From Eledone cirrhosa (Eukaryota): a stretch of DNA of 64,000 nt. The notes below the pieces were generated by a model that saw only the letters and a program-made list of their open reading frames with translations, searched no databases and was not told the origin of the DNA. This document shows, one piece after another, positions 1 through 64,000 of the stretch. The stretch lies in contig OZ024742.1 in assembly GCA_964016885.1 (NCBI GenBank), positions 98,952,001-99,016,000 on the forward strand. The letters run 5' to 3'. The translations under genes were made by a program, and so were the position numbers. Each line of letters opens with the position of its first letter. Position 1 is the stretch's first letter.

Positions 1-492
1 ACGCGTCCATCCTGGTCCTTCAAAGACCGAATCGTGGACTTGTTTCCACTTTTTGCCTCTGTCACTCGGGCCCAGCTAACAGCTTTGGCTCCCTCGTTAC
101 CCAGAGCACGTATTTTACTCCTGACAACGCAGCCCTCGTGCTTCGCATCAAAGAACTGGTCTAGGGCCGTTCTTGACGCCATCACGCCGGCCACTCCTAA
201 TCGCCTCTTCTACTCTATTTGTTAATTCCCTTTCAGTTCTATTCCTATCTGATGCTAATTCCCGACTAAAACCTATCGATTCTATTCTAATTTCTCTCTT
301 GAAAGAGCCCCACCACCTCCTGTTGACAATTGCCCCCGTCAAACGCTGCTTAACTAGTGTGCTAATCCGCTTACTGTAAGCTTTGTTTGTCGGTAAAGAC
401 AAGTCTAGCTTCCAGTAACCGGGTCCCTGTCTATGAGTTCTATCAAGGTTGACCACTCCGGTCAATAACTTGTGATCCGAATAGTCAACCAT
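1..492 (-). mobile_element. Tx1/L1-clade LINE ORF2 fragment (end of APE endonuclease plus linker), 5'-truncated and running off the left edge; diverged relative of the family at 22574-34259
   Basis: ORF 148..492 translates DYSDHKLLTGVVNLDRTHRQGPGYWKL...KQRLTGAIVNRRWWGSFKREIR, colinear with AYSDHKLVICMVDLDKTRRLGPSYWKL...KQKLTGGVVNNRWWGALKREIR of ORF2 24726..28145; in-frame disruption near 148. Confidence 0.85.
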
Positions 493-1019
493 GAACAGTC
501 AATGTATATCTCTATGTACAGCTGTCTATACGATATATTACGATTTTTGACGTGGAGTAGTCTATATTATAAAACTGGACTGCCATAATATATCTAGATA
601 TACAGTGGTTTATGATATACCTTATGATTGCCTGTCGCACTGTATCTAGTATCGATATATAAAGGTGTTTGTACTATGCCTTATGACTACTATCGAGTAA
701 CTGTAAATACTGTTATATATATATATTACAAGTCTACTATCAGTCTGAACGTGTCTTTACGTACAGTCTTCTATAATATAACTCTTTATATTCAATTCAC
801 TATAATAGGACTCTCTAATTGTATGTATGCTTGGCTGTACTTCTGCTGACTATAAAATATGTATATGTCATTTGAACTTCTGTCACAAACTATCGTAACA
901 ATATGTATACTTGTTTGAATCATAACCCTTGACTATCACCCTACCTGTATGTGTGTCTCTGACATATTGGAGCTATCTGTATAGTTAGTGGTGCTATTTA
1001 TGTATATGTGTGTGCGGGT

Positions 1020-1261
1020 AACAGCTCACACCTTTGCAGGTTTAGCTGGCCTCCTCCAGGGTATATCTCGTTGGAAGTCTCTTGGGTAATTTTAATGATA
1101 GGGATCCCAGTGTCTATCATTTCATTTCTACAGCTGAGTAAACTAGAGCAACGTGAAATAAAGTGTCTTGCTCAAGGAAACAACACATCACCCGGTCCGA
1201 GAATTGAACTCACAACCTTTCGATTGCAAGCCCAATGCTCTAACCACTAAGCCATGCACCT
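1020..1261 (-). mobile_element. tRNA-derived SINE (CORE/V-like central domain)
   Basis: Reverse complement starts GGTGCATGGCTTAGTGGTTAGAGCATTGGGCTTGCAATCGAAAGGTTGTGAGTTCAATTCTC (A box TGGCTTAGTGG, B box GAGTTCAATTC), followed by CCTTGAGCAAGACACTTT; 3' boundary approximate. Confidence 0.75.
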
Positions 1262-1564
1262 TCACATTTATGTATATCTGTCATAGTGTATCGATATGTA
1301 TAATTATTTAAACAGTAACTCTTGACTGTTTGGTTATCTGTGTTTATGCATGGCTCTGTTATATTGTATTTATCTGTATAGTTATTTATCTATGACTTAT
1401 CTCTTGTTTATCATAGTGTAACTGGAGGTTTAGTTGTCAGTGTTCTTGTATCTATAATATCTCTATATCTTATCTGTCATCATGTCTATTTGTCTATTAT
1501 TGTTTGCATATATATATTATGTACGCACACACATACATGCACACACACGTACCGCCACTCTCCC

Positions 1565-1565
<1 letters not shown>

Positions 1566-1637
<72 letters not shown>
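1566..1637. repeat. (CT)n microsatellite
   Basis: Direct reading. Confidence 0.95.
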
Positions 1638-1641
<4 letters not shown>

Positions 1642-2434
1642 TTCCTATCTCTCACTCTCTTTTCTTTATCAATACATCAAGTCTACACTCACTTCTACTA
1701 TCTGATAGCTAGCTGTATCTTATATATCTTTCTATCTATCTATCAGAAACAAAACGACACATCCGCCTACTCTGTCACTCTTACACTATTAATCCATCAC
1801 ATACCCTCTACCCCTCTCTCTTTCTCTGCTAAATTCTTTCATTCTCGCCCTTTTATGCACCACCACTCACCATATACACCCTCTATCTTAGAGAAAGTAA
1901 TTTTGTAGCCGCCATAAATATTTTACTGGGTGAGATAAACACACTTTACGCACAAAGAATATCACACGCAATTCCAGGCACTCACATATACACACACAGT
2001 AATACACACGCCCCCCCCCCCCTACAGACACACAAGCCGGTATGAATTTTTTTTCTCTCTCTCTCTCGTCTGCGACTTCACAGAACTTATGTTTACCGAA
2101 TTTGCAGACCAGACCCCTTCTTCCTCCCGTTAGACCTGTGCGAAATTCCTTCCTTGCTCACATTTCAACCAGGTTTGATGGTCTTTATTCTCTCGTTCAC
2201 GATTCCACCGAATTTATATTCATAGAAATCTGCGACTTGTTTCCTTCTTCCCCTCTTTCTGCTGCTTAAACCATTTTGTTTACGTGTCCCAACGACTTTT
2301 TTTTAGCCGTTGCTCGCACCAACCTGAGGTATATGGCCTTTAATGCGACGAAATGCCTACGACGGTTGGATGGCCACTGATGTGGACAAACTTTTTCATA
2401 TGTAACCCATTTGCAGCGCGGCAGCTCCATTATT

Positions 2435-2499
<65 letters not shown>

Positions 2500-2549
2500 G
2501 CACATACACACATAAACACATAAACACACACACACACATATATATATAT

Positions 2550-2745
2550 AACGAAGGAATTGTGGTAAGGAACCAGATGGACCATAACGCACCACGGTAC
2601 TCAATACTTAGGGTAGTAGAGTGGGTAATAGGAACAAGTATGACCCCCCGACGAGAGAGCTCAAGCCGTTTCGACGTCTATTTCTGTCCAGAAATAGCCG
2701 TCGAAACGGCTTGAGCTCTGCCGTCGGGGTCATAGTTGTTCCTAT
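2550..2745. repeat. Short dispersed repeat ending in a ~55-bp-arm inverted repeat; probably a truncated and inverted Penelope-like terminal repeat
   Basis: TAGGAACAAGTATGACCCC..GAGCTCAAGCCGTTTCGACG.CTATTTCTG pairs with CAGAAATAG.CGTCGAAACGGCTTGAGCTC..GGGGTCATAGTTGTTCCTA; homologous to 4540-4732; flanked by TA runs. Confidence 0.6.
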
Positions 2746-2981
2746 ATATATATACTCTTCGAATCAAATCTACATGTCCATGTGCACACATCCATTCATG
2801 CATAATAAATACTAATACAGTCGAATATGGAGACATTCACCTCCTACCTTAGAAGAAGAAGACACTCAAAATGGTATATATACACACTTCTCCCCACCCT
2901 CTCTCTAACACACACACACACATACACATATACCGGAATATTTTAATTAACACAATTTAATTATACAACTGCAAAGGTCTC

Positions 2982-3027
<46 letters not shown>

Positions 3028-4539
3028 AATACATGTATACACACTTTGGCACACATCGACACATATAACACACACTGGCACCATACACATATTTATATAG
3101 CCAAGGACATATAACCATCCATACACATATATCATCACATAAACACATGATATATATACAAATACGCACACACACGCCGGCACATATATATGCACATACA
3201 CGCACATATGCACATATGCATATACTCAACCACACGCACACCGACACACATACACACACACATATATATATACATATATATATACACCCTCATCTACACA
3301 TAATTACATATTACAATTAATGCATCTATAAACACAAAAATGAATGTACACATTTAATTACTCAATTTTCTATATACCGTTACACCTAACTATATACACA
3401 ACTATATAGAAAATTATATATACCGATATACACGCTGGTATTTCACTCACAACCGCACCATCTATCTACAATACACAAGTCTCTCTCTCTCTCGCTCTCT
3501 CTCTTTCTCTATCTATCGATCTATATATATCCCTCCCTCTCTTTCTCTTTCTCTTTCTCTTTCAGACTCTCTCTCTCTCGCTCTCACACAGCCGCATGCA
3601 CAATATAACAACACAATCACACAGACACTCACAATGAAAGTGACATATACAAATAGAACGAATACAACTACATTGTTCAGAATATTTAGACACATCCTTT
3701 ATCCCTAAACCATTAGTGAAGATGTGCTCTCAATGAAAGCCGAGGAATTTATTAAAACCCCGATCGAAATTTATTGTCTTAGCATTCTAGCATTTAACAA
3801 CATTATCACTAAACCCTGATAAATCTACCGACACTGATTCCAGGAAACTACTCACGTGTTGGCATCAAATTGCTATAACCGCCAATATAATGATAATTCC
3901 TTTTTATTTAGCACAAGCTCTGTCGTACAATTTACTACGAAGAGGAGAAATAAATGTGAAAGAATTACCCTTAATATCTTACTGGTATTGGTTTATTTGT
4001 TCTACTTAAAGGTATCAAATTGAAATAGCTATGGATAATGGTAGATATGACGATAACGTAATCCCAGTAAATACGCATGTTAGTATAGCTAAGTTGTTCA
4101 CTTCTCAAAAGTGTAGTTTCGATTTTACTTCCATTGCCACCACAGTTGGTTAGTGTATTTTACTATAGCCTCCAGATGAACAAGGTCGTCTGAAGAAGAA
4201 AAGTAGTTGACGTGAACTAGGTTTACATTGCTTAACTATCACGTTACTGTTTTTTATTCCCAGTAATAAGCTGTTCGACGTTTAGTAGTCAATAAATTAA
4301 GCACCAGATTTACAAATATGAACTAGGGTTAACATGAATGACTAAAACGACGAAGCTGCGCTACAGCATTGATACGATCAGATTACTGTGAAGTGAATAA
4401 CTGTATATATATATATATATATATTTATATAGTTCGGAATATCAGAAAACAAAACACGAAAAAAACAGACGAGCGGACGAGTAAATGTTACAAATAATAT
4501 TAGTTTCACGCTTAGTGAGAGTGGTAGGAGGGTGTATAT

Positions 4540-4729
4540 AACAAAGAGGGTGTGGTAAGATACCAGGTGTACCATAACGCACGAGAGTACTCAATACTAA
4601 GGGTAGTAGAATGGGTAACAGGAAAAGAGTCACGATCCCGACGGCTGAGGTCCAGCCATTTCGACAGCTAGATCCGAACTAGCTGTCGAAATGACCGGAC
4701 ATCAGTGTTCGTGGTCATGATTCTTTTCC

Positions 4730-4732
<3 letters not shown>
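4540..4732. repeat. Second copy of the 2550-2745 repeat family, with its own terminal inverted repeat
   Basis: Shared TGTGGTAAG.ACCAG.TG.ACCATAACGCAC..GTACTCAATACT.AGGGTAGTAGA.TGGGTAA.AGGAA; hairpin around CATTTCGACAGCTAG...CTAGCTGTCGAAATG. Confidence 0.6.
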
Positions 4733-4772
<40 letters not shown>

Positions 4773-4864
4773 CGGCTCTGTTCTTGTACATTGAGGTAAT
4801 ACAATACTGTCACAAATAACACACAGTGTAGGTGCGTTTAGTCACATACGCTTCGTTGTCTACG

Positions 4865-4936
<72 letters not shown>

Positions 4937-5004
4937 CAAGGTTTAGCAAATAGAGAAAAAGTTTTAAAATAAATTTTAAAAAGTTTACTGCACTTACTAT
5001 ATTT

Positions 5005-5088
5005 ACCCTTACCGCGCGGTTTCAAGTCTCAAAATAAATGGATAATCCATGCGGATCACCATTGAGAAGGAGACTCTCGTCAGAGGGT
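5005..5088 (-). ncRNA. Type I hammerhead ribozyme motif (palindromic stem III, GUA cleavage triplet)
   Basis: Reverse complement: ACCCT-CTGACGA-GAGTCTC-(loop)-GAGACTT-GAAA-CCGCGCGG-TA-AGGGT; all core nucleotides present and stems I, II and III pair. Confidence 0.8.
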
Positions 5089-5208
5089 TCTTCTCACTCG
5101 GAGAATATAAAATTCCCGAATTCAAATCACAAACTGGCGCCATACAGAACTGTTCCTGGATGAGAGTGAATGATAAAGAAACAATCTTGTCTAATGCCGT
5201 GTGTAAAT

Positions 5209-5270
<62 letters not shown>

Positions 5271-6899
5271 GGAGGCGTGTGAGAGAGCAAGTAGAATTGA
5301 AGAGAGGGTTACAGCATATGTACACGTTTTATTGGGTATTACAATTGTTTCGATATAGATCCTCTCAGGGTAAATAATCTGCAACACTGACTTCAATTCT
5401 ACTTACAGCCACCTTAACCCTGGAATACGACACGGAGCTCGTAATAGCATTGTGTGCTTCAAATGGAGCGTCGCCAGCAACTGTAGTCATACACCTAACA
5501 CACACACACACTCACACACAGACATATATGTATATATATATGTGTGTGTATGTGTGCCAGTGTGCGTCTGTATTCCAGATATATTTTGAAAAGGTGATTG
5601 TATTTAATGATTTTAAGTGGAGCTGAAATTGTATGTGTTGATGGAATATAGTAATAAATCTACACATGAACGTGGGAGATTCGAATACTCGGCCATTTTA
5701 AACTAAATATTGAGACCTCTTAGATTATGGTTTTCCTCGCGTGAATGTATAATTTAATTTCTATCAATTATTTCGGCTGAATAAGGCTTCTTTATGAGGT
5801 TAAACGGTTTGCGAGAACACGTTGCATAACCTGCTAATGAATATATATTTTTATTTTAATATATAGGCCTTGAATAATTTCTCTTTCTATTCTCTTTGTC
5901 GACGAATTATAATAAATTATATCACACTAAGCATTGTTTATCGAGTACTTTGATAGATTCCAGCTTTAAAGCTTCGATGCTTTTCTCATGTATTTAGAAG
6001 AACAATTTGTATACGTAGGAAGTAGCTTCTGTTTCAACCATCTTATATTGAAAACATGTCTGTGTTTCAATTTGATCATTTATATTAAGTATATGAGGAG
6101 GGATTTACAAATCTTGAAACCGCGCTGACTGATATTCCCAAACATACTTGCAATATGTTGTTCATTGATAGACGCAAATAGATATACATATATATATACA
6201 TATAGATATACATATATATATATCAATGTTGGCGTTACGAACAAATATTTGTCTTTGATAGCAAGGTTACCCATATGTTTATTGCATATAAATGTATAGT
6301 ATATGTTTATATGCTTTCAGATACAAATTTGTCATGCATAAACACTGTCTTTGTGCTACTGCGAATTAAATATAACCGCCAAGTTCACACTATATGCAAA
6401 TGAGCATTTCCTGCAAATGTTTTCTATTTGCTCTATGCAATGAGCATGTCTAGCAAATGTTCGTCACGCAAGATTTAAATAGGCGCGCGTATATTTCCAT
6501 GTTAGCATGAGTTTTGTGAATGTCTTTGATCTAAGATTAACAAATCTGAAAGAGGGTTGTTTCACATTTTCAAACACCCCGGCAGGACTTTTATATGTTC
6601 ACAGTGGTTAATAGAGAGAAATAAGTTTTTTCGTTAATAAAATTTTTTTTTTATAGCAAGCTTACCCATATTTTGATTGTATAAAAACGTATGCTATATA
6701 TATAACCTGATTAGTTTTTTCGTTGTTTTGGTATTGTATGGCTGGGTGTGCCTGCCACAATTTTCAATTGTTCAAGCTGTCTAAACGTATGTTATTACTC
6801 TAAGGCCCGACATTATTGAGTGCTTTGCTACTCATTCCTATGTCGCTTTGCTTGGCTGCTGCCAAGGCTTTGATTTTACTAAGCTTCCACTTGTATATA

Positions 6900-7292
6900 C
6901 AAGGGTAATCCCAAATGTAAGGTCTCCAAAGCGATGGGGACGCAGAGAAACTGTTCGTACGGCTATTGACAACACTGTTGTGATTGGTGCATCCTTCACT
7001 CCCAAACAAGCATGCGCACGCTTCGCTGGGATGCTCAATCTTGGCTTGGCAGCCATTGAGAAATGAGCTCCCGTTGAACGCTACCGCCAAGTGCGAATTT
7101 CGCGCAGATATTATATAGAGGGCAATCCCAAAAGTAAGGTCTCCTTCCGAGGAAAACATACGTAAGGATCGGCGGATCCCTCTGGATACTCTCTGCATTT
7201 TTGTTCCTGAGGTTTTCCGAAGCACCATCCACAGGATTTTAACGTAAAAGTTGCAATATCGGCAGGAGACCTTACTTGTGGGATTGCCCTCG
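6900..7292. mobile_element. Tc1/mariner-type MITE with an extra internal TIR copy
   Basis: Left TIR CAAGGGTAATCCCAAATGTAAGGTCTCC (6900), internal TIR AGAGGGCAATCCCAAAAGTAAGGTCTCC (7117), right TIR GGAGACCTTACTTGTGGGATTGCCCTCG (ends 7292); TA on both outer sides. Confidence 0.7.
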
Positions 7293-7299
7293 TATATAA

Positions 7300-7362
<63 letters not shown>

Positions 7363-7365
<3 letters not shown>

Positions 7366-8189
7366 TCATCATCATCATCATCGCCGTTTTACGTCCGTTC
7401 TTCCACGCTAGCATGGGTTAGACGGGTTGTCCTGTTGTGGGCAGTGTCTGGTCGGCTGACCATGCCTTGCTCATACAGGAACTGATCTGGCTTGATTTCT
7501 ACAGCTGGATGCCCTTCCTAACACCAACCTCATTTACAGTGAGTGCTGGGTGCTTTTTCGTGGCGCCTACACGTCCACTTTACAGTGTGGGCTGGGTGCT
7601 TTTTTGCCGTGGCACCTCCACGACCACCTTGCGGTGGGGGGAGTGGGGGCATATTGTTTATATGCTTCAGCATGTACCCATGGGAGGTCGGGTACCCTGT
7701 ATTACTGCGTGACGCCAGAAGTCACGGTCGTGTGTCATTGTCTTTGAGAGGTGTAGTTGGGTAAGGTCGGCTTTTATCACCTCATCCCAAGTCATCTTGG
7801 GTCTCCCCACTCCGCGGTTTCCATCAACTTCTAGTGCTCTGCACCTTTTTATGCAGCTGTCATCCTTCATACGCATCACATGTCCATACCAGCGTAACCG
7901 CCTCTCCTGCACGCAGCATTTGATTCCTCTTATGCTCAGTCTCTCTCTCAATTCCTTTATGCTTTGTCGTTCACGTATATTACTGTTACACATCCATCGG
8001 AGCATGCAGGCTTCGTTTCTCTCTAATCTACGTAAGTCTTCCACCTTCAGCGCCCAGGTCTCACTACCATGCAACATCGCTGTTCGGATACACGCATCAT
8101 ACAGTCTGCCTTTCATTCCGAGGGAGAAGCCTTTTGCAGCTAGCAGTGGTAGTAGTTCCCTAAACTTCTTCCATCCCGTTCTTACCCTG
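7363..8189 (-). mobile_element. RTE-clade LINE, 5'-truncated (C-terminal ORF, 3'UTR and (GAT)n tail)
   Basis: ORF 7667..8116 KGRLYDACIRTAMLHGSETW...MLRWMC...RRLRWYGHVMRM...GRPKMTW is the typical RTE C-terminus; (CAT)n on + at 7363-7382 is the tail. Confidence 0.85.
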
Positions 8190-8195
8190 ATATAT

Positions 8196-8452
8196 ATATA
8201 TAAAGAAAAAAAGATAAAATCGAAAATGCAACTGGAGTCTTATTTAAAAAAGAATATATATATTTATTTGGTTCCTTTACCGGTTTCGCAGTTCTTCTGC
8301 TTTTCAAAAGTAGAGTTGAGATGGAGGGTCTGTGGTTTTTCTCACATCTGTGAGAAAAACCACAGATAAATATATATATTTAAAAATAAATATATATATT
8401 TAAAAAAAAAAGACTCCAGTTGCATTTTCGATTTCATCTTTTTTTCTTTATA
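8196..8452. repeat. Inverted-repeat element with a decayed hammerhead-like core; probable Penelope-like terminal remnant
   Basis: AAAGAAAAAAAGATAAAATCGAAAATGCAACTGGAGTCTT is inverted at AAGACTCCAGTTGCATTTTCGATTTCATCTTTTTTTCTTT; minus strand 8275-8310 reads CTT-TTGAAAA-GCAG AAGAA CTGC-GAAA-CCGG-TA-AAG. Confidence 0.5.
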
Positions 8453-8805
8453 CTTTCACTCGTGTAGGACACCTCGGTTATTTTTCATTTGGTAAAAAAA
8501 AAAAATGAAAAACCTCACTTTCTAATATATATATATATATATGGGCGGGGGGGGGGGTCTGTGTGTGTGTGTATGTGAACATATATTAAGTATGGACGAG
8601 TTGTCCAATTTTCCTTAAGTTTATTCAGGTGTGACGCGATTGATCAGCTCAAGGTTCGATCTCTGGAAAAGCGTATCAGACTTCTCTCAGCTTATATATA
8701 TGTACTGTGGTTGTATATGTGTACGTGTTTATATAAAATGCTAGTGTATGCGTTGTTGTGTGCTTGCCTTAAACATTACTATTGCTATTACTTTTAAAGC
8801 GTTGT

Positions 8806-9031
8806 AGGGCGGTGGATTGGCAGTATCGGTAGAGGGTGGAACGCCATGCTTTTCAGCAAAGAGTTACGGCCCTTTATGATCTGAGTTCAAATCCCGCCGA
8901 GGTTAACTTTGCCTTTCATCCTTACGGGGTTGATAAAATAAAGTACCAGCCATGCACTGGAGTCGATTTAATGAACTCCCCCCCCCCCCCCTCAAAATTG
9001 CTGGCCTTGTGCCTATATGAGAAACCATTAT
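8806..9031 (+). mobile_element. tRNA-derived SINE with Nin-like domain and LINE-derived 3' end
   Basis: A box TGGCAGTATCGG, B box GAGTTCAAATCC, central CCTTTCATCCTTACGGGGTTGATAAAATAAAGTACC, 3' GGCCTTGTGCC...GAAACCATTAT; flanked by direct repeat TTTTAAAGCGTTG (8792-8804 and 9032-9044). Confidence 0.8.
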
Positions 9032-9044
9032 TTTTAAAGCGTTG

Positions 9045-9238
9045 AACAGCATACTTTTCGGCATATAGTTACGGCCCTATAGATTCTGATTTAAGCATCC
9101 CGTCGAGGTTGGCTTTATCGTTCATCGATACCGGGTTGATAAAATAAAGAACCACTAACCTACTGTGGTCGATCTAATAGACGTTCCCCTGTACCAAAAT
9201 TGTTGGCCTTGAGCCGAAATCAGAAACCATTATTCATA
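9045..9238 (+). mobile_element. Older, truncated copy of the same SINE
   Basis: GTTACGGCCCT...GTCGAGGTT...GGGTTGATAAAATAAAGAACC...AAATTGTTGGCCTTGAGCC...GAAACCATTATT. Confidence 0.7.
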
Positions 9239-9291
9239 TTTAGATAGTGTCTGTGTGTAAATGTATATGTATTTGCCAATGTGAGTATGTT

Positions 9292-9327
<36 letters not shown>

Positions 9328-9333
9328 CGTGTG

Positions 9334-9386
<53 letters not shown>

Positions 9387-10919
9387 TAAAACCGACGCAC
9401 CATGTGTAAAATCGAGTGATAATGAGAGTGATAAGAGTGAGTAAAAGAGTGACAAATAGATGAATTAAAGCATAAAAAGCAAATACCTTATAAGAGAGGG
9501 AGGCGTAGATAGAGATAAAAAATGAAGGGTATAGAGAGAGGGAGAGAGAGAGAGAGCGAAGGCGAAGAGAATACACAAGCAATATAACGATATAGATCTC
9601 AGAGTATCTGAAACTCCCTATGCTGATATAAATATGTGTATTTATCAATATATTTAGCAAGTTTATAAAGATTCTATTCAGATATAACAGTGTAGTTTAT
9701 CAGGATAGTTGCTCCCCGGAGAGCAGTTTTTTAACTGTTATTGTCAAAAACGAATAAAACAACTCTGGGAATCTTCACACAGTTATTGGAAAACATCATT
9801 TAACAAATTGAAATAATGGCTACGCTGTGTGGTTATATAGAAACGTGTACGTGTGCATGTGTGTAGGTACATATGTGCGTGAGCATGTGTAAGTCAAATG
9901 ATTTTGTATAAAATTGTGTTTATGTAAAGGTATATATGTATAAAGGTATACACACACAAACGCACAAATAGTTATGAATGCATGTATATATATATATATA
10001 CATATATATATATCTTTACATATATATATCTTTATATATATATATATATATACATACCTGTTCCATTCAGCAGAAATCATCAGGAAAAACCTTATATATA
10101 TATATATATATACATAAGCGATAATATATTAAAACCCATATAGTGAATATTTATTATTCTGAAAGTAGAATTTATTTGCTTAAACTTTTAATTTTTACCA
10201 CAACTAATATATAAATGTGCGTGTTTAGGTCTGTAAAGCTGTAAAGCTTGGACAAAAAATACATAACAAAAATAATTTTTGTTCATAACGCCTAAATAAG
10301 ACGGTAGAGTTCTCTTAAAATGTTGTACATTAGAGTTTCATCGAAACGGAAACAAAGAAATAAGAGATGTTATTTGTAAGAGAATATAATATAGACCTCT
10401 TGAAATTGATTTAAAATAAAATAAAAAAAGGAAGATAGAGGAAACATAAATCGGATCAAATGCTAGATAAAGGATGCCAACGGCTTTGGACAAAGCGAGT
10501 AGGAAAGGGGTGGGCCTAGGTTTAAAATGCGAATGGTATAAATATATGCTTGTGTATGTTTGCTTATGGAATTGCTGGTAAGTTGCGTGGGATTATTTAG
10601 AGTGAGTTGATGCATGGCATTAGTGGTGGGGGAGTTTCAGTACATATAGTAGTTATTCATACTTATATATATATATAAGGATAAAATCCCATAACTCCTT
10701 GTGGCATCGCACAGGCACCGTCATACGGCATGTCTAGGGCAGATTTAAACCTGGCGGAGACTAAACCTCTCCATGTCTGAATACAGCCGATTTCTATAGA
10801 GGAAGAATCGACCCCAGTACAGGAGTGAGACTTATTTTATCGACCTAGAAAGGCAAAGTTGACAACGGCGCGATTCGAAATCAGAGCACGCAATGAATAT
10901 ATATATATATATATATATA

Positions 10920-11673
10920 TGAAAGTATAGAAATTATTGTGAGCGTGAAGCCAACAGTAGTTCATAATATATAAGTGACTATAGCGTCAAAATGGAAAAT
11001 AATTAACGTAAGATGTGGGAAAATAATTCAAACTCAATTAAAAAAAATCAAGACATAGATTTATCCATAGAATTTTGTGAAATCCAGGGAAAAATCTATA
11101 GAACCTTAACTCTGAATAAAATAAAGTTTAAATACTCATCCTTCAATTTGGAAAAACTTCAAATGCTCTATATAGTCTTAAAAAGACCATTTCACGAAAC
11201 TTTCAGTGGGGATAGTCACTGTTGGAACCGTTCATCAGTAGAGCTCAACACGCTAACCCTAAACCACTGCTAGAAATATTCCAAAAAGGGAATTTAAAAG
11301 CAGGCTAGTTCAACTCATGCGTAAATATGAAATTATCCGCACATGGAGAGACATGGCTGGTGACGTCAGAATGAGAAGAATGTCTGTTTACAGGAAACAG
11401 CAGTAAAAAAAAAACATTCCCCAAAAAACTCTACAAATGTAAGGAATTCAGCAAAATAGCAATATTATGGCGGTTTGGGGGGGGGGGTTAAAGACCGTGA
11501 TTAGTCACAAATAATTTTAAGCACTCTAGGAAAAAATTCCGAGTATAAATATAAATGAAAGTATAGAAATTATTGTGAGGTTGAGCCAACAGTATTTCAT
11601 AATATATAAGTGACTATAACGTCAAAATGGAAAATAATTAACGTAAGATGTATGAAAATAATTCAAACTCAAT
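10920..11673 (-). mobile_element. Hammerhead-bearing element with ~120 bp terminal direct repeats (retrozyme or PLE-LTR-like)
   Basis: TGAAAGTATAGAAATTATTGTGAG...ATTCAAACTCAATT at ~10920-11039 and ~11556-11674 (period ~637 bp); hammerhead at 11165-11244; TA runs on both sides. Confidence 0.65.
11165..11244 (-). ncRNA. Type I hammerhead ribozyme motif with full stem III (AUA triplet)
   Basis: Reverse complement: GCTCTA-CTGATGA-ACGG..(CAGTG/CACTG hairpin)..TCGT-GAAA-TGGTCTT TTT AAGACTA-TA-TAGAGC; 6-bp stem I and 7-bp stem III. Confidence 0.8.
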
Positions 11674-11691
11674 TCAATATATATATATATA

Positions 11692-12166
11692 TACTGTGCG
11701 TCTGTATACAAATATGTATGTACGTATACATACATACTTACATTTAAGTAAGTGCCGTACTATGAGTGAGAAATGAAATTTCGTTTCATTCTATTCCATT
11801 TATCGTTTTCGCTGTGCCCGGCCGACTGAACTCACTCGATATGCAAATTAGGCTGCTCAGCCGTTAATATGCATAAGGAAAGTATATACTTTTAGACGTT
11901 CAACCAGCTGGCAGGAAGGTATACGATGCTGACGATAGCTAATAAGCTTGAAACTAGTACATCGTTCCTATGTCAGTGTTGAACAAAAAGGTGATGTGGT
12001 TGCCTAAACACTGTACGGCGTAATTCGGGCTGTTTGTTTGTTTACAAACAAACAAACCGAGCTTATAATAAATGTTCGGGAAACCGATACGTGAATATAT
12101 CTATGTGTGCATGTGTGTATATATATACATACTACTGTGCGTCTGTATACATATATGTATGTACGT

Positions 12167-12173
<7 letters not shown>
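11692..12173 (+). mobile_element. Dispersed ~1.1-unit copy of the hammerhead satellite family (inverted relative to 55023-58592)
   Basis: Reverse-complement homology to the satellite unit throughout; TACTGTGCGTCTGTATAC occurs at 11692 and again at 12133 (period 441); octamer at 11841-11848. Confidence 0.85.
11923..11965 (+). ncRNA. Minimal type I hammerhead ribozyme motif
   Basis: ACGATG-CTGACGA-TAGCT AATA AGCTT-GAAA-CTAG-TA-CATCGT; U-U at the base of stem II; palindromic ACTAGT stem III. Confidence 0.75.
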
Positions 12174-12212
<39 letters not shown>

Positions 12213-13279
12213 ATTATTATTAAAACAACAACAGAAGGCCAGACTGGAAAATTTAGTTTAGAGTGTCATTTCTGGAAGCCATCGATATAAAACAAATCGC
12301 CCGAAATCGAAAAGATCCTCTATTTTCCTTTTTCTGTCTTCTATATTCTATTCACTGTTTGGGTTCAACGCAATCCTATTATATAATTCCACAAATAAAC
12401 TTGATGAAATCGTCTAGTCTTGCATCATAATCGTATGATTTATATAGTTGAAAACATAGGTTTTAGTTAAAAAGTGAATGTGAAAAATGTACAGAAGTAT
12501 ATTTAAAGCTTATTTTTTCTTTAATCCGACAGAATGAATAATTTTATAATTGCTTTATAACCGGTTTCGAATGGCATAACAATTTTATCTAACATTAGAT
12601 ATTAAATATTATATGTTATGAAAAACGTTTCTTCGTGTATTCTGTGAGTATTTCGAATATATGTAAGATTTCTCTCAAAATTTCTTCTTCTTTATATCTT
12701 TTTTTGAAGATGTGTTGGTGAAGGTAGAGGTGGGGGTCAACAAGCAAGAAATTCCTTTGAATTCACTTGTTTAAAAATATAAATTATTCTTACTATTCAT
12801 GCTAATGGCCAGATGGCCATTAGTTTGAAAACATGAGACAAATCCCCTTAAGGAGCCAGATCGCAAGATGTGCAGGATTAGATATACCGAACTTCTAAAC
12901 TTTCCCTCTCTACAAATGCTCAGACTCGTTCACAAAAACAATTCAGAATAAATAGAGAAAATTAATACATTAACAAATACAAAACATAAATCAATATGCA
13001 ATTATTCCCCATTAGACAATAAATAGTGATCTATGGATGGGAATAACCAATTCACACACACCGATATGCAAACACCTGCAACCTCACACACACATCACAA
13101 AATAAAAGAAAAAAATAATTTCTCCAATGAGACCTCAACTAAAGACATTTTTTCCTGCCCTTTCTCTCTTTTTTCCTTCATTCCTCTCTCTTTCTGTATC
13201 TATTTTAATTTCCATTATTCATTAATTTATTGTTATTTTATATATTGTAATTAATACTATTATCATCATTATTATTATT

Positions 13280-14130
13280 GGCGCTGTCAGAGTGTGAGAC
13301 GTGCTATTCTGAGCACCGATGAATTAAATTATTTAAATTTTATTTCGTTGTGATTTTTGGAGGAAGTTGGGGTGGTTATAACGGTAGCGGATTTAAGTCC
13401 CTACGTCGAGGCCTACCATACCACGTCTGTCGACGGCCCATGCTGCGTGCTGCGAAAGGCCAGTAACTTCAGACGAGATTCGAGATGACTTAGTCGGCTG
13501 CACGAGACGTAAGTCATCCGATTTGGATGGTCTGCCCTACGAGCTAAAATATGCCAGACTCGAAACGCTCTACTACAACTGGCAGCAGAACGGGAGTTTC
13601 CCCAGTTCTGTGAGCCGAGAGTAGAGACGCTGATAAGAAAAGACGAGAACAAGAAGGATACGTTAGATAGATTTCGATAGGATCGACCATGGATACCAGG
13701 AGGCTGTCCTCAAAGGAGCTGGCTTCGGCTCTGTCTTCAGAGGCTGGATCACTGCAATGCACTGGTGAAGGTGCACAATAGAAGGTGAAGGTAGGGAGAT
13801 AAGTGCCCCCTAGTGCATTGCTGAAAGGAGGGGGAATGTGCCGAGAATGGCCCGTGTGACGGCGTACTCAGATCATGCCCCTGTAGGTTTGTGTATTTGA
13901 GAAGGAGAGAGGGGCCTTCCAGGGTGCCCTCGAAGCGTCGGGTGGTTCAGGATTGGTACATGAGTCAACCCTGGGTGCTTATCTCCCCTATTGGGGAATT
14001 TTCATAGTTGTATTTTTCTTGTTTATTGTTATTATTTTTATATTTTTACTCAATTTGTTTGTAAATCCCGACTGTTCCTGTCTATTGTATTATCCCTTAT
14101 ACGTCGGCCCTTCTGGCCAATAAATGAAAC

Positions 14131-14161
<31 letters not shown>
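13280..14161 (+). mobile_element. Heavily internally deleted Tx1/L1-family relic with 3'UTR and (ATT)n tail
   Basis: Patches homologous to ORF2 (CTACAACTGGCAGCAGAACGGGAG, GACGCTGATAAGAAAAGACGAGAACAAG, TTCGATAGGATCGACCAT) and the 3'UTR ending GGCCAATAAATGAAACC(ATT)n. Confidence 0.85.
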
Positions 14162-14367
14162 GGTCTAAGCGGACGTATTTTGCTCGTTCACAGTAAGTCG
14201 CTTTATTTGCCTGTTTAAATTATTTGTTGTTAAATATTTCTTGATGTGTAAGGGATATAAGCCCTTAGACTTTGCCCCGAGAAGGGGAAAGTATAACATT
14301 TGGGCCTTTTGGCTCAAATATTTGAACTTTATTTTACATGTTAAAAAATTTACGAAGAAAAAAAAAC

Positions 14368-16095
14368 ATGGCTGAGCCACGCCCCCAAGCGATATGTCGG
14401 CTGTCGTGCGACAACGACGTAGAAGTTGAGAGGAGCGCTACAGCGAAATTAACACACATTGATAATACAAACACCACCACAAACAAGGTAAACAAAGACA
14501 CCAATGATACCAATAAGAACTCTAATTTTGAAAAAAATGACAGTAACAGCGACAACGAAAATACAGATAACAAAAAAAAACAAAACAAATACAACAACAA
14601 TATCAACACCACTAACATGAAAACAAATAGCAACAACACTAACAGCAACAATACCAACTGCACTGAGAACAACGGTGGCAACAAAGACAACAATGATAAC
14701 AGCGACAGTGCTAACAACAACACCGACAAGAACAACGTCAACAACACCTCCAACGAAAACAAGACCACTTTCGCTGCGGCAGCAGCAAACAAGAGGCCAT
14801 GCTTCAACATGGACCTCTCAAACAAAGATGAAAAGTTGGCCCAGGCATGGAAGCTCTTCAAGCAAGAGCAAACTTGGGCCAACTTAACTGTCCCAGTAGA
14901 AGCTATTGAGGCAGTGGAACGCAAAACGGTGCATTATAGATGCATCTCAGCACAAACCAAAAGGGCAGCTTTAATCCCACAAGAAGATGTCGAAGTCGCG
15001 CTGAGGTGCATCAGAGAAGACACCCAGTACATAGAGAGGGGCAGACTGTACGGCACCATTTCGGTGATGTTCAAGTCAGAAGCCCTCGCTATGAAACACG
15101 CTATGACTCCTTGCACAACCAGCAAGGTCATAATGTACCCCTCCCACATGGGAAAAAGAACGGCCCGTCTCCGCATTCCCAGAATCCCACCAGGACTTGA
15201 CATGTGGTGGCTTCGGGGATGTGTGATTGTGGAGGGGACGAATAGAGTCCCTATAGAAGTGACCAGAACGGCCAGAGAGGACTGGTCCGGGGTTGACCTG
15301 GAGATCCTTCTCCAGATCAGGCCCGAGAATGTGAAGACAATCCCAGACCACATCCGCTTTGAGAATGGGACGGTCATTCACATTATGACCGAAGGCAAAA
15401 GGTCGCAGTGTTTTGTTTGTGGAGAAAAACCCATTTGCGAGCCTTCTGCCCTCAACTGCTGAAAGAGGCAAGGGGTCGAAAGGATCCACTGCTGTCGACG
15501 CCAGGACCACAACCAACACCAGCACCGGCAAAACCACCAACAACAACACCAATAGAAAGACCACCACCAACATTGACCACCCAGGGGGGAAACGAGGAAA
15601 GCTGTCAAATTCCCCCTCCCCCCCAAGAAAAATACACACAACAATAAAACCATAAACATACATACAGACACACTTACAGACACAGACCCCTCATCTATCA
15701 GTAGTGAAAATGAGGGAAATCCAAAATCCCCCAAAATACAAAAAAGGAAACACAAAAAGAAAAAAAAACTCAACAAAGCACAAAAGCACCTACAATAAAA
15801 AGACGCAGACACCACCCACGCATACATCTCTCCAATAACACCACCATCAACACCACCATCACCATCACCAGAATCCCCCAAACGCAAACAAACGAAACAG
15901 ACGCAAGAACAAATATACACACAAACATCTGAAACCACAGACACCGCACTCACAAAAAACACAGATACAACCGAAACAACACAACCAAAACCATCACCAC
16001 CACAGCCACGCAAACATATAAAATCACACCAACAAAACATACAAAACTTCGTGCTCGAACAACCCGACCTTCACAAGAGCTCGGAAGGTAAGTAA
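14368..16095 (+). pseudogene. LINE ORF1 pseudogene (Asn-rich N-terminus, frameshift in the zinc knuckle)
   Basis: MAEPRPQ...EKLAQAWK...IPRIPPGLDMWWL matches intact ORF1; frame breaks at CFVCGEK. Confidence 0.85.
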
Positions 16096-16126
16096 ACCTT
16101 CCTCTCTCTCTGTTTAACATGCCAAC

Positions 16127-19100
16127 ATGGCGGTATTAAGAGTAGGATGTTTAAATGTTCGAGGCCTGGGATCGTCCTGGAAGCAGGGTCACCTGCTCAA
16201 CGACCTCAGGTCTATAGAAATGGATGTAATTGCAGTCAGCGAGACCAGGATTTCCGACACGCGCGCACTAGCCCCCATTTTCGAAGACTATCAGATCTTT
16301 GCATCTGTTAGCCGGCCGGGAATGGGAGTGGAAGTGCTGTTTAGGAAAGGCCTGGATCTCGAGGTAAGGTCGATCTTCCGGGACCCGGACGGGAAGTTGG
16401 TGGTCCTGGACATGAACAATAATGAAGGTGGTGCCTTTAGACTGGTGGCCGTCTATGCTCCTACTGGGGCAGGACGGCCGGACTTCTTTAGACGCCTGGA
16501 AGCCTTTCTGGGTACGTCTCGCCCTTTACTGTTAGCGGGGGACTGGAACGGCATCTTAGACGCACGCTGGGACTGTGTAGGAGTATCCGATAGGAGCGGG
16601 GGGTGCAAAAGCCTCAAGAACCTGATCAGCCAGTTCGAACTGTCTGACAGGTACCGACTAGATTACCCTAATGCGCCAGTGTGGACCTGGGCTAACCGCA
16701 TAGGGTCATCTAGATCGTATATAGACAGGATCTTCATTAGGAAAATAGACAGAAATAGTGTAAGCTGTTCACGTTTTGAAACGGTCGCCTATTCAGATCA
16801 CAAGTGTGTGATCTGTATGGTCGACCTAGATAAGACGCGTAGCTAAGGACCTGGTTACTGGAAGCTAATCATGTCATTTCCGACACGTAAGTCTTACAGG
16901 GACCAGGTTAACAATTTAATTAAGAAAAAGTTGACAGGGGGAATCGTCAACAATAGATGGGTGGGGGGGGGGCTCTCAAAAGAGCGATTAGAGTAATGTC
17001 GATAGAGTTTAGCAAAGAAGTAGCTTTAGAGAAAAATAGAAAGGAGGGGGTGTTGGTAGATAAGTTAGACGAGGCTATTGGCAGTGGCATTGCAACTGAT
17101 GTGCTAGCGGCGAGAATGGCATTAGACCATTTCTTCAATGCTAAATACGAAGGTTGCATTGTCACAGCTAAGACGCGTGCTGTGAGAAACGAGGGAACCA
17201 AAGCTGTTCGATGGGCGCGCGTGGCAGAGGCGCAGCGTGGTAATAAAACCACGATTCGATCATTTAAGCGACCGAGACAGGCACGAGGTAAGCAATTCCA
17301 AGAGGATGTGTGAGGCCTTTCGCCAACATTTTGCTCGCTTGGTCGGGGGAAGTGGCGGGTCAGAGATGGTGGCGGACTTCAGTCCCTACCTCGATGGCTT
17401 GCCGCAACTCTCGACGGCTGACGCTAGGCGCTGCGAAAGGCCAATTACTTCAGCCGAGATTCAGGATGCCCTTGTCGGCTGCATGAGGCGCAAGTCACCC
17501 GGTTTGGATGTTTTGCCCTACGAACTTTACGTAAATATGCCAGACTTGTTCTCCAATCTCCTCGAAGCCCTCTACTGCAACTGGCAGCAAAACGGGAGTA
17601 TTCCCAGTTCTGTGAGCCGGGGCGTAGTCACGCTGATAAGGAAAGACGAGAACAAGAGGGAGACATTAGACAATTTCAGGCCCATAACCCTGCTCAACAC
17701 AGAGTTTAAGATTTTGGCCAGGGTGTTAGCGAAGAGGTTGGCGCTTGTCGTCGGGGATTTGGTTGGGGAGGCGCAAACTTGCGCAATCCCAACCAGTTCC
17801 ATACACGACAACCTCCACCTAATGCGATACATCATAGAGAGGGTAGGGTGTAAACCTGGCTTCGGTGGGGCTCTGATCAATTTAGATCAATCGAAAGCAT
17901 TCGATAGGGTCGACCATCGGTACCTGGAGGCTGTCCTCAAGGCGGCTGGCTTCGGCCCCGTCTTCAGAAGCTGGATCGCTGCAATGCACAGCGGCATCTG
18001 CTCGATGGTCACAATTAATGGCCACCTCTCGGAACCGTTTCAGGTCTCCCCATCGGTCCGCCAAGGGTGCCCTCTCTCCTCCCTTCTGTACGTATTGACT
18101 CTCGAGCCTTTACTGCGGAAGCTGGAGCTGTTGCAGGGCGTCCCGCTCGAACCGGGACGCGGAAAGGCTGTGTCGGACGACATCACCGTGATGGTGTCGG
18201 ACACCTCAGAAATTGAGGTCGTCGGCAATTTATTGGAGGAATATGAAAGATTGACGGGAGCAAAACTTAACCCGGAAAAGTCAGTGGGCTTGCAACTCGG
18301 CACCTGGAGAGGCAAGTCCATGCCGTCCAACAGCGTCGTTAGTCGCTGGACGGACGGACCGGTAAAGTTGCTAGGGGTTTGGTTCGGGCCAGACCTCCAG
18401 GTAGATAAGAATTGGGACGAGGTGACGGGCAGGGTAGTCAGTCTCACCCTGAAATGGGCTGGGATGAAGCTATTACTGAAAGGTCGGGCGGAGGTGGCGA
18501 ACGCGTACATCGCGTCCGTCATCTACTACCGTCTGAACGTCGTCCCTTGCCTCCGTACGCGCCTCGCCATCTTGGAGCGGCTCCTCTTCAAATTCTTCTG
18601 GAGGGGTCAGGTTCCGCTGATTAGGCGGTCCATCTGCTGCCAGCACCCTCTACGTGGAGGGCTGGGCATGCCGTGGCTAATGATGCGCAGGCATGCGCTG
18701 AGGCTGCGGCATCTCCAGATATTCTGCCTAAAGGGTGAACAGGTGTGATTGCCGTTTGTCAGACGGGCCTTTCCGCAGCTCGTTTCTTTGACTGAGTTGC
18801 AGTCTTGCGTCAAGAAGAGACCGAGACTGGGTGACTGCCATCTGGAATGTTGCCAGGCACTTACTGCCTTCTACCAGGCGGGCAATGAGGTCAGTGGAAC
18901 TTCCACTCTCGAGTTCTATAGAGGATTAGTGGTGGGCAAGTGCGACGACGCACTCGGAGAGGCTCTGGGAGTCAACGAAGTCGAACTAACCAGTCTGTAC
19001 CGGGGGACTTTTGAGCCGGGGACGATGGATAATTTCCAAACATCCCTCGCTTGGTAGTGCTACCGGGGGGGGAGGGCACTGCCGGTTCGAGATAAACTCT

Positions 19101-19546
19101 ACAGGCACGGAAGTGCTGTCAGACGGACCTACCCGAGATGCTCGCAGAACGACGAAACCGTTATGCACGCACTCGTCCAGTGTCTGTGCATTACTGACTT
19201 GTGGAGTTATGTTGAACAGCTGTTGTCGCGTGTAGAACGGATCCGGCTATCGGCCGAGTCCATAGTGAAGATCGACACGCCGCCTTCTTTTGGCCAGGAA
19301 GGGTAGGCAATCTTCCTCTGTCTGGTGGCAGTAACGAAAGAGGTTGTATGGTGGACGAGGTTGAAAGGACTGAAGACGGACACTTTTCTCTTCGGCCAAT
19401 CGCTCATCAACTTTTTCAAGTACCACTTGGAAAAAAAGGTGAGGGTGGAGAGAGAAGTGATGCCCCCCAATACAGTTGCTGAAAGGTGGGTGAATGTGGC
19501 GAGAATGGCCCGTGTGAGTGGGCCTACTCTGGTCATGCGGCTGTAG
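16127..19546 (+). pseudogene. LINE ORF2 pseudogene (APE endonuclease, RT, CCHC)
   Basis: Fragments 16127..16846, 16957..17313, 17237..18748, 18749..19057 and 19325..19546 are colinear with ORF2 24726..28145. Confidence 0.9.
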
Positions 19547-19848
19547 GTAGGTAAATTTGAAGAGGAGAGGGGTGCCCTTCCAGGGTGTTCTCGAAGCGTC
19601 GGGTCGTTCAGGATTGGTGGGGTACCTGAGCGAACCCTAAGTGGTCATCCCCCCCCTATTGAGGAATTTTTTCTTGTTGTAATTTTCTTGTTACTTTATT
19701 GTTACTTAGTTATTGTTACTTTGTTATTGTTATTCATATTGTTTACTCGATTTTTATGTAAAACCCCACTGTCCCAGTCTTTTGTATTGTCCCCTATATG
19801 TCGGCCCTTGTGGCCAATAAATGAAATCATTATTATTATTATTATTAA

Positions 19849-20070
19849 AGGGCGGTGGATTGGCAGTATAGGTAGAGAGTCGGACGCCATGCTTTTCAGC
19901 ATAGTTACGTCCCTTTACGATTTGAGTTCAAATCCCGCCGAGGTTTAATTTGCCTTTCATCCTTACGGGGTCGATAAAATATAGTACCAGTAATGTACTG
20001 CATAATTGCTGGCCTTGTGCCAAATGTAGAAACAATTATTATTATTATTATTATTGTTGTTATTATTATT
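19849..20070 (+). mobile_element. tRNA-derived Nin-like SINE inserted at the LINE (ATT)n tail
   Basis: GGGCGGTGGATTGGCAG...GAGTTCAAATCCCGCCGAGG...TTTCATCCTTACGGGGTCGATAAAAT...GGCCTTGTGCCAAATGTAGAAACA(ATT)n. Confidence 0.8.
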
Positions 20071-21116
20071 AAATACATTTTTCTTGTCTTTGTTCTTCCT
20101 AAAGTGGAAATGTTTATTCCTATAATTTACTACAGTGTCATTTATTTTATGGCGTTGCTGTCGAATTGTAGTCGCATTTTTTGTTGTTTTATTGTTGTTG
20201 TTGGAGATGTGGTTATTGTAGATTTTGTAGTTGTTCTATTGTGATTGTTTTCATGTCTGGAAAGCCAGACTGTCAGTAGCAATTTGTTTGTAATGTGCCT
20301 TTTTAGCATATTACTTGGGTGTTCCGAATTGATTGTTCTTGCAACATTTAGCAAGTCTATTTAAGGAGAAATTGTTGTCAGAGATAGAGATAACCACTTT
20401 GTAAACAAAGAGAACTTGACATCTAGCAAGACTGTGCTAAACATTAAGCACTTAAAGACTTTAAAACATTTCCATAGCGTACTATCCTGTTCTCTTTCTA
20501 TGAGATGGGGTGGGTTATGTAATAGACAATATATAGCGACTTTAGCGATGCCTCCTGCGTAAAAAAAATATAAGTGGTTGCTAACCGTTTTAATTAATTT
20601 TAATTAAGTTGTCTTTTCTATCTATCTTGACTAGAATTAAATAATTAAGCTAATGTTTTTTTCTCTTCACTACAAGTGTAATTTTAATTAAATATTTCAC
20701 TCACTACATTAGCACCAACTTCACATTGTGATAACATTAATTACGTGTTATTCAGAATATAGGTGTATGTTAACCCATTTACAATATATTTACGCATTCT
20801 AAATTAGACACAAGGTCAACAATTTGCAGAGAGAGGAAAATTGATCAATCGACGCAATATTTAACTGGTACATTATTTTGTTGTCCGGAGAAGGATAGAA
20901 TGAAAGTTGATCGCGGGTCATTTGAATTCAGAATATGAAGAATCAGAAATAATTATTCGAGGAGTTTTTCTGGCGTTATAATAATCCTGCCCAAATAATA
21001 TATTTATGTTTACGTATAATATATATACATTTCATCTTATACCGTGAGTATTTTAAACTGTGATCTCATCACTAGAGTTCATCAGCTCGCACATCCAGAT
21101 ACTGATATATACAACA

Positions 21117-21303
21117 TAATTGTTTCTACTTTAGGCATAAGGCCAGCAATTACCCAGTGCATTACTGGTACTTTATTTTATCGACCCCGTAAGGATGAAA
21201 GGCAAAGTAAACCTCGGCGGGATTTGAACTCAGACCGTAAAGGGACGTAACTATGCTGGAAAGCATGGCCTCCGTCTCTCTACCGATACTGCCAATCCAC
21301 CGT
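21117..21303 (-). mobile_element. tRNA-derived Nin-like SINE
   Basis: Reverse complement of the 19849 family (TTTTATCGACCCCGTAAGGATGAAAGGCAAAG...GGATTTGAACTCAG...CTGCCAATCCACCG). Confidence 0.8.
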
Positions 21304-21525
21304 CTATTTATTTATATCGTAAACAGTCTATTCATAGTGAAAACTTAATTACATATAGTAGTAGTAGTAGTTCTTGTTGTTGTGATGATGGTATGAGCAG
21401 CCGCAGATTTATTGTAATATCCGTTCATCCACACCAACATATTTGAGTCTCAAAGAACAATAGTAGTTGTATCTGTAGTCAGAAATGGTCTTTCTTTGAT
21501 TTTTCAGACATAAGCCAACTTATAG

Positions 21526-21675
21526 TAATTGTTTCTACATTTAGCACAAGACCAGCTTTGTTTTATCGACCCCGTAAGGATGAAAGGCAAAGTTAACCTC
21601 GGCTGGATTTGAACTCAGTTTGTAAAGGAAAGTAACTCTTTGCTGGAAAGCAAGGCGTCCGACCCTCTGCCAATC
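21526..21675 (-). mobile_element. tRNA-derived Nin-like SINE, internally deleted
   Basis: TTTTATCGACCCCGTAAGGATGAAAGGCAAAGTTAACCTCGGCTGGATTTGAACTCAG. Confidence 0.75.
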
Positions 21676-21744
21676 AAAAATGCTTGCTATTAGTGGATAA
21701 CTATATATTGATGCATATGTGCATATTGGCAGATGTTCGTGATA

Positions 21745-22380
21745 GTAATTCCATACACTCTTACCAAAGACACTATATTGGTGTATGTGTGTCGTGATAT
21801 ATACGCGAAGCAGTATATATAATATGTCTATAATAACCCATGTTCGTGTGTGAGGTACTATAATCTTGCCAAGACAATGTTATATTAGTATAAGTATGAG
21901 TGTATTGTCATATTGCCGTGTTCTCTGTATAAAAGTTTACCAGGACATTTATTATTATAATTTATATTGCAGTGTATAATTATCAATTTTAGAGTAGTTC
22001 ATGTTTGTATATTCTTACTAGGACAATTGTGTATATTGCTGTAGGTGTATATATGGTATGTATCTGTGCTTATGTGTGTATACATTCTTAATAACACAAT
22101 TCTACATATGGGTTTATGTGTACAATTTTACCAAGACAATTATTAACATTATATATATATATTGGTGTACGTTTGTGTTGGCGAATGTACACCAATATAT
22201 GTTACTGCAAATTCTCATTACGCGTGTTACTGCAAATTCTCATCAAGACAATGATATATTGGTGTATATGTTGGTGTTTTGTGAATACATTCTCTCCAAA
22301 ACAACTATATCGGTAGTTTTGCGTGTGCTGTATAAATTCTTATCAAGTCAGTTATATATAAGTCTATATTTTGGAAAGTG
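21745..22380. repeat. Degenerate minisatellite with core TCTTACCAAGACAAT(GA)TATATTGG
   Basis: About nine irregularly spaced variants of the core; similar units recur at 36170-36510 and ~38115. Confidence 0.55.
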
Positions 22381-22439
22381 TTTGTGTATAAATTGATGAA
22401 TAAATAATAATGAGAAAAAGAAATCATGATAATTATTTT

Positions 22440-22573
22440 CATTGCGTTTCATCCATACGGTGTTGGTAAAATAAAGCTCCAATAATGACGAGGTGTGGAT
22501 TTAATCGACGCTCCACTCCCCCAAAATTGCTGACATTGTGCCTAAATCAGTAACCATTATTATTATCATTATT
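22440..22573 (+). mobile_element. 3' part of an old Nin-like SINE whose tail is the LINE insertion site
   Basis: TTTCATCCATACGGTGTTGGTAAAATAAAG...GATTTAATCGAC...AAAATTGCTGACATTGTGCCTAAA...AACCATTATTATTATCATTATT. Confidence 0.7.
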
Positions 22574-22785
22574 GACGAAAGTGGATGTACGTTTTTTGAA
22601 GCTCCGTGAGTAAGCAATTTTTTGAGGATTAATTGTAGAGAATTGTTTATTTTTTGTACCGCTGAAGCATTATAAGACATTAATTTGTATCCTGTGAAGG
22701 AATAACTCATAATATTTGGGCCTTTTGGCCCAAATATTTGAACTTTATTTTGAAAAAAAATAATAATTTTTTTTCTCAAAAAAAC

Positions 22786-24696
22786 ATGGCGGAGCCACGC
22801 CCCCTAGAGGCGGGTCTGCTGTCGTGCAACGGTGACTTGAGCGTTGAGAGGAGAGGTGAGGCGAGGAGTGCCACCAGCACGAACGTGAGCAGCGACAGTG
22901 CCAGCACCAACGGGCCGAGCGGCGCGGAAGGTGGTAACAGCGACAACACCAACACCAACAAGCCGAACAGCGCAGAAGGTGGTAATAGCGAGAGCACCAA
23001 CAAAACGAACAGCACAGAGAGTAATAGTAGCGACAGCAGCAGCACCAACAAGGCCAACAGCACAGAAGGTAACCACGACACAGGGGAGAACAACAACAGC
23101 AATAGCAGCAGCAACACCAACAAGAACAACAACAGTGACAACACCAACAAGAACACTTTCGCTGCTGTGGCAGCGGCTAAAAGGAGACCATGCTACAGCA
23201 TCGACTTAACCAACAGAGAGGAAAAGTTGGCCCAGGCCTGGAAAATCATAAATCAAGAGCAGACCTGGGCAAACTTAACTGTCCCGGCAGAAGCCATTGA
23301 GGCAGTGGAAAAAAGAACGGTGCATTTCAGATGCATCTCAGTAGAGACAAAGAGGGCAGCGATAATCGCCCAAGCTGACATAGAAGCCGCACTGAAATAC
23401 ATCAGAGAGGACACAGACTTCATAGAGAGGGGCAGGCAATACGGCACCGTTTCGGTGCTGTTCAAGTCTGAAGCCCTCGCTGTGAAGCATTCAATGACCC
23501 CTTGCAAAACCAGCAAGGTCATAATGTACCCCTCCCACATGGGAAAACGAATAGCACGTGTGCGCATTCCCAGGATTCCACCAGGACTTGATATGTGGTG
23601 GCTCCTGGGTTGCGTAATCGTGGAAGGAACGGATACAGTCCCGGTAGAGGCAACGAGAACTGCCAGGGACGACTGGTCCGGGGTTGATCTGGAGATACTG
23701 CTCCAAATCAGACCCGAAAACGTAAAAACAATCCCGGACCACATCCGCCTCCAAAACGGGAGGGTGTTGCATATAATGACTGAGGGCAAAAGGCCGCATT
23801 GTTTCCTTTGTGGGGAAACGACACACTTGCGAGCCTTCTGCCCTCAACTGCCGAAAAGCGCAAGGGGTCGAAAGATTCCACTGCTGGCGACGCCGGGACA
23901 AGGACCACCAGCAACACCGTCAACAATGGAACCACCAAAATTGCACACCCAGGGGGGAAACGAGGAAAGCTCTCCCATTCCCCCTCCCCCCCAAAATACA
24001 CACACGAACAAGAACATAAACACTCACTCAGACACAAACACGCTCACAGCCACAGACCCCTCATCCTCCAGCAGTGAAGATGAGGGAAAACCAAAGTCCC
24101 CCAAAATACAAAAAACAAAACACAAAAAAAAAAGAAATCCACAAAGCACAAACACCCCCACAAAAGAAAATACACACACCACCCACACAAACATTTTCCC
24201 CACAGCATCACCAACACAACCACCAAAATCCCCCAAACGCAAACAAGCTAGACAGACACAAGAACAAATAGACACACAAACATCAGAAACTACAGACACC
24301 CCACCCACAACAAACGCAGACACAATAGAAACAACACTAACAAAGCTATCACCACCACAATCACACGAACAAATAAAACCCGAGCAACAAAACATTAAAA
24401 ACTTCGTGCTTGCCAGAAGGGCCAACAAGGAATTGATGGCCCATGTAGCACGAAGCACAAACATCGAAAAAGACGGGGAAACATTTGAAGCGAGCACATT
24501 TCGCGTACCAGATAATTTGCTTCTGATGCGAATGTCGCTCGCTTCATACAAAGAAATTCGAAAGAGCTTTCCTCGGGATGTGGGAACCCCGAACGTAAAA
24601 CCCACGTCAAGACTATTAAAGGGGTTCCCAAAAGAAACCCCACAAACCATGGAGGTCGAACCACCCGACCTTCACAAGACCCCGGAAGGTAAGTAA
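22786..24696 (+). CDS. LINE ORF1 protein (gag-like nucleic-acid chaperone with a CX2CX4HX4C zinc knuckle)
   Basis: ATG at 22786 (MAEPRP, conserved in other copies); CFLCGETTHLRAFC knuckle; low-complexity N/S- and T/P-rich regions. Confidence 0.88.
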   Translation: MAEPRPLEAGLLSCNGDLSVERRGEARSATSTNVSSDSASTNGPSGAEGGNSDNTNTNKPNSAEGGNSESTNKTNSTESNSSDSSSTNKANSTEGNHDTGENNNSNSSSNTNKNNNSDNTNKNTFAAVAAAKRRPCYSIDLTNREEKLAQAWKIINQEQTWANLTVPAEAIEAVEKRTVHFRCISVETKRAAIIAQADIEAALKYIREDTDFIERGRQYGTVSVLFKSEALAVKHSMTPCKTSKVIMYPSHMGKRIARVRIPRIPPGLDMWWLLGCVIVEGTDTVPVEATRTARDDWSGVDLEILLQIRPENVKTIPDHIRLQNGRVLHIMTEGKRPHCFLCGETTHLRAFCPQLPKSARGRKIPLLATPGQGPPATPSTMEPPKLHTQGGNEESSPIPPPPQNTHTNKNINTHSDTNTLTATDPSSSSSEDEGKPKSPKIQKTKHKKKRNPQSTNTPTKENTHTTHTNIFPTASPTQPPKSPKRKQARQTQEQIDTQTSETTDTPPTTNADTIETTLTKLSPPQSHEQIKPEQQNIKNFVLARRANKELMAHVARSTNIEKDGETFEASTFRVPDNLLLMRMSLASYKEIRKSFPRDVGTPNVKPTSRLLKGFPKETPQTMEVEPPDLHKTPEGK

Positions 24697-24725
24697 ACCT
24701 TTCCTCTCCCATTCATCCTGCCAGC

Positions 24726-27700
24726 ATGGCCATAAGAGTAGGAAGTTTAAATGTTCGTGGCCTGGGGTCGCCCTGGAAGCAAGGTCACTTGCTCAACGAC
24801 CTCAGGTCACTAGGAATGGATGTAATTGCCATCAGCGAGACCAGAATTTCCGACACACGCGCACTGGCGCCGATTTTCGACGATTATCAGATCTTTGCAT
24901 CTGTTAGTCGGCCGGGAATGGGAGGTGGAGTGGCTGTGCTGTTTAGGAAATGTCTGGATCTCGAGGTAAGGTCAATCTTCCGGGATCCTGACGGAAAGTT
25001 GGTGGTCCTGGACGTGAGCAATAGCGAAGGTGGTGCCTTTAGACTGGTGGCCGTCTACGCCCCTACTGGGGCCGGTCGGCCGGACTTCTTTAGGCGCCTG
25101 GAAAACTTTCTGCTTACGTCTCGCCCTTTACTGTTAATAGGGGATTGGAATGGCATCTTAGAAGCACGCTGGGATTGTGTGGGAGTATCTGATAGGAGCG
25201 GGGGGTGCAAAAGCCTCAAGTACCTGATCAGCCAGTTTCAACTGTCTGACAGGTACCGACTAGATTTCCCTAATGCGCCAGTATGGACCTGGACCAATCG
25301 CATAGGGTCATCTAGATCGTACATAGATAGGATTTTCATTAGGAAAAGAGATAGAAATAGTGTAGGATGTCCACATTTTAAAACGGTTGCCTATTCAGAT
25401 CACAAGCTTGTGATCTGTATGGTCGACCTAGATAAGACACGTAGGTTAGGACCTAGCTACTGGAAGCTAAACATGTCGTTTCCGGCACGTAAAGCTTACA
25501 GGGACCGGGTCAACAACTTAGTTAAGCAAAAGTTGACAGGGGGGGTTGTCAACAACAGGTGGTGGGGGGCACTCAAAAGAGAGATTAGAGCAACCTCGAT
25601 AGGATTTAGCAAAGAAGTAGCAATAGAGAAAAATAGAAAGGAGGAGGGGCTGATAGCTAAGTTAGACGAGGCTATTTGTAGTGGCATTGCAACAGACGTG
25701 CTAGCGGCGAGAATGGCACTAGACCATTTCTTCAATGCGAAACACGAAGGTTGCATTGTCAGAGCTAAGGCGCGTGCTCTGAGGAACGAGGGAACCAAAG
25801 CTGCCCGATGGGCTCGCTTTGCAGAGACGCAGCGTGGAAATAAAACCACAATTCGGTCTTTGACGGATCGAGATGGACACGAACTGAGCGATTCCAAGCA
25901 GATGTGTGAGGCCTTTCGCCAGCACTTTGCTCGATTGTTCGGGAGGATGGGTGAGTCGGAGACGGCGGCGGACTTCAGTCCCTACCTCGACGGCTTGCCA
26001 CGCCTCTCGACGGCCGACGCTGAGCGCTGCGAAGAGCCGATAACATCAGCCGAAATTCAGGACGCCCTTGTCGGCTGCTCGAGTCGCAAGTCACCCGGTT
26101 TGGATGGTCTGCCCTACGAGCTTTACGTAAATATGCCAGACTTGTTCTCCGATCTCCTCGAAGCGCTCTACTGCAACTGGCAGCAGAACGGGAGCATTCC
26201 CAGTTCTGTGAGCCGTGGCGTAGTGACGCTGATAAGGAAAGACGAGAACAAGAGGGACACACTAGATAATTTCAGGCCCATAACCCTGCTCAACACAGAG
26301 TTTAAGATTTTGGCCAAGGTGTTAGCGAAAAGGTTGGCGCTTGTCGTCAAAGATTTGGTTGGGGAGGCGCAAACTTGCGCAATCCCGACCAGGTCCATAC
26401 ACGACAACCTCCACCTCATGCGATACATCATAGAGAGGGTTGGGTGCAAACCTGGCTTCGGTGGGGCTCTGATCAATTTAGATCAATCGAAAGCATTCGA
26501 TAGGGTCGACCATCGGTACTTGGAGGCTGTCCTCGAGGCGGCTGGCTTCGGCCCCGTCTTCAGAAGCTGGATCGCTGCAATGTACAGCGGCATCCGCTCG
26601 GTGGTCAAAGTTAATGGCCACCTCTCGGAACCGTTTCAGATCTCTCGATCGGTCCGTCAAGGGTGCCCTCTCTCCTCACTTCTGTACGTATTGACTCTTG
26701 AGCCTCTACTGCGGAAGCTGGAGTTGTTGCAGGGCATCCCGCTCGAACCGGGACGTAGAAAGGCTGCGTCCGCTTATGCGGACGACATCACCGTGATGGT
26801 GTCGGACACCTCGGAAATCGAGGTGATCCGCACCCATTTGGAGGAATATGAAAGGTTGACGGGAGCAAAACTTAACCCGGAAAAGTCGGTGGGCTTGCAG
26901 CTCGGCACCTGGAGAGGCAAGTCCATGCCGTCCAACAGCGTCGTTGGGCGCTGGACAGACGGACCGGTAAAGTTGCTCGGGGTTTGGTTCGGACCAGACC
27001 TCCAGGTGGATAAGAATTGGGACGAGGTGACGAGCAGGATAGCCAACCTCACCCAGAAATGGGCTGAGAGAAAGCTATCACTGAAAGGGCGGGCGGAGGT
27101 GGCGAACGCGTACATCGCGTCCGTCATCTACTACCGCCTGACCGTCGTGCCTTGCCCCCGTCCACGCCTCGCCAATTTGGAACGGCTCCTTTTCAAATTT
27201 TTGTGGAGGGGACGGGTCCCGTTGGTGAGGCGGTCCATCTGCTGCCAGCACCCTCTTCGTGGAGGGCTGGGCATGCCGTGGCTAATGATGCGCAGACATG
27301 CGCTGAGGCTGCGACATCTCCAGATATTTTGCCTAAACGGTGAACAGGTGTGGTCGCCGTTTGTTAGACGGGCCTTTCCGCAGCTCATCTCTTTGACTGA
27401 GCTGCAGTCCTGGGTCAAGAAGAGACCGAGACTGGGCGACTGGCATCTGGAATGTTGCCAGGCGCTCACTGCACTCTGCAAGGTGGGCAATGCGGTCAGT
27501 GGAACTTCCACTCAAGATTTCTATAGAGGATTAGTGGAGGGCAAGTGCGATGACGTACTAGGAGAGGTTCTGGGCGTCAACGAAGTAGAACTGACCAGTA
27601 TGTTCCGGAGGACTTTCGAGCCGGGGACGATGGATAACTTCCAGAAATCCCTCGCTTGGCAGTGCTACCGGGGGGCGCTGCCGGTTCGGGATAAACTCTA

Positions 27701-28145
27701 CAGGCACGGAAGTGCTGTCAGACGAACCTGCCCGAGATGCGCGCAGAGCGACGAAACCGTTCTGCACGCACTCGTCCAGTGTCCGTGCATTGCTGACTTG
27801 TGGGGCTATGTCGAACAGCTATTGTCGCGTGTAGAACGGATCCGGCTATCGTCCGAGTCCATAGTGAAGATTGACCCGCCGCCTTCTTTTGGTCAGGAAG
27901 GGCAGGCAATTTTCCTCTGCCTGGTGGCAGTAGCGAAAGAGGTTGCATGGTGGACCAGGTTGAAAGGACTGAAGACAGACACTTTTCTCTTCGGCCAATC
28001 CCTCATCAACTTCTTCAAGTTTCACTTGGAAAGGAAGGTGAGGGTGGAGAGAGAAGTGCTGCCCCCCAGTACATTTACTGAAAGGTGGGTGAATGTGGCG
28101 AGAATGGCCCGCGTGAGTGGGCCTACTCTGATCATGCGCCTGTAG
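24726..28145 (+). CDS. LINE ORF2: APE endonuclease, reverse transcriptase and C-terminal zinc finger (Tx1/L1 clade)
   Basis: 1139 aa; EN motifs SLNVRGL, ISETR, GDWN, YIDRIF, YSDH; YWKLN; RT motifs [37 protein letters not shown]; CPRC..ETVLHALVQC. Confidence 0.96.
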   Translation: MAIRVGSLNVRGLGSPWKQGHLLNDLRSLGMDVIAISETRISDTRALAPIFDDYQIFASVSRPGMGGGVAVLFRKCLDLEVRSIFRDPDGKLVVLDVSNSEGGAFRLVAVYAPTGAGRPDFFRRLENFLLTSRPLLLIGDWNGILEARWDCVGVSDRSGGCKSLKYLISQFQLSDRYRLDFPNAPVWTWTNRIGSSRSYIDRIFIRKRDRNSVGCPHFKTVAYSDHKLVICMVDLDKTRRLGPSYWKLNMSFPARKAYRDRVNNLVKQKLTGGVVNNRWWGALKREIRATSIGFSKEVAIEKNRKEEGLIAKLDEAICSGIATDVLAARMALDHFFNAKHEGCIVRAKARALRNEGTKAARWARFAETQRGNKTTIRSLTDRDGHELSDSKQMCEAFRQHFARLFGRMGESETAADFSPYLDGLPRLSTADAERCEEPITSAEIQDALVGCSSRKSPGLDGLPYELYVNMPDLFSDLLEALYCNWQQNGSIPSSVSRGVVTLIRKDENKRDTLDNFRPITLLNTEFKILAKVLAKRLALVVKDLVGEAQTCAIPTRSIHDNLHLMRYIIERVGCKPGFGGALINLDQSKAFDRVDHRYLEAVLEAAGFGPVFRSWIAAMYSGIRSVVKVNGHLSEPFQISRSVRQGCPLSSLLYVLTLEPLLRKLELLQGIPLEPGRRKAASAYADDITVMVSDTSEIEVIRTHLEEYERLTGAKLNPEKSVGLQLGTWRGKSMPSNSVVGRWTDGPVKLLGVWFGPDLQVDKNWDEVTSRIANLTQKWAERKLSLKGRAEVANAYIASVIYYRLTVVPCPRPRLANLERLLFKFLWRGRVPLVRRSICCQHPLRGGLGMPWLMMRRHALRLRHLQIFCLNGEQVWSPFVRRAFPQLISLTELQSWVKKRPRLGDWHLECCQALTALCKVGNAVSGTSTQDFYRGLVEGKCDDVLGEVLGVNEVELTSMFRRTFEPGTMDNFQKSLAWQCYRGALPVRDKLYRHGSAVRRTCPRCAQSDETVLHALVQCPCIADLWGYVEQLLSRVERIRLSSESIVKIDPPPSFGQEGQAIFLCLVAVAKEVAWWTRLKGLKTDTFLFGQSLINFFKFHLERKVRVEREVLPPSTFTERWVNVARMARVSGPTLIMRL

Positions 28146-28628
28146 GCTGGTGAATTCGAGAAGGAGAGGGGTGCCCTTCCCGGGTGCCCTAGGAGCGTCG
28201 GGTGGCTCAGGACTGGTGGGGTGCTTGAGTCAACCCTGGGTGGTGATCCCTCTTATTGGGGAACTTTCATTGTTGTATTTTATTGTTATTTTGTTTTTTT
28301 TGTTATTTATACTTACTCGATCTCTATGTAAACCCCCACTGTCCCTGTCTATTGTGTTGTCCCCTATATGTCGGCCCTTGTGGCCAATAAATGAAATCAT
28401 TATTATTATCATTATTGACGAAAGTGGATGTACGTTTTTTGAAGCTCCGTGAGTAAGCAATTTTTTGAGGATTAATTGTAGAGAATTGTTTATTTTTTGT
28501 ACCGCTGAAGCATTATAAGACATTAATTTGTATCCTGTGAAGGAATAACTCATAATATTTGGGCCTTTTGGCCCAAATATTTGAACTTTATTTTGAAAAA
28601 AAATAATAATTTTTTTTCTCAAAAAAAC

Positions 28629-30540
28629 ATGGCGGAGCCACGCCCCCTAGAGGCGGGTCTGCTGTCGTGCAACGGCGACTTGAGCGTTGAGAGGAGAGGT
28701 GAGGCGAGGAGTGCCACCAGCACGAACGTGAGCAGCGACAGTGCCAGCACCAACGGGCCGAGCGGCGCGGAAGGTGGTAACAGCGACAACACCAACACCA
28801 ACAAGCCGAACAGCGCAGAAGGTGGTAATAGCGAGAGCACCAACAAAACGAACAGCACAGAGAGTAATAGTAGCGACAGCAACAGCACCAACAAGGCCAA
28901 CAGCACAGAGGGTAACCACGACACAGGGGAGAACAACAACAGCAATAGCAGCAGCAACACCAACAAGAACAACAACAGTGACAACACCAACAAGAACACC
29001 TTCGCTGCTGTGGCAGCGGCTAAAAGGAGACCATGCTACAGCATCGACTTAAACAACAGAGAGGAAAAGTTGGCCCAGGCCTGGAAAATCATAAATCAAG
29101 AGCAGACCTGGGCAAAATTAACTGTCCCGGCAGAAGCCATTGAGGCAGTGGAAAAAAGAACGGTGCATTTCAGATGCATCTCAGTAGAGACAAAGAGGGC
29201 AGCGATAATCGCCCAAGCTGATATAGAAGCCGCACTTAAATACATCAGAGAGGACACAGACTTCATAGAGAGGGGCAGGCAATACGGCACCGTTTCGGTG
29301 CTGTTCAAGTCTGAAGCCCTCGCTGTGAAGCATTCAATGACCCCTTGCAAAACCAGCAAGGTCATAATGTACCCCTCCCACATGGGAAAACGAATAGCAC
29401 GTGTGCGCATTCCCAGGATTCCACCAGGACTTGATATGTGGTGGCTCCTGGGTTGCGTAATCGTGGAAGGAACGGATACAGTCCCGGTAGAGGCAACGAG
29501 AACTGCCAGGGACGACTGGTCCGGGGTTGATCTGGAGATACTGCTCCAAATCAGACCCGAAAACGTAAAAGCAATCCCGGACCACATCCGCCTCCAAAAC
29601 GGGAGGGTGTTGCATATAATGACTGAGGGCAAAAGGCCGCATTGTTTCCTTTGTGGGGAAACGACACACTTGCGAGCCTTCTGCCCTCAACTGCCGAAAA
29701 GCGCAAGGGGTCGAAAGATTCCACTGCTGGCGACGCCGGGACAAGGACCACCAGCAACACCGTCAACAATGGAACCACCAAAATTGCACACCCAGGGGGG
29801 AAACGAGGAAAGCTCTCCCATTCCCCCTCCCCCCCAAAATACACACACGAACAAGAACATAAACACTCACTCAGACACAAACACGCTCACAGCCACAGAC
29901 CCCTCATCCTCCAGCAGTGAAGATGAGGGAAAACCAAAGTCCCCCAAAATACAAAAAACAAAACACAAAAAAAAAAAGAAATCCACAAAGCACAAACACC
30001 CCCATAAAAAAAAATACACACACCACCCACACAAACATTTTCCCCACAGCATCACCAACACAACCACCAAAATCCCCCAAACGCAAACAAGCTAAACAGA
30101 CACAAGAACAAATAGACACACAAACATCAGAAACTACAGACACCCCACCCACAACAAACGCAGACACAATAGAAACAACACTAACAAAGCTATCACCACC
30201 ACAATCACACGAACAAATAAAACCCGAGCAACAAAACATTAAAAACTTCGTGCTTGCCAGAAGGGCCAACAAGGAATTGATGGCCCATGTAGCACGAAGC
30301 ACAAACATCGAAAAAGACGGGGAAACATTTGAAGCGAGCACATTTCGCGTACCAGATAATTTGCTTCTGATGCGAATGTCGCTCGCTTCATACAAAGAAA
30401 TTCGAAAGAGCTTTCCTCGGGATGTGGGAACCCCGAACGTAAAACCCACGTCAAGACTATTAAAGGGGTTCCCAAAAGAAACCCCACAAACCATGGAGGT
30501 CGAACCACCCGACCTTCACAAGACCCCGGAAGGTAAGTAA
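28629..30540 (+). pseudogene. LINE ORF1 with a +1 frameshift in a poly-A run (possibly a sequencing error)
   Basis: Matches ORF1 of copy 1 (a few substitutions) until the A-run near 29967-29977, which has one extra A; the C-terminus continues in ORF 29917..30540. Confidence 0.8.
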
Positions 30541-30569
30541 ACCTTTCCTCTCCCATTCATCCTGCCAGC

Positions 30570-33500
30570 ATGGCCATAAGAGTAGGAAGTTTAAATGTTC
30601 GTGGCCTGGGGTCGCCCTGGAAGCAAGGTCACTTGCTCAACGACCTCAGGTCACTAGGAATGGATGTAATTGCCATCAGCGAGACCAGAATTTCCGACAC
30701 ACGCGCACTGGCGCCGATTTTCGACGATTATCAGATCTTTGCATCTGTTAGTCGGCCGGGAATGGGAGGTGGAGTGGCTGTGCTGTTTAGGAAATGTCTG
30801 GATCTCGAGGTAAGGTCAATCTTCAGGGATCCTGACGGAAAGTTGGTGGTCCTGGACATGAGCAATAGCGAAGGTGGTGCCTTTAGACTGGTGGCCGTCT
30901 ACGCCCCTACTGGGGCCGGTCGGCCGGACTTCTTTAGGCGCCTGGAAAACTTTCTGCTTACGTCTCGCCCTTTACTGTTAATAGGGGATTGGAATGGCAT
31001 CTTAGAAGCACGCTGGGATTGTGTGGGAGTATCTGATAGGAGCGGGGGGTGCAAAAGCCTCAAGTACCTGATCAGCCAGTTTCAACTGTCTGACAGGTAC
31101 CGACTAGATTTCCCTAATGCGCCAGTATGGACCTGGACCAATCGCATAGGGTCATCTAGATCGTACATAGATAGGATTTTCATTAGGAAAAGAGATAGAA
31201 ATAGTGTAGGATGTCCACATTTTAAAACGGTTGCCTATTCAGATCACAAGCTTGTGATCTGTATGGTCGACCTAGATAAGACACGTAGGTTAGGACCTAG
31301 CTACTGGAAGCTAAACATGTCGTTTCCGGCACGTAAAGCTTACAGGGACCGGGTCAACAACTTAGTTAAGCAAAAGTTGACAGGGGGGGTTGTCAACAAC
31401 AGGTGGTGGGGGGCACTCAAAAGAGAGATTAGAGCAACCTCGATAGGATTTAGCAAAGAAGTAGCAATAGAGAAAAATAGAAAGGAGGAGGGGCTGATAG
31501 CTAAGTTAGACGAGGCTATTTGTAGTGGCATTGCAACAGACGTGCTAGCGGCGAGAATGGCACTAGACCATTTCTTCAATGCGAAACACGAAGGTTGCAT
31601 TGTCAGAGCTAAGGCGCGTGCTCTGAGGAACGAGGGAACCAAAGCTGCCCGATGGGCTCGCTTTGCAGAGACGCAGCGTGGAAATAAAACCACAATTCGG
31701 TCTTTGACGGAGCGAGATGGACACGAACTGAGCGATTCCAAGCAGATGTGTGAGGCCTTTCGCCAGCACTTTGCTCGATTGTTCGGGAGGATGGGTGAGT
31801 CGGAGACGGCGGCGGACTTCAGTCCCTACCTCGACGGCTTGCCACGCCTCTCGACGGCCGACGCTGAGCGCTGCGAAGAGCCGATAACATCAGCCGAAAT
31901 TCAGGACGCCCTTGTCGGCTGCTCGAGTCGCAAGTCACCCGGTTTGGATGGTCTGCCCTACGAGCTTTACGTAAATATGCCAGACTTGTTCTCCGATCTC
32001 CTCGAAGCGCTCTACTGCAACTGGCAGCAGAACGGGAGCATTCCCAGTTCTGTGAGCCGTGGCGTAGTGACGCTGATAAGGAAAGACGAGAACAAGAGGG
32101 ACACACTAGATAATTTCAGGCCCATAACCCTGCTCAACACAGAGTTTAAGATTTTGGCCAAGGTGTTAGCGAAAAGGTTGGCGCTTGTCGTCAAAGATTT
32201 GGTTGGGGAGGCGCAAACTTGCGCAATCCCGACCAGGTCCATACACGACAACCTCCACCTCATGCGATACATCATAGAGAGGGTTGGGTGCAAACCTGGC
32301 TTCGGTGGGGCTCTGATCAATTTAGATGAATCGAAAGCATTCGATAGGGTCGACCATCGGTACTTGGAGGCTGTCCTCGAGGCGGCTGGCTTCGGCCCCG
32401 TCTTCAGAAGCTGGATCGCTGCAATGTACAGCGGCATCTGCTCGGTGGTCAAAGTTAATGGCCACCTCTCGGAACCGTTTCAGATCTCTCGATCGGTCCG
32501 TCAAGGGTGCCCTCTCTCCTCACTTCTTTACGTATTGACTCTTGAGCCTCTACTGCGGAAGCTGGAGTTGTTGAAGGGCATCCCGCTCGAACCGGGACGT
32601 AGAAAGGCTGCGTCCGCTTATGCGGACGACATCACCGTGATGGTGTCGGACACCTCGGAAATCGAGGTGATCCGCACCCATTTGGAGGAATATGAAAGGT
32701 TGACGGGAGCAAAACTTAACCCGGAAAAGTCGGTGGGCTTGCAGCTCGGCACCTGGAGAGGCAAGTCCATGCCGTCCAACAGCGTCGTTGGGCGCTGGAC
32801 AGACGGACCGGTAAAGTTGCTCGGGGTTTGGTTCGGACCAGACCTCCAGGTGGATAAGAATTGGGACGAGGTGACGAGCAGGATAGCCAACCTCACCCAG
32901 AAATGGGCTGAGAGAAAGCTATCACTGAAAGGGCGGGCGGAGGTGGCGAACGCGTACATCGCGTCCGTCATCTACTACCGCCTGACCGTCGTGCCTTGCC
33001 CCCGTCCACGCCTCGCCAATTTGGAACGGCTCCTTTTAAAATTTTTGTGGAGGGGACGGGTCCCGTTGGTGAGGCGGTCCATCTTCTGCCAGCACCCTCT
33101 TCGTGGAGGGCTGGGCATGCCGTGGCTAATGATGCGCAGACATGCGCTGAGGCTGCGACATCTCCAGATATTTTGCCTAAACGGTGAACAGGTGTGGTCG
33201 CCGTTTGTTAGACGGGCCTTTCCGCAGCTCATCTCTTTGACTGAGCTGCAGTCCTGGGTCAAGAAGAGACCGAGACTGGGCGACTGGCATCTGGAATGTT
33301 GCCAGGCGCTCACTGCACTCTGCAAGGTGGGCAATGCGGTCAGTGGAACTTCCACTCAAGATTTCTATAGAGGATTAGTGGAGGGCAAGTGCGATGACGT
33401 ACTAGGAGAGGCTCTGGGCGTCAACGAAGTAGAACTGACCAGTATGTTCCGGAGGATTTTCGAGCCGGGGACGATGGATAACTTCCAGAAATCCCTCGCT

Positions 33501-33989
33501 TGGCAGTGCTACCGGGGGGCGCTGCCGGTTCGGGATAAACTCTACAGGCACGGAAGTGCTGTCAGACGAACCTGTCCGAGATGCGCGCAGAGCGACGAAA
33601 CCGTTCTGCACGCACTCGTCCAGTGTCCGTGCATTGCTGACTTGTGGGGTTATGTCGAACAGCTATTGTCGCGTGTAGAACGGATCCGGCTATCGTCCGA
33701 GTCCATAGTGAAGATTGACCCGCCGCCTTCTTTTGGTCAGGAAGGGCAGGCAATTTTCCTCTGTCTGGTGGCAGTAGCGAAAGAGGTTGCATGGTGGACC
33801 AGGTTGAAAGGACTGAAGACAGACACTTTTCTCTTCGGCCAATCCCTCATCAACTTCTTCAAGTTTCACTTGGAAAGGAAGGTGAGGGTGGAGAGAGAAG
33901 TGCTGCCCCCCAGTACATTTACTGAAAGGTGGGTGAATGTGGCGAGAATGGCCCGCGTGAGTGGGCCTACTCTGATCATGCGCCTGTAG
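30570..33989 (+). CDS. LINE ORF2 (APE endonuclease, RT, zinc finger), intact
   Basis: 1139 aa with a few substitutions versus copy 1 (e.g. DQSK to DESK); YADD retained. Confidence 0.95.
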   Translation: MAIRVGSLNVRGLGSPWKQGHLLNDLRSLGMDVIAISETRISDTRALAPIFDDYQIFASVSRPGMGGGVAVLFRKCLDLEVRSIFRDPDGKLVVLDMSNSEGGAFRLVAVYAPTGAGRPDFFRRLENFLLTSRPLLLIGDWNGILEARWDCVGVSDRSGGCKSLKYLISQFQLSDRYRLDFPNAPVWTWTNRIGSSRSYIDRIFIRKRDRNSVGCPHFKTVAYSDHKLVICMVDLDKTRRLGPSYWKLNMSFPARKAYRDRVNNLVKQKLTGGVVNNRWWGALKREIRATSIGFSKEVAIEKNRKEEGLIAKLDEAICSGIATDVLAARMALDHFFNAKHEGCIVRAKARALRNEGTKAARWARFAETQRGNKTTIRSLTERDGHELSDSKQMCEAFRQHFARLFGRMGESETAADFSPYLDGLPRLSTADAERCEEPITSAEIQDALVGCSSRKSPGLDGLPYELYVNMPDLFSDLLEALYCNWQQNGSIPSSVSRGVVTLIRKDENKRDTLDNFRPITLLNTEFKILAKVLAKRLALVVKDLVGEAQTCAIPTRSIHDNLHLMRYIIERVGCKPGFGGALINLDESKAFDRVDHRYLEAVLEAAGFGPVFRSWIAAMYSGICSVVKVNGHLSEPFQISRSVRQGCPLSSLLYVLTLEPLLRKLELLKGIPLEPGRRKAASAYADDITVMVSDTSEIEVIRTHLEEYERLTGAKLNPEKSVGLQLGTWRGKSMPSNSVVGRWTDGPVKLLGVWFGPDLQVDKNWDEVTSRIANLTQKWAERKLSLKGRAEVANAYIASVIYYRLTVVPCPRPRLANLERLLLKFLWRGRVPLVRRSIFCQHPLRGGLGMPWLMMRRHALRLRHLQIFCLNGEQVWSPFVRRAFPQLISLTELQSWVKKRPRLGDWHLECCQALTALCKVGNAVSGTSTQDFYRGLVEGKCDDVLGEALGVNEVELTSMFRRIFEPGTMDNFQKSLAWQCYRGALPVRDKLYRHGSAVRRTCPRCAQSDETVLHALVQCPCIADLWGYVEQLLSRVERIRLSSESIVKIDPPPSFGQEGQAIFLCLVAVAKEVAWWTRLKGLKTDTFLFGQSLINFFKFHLERKVRVEREVLPPSTFTERWVNVARMARVSGPTLIMRL

Positions 33990-34587
33990 GCTGGTGAATT
34001 CGAGAAGGAGAGGGGTGCCCTTCCCGGGTGCCCTAGGAGCGTCGGGTGGCTCAGGACTGGTGGGGTGCTTGAGTCAACCCTGGGTGGTGATCCCTCTTAT
34101 TGGGGAACTTTCATTGTTGTATTTTTATTGTTATTTTGTTTTTTGTTATTTATACTTACTCGATCTCTATGTAAACCCCCACTGTCCCTGTCTATTGTGT
34201 TGTCCCCTATATGTCGGCCCTTGTGGCCAATAAATGAAATCATTATTATTATCATTATTTCATTGTTAGTCACACTTTGATTGCGTGTCGTCACTGCGTT
34301 ACCGAACACAATTGTGTGTGCCTTGGATATGTGCAGTTTGTTATTTCTGTTGAATTGAGAAAACTCTGTTTCATTCATGCAGTGCCTTGTAATTCTCCTT
34401 TATGTGTGTTAAATATAACTGTGAGACCTCTGGCTTGGGTTATGTATCTGTTTGTTTTGTTTAGTTATCATCCCCAGAGCTCCTATCATTAGAACGATCG
34501 TTTCAATTTTCATCATATGCATTCTGGTTACTTCTATAGTAAATATTTATATCTGGATAATTTCTCCATCATTAGATCATTGTCGTA

Positions 34588-34704
34588 TTCCATCCTTTCA
34601 AGGTCGATAGAATAAACTACCAGTCAAGTATTGGGATGAATATAATAGACTAACCACCCCCCACAATTACTGGCTTTGTTCCTAATGTATAAATCATTAT
34701 TATT
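34588..34704 (+). mobile_element. 3' fragment of a Nin-like SINE
   Basis: TTCCATCCTTTCAAGGTCGATAGAATAAACTACCAG...AATTACTGGCTTTGTTCCTAATGTATAAATCATTATTATT. Confidence 0.65.
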
Positions 34705-34729
34705 GATTATTTTTATTGTTTTTTTTTTT

Positions 34730-35895
34730 CTATCAAAGTGTGAAGACATGTTATTGGGAGCTCCGCACGGTAGTGAATTTTCAAAACATTTCGTTCGTAT
34801 TCATTTTCTTTTTCTACTTGAAATGTGTAGCAAGACTTCCGTCTGTGCTATGTGAAGGGTAGACGTTATAATATTTGGATCAGGACATAGACGCTGTAGA
34901 GAGGAGGACTGCGGTCTTTAGATGTTTCTCAGTAGAGACGAAAACAGCGACCAACACTCCTCAGGTAAAAGTCGAAACTGCGCTGAGTGACGATACAGAA
35001 TAAATAGCGAGGAGCAGATAATACGGCACCATCTCGATGCTGTTTAAGTCAGAAGCACTCGCTATTAAACACTCAATGACTCCTAGCAAAACCAGCAACA
35101 TTATGTACCCCTCCCACATGGGCAAAGAACTGTTAAAGTCCGCATTCCCAGGATTCCAGCAGGGCTTGATATGTGGTGGTTCCTGGGATGGAAAATCCTG
35201 GAATCTATCCATCTCCAAAACGGGATGGCTTTACAAGTAATGACGGAGGGCAAAAGGTCATATCTGTTTGTCTGTGTTGACCAGCATCACCAGGACCAGC
35301 AAAACCACCAGCAGCGACATCAGCGAAATCGTCACCAACTTCCACAACCCAAGGGTAAACTGAGGAAAACTCTCCATTATCCACCCCCCACCAAAATACA
35401 CACATTGATCCAAACACAGTTCAAAGCACATATACACGCAGACACAGACATCTCGTCTTCCAATAGCGAAGACGAGGCAAAACCTAAACCAAAAATAAAG
35501 AAGACACACAACAAAAAACCAAAACAAACACAAGAGCAGAACAAAATGCAGAACTTAGAACTATTAAGAAGGACCAACGGGATTTGATGGCCCTGATAAC
35601 ACGAAGGCAAGACATAGGAAGGAAGGGGAGAGGGTGCCCTTCCAGGATGCCCTCGAAAAGTCGAGTGGGGAGGGGGTTCTGGGGCACGCCTGTGTGGTCT
35701 CCTATTGGGGAATTTGTTTTGTTATGTTTTTATATATTTTTATATTCTTAAAGATTTTTATATATTTTCATTGTTAATTGTTTTGGTTTTGTGTATTTTA
35801 ACTCGATTTTCTTGTAAACCCCCCACTATCCCTTTCTTTTTACTCTCCTCTATACGCCGGACGTTGTTGCCGATAAACCAAACCATTATTATTAT
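34730..35895 (+). mobile_element. Internally deleted Tx1/L1-family relic (5'UTR, ORF1 pieces, 3'UTR; ORF2 absent)
   Basis: MLFKSEALAIKHSMTPSKTSNIMYPSHMGK matches ORF1; jumps to the 3'UTR (GGAGAGGGTGCCCTTCCAGG) and an (ATT)n tail. Confidence 0.85.
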
Positions 35896-35896
35896 T

Positions 35897-36120
35897 TTGC
35901 CGTATCGGTAGAGTGTTGGACAACAAGCTTCGCAGCATAGAGTTACGGCCTTTTACGTTCTGAGTTTAAATACTACCGAGATTAGCTTTGCTTTTCATCC
36001 TTACGGGGTGGATAAATAAAGCACCATTAATACGCTGGGGTCGATTTAATCGACTTTCCTACCCCTTCAAATTGCTGGCCTTGTGCCTAAAGTACAAATA
36101 ATTATTATTAATATTATTAT
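35897..36120 (+). mobile_element. Nin-like SINE directly after the LINE tail
   Basis: GTATCGGTAGAG...CTGAGTTTAAAT...TTTCATCCTTACGGGGTGGATAAAT...AAATTGCTGGCCTTGTGCCTAAAG...(ATT)n. Confidence 0.78.
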
Positions 36121-36518
36121 TTTAATGTGTTTGTTCAATCGGTATGTGTTTGTGCAGGTGTATATATTCGTACGAAGACATTTAAATATTAGCATAAATG
36201 TCTACATTTGCCCTGTTAGTGCTTCTACGCACATTCGTACTAAGACAATGATATGCATGTAGTGGTGCCCATGTGTATTGCCACTTACCAGAACACATAC
36301 ATACATTGGTGTGTGTATGTGTGTGCTTGTTTTATAATTACACAATTAATTTACCGACAGAAGATATACTTTGGAGTATGCGTATATATAGGCATATAGG
36401 TATATATGGTGTGGGGTATATATTTACATCCTTACCAAAGCAATTATATATAGTTGTATGTATGCATAGCTGTTAGCAGTGTGCTGTATATATTCTTATC
36501 AATATAATTATGTGTGTT

Positions 36519-36551
<33 letters not shown>

Positions 36552-37588
36552 GAAGCTTGCATGCTCCGTTGGATGTGTCATAGTAATATACGTGAACGGC
36601 AAAGCATAAATGAACTAAGGGAGAAATCAGGAATAAGAGGAATCAGATGTTGTTTACTGGAGAGAAGACTACGTTGGTATGGTCACGTGATGCTCATGAA
36701 AGACGACAGCTGTATAAAAAAGTGCAGGGCGATAAAAATAGACGGTAGCCACGGAGTAGGTAGACCCAGAAAAACCTGGGACGACTTGATAAATTCCGAC
36801 CTCACACACCTACACCTCTCCAAGACAATGTCACTGGACCGAGATCTTTGGCGCTACACAGTAATACAGAAGACCCGCCTTGGCTAAGTACAAAGCGAAA
36901 CCTACAGACAGTAGGCACCTCTAACAAAAATACACCCCCGCCCCATCCACATTTCGATGTAAAGTTATGTTGTTACCACAACATCCAGTCCGAAATAAAT
37001 GAGGTCGTGTAGGTCAGGGGTTCTCAACCTTTTTTTCGCTGTGGACCACGAAAATAAGTAATTTTTTCCTGTGGACCACCTGAACTTTTAAATCTTTTGT
37101 AATAGAACTGCTACTTATAAGCATCAGTAAATGTTTTTTTTTCAATGAATTAGAAAATGCTATTATCATGTCGCAGTGACTAAAAATCTACGCAAATAAA
37201 CAGCTGAAGTCGTACTTATGTGAAGAATAAGAACAGCGCTTTAAGTCAAATGCATGTCAGAAAATTTTCTGTGGACCACCTGAATTTTCCTGTGGACCAC
37301 TAGTGGTCCACATGGACCAGGTTGAGAACCCCTGGTGTAGGTGTCACGAAAAAAAAACACACAGTCCACGCTGTAATGTGGCCGTGTAGGTAACACGGTA
37401 AAAACCTCCCAGTCCACACTGTAAACGTGGTTGGTGTTAGGAAGGGCATCCAGCCGTAGAAAACCCGCCAGACAGTCCTATACGAGCAAGACAACCAATC
37501 TTGCTTCAAGTGGGAAAACTCCCGTCCAAACCCATGCTAGCGTGGAAGATGGACGTTAAACGATGATGATGATGATGATGATGATGAT
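36552..37588 (+). mobile_element. RTE-clade LINE 3' fragment with (GAT)n tail, interrupted by a hAT MITE
   Basis: EACMLRWMCHSNIRERQS...RRLRWYGHV...GRPRKTW, same family as 7363-8189; 3'UTR GGTGTTAGGAAGGGCATCCAGC...CCATGCTAGCGTGGAAG; (GAT)n at 37562-37588. Confidence 0.88.
37015..37334. mobile_element. hAT (Charlie-like) MITE, 320 bp
   Basis: TIRs CAGGGGTTCTCAACC / GGTTGAGAACCCCTG; perfect 8-bp TSD GTGTAGGT (37007-37014 and 37335-37342); subterminal TGTGGACCAC repeats. Confidence 0.95.
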
Positions 37589-38014
37589 ATATATATATAT
37601 ATATAAATACACACACATATATATAATTATAAGTGTGAAGAACAAAGAAAATTTACTAATTTTTCTGCGATACCCATTTAGTTAATTCCGTCTGAGTTAC
37701 GGGAAAAAATTAGGTAAATTTTGTCTATTTGTTCCTCACAATTATAAATTTATATAGCTCTGATTAATTGATTACTTATTTAATTCATTCCTTCAACGAG
37801 GAAAACCTGATGAAGATGGACACCAATCACACGTATGTGTGTATGCTTATGTTTATGTATCCTCTATAATATATATATATATATATGATGATTTCTAAAG
37901 AATGAAACAGTTCTAGTCCTGTAGAATCTCATCTATATTAAAACTTTTATACTCTGCTATGTATTGGGTAGCTTACTTACTGTGGTTACCTCCGATTCAA
38001 CCCGGAATAACGTA

Positions 38015-38075
<61 letters not shown>

Positions 38076-38362
38076 CTGCATGTGCGTGTTGACAGATTTG
38101 GGGTCTTTTGTATAATTTCTTACCAAGACTCTTATGTTGATATGTATGTGCATGTGTTAGCATATAGTGATGTGTGTGTATGTAAATATGTGTATGTACG
38201 TGTGTAAATGTATACCATGTCAATTATATATATATGTATACATATATGTGTGTGGAATTTGCTATCCAAACGGTAACTGCTCAGCAGTTAAGCTTTAATT
38301 CTGTACTATATTTACATTCTACTATCCCAAGTATCGAGTGCTCTTCCTAGTTCAAAACTGGT

Positions 38363-41243
<2,881 letters not shown>

Positions 41244-41260
41244 TATATATATATATATAA

Positions 41261-41331
<71 letters not shown>

Positions 41332-41399
41332 GTGTGTGTGTGTGTGTGTGTGTGTTCCGAAGAGATTGTTTTGGTAAAAACAGGAGTAAGCAGGAGATA

Positions 41400-41508
41400 G
41401 CTCTCAACAAGGCCAGCTATTATCCAGTTCATTACTGGTATATTATTTTATCGACCGCCGTAAGGATGAAAGGTAAAGCATGGCGTCCAACCCTCTACCG
41501 ATACTGCC
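41400..41508 (-). mobile_element. Deleted Nin-like SINE
   Basis: TTTTATCGACCGCCGTAAGGATGAAAGG...CTCTACCGATACTGCCAA. Confidence 0.65.
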
Positions 41509-43423
41509 AAACATTAAGAATGTTGCTGATGTTCATTATAATTATTTCAACGGTTCTCCCATGCAATCTAGATGAAATCATGCATTTGTTGTTGTTATGA
41601 AAACTATATCCTATGTCTGCCGGACGCACGAGCAAATATGCGTATTTTTCCTGCCGGCGACATGTCGCAACTCGAATTTCATCTGAGAATGCCGTTGAAT
41701 TAATTATATATATATATCGGTGCATTGATGTGTTTATTGTCATACTCACATGATTGTTTGCAACATCGTATCATAAAAATTGAGCGTTGTTTCTTCGAGC
41801 TTGTTATTTTACGCTACTCCAAACTGGAAAATGAGTTGTACCTTTTCAGCCACACTCGGGCTTTGACGCTCTTCGAGAATTAATTACGTATTTCTGTATG
41901 TGGAATGACCATATACAAGCACATAATCTTAGTAGTAGTCTTTTCCAATGATCCAACCTATGGAACTCTGGTCGTTGAGACCACTCAAACAGTTATCTAT
42001 TTGTGCAAGTATGTATGAATTGTCATATTTTTTAAGTACATTTTACAAGGATTCTACGTATTATAATATATACATATATACACGTATATACATATGTGTG
42101 TTGTGCGTGCGTATGTATGCTGTATATTGATGAATCTGTGTATTTTGATAAACGTTTGTGCCGGTCGACAAATTTTTGCAAAGACAATTGGTGCTAAACT
42201 CTTGCAATGGTTAGATTATTTTCAGAGAGAAAGCTATTTAATATAAAAGACAAATAACTATAAAATCCACAGACATCTAGAGTTAATGTTTTGTTTTTTA
42301 CGCATTTTTATTGTATTTTTCTTATTTCCTTGGTTACTTTCAACTCGTAATTCATAAAACAACTTTTAACATTTTCAATTTCCTCTTTCTTTTGCAGCTA
42401 TTTCACCTTTTATTTTTTATTGAATGTTATATATTTTTTTTAATATCCCCCAACACCCACCACCATAAACCGCCTTGATAAATATTGATTTATTTTGATT
42501 TTACAACAGGCTCTACATTTCTCTTATTTATTCTGTTCCCTATTTTTTTATATTTATTTAATATCTTTATTATTATTTTCATAGTTATTATTATCCGTAT
42601 GTTTGTTATTATTAGTATTATTATTATTAACTTTTTTATTTTTATTCCTTTTATTATTTTTTCAAATATAAACAGTCACATTGTCTGCAAGGTTAAAATG
42701 AAGTACCTGTGACCTCATAAGGCCATAAGTTATAAACGTGATACATTAGAAACTCTGTGTTATGATTTAGTCTAAGTACATAAAAACAGTGCTTGGCTCC
42801 GTCAACCTTTCTTGATCGAAGACATGATTCCATCTTATGTAGAACGATATAGTTTTGTTGCTATTGTCATTCTTGCTGATGGTGTTATCCTTGTTTTTCC
42901 TGTTGCTTCTCTTGCTATTGTGGTTGCTGTTATGGTAATGCTGCTATTATCCTCGTCATAGGTGTTGTTATTAAGGTTATTAATAAAGGTGCCGTTTTTC
43001 TTGTTATTGCTGTTATTTCAGTTACCGATTGCTGCTGATGATGATCCTGCTGTTGTTGTTATAGATATTATTGTTGCCTGCGTTATATTCTTTATTGTTG
43101 CTCTTTCTATCGTTATTGTCATTATTAATGTTGCAGCTATTGTAGCTTATGCTATTGTTGCTGCATTTTCTTATTGTTGGTGATGCTGTTGAGCCCTGAA
43201 CAAGACCTGACAAGTAAAAGTACCAACGATAGAAGGTATTCCTGCTATAACATTCACATGGGTTTTATGTAAACCATGCACTACGTTCTCGAATGCATTC
43301 GTCATTTATTAAGGAGCGTTGAATGTATTTGAAAGGGATTTAATTAACTTTTCAAGATAAATTATATGCTCTATACAGAGTGTCTCGTTTCCTTGCAGTG
43401 TATAAGATATATGTGTATAAGAT

Positions 43424-43473
43424 ATATTTAGATGTTTCGGTGGCAGCCCTCTGCCACCGAAACATCTAAATAT
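43424..43473. repeat. Perfect 23-bp-arm palindrome
   Basis: ATATTTAGATGTTTCGGTGGCAG-CCCT-CTGCCACCGAAACATCTAAATAT. Confidence 0.9.
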
Positions 43474-44116
43474 GGCGGTGGAAGGCATCAACTGTTGAAA
43501 GAGTTTTCGAACCGTTCTCGATGGTGTTTGCATCAAGGTCAACTCTGCGTGAGTCTTGGAACATGTTAGGAAATGAATTGCCATTCTGAAGTAGTTGACA
43601 TCTGAGTTGATGAATATTTGGCAGTCATTTTAAAGAGGTAAGCTATATAGTATGTTCGTGGTTAAACCACATGTGTGCTCTAATTGAACAGATCTATATA
43701 TGCTAAACGTTGTAAAGCCGTGGCCATCCCGTCATTTTGTATATCTGCGATGCCGTTATTGACCTTGAGCTTCCCGCTTACCGCAGTCTACAATATGAGG
43801 AGAATGTGACCAGCATGTTAAGCCAGTCAGGTGATTATGTAGATATTTATTCTTTAACTCGCATGAAACTGTACGCTGTATCAGACCTTTCATAAATTTT
43901 AGTCGCTTGGAAATAAAATAGTCCCACTGATACAACAACGACCGAATTGTCATAACCTTTTTACGTCAACGTTACTAATACACTTTGTAGAATATATTTA
44001 TTATTTACTGTTGTTTTAAAATTGATTCACGTTGACATATATCTGGGAGTTATAAAAGTAGGCTGCTTACTTTTCATATATGTTTGCGTGTTTGTGTAAA
44101 TACATACACATCTATC

Positions 44117-44150
<34 letters not shown>

Positions 44151-44154
<4 letters not shown>

Positions 44155-44818
44155 AATCTATTGATATAATTATTATACTCTATGAGGGTCATGCTTTCAA
44201 TAAAAACATACGCAGAATATTAGAAAAATTGAAATGAAGTAGAAAGCATGAATGGAATAATAACACAACATAGTGCCTAAGAACGCTATAAAAAACAAAC
44301 AAGAACAAAACCAATAGTATACATGAATATACCCCCACCCACCACCACCACCACCACCACCACCACCTCCACCACGCACGCACATATATAAGATATAAAA
44401 AAATTAGGAAAACAACTAGTGACAAGAAAGTAAGAGAGAAGAGGGAGAGAAAACACGAATTTATTGCATGCGCAGTCCAGGTGCACAGCTTATAAAGACT
44501 AGAGCGTGTAAATCAGAAGAACGAGGAGGCACAACATTCCAAAGGTATTCACTGAAGAGGTCGCATAATGTGTAACGGAAGACCTTTGACAATTAAATAC
44601 TGAACAACCTTCCGGGTATTAAACTAAATGACCGAAGATTATGATAAGAAATTAAAGAACAATTTAACTGGGCATATTATTGGCAGCATTAACGTCCCAA
44701 GCAAAAACAATATATATTTTTCACATGAAACAATCTTGCAAATAGAGTACGAAAACTAAGCATATATATATATATATATATAGGAATACACACACACACA
44801 CATACACAGATATATATG

Positions 44819-44849
<31 letters not shown>

Positions 44850-45170
44850 GGGGTAACAAGTTATCGTTTTCGGTATTCCAGTTAGAGGTTGTGAGTACTC
44901 TGTACTATGGAGGATTTTAGAGTACGGCGTTGTTTGACTCAACAAGAATTTTCCGTAGTTAGGTAGCGAGTTTGCGAGAATTCCCATGTAGGTTATTATT
45001 GGAGAATTAATAGTGAAAGAGTGAAGATATACATGGTCGGCTGTACAAAAGGGTTTTATTTACAGTATTAACCATTGTTTCATTGATCAGGTGTGTCTAA
45101 AGGCCGCAGATCACCTGAAATTGCGTCATTCGATCTTTTCGTTCAGCCGACCATGTTATTCTTCACTATT

Positions 45171-45176
<6 letters not shown>
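44151..45176 (+). repeat. ~1 kb segment duplicated at 49086-50114 (copy A)
   Basis: Near-identical sequence at offset ~4935 with only a few substitutions and microsatellite length changes. Confidence 0.92.
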
Positions 45177-46150
<974 letters not shown>

Positions 46151-46152
<2 letters not shown>

Positions 46153-48610
46153 ACTTTGAATAACTTTGAAATGTTTTGGCCAGTATTGGCCCAGGCCATG
46201 TCTAACTTAATAGCACCACCTGGCGAAGTCTTTCAATTCAGGATTTGGGCACCATGGCCCATTCGAGAAGAGAATTACTGTTTGCGGAGACATATCCGGG
46301 TGTGGGTGGTTTGTCCGGGATTACTTGGAGGAATTTGTCCAAAGACTTCTTGAATTTTGTGTGGTCAGTTTCTGTTTTGACGTGTCCTGGTGTGATGTTG
46401 AAGAGAGCAGGGCCGATTGAGGTGAAATAATTGTGCCGTATTGTTGTTATGAGTTGCGATTTAGATTTTTGAATGGGACGGATAGCACGGGGCCCAAGCC
46501 TTGGGTGTATCTTGAAGGCGATGCCAACATCATTTGGGCAGTGATGATGGAACATTTTCCACATCATGCAGATAATATAACGCTCACGGCGACGTTGGAG
46601 TGAGTAAAGTTTCAGGTTTTCCAATCGACCCCAGTAGTCAAGGTCTGACATGCCATCTATCTTTTTCGTGATTGCCCTTTGAGGAGCTTCAAGTTTCATG
46701 ATACTTTGTTTCGTGTGGGGAGACCACAGTGGACAACAGTATTCAAGGTGTGGTCGGGCGAAAGTAGAGAAGAGAAGGATAATGGTGCGGGAATCTCTCG
46801 ACTGGAAGGTTCTGAGGATCCAGGAACACATTCTGCGGGCCATGTCAACTTTGCTGCTTATATGCGTGGTCCAGCTTATGTTGCTGTCCACGGTTACTCC
46901 CAAGTCTCTGATGTTGTTAGATGCCACGAGAGTTTCCCCGGAGGGAAGGGAGTACGGGAGTTTCAGAGCATCCTCTTTTCCAAAGTGGATCAGTTCGAAT
47001 TTGTCTTCGTTCAGTAACATGTTGTTCTTTTCTGCCCATTGGGTAACAGCCAGTAGGTCTGACTGAAGGCTTATCCGGTCATCCACGCCATTGATGACCT
47101 TTTGGAGCTTGGAATCATCAGCGAAAATTTTAATGTTGCTGTGTTTGATGATGTCAGTGATGTCATTAATATAGATGATAAAGAGAAGTGGGCCCAACAC
47201 AGTGCCTTGTGGCACCCCACTACTGACTTTGGCTGGGCTTGATTTGACTCCCTCAACTACAACATGTTGGGTTCTGTTTGACAGGAAGCTCTTGATCCAC
47301 TGCAGCAGCTTTCCAGTGACACCAATATTGGACAGCTTTCTCAGTAGAATGTTATGATCAACCCTGTCAAAGGCCTTGCTGAAATCAAGGTAGATAACAT
47401 CAGTGTTGGAACCCTCTCCCAATGCTCTCAAAATGTCATCAAAGTGATGCAGTAGTTGCGTCAGGCAATCCCTTCCATTACGGAATCCATGCTGGTTGGA
47501 GTTCAGCATATTGTTACTCTCAAGGAAGTGGGTCATTCGCGATCTCACCACTCGCTCAAATACCTTAATGATATGAGAGGTGAGTGAGATTGGACGGTAA
47601 TTCACGGCAAGGGATTTGTTTCCCTTTTTGAAAACTGGGACAACAGACTGGGATAGAAGGTTTTCTGGCACATATCCAGCATCCAGTGAGTTCCGCCACA
47701 GATTGGCAAGAGGAGAAGCAAGTTGGTGTTGACACGCCTTCAAGACACAAGCAGGGAACCTATCGGGACCTACTGCTGAATTATGCTTGATTTCCTTTAT
47801 TGCCGCCAAGACATCAGGGGCGCCAAACGTTATGTCCGATAAGGTGTAATGGGGAGTAACATCGCCGATACAGCCCAGATCGGCCATATCAGGATTGCTG
47901 AAAACAGAGCAGTATTGTTTCTGCAGTATCTCACCCATGGTTTTAGCATTGTCTTGAAGAGTGCCATTTTCATCAATTAGAGGGCCAACAGTAGAGCCAG
48001 TGATTTTGTGTTTTTTTGCAAATGAAAAGAACACTTTGGGATTGAGTTTGATCTTCTCAATGGCCCAGGCCTCTTCAGCTCTTCTCTGATTGTTGATGAG
48101 GGACATTATGTTGTTTTGGAGGTTATGTTTTTTAATCTCTAGTGATGAAATGGCAGTCAAGTTGATGTGTTGCTGCTGACAGTATTTCAGCTTGTTGATT
48201 TTTTTGTTCGTTCTCTTAATTTTTCTGATGAGCGTTTTTCTATTTCTAGGGATTCTGCTCTTAGATTTGTTTATAGTTCTTAATGGGGTGTGTTTAGCAC
48301 ATATGTTTGTAACAGTGTCCACGAATGTCTGCCAGGACTTTTTGATGTTAGTGGGTGTATGAGTGTGCGTGAAGGACCAGTCGACATGTGCAAGATCATG
48401 ACTGATCGCTTCCCAGTTTGCATTGTGGAAATCCATAGCGTCAAACGGATGGACAGGAGAGATGACATTGGGTTTGTATATTGGACGGTGGAATCTCAGA
48501 TCACAGAGAACAATGTCATGATCAGAGAGTAGAGTTTTCTCCACTGCAATATTGTGGATATTGTCAGTGTGATTGCTGGAAATTAAGTCTAGGACGTTTT
48601 TGTGGCACCT
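46151..48610 (-). mobile_element. CR1-clade LINE, 5'-truncated, young
   Basis: Uninterrupted ORF2 remnant, short 3'UTR and tandem tail (TTCAAAGTTA)2; both ends abut TA tracts. Confidence 0.9.
46238..48610 (-). CDS. CR1-type ORF2 remnant (end of endonuclease plus complete RT), open frame but 5'-truncated
   Basis: [81 protein letters not shown]; the upstream YI repeats of the called ORF are microsatellite. Confidence 0.85.
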
Positions 48611-54000
<5,390 letters not shown>

Positions 54001-54268
54001 AGTATGAAGAGAGAAGAAACATTTAGATATAATTAGTAATAAAATGTATCATACCTAAACTGCTCCTAGATTCCTCGACTACGTAGTTTCGTGGCATAAA
54101 CAAAAACAATACATCATAAAGATATAGAGTCCTTGCGAGGTCTGCCGACTTATCAAGGGGATACCTCGTTTTACTAGTCTCAAGAACGCGTCTACACGAC
54201 GTGAGAAAGAATCCCAAAAGGCGGAGGGGGAGATAGTCACGCGATATAACGGTCGAGAAATATATATA

Positions 54269-54332
<64 letters not shown>

Positions 54333-54337
<5 letters not shown>

Positions 54338-54984
54338 AATTAAGTCAAAAATGTACATCTACATATGCATACTGAAATACTAGTGTGTATATGAATACAC
54401 ACACGTATACATATGTAGGTGTACCAAGTCTTTCACTGGTCGCTTTACAGTGAGCGGCCCAGCTATTCTGTATGTAAACACACAGACAAACCGGTTTTTA
54501 GAGTCAAACTGGTTTTCGGGGGGAACACCTTCCCTCCATTCTCCAGAAAGCCAGACAAGGAATATTGGACTAGTTTCGTTGTTGTTACAACTCATCAGCA
54601 ATATTTACCTATCTACCGGCCTTTCTGGAGAATTGTAAAAGCACATATCGTTATATGCTTTTTCTATGAAAATTAGTAGTGGGCAGACTAATTTGCATAG
54701 AGTGTGAGTACGCACCGGTTCAGCGGAGACGATAAAAACAAATAACGAAACGAAATTAAATTTCGTTTCGTTTGTAACTCACTTTTGTATGACTGACGCT
54801 TAAACAATTAAGTCAAAAATGTACATCTACATATGCATACTGAAATACTAGTGTGTATATGAATACACACACGTATACATATGTAGGTGTACCAAGTCTT
54901 TCACTGGTCGCTTTACAGTGAGCGGCCCAGCTATTCTGTATGTAAACACACAGACAAACCGGTTTTTAGAGTCATACTGGTTTT
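54333..54984 (-). mobile_element. ~1.4-unit (468 bp period) hammerhead- and octamer-bearing element; diverged relative of the adjacent satellite
   Basis: TAAACAATTAAGTCAAAAATG... at 54333 and 54801; GCAGACTAATTTGCAT matches GCAGCCTAATTTGCAT of the satellite; hammerhead at 54561-54605. Confidence 0.8.
54561..54605 (-). ncRNA. Canonical minimal type I hammerhead ribozyme (GUC triplet)
   Basis: Reverse complement: AATATTG-CTGATGA-GTTG TAACAA CAAC-GAAA-CTAG-TC-CAATATT; 7-bp stem I and perfect core. Confidence 0.88.
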
Positions 54985-55139
54985 ACATATATATATATAT
55001 ATATACATATATATGTATATATAAGTTGAAAAAAATGAAAACGAAATTTCATTTCTCACTCTTAGTATGGCACTTACTTAAATGTAAGTATGTATGTATA
55101 CGTACATACATATATGTATACAGACGTACAGTAGCATGC

Positions 55140-55173
<34 letters not shown>

Positions 55174-55331
55174 GCATACAGGTACACATACATATATGCA
55201 CGCATCAGTTTAGCCGACGTTTATTATAACGCAGCTTTGTTCGCTTGTTTGTCAACAAATCGAACAGCCTGAATTTATGCCATACGGTGTTAAGGCAACC
55301 ACGTCACCTTTTTGTTCAACACTGACACAGG

Positions 55332-55376
55332 AACGATGTACTAGTTTCAAGCTTGTTAGCTATCATCAGCACCGTT
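55332..55376 (-). ncRNA. Minimal type I hammerhead, satellite unit 1 (further copies at 55812-55856, 56286-56330, 56747-56791, 57257-57301, 57747-57791, 58208-58252)
   Basis: Reverse complement: AACGGTG-CTGATGA-TAGCT AACA AGCTT-GAAA-CTAG-TA-CATCGTT. Confidence 0.78.
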
Positions 55377-55449
55377 TACCCATCTGCCAGATAGTTGAAC
55401 GTTCGAAAGTATATACTTTCCTTATGAAAATTAACGGCTGAGCAGCCTA

Positions 55450-55457
55450 ATTTGCAT
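55450..55457 (-). promoter_or_regulatory. Octamer motif ATGCAAAT (candidate POU/Oct site), upstream of the hammerhead in every full unit
   Basis: ATTTGCAT on +; conserved at 54691-54698 and 11841-11848 despite flank divergence. Confidence 0.45.
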
Positions 55458-55610
55458 ATTGAGTGAGTTAAATCGGTCAGGCATACCGAAAACGACAAGT
55501 TGAAAAAAATGAAAACGAAATTTCATTTCTCACTCTTAGTATGGCACTTACTTAAATGTAAGTATGTATGTATACGTACATACATATATGTATACAGACG
55601 TACAGTAGCA

Positions 55611-55653
<43 letters not shown>

Positions 55654-56093
55654 GCATACAGATACACATACATATATGCACGCATCAGTTTAGCCGACGT
55701 TTATTATAACGCAGCTTTGTTCGCTTGTTTGTCAACAAATCGAACAGCCTGAATTTATGCCATACGGTGTTAAGGCAACCACGTCACCTTTTTGTTCAAC
55801 ACTGACACAGGAACGATGTACTAGTTTCAAGCTTGTTAGCTATCATCAGCACCGTTTACCCATCTGCCAGATAGTTGAACGTTCGAAAGTATATACTTTC
55901 CTTATGAAAATTAACGGCTGAGCAGCCTAATTTGCATATTGAGTGAGTTAAATCGGTCAGGCATACCGAAAACGACAAGTTGAAAAAAATGAAAACGAAA
56001 TTTCATTTCTCACTCTTAGTATGGCACTTACTTAAATGTAAGTATGTATGTATACGTACATACATATATGTATACAGACGTACAGTAGCATGC

Positions 56094-56125
<32 letters not shown>

Positions 56126-57025
56126 GCATACAGGTACACATACATATATATGCACGCATCAGTTTAGCCGACGTTTATTATAACGCAGCTTTGTTCGCTT
56201 GTTTGTCAACAAATCGAACAGCCTGAATTTATGCCATACGGTGTTAAGGCAACCACGTCACCTTTTTGTTCAACACTGACAAAGGAACGATGTACTAGTT
56301 TCAAGCTTGTTAGCCATCATCAGCACCGTTTACCCATCTGCCAGATAGTTGAACGTTCGAAAGTATATACTTTCCTTATGAAAATTAACGGCTGAGCAGC
56401 CTAATTTGCATATTGAGTGAGTTAAATCGGTCAGGCATACCGAAAACGACAAGTTGAAAAAATGAAAACGAAATTTCATTTCTCACTCTTAGTATGGCAC
56501 TTACTTAAATGTAAGTATGTTTGTATACTTACATACATATATGTATACAGACGTACAGTAGCATGCATATATATATATATACACATATGCATACAGGTAC
56601 ACATACATATATGCACGCATCAGTTTAGCCGACGTTTATTATAACGCAGCTTTGTTCGCTTGTTTGTCAACAAATCGAACAGCCTGAATTTATGCCATAC
56701 GGTGTTAAGGCAACCACGTCACCTTTTTGTTCAACACTGACAGAGGAACGATGTACTAGTTTCAAGCTTGTTAGCTATCATCAGCACCGTTTACCCATCT
56801 GCCAGATAGTTGAACGTTCGAAAGTATATACTTTCCTTATGAAAATTAACGGCTAAGCAGCCTAATTTGCATATTGAGTGAGTTAAATCGGTCAGGCATA
56901 CCGAAAACGACAAGTTGAAAAAAATGAAAACGAAATTTCATTTCTCACTCTTAGTATGGCACTTACTTAAATGTAAGTATGTATGTATACGTACATACAT
57001 ATATGTATACAGACGTACAGTAGCA

Positions 57026-57098
<73 letters not shown>

Positions 57099-57535
57099 GC
57101 ATACAGGTACACATACATATATGCACGCATCAGTTTAGCCGACGTTTATTATAACGCAGCTTTGTTCGCTTGTTTGTCAACAAATCGAACAGCCTGAATT
57201 TATGCCATACGGTGTTAAGGCAACCACGTCACCTTTTTGTTCAACACTGACACAGGAACGATGTACTAGTTTCAAGCTTGTTAGCTATCATCAGCACCGT
57301 TTACCCATCTGCCAGATAGTTGAACGTTCGAAAGTATATACTTTCCTTATGAAAATTAACGGCTGAGCAGCCTAATTTGCATATTGAGTGAGTTAAATCG
57401 GTCAGGCATACCGAAAACGACAAGTTGAAAAAAATGAAAACGAAATTTCATTTCTCACTCTTAGTATGGCACTTACTTAAATGTAAGTATGTATGTATAC
57501 GTACATACATATATGTATACAGACGTACAGTAGCA

Positions 57536-57588
<53 letters not shown>

Positions 57589-58489
57589 GCATACAGGTAC
57601 ACATACATATATGCACGCATCAGTTTAGCCGACGTTTATTATAACGCAGCTTTGTTCGCTTGTTTGTCAACAAATCGAACAGCCTGAATTTATGTCATAC
57701 GGTGTTAAGGCAACCACGTCACCTTTTTGTTCAACACTGACAAAGGAACGATGTACTAGTTTCAAGCTTGTTAGCTATCATCAGCACCGTTTACCCATCT
57801 GCCAGATAGTTGAACGTTCGAAAGTATATACTTTCCTTATGAAAATTAACGGCTGAGCAGCCTAATTTGCATATTGAGTGAGTTAAATCGGTCAGGCATA
57901 CCGAAAACGACAAGTTGAAAAAATGAAAACGAAATTTCATTTCTCACTCTTAGTATGGCACTTACTTAAATGTAAGTATGTTTGTATACTTACATACATA
58001 TATGTATACAGACGTACAGTAGCATGCATATATATATATATACACATATGCATACAGGTACACATACATATATGCACGCATCAGTTTAGCCGACGTTTAT
58101 TATAACGCAGCTTTGTTCGCTTGTTTGTCAACAAATCGAACAGCCTGAATGTATGCCATACGGTGTTAAGGCAACCACGTCACCTTTTTGTTCAACACTG
58201 ACAGAGGAACGATGTACTAGTTTCAAGCTTGTTAGCTATCATCAGCACCGTTTACCCATCTGCCAGATAGTTGAACGTTCGAAAGTATATACTTTCCTTA
58301 TGAAAATTAACGGCTAAGCAGCCTAATTTGCATATTGAGTGAGTTAAATCGGTCAGGCATACCGAAAACGACAAGTTGAAAAAAATGAAAACGAAATTTC
58401 ATTTCTCACTCTTAGTATGGCACTTACTTAAATGTAAGTATGTATGTATACGTACATACATATATGTATACAGACGTACAGTAGCATGC

Positions 58490-58520
<31 letters not shown>

Positions 58521-58613
58521 CACATATGCATACAGGTACACATACATATATGCACGCATCAGTTTAGCCGACGTTTATTATAACGCAGCTTTGTATATGT
58601 ATATATATATATA

Positions 58614-58720
<107 letters not shown>

Positions 58721-58733
58721 GCATCAAAGTAGT

Positions 58734-58810
<77 letters not shown>

Positions 58811-58815
<5 letters not shown>

Positions 58816-61800
58816 ATACTTGGGGAGGGTCATATTTGTCAGAATTAATAACAGAACCCACTCACTGTTTGGTTGATTTTCGCTTTTGTGTCTTTTATAT
58901 CGGTTAATTTAATTTATTCGGTCCTCAATATTACCATTGACTGACCAACGGTCAAAAATACAGATACAATATAGACACAAACACATATATATAGTCTATC
59001 AAAGTTCTTTCGTTGCACATCTGCAACATCGTCAGTGTTGCTATTATGTTTCCTCCCGTTGCATTGTATGTTTACGCCACCTTTATTTAGTCTGTTTGTT
59101 TGTTTATTTTTTTGTCTTTTCTGCAACAACAACAATAATAACGGTAGTAGTAATATAAACAATAACTCTGAGTATAGTAATAACAGCTATAATAGTAATA
59201 GCCATAACAATAACAATAGCAGGAGAGTGAGAAATAGTAATAATGGTAATACTATTAACGTTAGACAGAACAACAACAACAACCTCAATAATAATAATAA
59301 TAATAGAAACATTAACTACAGACAGAGCAATAGCGACCACAGTAGTAATAGCGGTAACAATACGAATAACAACAACAACCACAGTGGTAATAATTGAAAT
59401 AATATATGTAGCAACATTAATGATAGACACACAAAACAAGAAACATAATAAAAGTAACAACCACAATGGTAGAAATAACAGTAACAACAACAATAACGGT
59501 GGAGAAAACAACAACAATACACCTAACAATCACAGCAACAATACATCTAGCAATCATATTAACAATACATCTAACAATCACAGCAACAATACATCTAGCA
59601 ATCATAACAATAATAATAATGCTAATGATAGGAACAACAACAACCACCATAATAACAATAATAGCAACACACCCAACTATGACGGTAGATATATTGACAA
59701 CCCCTTAGAGAAACTATTCTTCAACCCAGCTGACAAAACATATAAGATGGGTAATATCTATCCTACGAGGTTACCCTTTAATAAAAGAGTTTGCATACCT
59801 CAACAAATAGATGACGAGACAGAGGCACAGTTCACCATAGCTAGAAATAAGATTAGACAAATAGTAGACCGGTATACTAAGAGACAGAGCAGACCGAGGT
59901 CCAACAACTTGGGAGGAAACCTGTAGAAGGCTTGGTTAGCCTCAAGCAGCACACACGGGATGGTGAGGTAGTGTGTTACCCGCGGATAAGTCTGGTAGGA
60001 TGTCAATAGACAACATGCCGAACTACATCAAGGCAATGCAATCCCACATCACCAACACGAGCGAAATTGCATAGCAAATACATGATGGGAGAGAGAAAAT
60101 ACTCAACGCTCAGATGATGATGTGGACCGACATGCTAAAGCCAAGCAGACGCACTGCCAACAACTTCCAGGCATCCAACAATGGCATACCACTCCTGTAT
60201 AGGCTCCGCAAAGACCACAAGAAAGTCGACGACTCGACAACAGGATCACCAACAAGACCTGTATGCGGAGCAATATAGCTAACAACTACAGGATCTCCTA
60301 CTTCCTCTCAATGGTTATACGCCCCATAATCAAGATGACCCCAGATGTATGTGACAGTACAGAGGAACTCCTCGGCAGAATTAGTGAGTGCAACAAAAAC
60401 AGGAACCTATCCAACTCCATAATAGGCAGTATGGATGTGCTATCACTGTACCCATCCATTAACATTGATTTTGCTGTGGAAAAATGAGTGGACATGATCA
60501 TTGAGAGTGAGGTGGAGTTCTGCGACGTCGACACAGACGAACTGGGCCTCCTACATAGACTTACCTACAACACTGACTACCTAGACAGCCATGACCTTAG
60601 ACGTGTCTGCCCCAGTAGACACATAAGAGGTAGACCCCCACCATAACCTCAATGGCAAAAAAGACTCCCATGGGAAGGTGGATTGGGTGGACCAAAGCTA
60701 TACGGAGCCCCCAAAACAATGATCAGGTAAGAAAAATGGTCGCACATGCAATAGGGACTAGTATCAAAACTACCCTAAAGGGCCACATATTCAAGTTCAA
60801 CTAGAAGATCTACACCCAAAATGAGGGAACAGCTATTGGCGTCAGCATAGCTGGTGACGTTGCCAACCTTTTTATGGCATGGTGGGAAAGGAGACTCAAA
60901 GATCTCCTTGATGAGAGCTCCATAGACCTCATCATGTACTCTCGTTACGTAGACGACATCAATATAATAATAAGGACATCCCCACAAGAGAGCACGAAAA
61001 AGTTTGATTTAGAACGTAGCACAATGGAAAGCATCCAGCAGATAGGTAAATCCATACACCAGAGTATAACTGTAACTATCGACGCCCATCCTAACACCCT
61101 AACAATAGACTACCTGTATTAGACACGGAACTCTGGATTAACACTATAGACGAGAGAGCCCAAATTCTCCACTCACACTATGCTAAACCCATGGCCTCCA
61201 AATATCTGATACTCAAAAACTCAGCATGTACAATAGTGCTAAGTTTAATATTCTGATCGCAGACATGGTACGAGTGATGAAGAACGTGTCCCGCATGTGC
61301 GACCCAACAGAAATGGAAAGACACATCCAACACTTCATCAACCGCATGCAGTTCTATGTCTACAACCAAAGAGACAGAATCAGAGTATACGAAGGAGCCA
61401 CGGAGAAGTATAAGACCTTCATAGAACTGGACATGAAAGGAATGTTCCCATTATACAGGAGCAAATCATGGAATAGCTTAGATAGGACTAGACATAAGAT
61501 AGGGAAAGCCACCCCATGGTACGACAACCAGAGGTAGCAGAGTGTCATGTTTGTGGACGCTACCCCTGGAGGGAAATTAGCTAACCAGTGTAGAAAGGCC
61601 CAGAGAAAGACCCACTTAAAGATTAAGGTGGTAGAAAAGCCAGGAACCACCATAAAGTCCCTGATCAGCAAAACCTACCCTTTTAAGAAAACCCACTGTA
61701 CTAATAGGAAATGTATTATATGTAGAGTAAACCCCCGGATAAACTGTAAAACTAGAAACGTAGTCTATAGCATAAGATGTAAAGAGGGTACTTGCAGAAA

Positions 61801-62599
61801 CATGACAACAACATACATAGGCGAGACAGCTCGTAGCATAGGTGAAAGGATTGACCAACACTGGGGGAACTAAAAGGACGAAAAAACGGTTCAGTACTAT
61901 ACGAACATGCCAGACAACAATGCAACTGTAACATATACAATATAGAAGTTAGAATAATATCTAAACATAGAAATGACCCAGCAGATAGGCAAATCAGAGA
62001 GGCCAGCGAGATAGAACTTAGGAGGCCAAGGCTAAACAGAAAAAATGAATGGAATAGCAACCACACCCAAACAAACAACACTGATCTAAGCGAAGTATAA
62101 ATAGATAGATAGATAAATAATTATAAATAGATAAATACATACGCAAGCGCAATAACAGCAAACACATATAAACACACACTAGTAAATTAGATAGAATACA
62201 TTAACCAATACACAGTCACCCAAACAAGAACATCCATCAAACGAAACACTATACGAAAACGCATGCGCAGAGAAGACGAAAAAATAAACAAATAAATAAA
62301 TAAATAAACTGACTAAATAAAGATGGCGTAAACATACAGTGAAACGGGAGGAAACATAATAGCAACACTGACGATGTTGCAGATGTGCAACGAAAGAACT
62401 TTGAAAGACTATATATATGTGTTTGTATTTTGTATCTGTATTTTTGACTGTTGGTCAGTCAATGGCAACATTGAGGAACGAATAAATTAAATTAACCGAT
62501 ATAAAAGACACATAAGCGAAAACGAACCAAACAGTGAGTGAGTTCTGTTACTAATTCTGGCAATATTCCACAAATATGACCTTCCCCAAGTATAACAAT
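58811..62599 (+). mobile_element. Penelope-like element (Neptune-type), decayed, with inverted terminal repeat arrangement
   Basis: 58811-59113 is the reverse complement of ~62280-62599; RT and GIY-YIG remnants between them; hammerhead-like CTGACGA...GAAA in both repeats. Confidence 0.88.
59700..62098 (+). pseudogene. Penelope-like RT plus GIY-YIG endonuclease pseudogene
   Basis: GSMDVLSLYPSI, G.AIG..IAGDVANLFM, YSRYVDD, FVDATPGGKLA, Cys linker HCTNRKCIIC, NVVYSIRC...TYIGETARS..ER; many stops and frameshifts; boundaries approximate. Confidence 0.88.
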
Positions 62600-62656
62600 A
62601 TTTGTTTCGACACACGATTTCATATCAAAAAGCTCGCAAAACTAATTCATCGCCGT

Positions 62657-62714
<58 letters not shown>

Positions 62715-62717
62715 TAC

Positions 62718-62900
<183 letters not shown>

Positions 62901-63032
62901 CGAAACATAAGTCAATTGCATGAACTCATAAACCTTTATTCACTGCCATATATGGTAGCCATTGAATGACTATGACCTCATCAGGCAGTTAGTCATATGT
63001 ATGTATATGAATATATATATATGTATATATAT

Positions 63033-64000
63033 ATAATAACTAGAAATTGATTAACATATAGATAAACATGAAAAATCACAGGAGATAATTTTTACAAGTG
63101 TGTAACCACACATACCTAAGTAACTAGATAAAGTTGAGCAGAACTTCAAAAATAGATATGATTAATCTTTCCTGTATATATTCCATTAAAGAAATATATT
63201 TCACCAATTAATCGGATGATAAACCACGGAAGTGGAGACTTGGATTTTCAACAAGGAAGAAGTTCCAGCGAACCGTATTTACACTTCAAGTTCAAATCAG
63301 TGACTGGCCAGCACCACTTGTTGCATTTACTAGAAATACACACATCATACTAGCTTCGTCCCAGTGGCGTGAATAGGGTTATGGACAACTAGAAACAGCA
63401 GTCGAGTCCTTTCAACAGAGTTAGCCCTACAATTAAGGAGCCGTATTTATATATCTATATCCAAAATTGAGATAAATCAAATGAATTTAATCTAAATCAA
63501 AGTTATGGGTGTCATGCCAGAAAGACATGCGCCATATCACCCGCAAAATAAACTCTAAGATTCTAACGAGTAGGTCCGAGCATTTTATAATAACTAGAAA
63601 TTGATTAACATATAAATAAACATGAATAATCACAGGACATAATTTTTACAAATGTGTAACCACACATAGCTAGGTAGGTAACTAAATAAAGTTGAGCAGA
63701 ACTTCAAAAATAGATACCTTATAATATGATTAATATTCCCTGTATATATTTCATTAAAGAAATATATTTCACCAATTAATCGGATGGTAAACCACGTCTG
63801 AAAATCCTAGTCTCCACTTCCGTGGTTTACCATCCGATTAATTGGTGAAATATATTTCTTTAATGAAATATATACAGGGAAGATTAATCATATTATAAGG
63901 TATCTATTTTTGAAGTTCTGCTCAACTTTATTTAGTTACCTACCTAGCTATGTGTGGTTACACATTTGTAAAAATTATCTCCTGTGATTATTCATGTTTA
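63033..64000. repeat. Partial tandem repeat (~554 bp period) followed by an inverted copy forming a long palindrome that runs off the window
   Basis: ATAATAACTAGAAATTGATTAAC... at ~63033 and ~63587; 63820-64000 is the near-perfect reverse complement of ~63616-63796. Confidence 0.85.

Follow-up and report, generated by a model that had tools for sequence, protein, structure and literature searches.

How a repeat copy slightly longer than one unit came to lie far away from the tandem array to which it is related is the question raised by a locus of Eledone cirrhosa. The window, that is the whole stretch of DNA analysed here, comprises 64,000 nucleotides (GenBank assembly GCA_964016885.1, contig OZ024742.1, positions 98,952,001 to 99,016,000 of the forward strand). 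The dispersed copy, named copy A, is very probably a copy of a non-LTR retrozyme, and a probability of roughly three in four is given to its formation by RNA-templated insertion of more than one unit. The key feature of the locus, which a previous reading made from the sequence alone (the sequence-only reading) had overlooked, is a hammerhead ribozyme motif in each unit. Published sources are cited below by PMC or bioRxiv number.

Copy A and the other insertions of the window

The elements discussed in this section are the following.

11692..12173, + strand: copy A, dispersed copy, very probably of a retrozyme (ribozyme sense on the + strand), 1.09 units of a 441-bp monomer
11692..11732, + strand: 5' copy of the 41-nt terminal overlap, 40/41 nt identical to 12133-12173
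12133..12173, + strand: 3' copy of the 41-nt terminal overlap
11677..11691, no strand: TA run, left flank, between element D and copy A
12174..12208, no strand: TA run, right flank of copy A
55023..58594, - strand: tandem array of 7.47 units (7 full ones, each of 461-510 bp, and a further 222 bp)
54335..54984, - strand: sister element, 1.39 units of 468 bp; hammerhead core at 54598, predicted cleavage after 54568
10921..11674, - strand: element D, of an unrelated family, period 636, 119-bp overlap (94%), 1.19 units

Copy A measures 482 bp, that is one 441-bp unit plus an overlap of 41 bp. The terminal redundancy of about 40 bp with period 441 noticed by the sequence-only reading was confirmed, with a single mismatch between the two ends. 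This overlap is not a target-site duplication, because every unit of the array has it internally and in the same context; it is partly of low complexity and adjoins the internal TA run of the unit itself. Other statements of that reading were also borne out: copy A is inverted and diverged with respect to the array (80.7-83.6% identity by blastn to the seven units, on the opposite strand, and 61 substitutions in 441 aligned columns), it lies about 43 kb away (42.85 kb from copy A to the array start), it begins at another phase of the unit and it sits between TA runs, pure TA beginning at both of its ends. For the phase, copy A, array and sister were aligned (490 columns, numbered from the cleavage site); in this alignment copy A spans column 201 round to 241, the array column 106 to 314 and the sister column 52 to 253.

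The sequence-only reading had also named a sister element of about 1.4 units. Its length was confirmed (650/468 = 1.39, with an overlap of 182-184 nt and one mismatch); as a correction, the sister is a distinct subfamily with 58% identity and 181 substitutions in 435 columns when compared with copy A. Element D, absent from the earlier description, is the fourth such insertion; it is flanked by TA on both sides and abuts copy A within one TA tract. The window holds four insertions of 1.09, 1.19, 1.39 and 7.47 units belonging to two unrelated families, all of them (4/4) non-integer and greater than one unit and three of the four between 1 and 1.4 units. A custom covariance model, which is blind to element D and to the cores of the Penelope-like element described below, picked out 9 family members; it returned no other match below E 0.09, and thus no further decayed copies.

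Within the array, units 4 and 7 have five variants and a 14-nt TA run in common and units 3 and 6 share one variant, a three-unit periodicity that points to a local three-unit duplication or to a multimeric template. Since units 4 and 7 share these variants, a single pass round one monomer circle cannot produce the array. Mobile and satellite-like behaviour coexist in this family, the array also showing signs of local duplication. The internal TA run was observed to vary from 14 to 62 nt between the units of the array.

The longest ATG-initiated open reading frame of copy A encodes 34 aa. A methionine tRNA-type primer binding site (Met-PBS; up to 2 mismatches) and a polypurine tract (PPT; purine run of at least 11 nt) were absent from both strands of copy A, the array unit and the sister. 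No Pol III A box occurs on either strand, and a lone B-box-like 9-mer was found on the antisense strand only, in copy A, the array and element D. The GC content of the units is 0.37-0.38, under the retrozyme limit of 45-50%.

The window consists of animal DNA rich in repeats, and other repeats were recorded in it. A LINE is present as two tandem copies, 99% identical and with a period of about 5.84 kb (22552-34259); it has an intact ORF2 of 1150 aa (endonuclease-RT-zf-RVT), preceded by another ORF; older LINE copies, at 89% and about 70-80%, occur at 16041-19648, 13381-15505 and 2-490. A near-identical direct repeat of ~1 kb (44152-45174 and 49087-50113) surrounds a LINE fragment of 2.4 kb that encodes RT (46153-48609, on the - strand, with a frame of 790 aa free of stops), the pieces being separated by TA tracts of 0.5-3.9 kb, and represents a recent duplication or an assembly artefact. 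Direct and inverted duplications occupy 63036-64000, including a 384-bp near-palindrome that reaches the end of the window. Dispersed repeats of ~150-220 bp, found in both orientations with 77-92% identity (8806-9234, 19849-20034, 21121-21302, 21556-21674 and 35896-36111), form a SINE- or MITE-like family, and two inverted dispersed repeat pieces, 75-78% identical (7385-8014 and 36552-37562), contain open frames with no Pfam match.

Hammerhead motif, RNA constraint and a conserved octamer

The ribozyme motif and the octamer of copy A are located as follows.

11917..11969, + strand: type I hammerhead motif, core starting at 11929, predicted cleavage after 11959
11841..11848, + strand: octamer motif ATGCAAAT, identical between copy A, the array and the sister; candidate promoter element

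A structure-aware scan detected 10 hammerhead motifs in the window, located in copy A, in each full unit of the array (7/7, one per unit), in the sister and in element D, as against an average of 0.02 motifs and a maximum of 1 in 100 shuffled windows. When copy A itself was shuffled, a motif appeared in 0/5000 sequences at the strict setting and in 2/5000 at the loose one. The motif of copy A has a 4-bp helix II set on a U-U pair, a palindromic helix III of 6 nt and an extended helix I with a bulge; that of element D is hammerhead-like with long helices II and III (core at 11238, predicted cleavage after 11171). Core-like strings at 21085, 34964 and 40623 were discarded, their helices being missing on inspection.

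In the four aligned copies pairing holds for 93.8% of the cells, and in 6 of 16 pairs both partners change, a covariation that comes from four sequences and mostly from the sister; none of 500 shuffles reached the observed level, and controls in which the alignment was slid gave 36-48%. In Rfam the sister matched Hammerhead_HH9 with 41 bits (E 1.1e-8), under the gathering score of 52, and one array unit gave a weak HH9-type match (18.5 bits, E 0.19). At the gathering level there were no Rfam matches in the window, and no Rfam hammerhead was obtained for copy A or element D even at E up to 10. Some microRNA-like Rfam matches near copy A are of low complexity and were judged to be due to chance. 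The hammerhead assignment rests on motif and covariation, because isolated ribozymes of 61-98 nt fold no more stably than shuffled sequences (z about -0.7 to -1.1). The double hammerhead has a predicted energy of -27.0 kcal/mol compared with -10.2 for two monomers. Newt and axolotl hammerhead motifs cleave as dimers (PMC7229834, PMC4209133), and in a recent survey only one of nine predicted dimers is reported to have been cleaved in vitro (bioRxiv 10.64898/2026.07.22.740005).

The predicted circular folds of the whole units are 66-69% paired, with z values of -5.3 for copy A, -7.9 for the array, -12.9 for the sister and -2.8 for element D (30 shuffles each). Substitutions between subfamilies break fewer of the predicted pairs than random placement would in all five comparisons (P 0.02 to <0.0002). 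Changes on both sides of a pair exceeded the null in only two of the five whole-unit comparisons, and no excess was seen in either comparison of copy A with the array (P 0.35 and 0.47). Judged from these modelled folds, the whole unit is constrained as an RNA structure. As the pairs are kept between subfamilies, copy A is best read as young and as belonging to a subfamily that evolves on its own, not as a decayed piece of the array.

The octamer sits 88-100 nt upstream of the ribozyme core, and 9/10 occurrences of the motif in the window fall in retrozyme units of three lineages. It is unchanged at an overall identity of 58%, while its predicted pairing partner varies, and it is absent from element D. 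The octamers at 11841, 54691 and 55450-58326 are followed by a conserved AAAGYATATA block. Octamers are used by snRNA-type promoters, and the invariant motif hints, from sequence, at an internal promoter element. For newt satellite 2 the use of an snRNA-type Pol II promoter is cited (PMC2220036, a secondary citation); no proximal sequence element was identified in the units, and a literature search joining the octamer with satellite 2 and the hammerhead returned nothing relevant. Animal retrozymes are said apparently to lack promoters (PMC7761336), a statement that the invariant octamer challenges.

Insertion ends, candidate helper and origin of copy A

The starts and ends of the four insertions were mapped onto the unit, a check proposed by the sequence-only reading for all genomic copies, and proved to be neither fixed nor placed at the cleavage site (0/8). 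In the three related copies, counted downstream from the cleavage site on the 490-column alignment, the 5' ends fall at columns 52, 106 and 201 and the 3' ends at 241, 253 and 314. The 3' ends of the four insertions were observed to cluster 214-315 nt downstream of the cleavage site (n=4 ends). Seven of the eight ends are located within 6 nt of a (TA)5+ run compared with a background of 3.0%, and an imperfect TA tract holds the eighth. The ends do not count as independent cases: one TA tract is common to element D and copy A, and another to the sister, the array and the Penelope-like element. The junctions are sharp, with 1-3 nt in common with the TA flank at four 3' and two 5' junctions. Past the 3' junctions of copy A (12173) and element D (10921) the unit sequence itself is TA-repeat-like (9/11 nt in element D), as if priming had occurred by imperfect pairing; this continuation was not seen in the sister and the array.

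As a control, 44 TA-bounded segments of at least 150 bp were checked for redundancy at both ends. Copy A and seven pieces of the array could not be scored in this control, being split by the internal TA run; element D and the sister showed two-sided redundancy and none of the other 34 segments did. No target-site duplication was discernible at copy A, the flanks being TA runs; in non-LTR retrozymes this duplication, when present, is longer than 4 bp. Elements other than retrozymes, for example the RT fragment at 46153-48609, are TA-bounded too, so any insert may be caught by TA tracts.

A candidate source of reverse transcriptase adjoins the array.

58812..62656, + strand: broken Penelope-like element of the Neptune/Nematis type, directly after the array, with TA runs on both sides

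This element contains DKG-type, RT and C-terminal GIY-YIG motifs with a CX4CxxC linker, inverted terminal repeats of ~305 bp with a 3' extension of ~60 bp, and hammerhead-like cores at 59035 (-) and 62368 (+); in the terminal-repeat core helix II is present and no convincing helix I was found. Its identity rests on the motifs, on tblastn, by which a homologous protein of Octopus vulgaris (56-73% identical) aligns over seven frame-shifted pieces, and on the Atlas, where that homolog groups with RT plus GIY-YIG clusters (score 0.94). Pfam did not find GIY-YIG in the pieces, and a PDB search gave nothing useful. Penelope-like elements with a CX2-5CxxC linker favour (TA)n targets; the linker marks the Neptune and Nematis clades and was proposed as the mediator of this targeting (PMC8557442). 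The element has no sequence in common with the retrozyme units (best blastn E 0.17; one element, in the window). The link is circumstantial, because of this lack of shared sequence and because other retroelements are TA-bounded as well, and the chances that this type of element acts as helper of the retrozymes are about even.

The proposal of the sequence-only reading, namely a mobile family reverse-transcribed from a circular or multimeric RNA, fits the covarying hammerhead, the RNA-constrained unit and the unfixed ends, and greater-than-unit cDNAs copied from circular RNA were already predicted for animal retrozymes (PMC7761336). The pattern in the DNA agrees with circular and with linear multimeric templates alike. 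In the mechanism favoured here, a tandem master copy would be transcribed and its RNA would cleave itself as a double hammerhead into monomers, which a host ligase may circularise. The circular (or multimeric) RNA would then be copied by a reverse transcriptase borrowed from another element, probably a Penelope-like one: where a (TA)n tract is nicked or broken, 1-3 nt shared with the RNA would prime the cDNA, which could start anywhere on the template, and synthesis would cross the ligated cleavage site and stop 41 nt past one full turn. Copy A, with one ribozyme only, would be a descendant within its own subfamily that gives rise to no further copies, and the array a potential master which may also have grown by local duplication. 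The array qualifies as active under the criterion of the bioRxiv survey (10.64898/2026.07.22.740005), and copy A, with its single ribozyme, counts there as a monomer derivative. A more specific picture is tentative and rather doubtful: a retrozyme lineage with an octamer-based snRNA-type promoter, aimed at (TA)n by the endonuclease of a Neptune/Nematis-type Penelope-like element, whose insertions would result from randomly primed, greater-than-unit rolling reverse transcription of circular RNA.

The strongest of the alternatives, improbable in itself, is that copy A arose when a longer array collapsed through the loss of whole units by unequal exchange, in the manner of a solo LTR. Unit number does change locally, as the three-unit periodicity of the array indicates, and by logic the loss of whole units keeps the non-integer ends, so the 1.09 units need not be the length that was inserted. 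However, a collapse leaves the permuted, TA-bounded ends unexplained, three of the four insertions hold 1 to 1.4 units and no decayed unit remnants lie beside copy A.

Spread at the DNA level, through extrachromosomal circles or ectopic repair into fragile TA tracts and with the ribozyme as a passenger, would yield an identical permuted, non-integer pattern; the TA boundaries of other elements and the unit's own TA run adjoining the 5' end of copy A are in line with it. It is nonetheless unlikely, and less probable than a collapse, since RNA pairs are kept between subfamilies both in the ribozyme and in the whole unit, no donor flank was carried along, and the unrelated element D has a similar anatomy and a hammerhead-like motif, in contrast with the 34 other TA-bounded segments.

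The units could also be truncated pseudo-LTR pieces of an autonomous Penelope-like element and not an independent non-autonomous family. Insertions of Penelope-like elements form partial tandems, contain hammerheads and often have an extension of 30-40 bp (PMC8557442), to which the 41-nt overlap of copy A comes close, and retrozymes were reported to derive from pseudo-LTRs (bioRxiv 10.64898/2026.07.22.740005). This origin is very unlikely, given that the unit joins back onto itself seven times and has no coding sequence in between, that the overlaps range from 41 to 222 nt, that the motif has a canonical helix I of 6-7 bp and a helix II of 4-5 bp instead of the minimal Penelope form (PMC4209133), and that there is no homology to the Penelope-like element of the window.

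TA is a common target of DNA transposons and the unit is rich in hairpins, but a MITE or Helitron-like DNA transposon containing tandem repeats, like a reading of the 41 bp as a target-site duplication, can practically be dismissed: each copy has ends of its own, the 41 nt lie within the array units, and the end-to-end inverted matches (among the longest 25 of 59 and 58 pairs) consist only of TA runs and of the part of the overlap that is complementary to itself, with no other terminal inverted repeats.

Comparison with known systems

RNA-templated insertion of a non-LTR retrozyme, the preferred reading of copy A, has to be placed against what was described previously. The retrozyme class and the prediction of greater-than-unit products are already published (PMC7229834, PMC7761336), and in the text consulted the integration step and the helper were left as hypotheses. 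No junction mapping was found in that text; the supplement of PMC7229834 may already contain similar junctions. On octopus or cephalopod retrozymes the search returned only 235 hammerhead loci in the giant squid (PMC6962438), and no direct study of retrozyme insertion by microsatellite or microhomology was found, most subscription papers lying outside the search. Four permuted non-integer insertions, their TA targets and an adjoining Penelope-like element make the integration step testable genome-wide; if the reading is true, thousands of such junctions would test this hypothetical step and name the helper.

Penelope-like elements of the Neptune/Nematis type resemble the insertions described here in their hammerheads, which lie in the terminal repeats, in their partial tandems, their bias towards microsatellites or (TA)n and a target-site duplication that is often indiscernible (PMC8557442, PMC4209133). 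Unlike these elements, copy A encodes no protein, and its sequence is not homologous to the pseudo-LTR found at 58812-62656. Newt satellite 2 and the schistosome SM-alpha, set beside the present family by description, are likewise tandem hammerhead repeats acting as dimers; unlike SM-alpha, the units lack both Pol III boxes, A and B, in the sense orientation.

The closest likeness is to the non-LTR retrozymes of the mussel Mytilus galloprovincialis (350-390 bp) and of the axolotl (Rtz331/Rtz353), with which the family shares a type I hammerhead per unit, tandem and solo copies, GC below 45%, the lack of ORF, PBS and PPT, a highly paired predicted circle and the presence of Penelope-like elements alongside (PMC7229834). 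In the same source, the axolotl motif HHR_Amex1 resembles copy A in its weak palindromic helix III, and HHR_Amex2 in the U-U base of helix II. The unit of 441-510 bp is above the retrozyme range of 170-400 nt given there and inside the 51-972 bp range of the later survey (bioRxiv 10.64898/2026.07.22.740005). In contrast to those retrozymes, the Eledone cirrhosa family combines a variable TA run of its own, insertion into TA tracts, no visible target-site duplication and an invariant octamer.

Follow-up and report, generated by a model that had tools for sequence, protein, structure and literature searches.

Introduction

Published accounts already describe hammerhead repeats that carry a promoter, in newts (a Pol II promoter of snRNA type) and in schistosomes (a Pol III promoter). 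The promoter of newt satellite 2, reportedly described by Coats and colleagues in 1994, is said to contain an octamer and a PSE, and the promoter of the Schistosoma SM-alpha repeat is tRNA-like. Both systems resemble in layout the repeats described here. Newt satellite 2 is a tandem hammerhead repeat with an snRNA-type promoter within the unit, and in SM-alpha the promoter precedes the hammerhead and the tandem layout is needed for it to be retained (PMC2220036, PMC6765202). The promoters differ in class, as the newt repeat is described as a Pol II unit and SM-alpha as having a Pol III promoter of SINE type, whereas the units studied here carry a U6-class element, a TATA box and a U1/U2-like box, an upstream snRNA-type arrangement (PMC2220036, PMC6765202). 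We detected no link between the newt repeat and the at least six diverged families examined here.

The closest described elements are the metazoan non-LTR retrozymes, which, like the present element, are built of non-coding tandem units that are short and AT-rich and bear a type I hammerhead, and for which Penelope-like elements (PLEs) have been proposed as the mobilising partner (PMC7229834; 10.64898/2026.07.22.740005). These papers report abundant RNA, and the text available to us names no promoter for animal retrozyme transcription; in PMC7229834 the word appears twice, both times for T7. An internal promoter of the kind considered below is likewise not described in that text, supplements aside (PMC7229834; 10.64898/2026.07.22.740005).

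PLE insertions are described as having an inverted repeat and a tail at one end (PMC8557442), a signature traced by Frangieh et al. to two internal reverse transcription starts that flank the tail (PMC11167929). PLE hammerheads with a short palindromic stem III are thought to cleave as dimers (PMC6765202).

Results

The window (the whole 64-kb stretch of DNA analysed, from Eledone cirrhosa) was scanned with a structural descriptor, which placed a minus-strand type I minimal hammerhead at 54561-54605, inside a 468-bp unit. This bears out the preliminary description, which had proposed a sister ribozyme in an element of 468-bp period, its core and GGUAAA..UUCC flanks shared with those of the neighboring satellite. 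The features of the locus are as follows.

54334-54984, minus strand: sister retrozyme insertion, a full 468-bp unit (54334-54801) plus a 5′-truncated piece (54802-54984, unit positions 286-468), in (TA)n
54561-54605, minus strand: type I minimal hammerhead, predicted cut after C54568 (GUC), stem III palindrome ACUAGU
54539-54632, minus strand: extended stem I with a UA bulge, closing the ribozyme, predicted from the fold and the HH9 alignment, with GGUAAA..UUCC flanks
54688-54699, minus strand: TATGCAAATTAG, a letter-for-letter match to the -78 element of host U6/U6atac/MRP promoters, equalled by 1 of 2000 shuffles
54679-54682, minus strand: CCAC, where other families and U1/U2 have TCAG (-55 to -57); weak in the sister family
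54651-54657, minus strand: TATA-like box CATATAA, 42 nt past the start of the -78 element, with a predicted transcription start near 54627
54732-54801, minus strand: "tail" of 70 nt bounded by the family's two fixed insertion ends, with a long hairpin and, at its end, a T5 run; internal in the window copy
55023-58594, minus strand: array of the related satellite family, about 7.5 units of about 475 bp, with seven hammerheads of GUA triplet, each accompanied by the same element, TCAG and TATATAC
11840-11965, plus strand: dispersed satellite-family copy, with the element at 11840-11851 and the hammerhead at 11923-11965

The sister hammerhead reads AAUAUUG CUGAUGA GUUGUAACAACAAC GAAA CUAG UC CAAUAUU and contains the CUGANGA, GAAA and NUH core together with stems I and II. 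Nine type I hammerheads were found in the window: the sister copy, seven satellite copies (minus strand, 55332-58252) and the plus-strand copy at 11923. A model built from these nine gave no further strong match in the 64-kb window. The Rfam HH9 family aligned to 54545-54616 with an E-value of 1.4e-8 and 41 bits, below its gathering score of 52; at gathering scores, Rfam gave zero matches anywhere in the 64-kb window.

The sister element spans 1.39 units (period 468, at 54334 and 54802) and holds one ribozyme only, where Li et al. require two to call a copy "active" (10.64898/2026.07.22.740005). No open reading frame of at least 150 aa was found across 54334-58594, and the GC content of the bin containing the element is 0.35. 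Read along the unit, the order is T-run at the end of the tail, -78 element, TCAG-like box, TATA, hammerhead, hairpin-rich body, first fixed end and tail. The element had been placed directly upstream of the satellite; it does lie to its left on the plus strand, but on the strand of the ribozyme it is downstream, with 37 bp of TA between them. By these testable sequence features, the element belongs to the non-LTR retrozymes.

We compared the stems of the two families pair by pair. The compensatory changes proposed for stem I (AAUAUUG/CAAUAUU versus AACGGUG/CAUCGUU) are present, with three double changes. In stem II, paired changes were also found (three double, one lost pair), but the register given earlier was off by one: the sister stem II is 5 bp, GUUGU/ACAAC, and that of the satellite is U.U plus AGCU/AGCU. 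Stems I and II together thus account for six double changes and one lost pair between the families. Two further details were read correctly in the preliminary description, as the copy at 11923-11965 has ACGAUG/CAUCGU (with a CUGACGA core) and an A to G change in satellite unit 3 (56286-56330) leaves a G-U pair in stem II. Since the element fits a known class, non-LTR retrozymes, the point about paired changes is right but, taken alone, ordinary. The preliminary description recognised neither this class nor the snRNA-promoter elements of the unit.

In an alignment of 20 intact hammerheads from six families, 13 of 15 pairs changed on both sides, and the covariation score was 0.717, compared with 0.215 in shuffles (0 of 500 as high) and at most 0.189 with slid partners; since these rows were hand-picked for intact pairing and are mutually related, the percentages are inflated. 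The earlier proposal that selection acts on the hammerhead fold is supported by this covariation and by the near-invariant core of the sister family (below). Stem III is self-complementary in every family, though its sequence and length differ (ACTAGT, ATGCAT, ACATGT, AATCGATT, ACAGCTGT, ATAGCTAT and ACAGCGCTGT), and we regard this variable yet palindromic stem as the most telling feature for selection on the fold. The predicted free energy of the active-type fold of the sister hammerhead is +0.6 kcal/mol as a monomer and -15.6 kcal/mol as a dimer, close to the best cofold at -16.0, which fits the dimer cleavage described for PLE hammerheads (PMC6765202). The 6-nt palindromic stem III likely needs a dimer. 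We infer from the sequence that the sister hammerhead may be catalytically active.

The family is large. Searches of the 3.0-Gb assembly for the core CTGANGA..GAAACTAGTH gave 40,405 matches versus 19 for the reversed control, in agreement with the claim that this is not a chance motif, and the exact sister core form with GUC gave 1,699. The sister unit has at least 169 matches on many contigs, and the full-length ones are 97-100% identical, with 40 of 886 candidates scored. The triplet, earlier described as canonical GUC, is so in the window copy but not family-wide: 64 distinct near-full copies, a sample of non-independent copies that leans toward close relatives of the window copy, carry GUU (33), GUC (27) or GUG (4). 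About 83% of depth reads GUU in run X1, a contig-only run of unrecorded kind; the four contig sets compared in all yielded sequence variants only. Thus, GUC is a subfamily state.

Among the 64 copies, the core varies by 0-0.5% and stem I by 0.5-0.7%, compared with 4-6% for the flanks, and one stem II pair flips from U-A to A-U in 22. The -78 element varies by 0.26% and the TATA by 0%.

The copies are inserted in (TA)n and consist of tandem arms, often accompanied by an inverted one. Insertion ends fall in two classes, at unit positions of about 468 and about 70, and nearly all run into (TA)n. All 16 distinct two-armed insertions have one end of each class (16 insertions from 17 rows, L002 and L007 being one insertion; only insertions with one end per strand were counted, single-arm loci excluded). 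The satellite family has the same two end classes, about 52-56 nt apart, and the tandem-plus-inverted layout also occurs in a third family. With PLEs these insertions share the inverted 5′ arm, a tail at one end, a target that is AT-rich or a microsatellite, and the palindromic stem III; the tail (70 nt in the sister family, about 52-56 nt in the satellite family) is longer than the 30-40 nt of the PLE papers (PMC8557442, PMC11167929, PMC6765202). Unlike PLEs, the retrozyme has no ORF and carries snRNA-promoter motifs.

The 5′ junctions are scattered round the whole sister unit, and 10 of 59 fall within the promoter region (entries at unit position 1 or 3 are boundary artefacts). A 5′ junction inside the promoter implies that the template included the promoter and was longer than a cut-to-end fragment. 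Junctions did not pile up at the cut or the predicted start in the sister family (8 of 59 at positions 235-260, 3.6 expected, any-window p 0.8), and none of 57 satellite-family junctions fell there.

Together, these features make it likely that the element is a non-LTR retrozyme, that is, a non-autonomous Penelope-like element. The genome contains a high-copy PLE family with at least 150 matches and open frames of up to 1,304 aa. Retrozyme and autonomous PLE terminal repeat showed no homology for the one PLE family compared, and other PLE families exist in the genome; by comparison, 21 of 57 Xenopus retrozyme families are described as homologous to an autonomous PLE terminal repeat.

A decayed member of the high-copy family lies in the window at 58811-62657. 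It encodes an RT, a CxxC linker and, at the C terminus, GIY-YIG; its inverted ends measure 315 bp, its tail is about 58 nt long, and near 62368 there is a weak hammerhead core. We rejected it as the direct parent, as it has no sequence similarity to the retrozyme; the hammerhead core in its terminal repeat is another one (GAAAGAAC), and the -78 element is missing there. Hydra-like PLE pieces beside some copies were also set aside, as TA repeats separate these pieces from the copies.

The window contains several other features. At 54005-54260 lies part of a different element, also inserted in (TA)n; it is 98% identical to a 595-bp repeat of tandem-plus-inverted layout (L224:1-1513) with a 72-nt tail and contains GAAAC-TACGTA-GTC, a palindrome-bearing half hammerhead, but CTGANGA is missing and Rfam gave no meaningful match. 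Two tandem, near-identical LINE copies, each with an intact-looking 1150-aa endonuclease/RT frame, occupy 22684-33989, and an older broken copy lies at 14326-18748. A long RT-bearing frame on the minus strand (46238-48600) has TA arrays on either side and duplicated flanks (44120-46152 and about 49274-51000). A palindromic (fold-back) repeat fills 63040-64000, and a sequence that resembles it by eye is found next to a family D copy in L253.

We considered whether the hammerheads might have no catalytic activity and simply ride along in a satellite spread by DNA-level mechanisms. Some family arrays reach about 30 units, 4 of the 64 sister copies carry GUG, 8 of 9 predicted Xenopus retrozymes are described as not cleaving in vitro, and insertion of PAc in vitro is described as not needing cleavage (PMC11167929), all as this explanation would have it. 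It does not account for the core invariance and compensatory changes over six families, and the fixed ends and inverted arms point to reverse transcription. We consider it improbable.

Apart from the ribozyme, the best-kept block between the sister and satellite families is TATGCAAATTAG. About 100 nt upstream of the ribozyme, TATGCAAATKAG equals the element at -78 in five host Pol III genes (U6, U6atac and MRP). In the host, U6 (three types), U6atac and RNase MRP have TATG[CG][AT]AAT[TG]AG at -77 to -79 and TATA at -30, and the element is absent from the upstream regions of all eight distinct U1/U2. The host promoter set comprises only these five genes; left out of it were U6/U6atac hits without the element (L079, L097, L098, L101, L102 and L115-L118), which look like retrocopies or rearranged promoters. 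A matrix of the five host sites, whose match was noticed after the fact, scores 18.8 in both the sister and satellite units, a score equalled by 1 and 0 of 2000 shuffles, respectively.

The element followed by CTGANGA 70-92 nt later had 27,337 matches genome-wide versus 3 for the control. Without the usual stem II of the two big families, 133 matches versus 1 remained. From the 100 listed of these 133, the first 30 plus 52 regions unlike the satellite family gave 84 hits; adding the two window units brings the set to 86 elements, which fall into 33 clusters. A hexamer resembling TATA, for which the query did not ask, was present at an offset of 41-48 in 17.3 of the 33 clusters, compared with 1.6-4.0 in five control windows. 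A complete hammerhead was found in 38 of the 86, eight of them copies in one duplicated region; the other 48 are decayed or chance matches. Eight copies with promoter and hammerhead (L174-L181, G000:C1:143.3-143.8 Mb) lie about 50-105 kb apart in a large segmental duplication.

Among 11 representatives, identity was 0.84 in the TATA and 0.34-0.35 in the flanks on either side. When these were aligned on the TATA, 9 of 11 had YCAS at -55 to -57 (chance about 0.03 each) and 5 of 11 had exactly TCAG. In the host, TCAG at about -56 is present in 8 of 8 U1/U2 genes and in none of the five Pol III genes, and in the sister family CCAC takes this place. Since a U6-class element is combined with a U1/U2-like TCAG and a TATA, the promoter looks hybrid. 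At least six diverged families have this arrangement, and their stem III sequences, though different, are all palindromic.

In host U1/U2 genes, AATTA was seen by eye near -88, TCAGT lies at -56 and the box at -30 is TATA-like; no distal octamer of vertebrate style was found within 300 bp of U1/U2. In the host Pol III genes, the -78 element is octamer-like.

Several observations count against the promoter reading or complicate it. The element-to-TATA distance is 42 nt for the sister family and 43-44 nt for most others, with 46 nt in two singletons and 48 nt only in family G; host genes have 47-49 nt. T5/T7 runs require read-through if the promoter is to be copied, which is hard for Pol III. 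T4-run depletion after the predicted start was not significant (217 and 493 of 2000 shuffles as extreme). Both motifs fall within hairpins of the predicted RNA fold, and RNA structure could account for part of their conservation.

These observations bear on an explanation in which the element is an ordinary retrozyme, transcribed by passive host read-through, and the motifs are RNA signals (hairpins for the PLE protein) or the relic of one ancient capture. The strong folding of the whole units (z -13.5 and -9.7), with both motifs in hairpins, agrees with such a role, as does the departure of the spacing from that of U6, and the families could have one common ancestor. However, the motif strands are fixed while their partner strands and the spacers diverge to about 35% identity. 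The 12-mer is an exact match to that of the host promoter, with the same orientation and a TATA after it, and young copies still conserve it. We find it unlikely that the motifs are only RNA signals or a relic, and favor a captured promoter that is likely functional.

For such a promoter, we lean slightly to Pol III over Pol II, since among the host genes only those of Pol III have the -78 element, and in three families the unit ends in a T-run, ahead of the promoter. Alternatively, Pol II could recognise the promoter of this same element as snRNA-type, in the manner of newt satellite 2, and its transcripts would then be long multimers unaffected by the T-runs. The distribution of TCAG at -56, common to U1/U2 and missing from the five Pol III genes, suits Pol II, and host U1/U2 likewise carry an AT-rich, TATA-like box at -30. 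For this polymerase the T5/T7 runs would be no obstacle, and the newt provides a precedent (PMC2220036, PMC6765202). Yet the motif that is best conserved belongs to Pol III genes only, CCAC stands in place of TCAG in the sister family, and a T-run ahead of the promoter recurs in three families. We regard this Pol II reading as possible and rather doubtful.

Discussion

The window copy is probably a young member of a non-coding tandem family with a conserved minimal hammerhead and snRNA-type promoter motifs, a likely non-autonomous PLE that likely drives its own transcription. In the mechanism we propose, host snRNA factors would start transcription about 30 nt past the TATA box, and read-through transcripts would span tandem units. 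Hammerhead dimers, paired via their palindromic stem III, would cut these multimeric transcripts, yielding unit-length, probably circular RNA that carries the next promoter. A Penelope-like RT/GIY-YIG protein would then nick AT-rich DNA, and copying would begin at either side of the tail and run beyond one unit. Since copying would exceed one unit, each new insertion would regain a promoter before a ribozyme; ribozyme and tandem layout together could thus let an external promoter survive retrotransposition.

More broadly, we suggest, with somewhat less than even confidence, that these families form a Penelope-mobilised superfamily whose captured hybrid snRNA promoter is carried in its own RNA by means of cleavage and tandem or circular templates, and that this superfamily came to this solution separately from newt satellite 2. 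Our searches of the open-access literature, supplements aside, met with no account of retrozymes that carry a U6-class or hybrid snRNA promoter. What appears to be new here is the presence of such motifs ahead of retrozyme hammerheads.

The letter-for-letter match to host snRNA promoters makes the transcription of these retrozymes directly testable. In the proposed cycle, the hammerhead gains a concrete job, that of freeing a unit that holds the next promoter. The fixed tail ends link retrozymes to the internal initiation of PLEs via insertion structure, not homology. More speculatively, tens of thousands of snRNA-type promoter copies could compete for host factors. If our model is correct, these elements would have a route to self-transcription that is closed to ordinary SINEs and has been kept in at least six families and about 27,000 copies.
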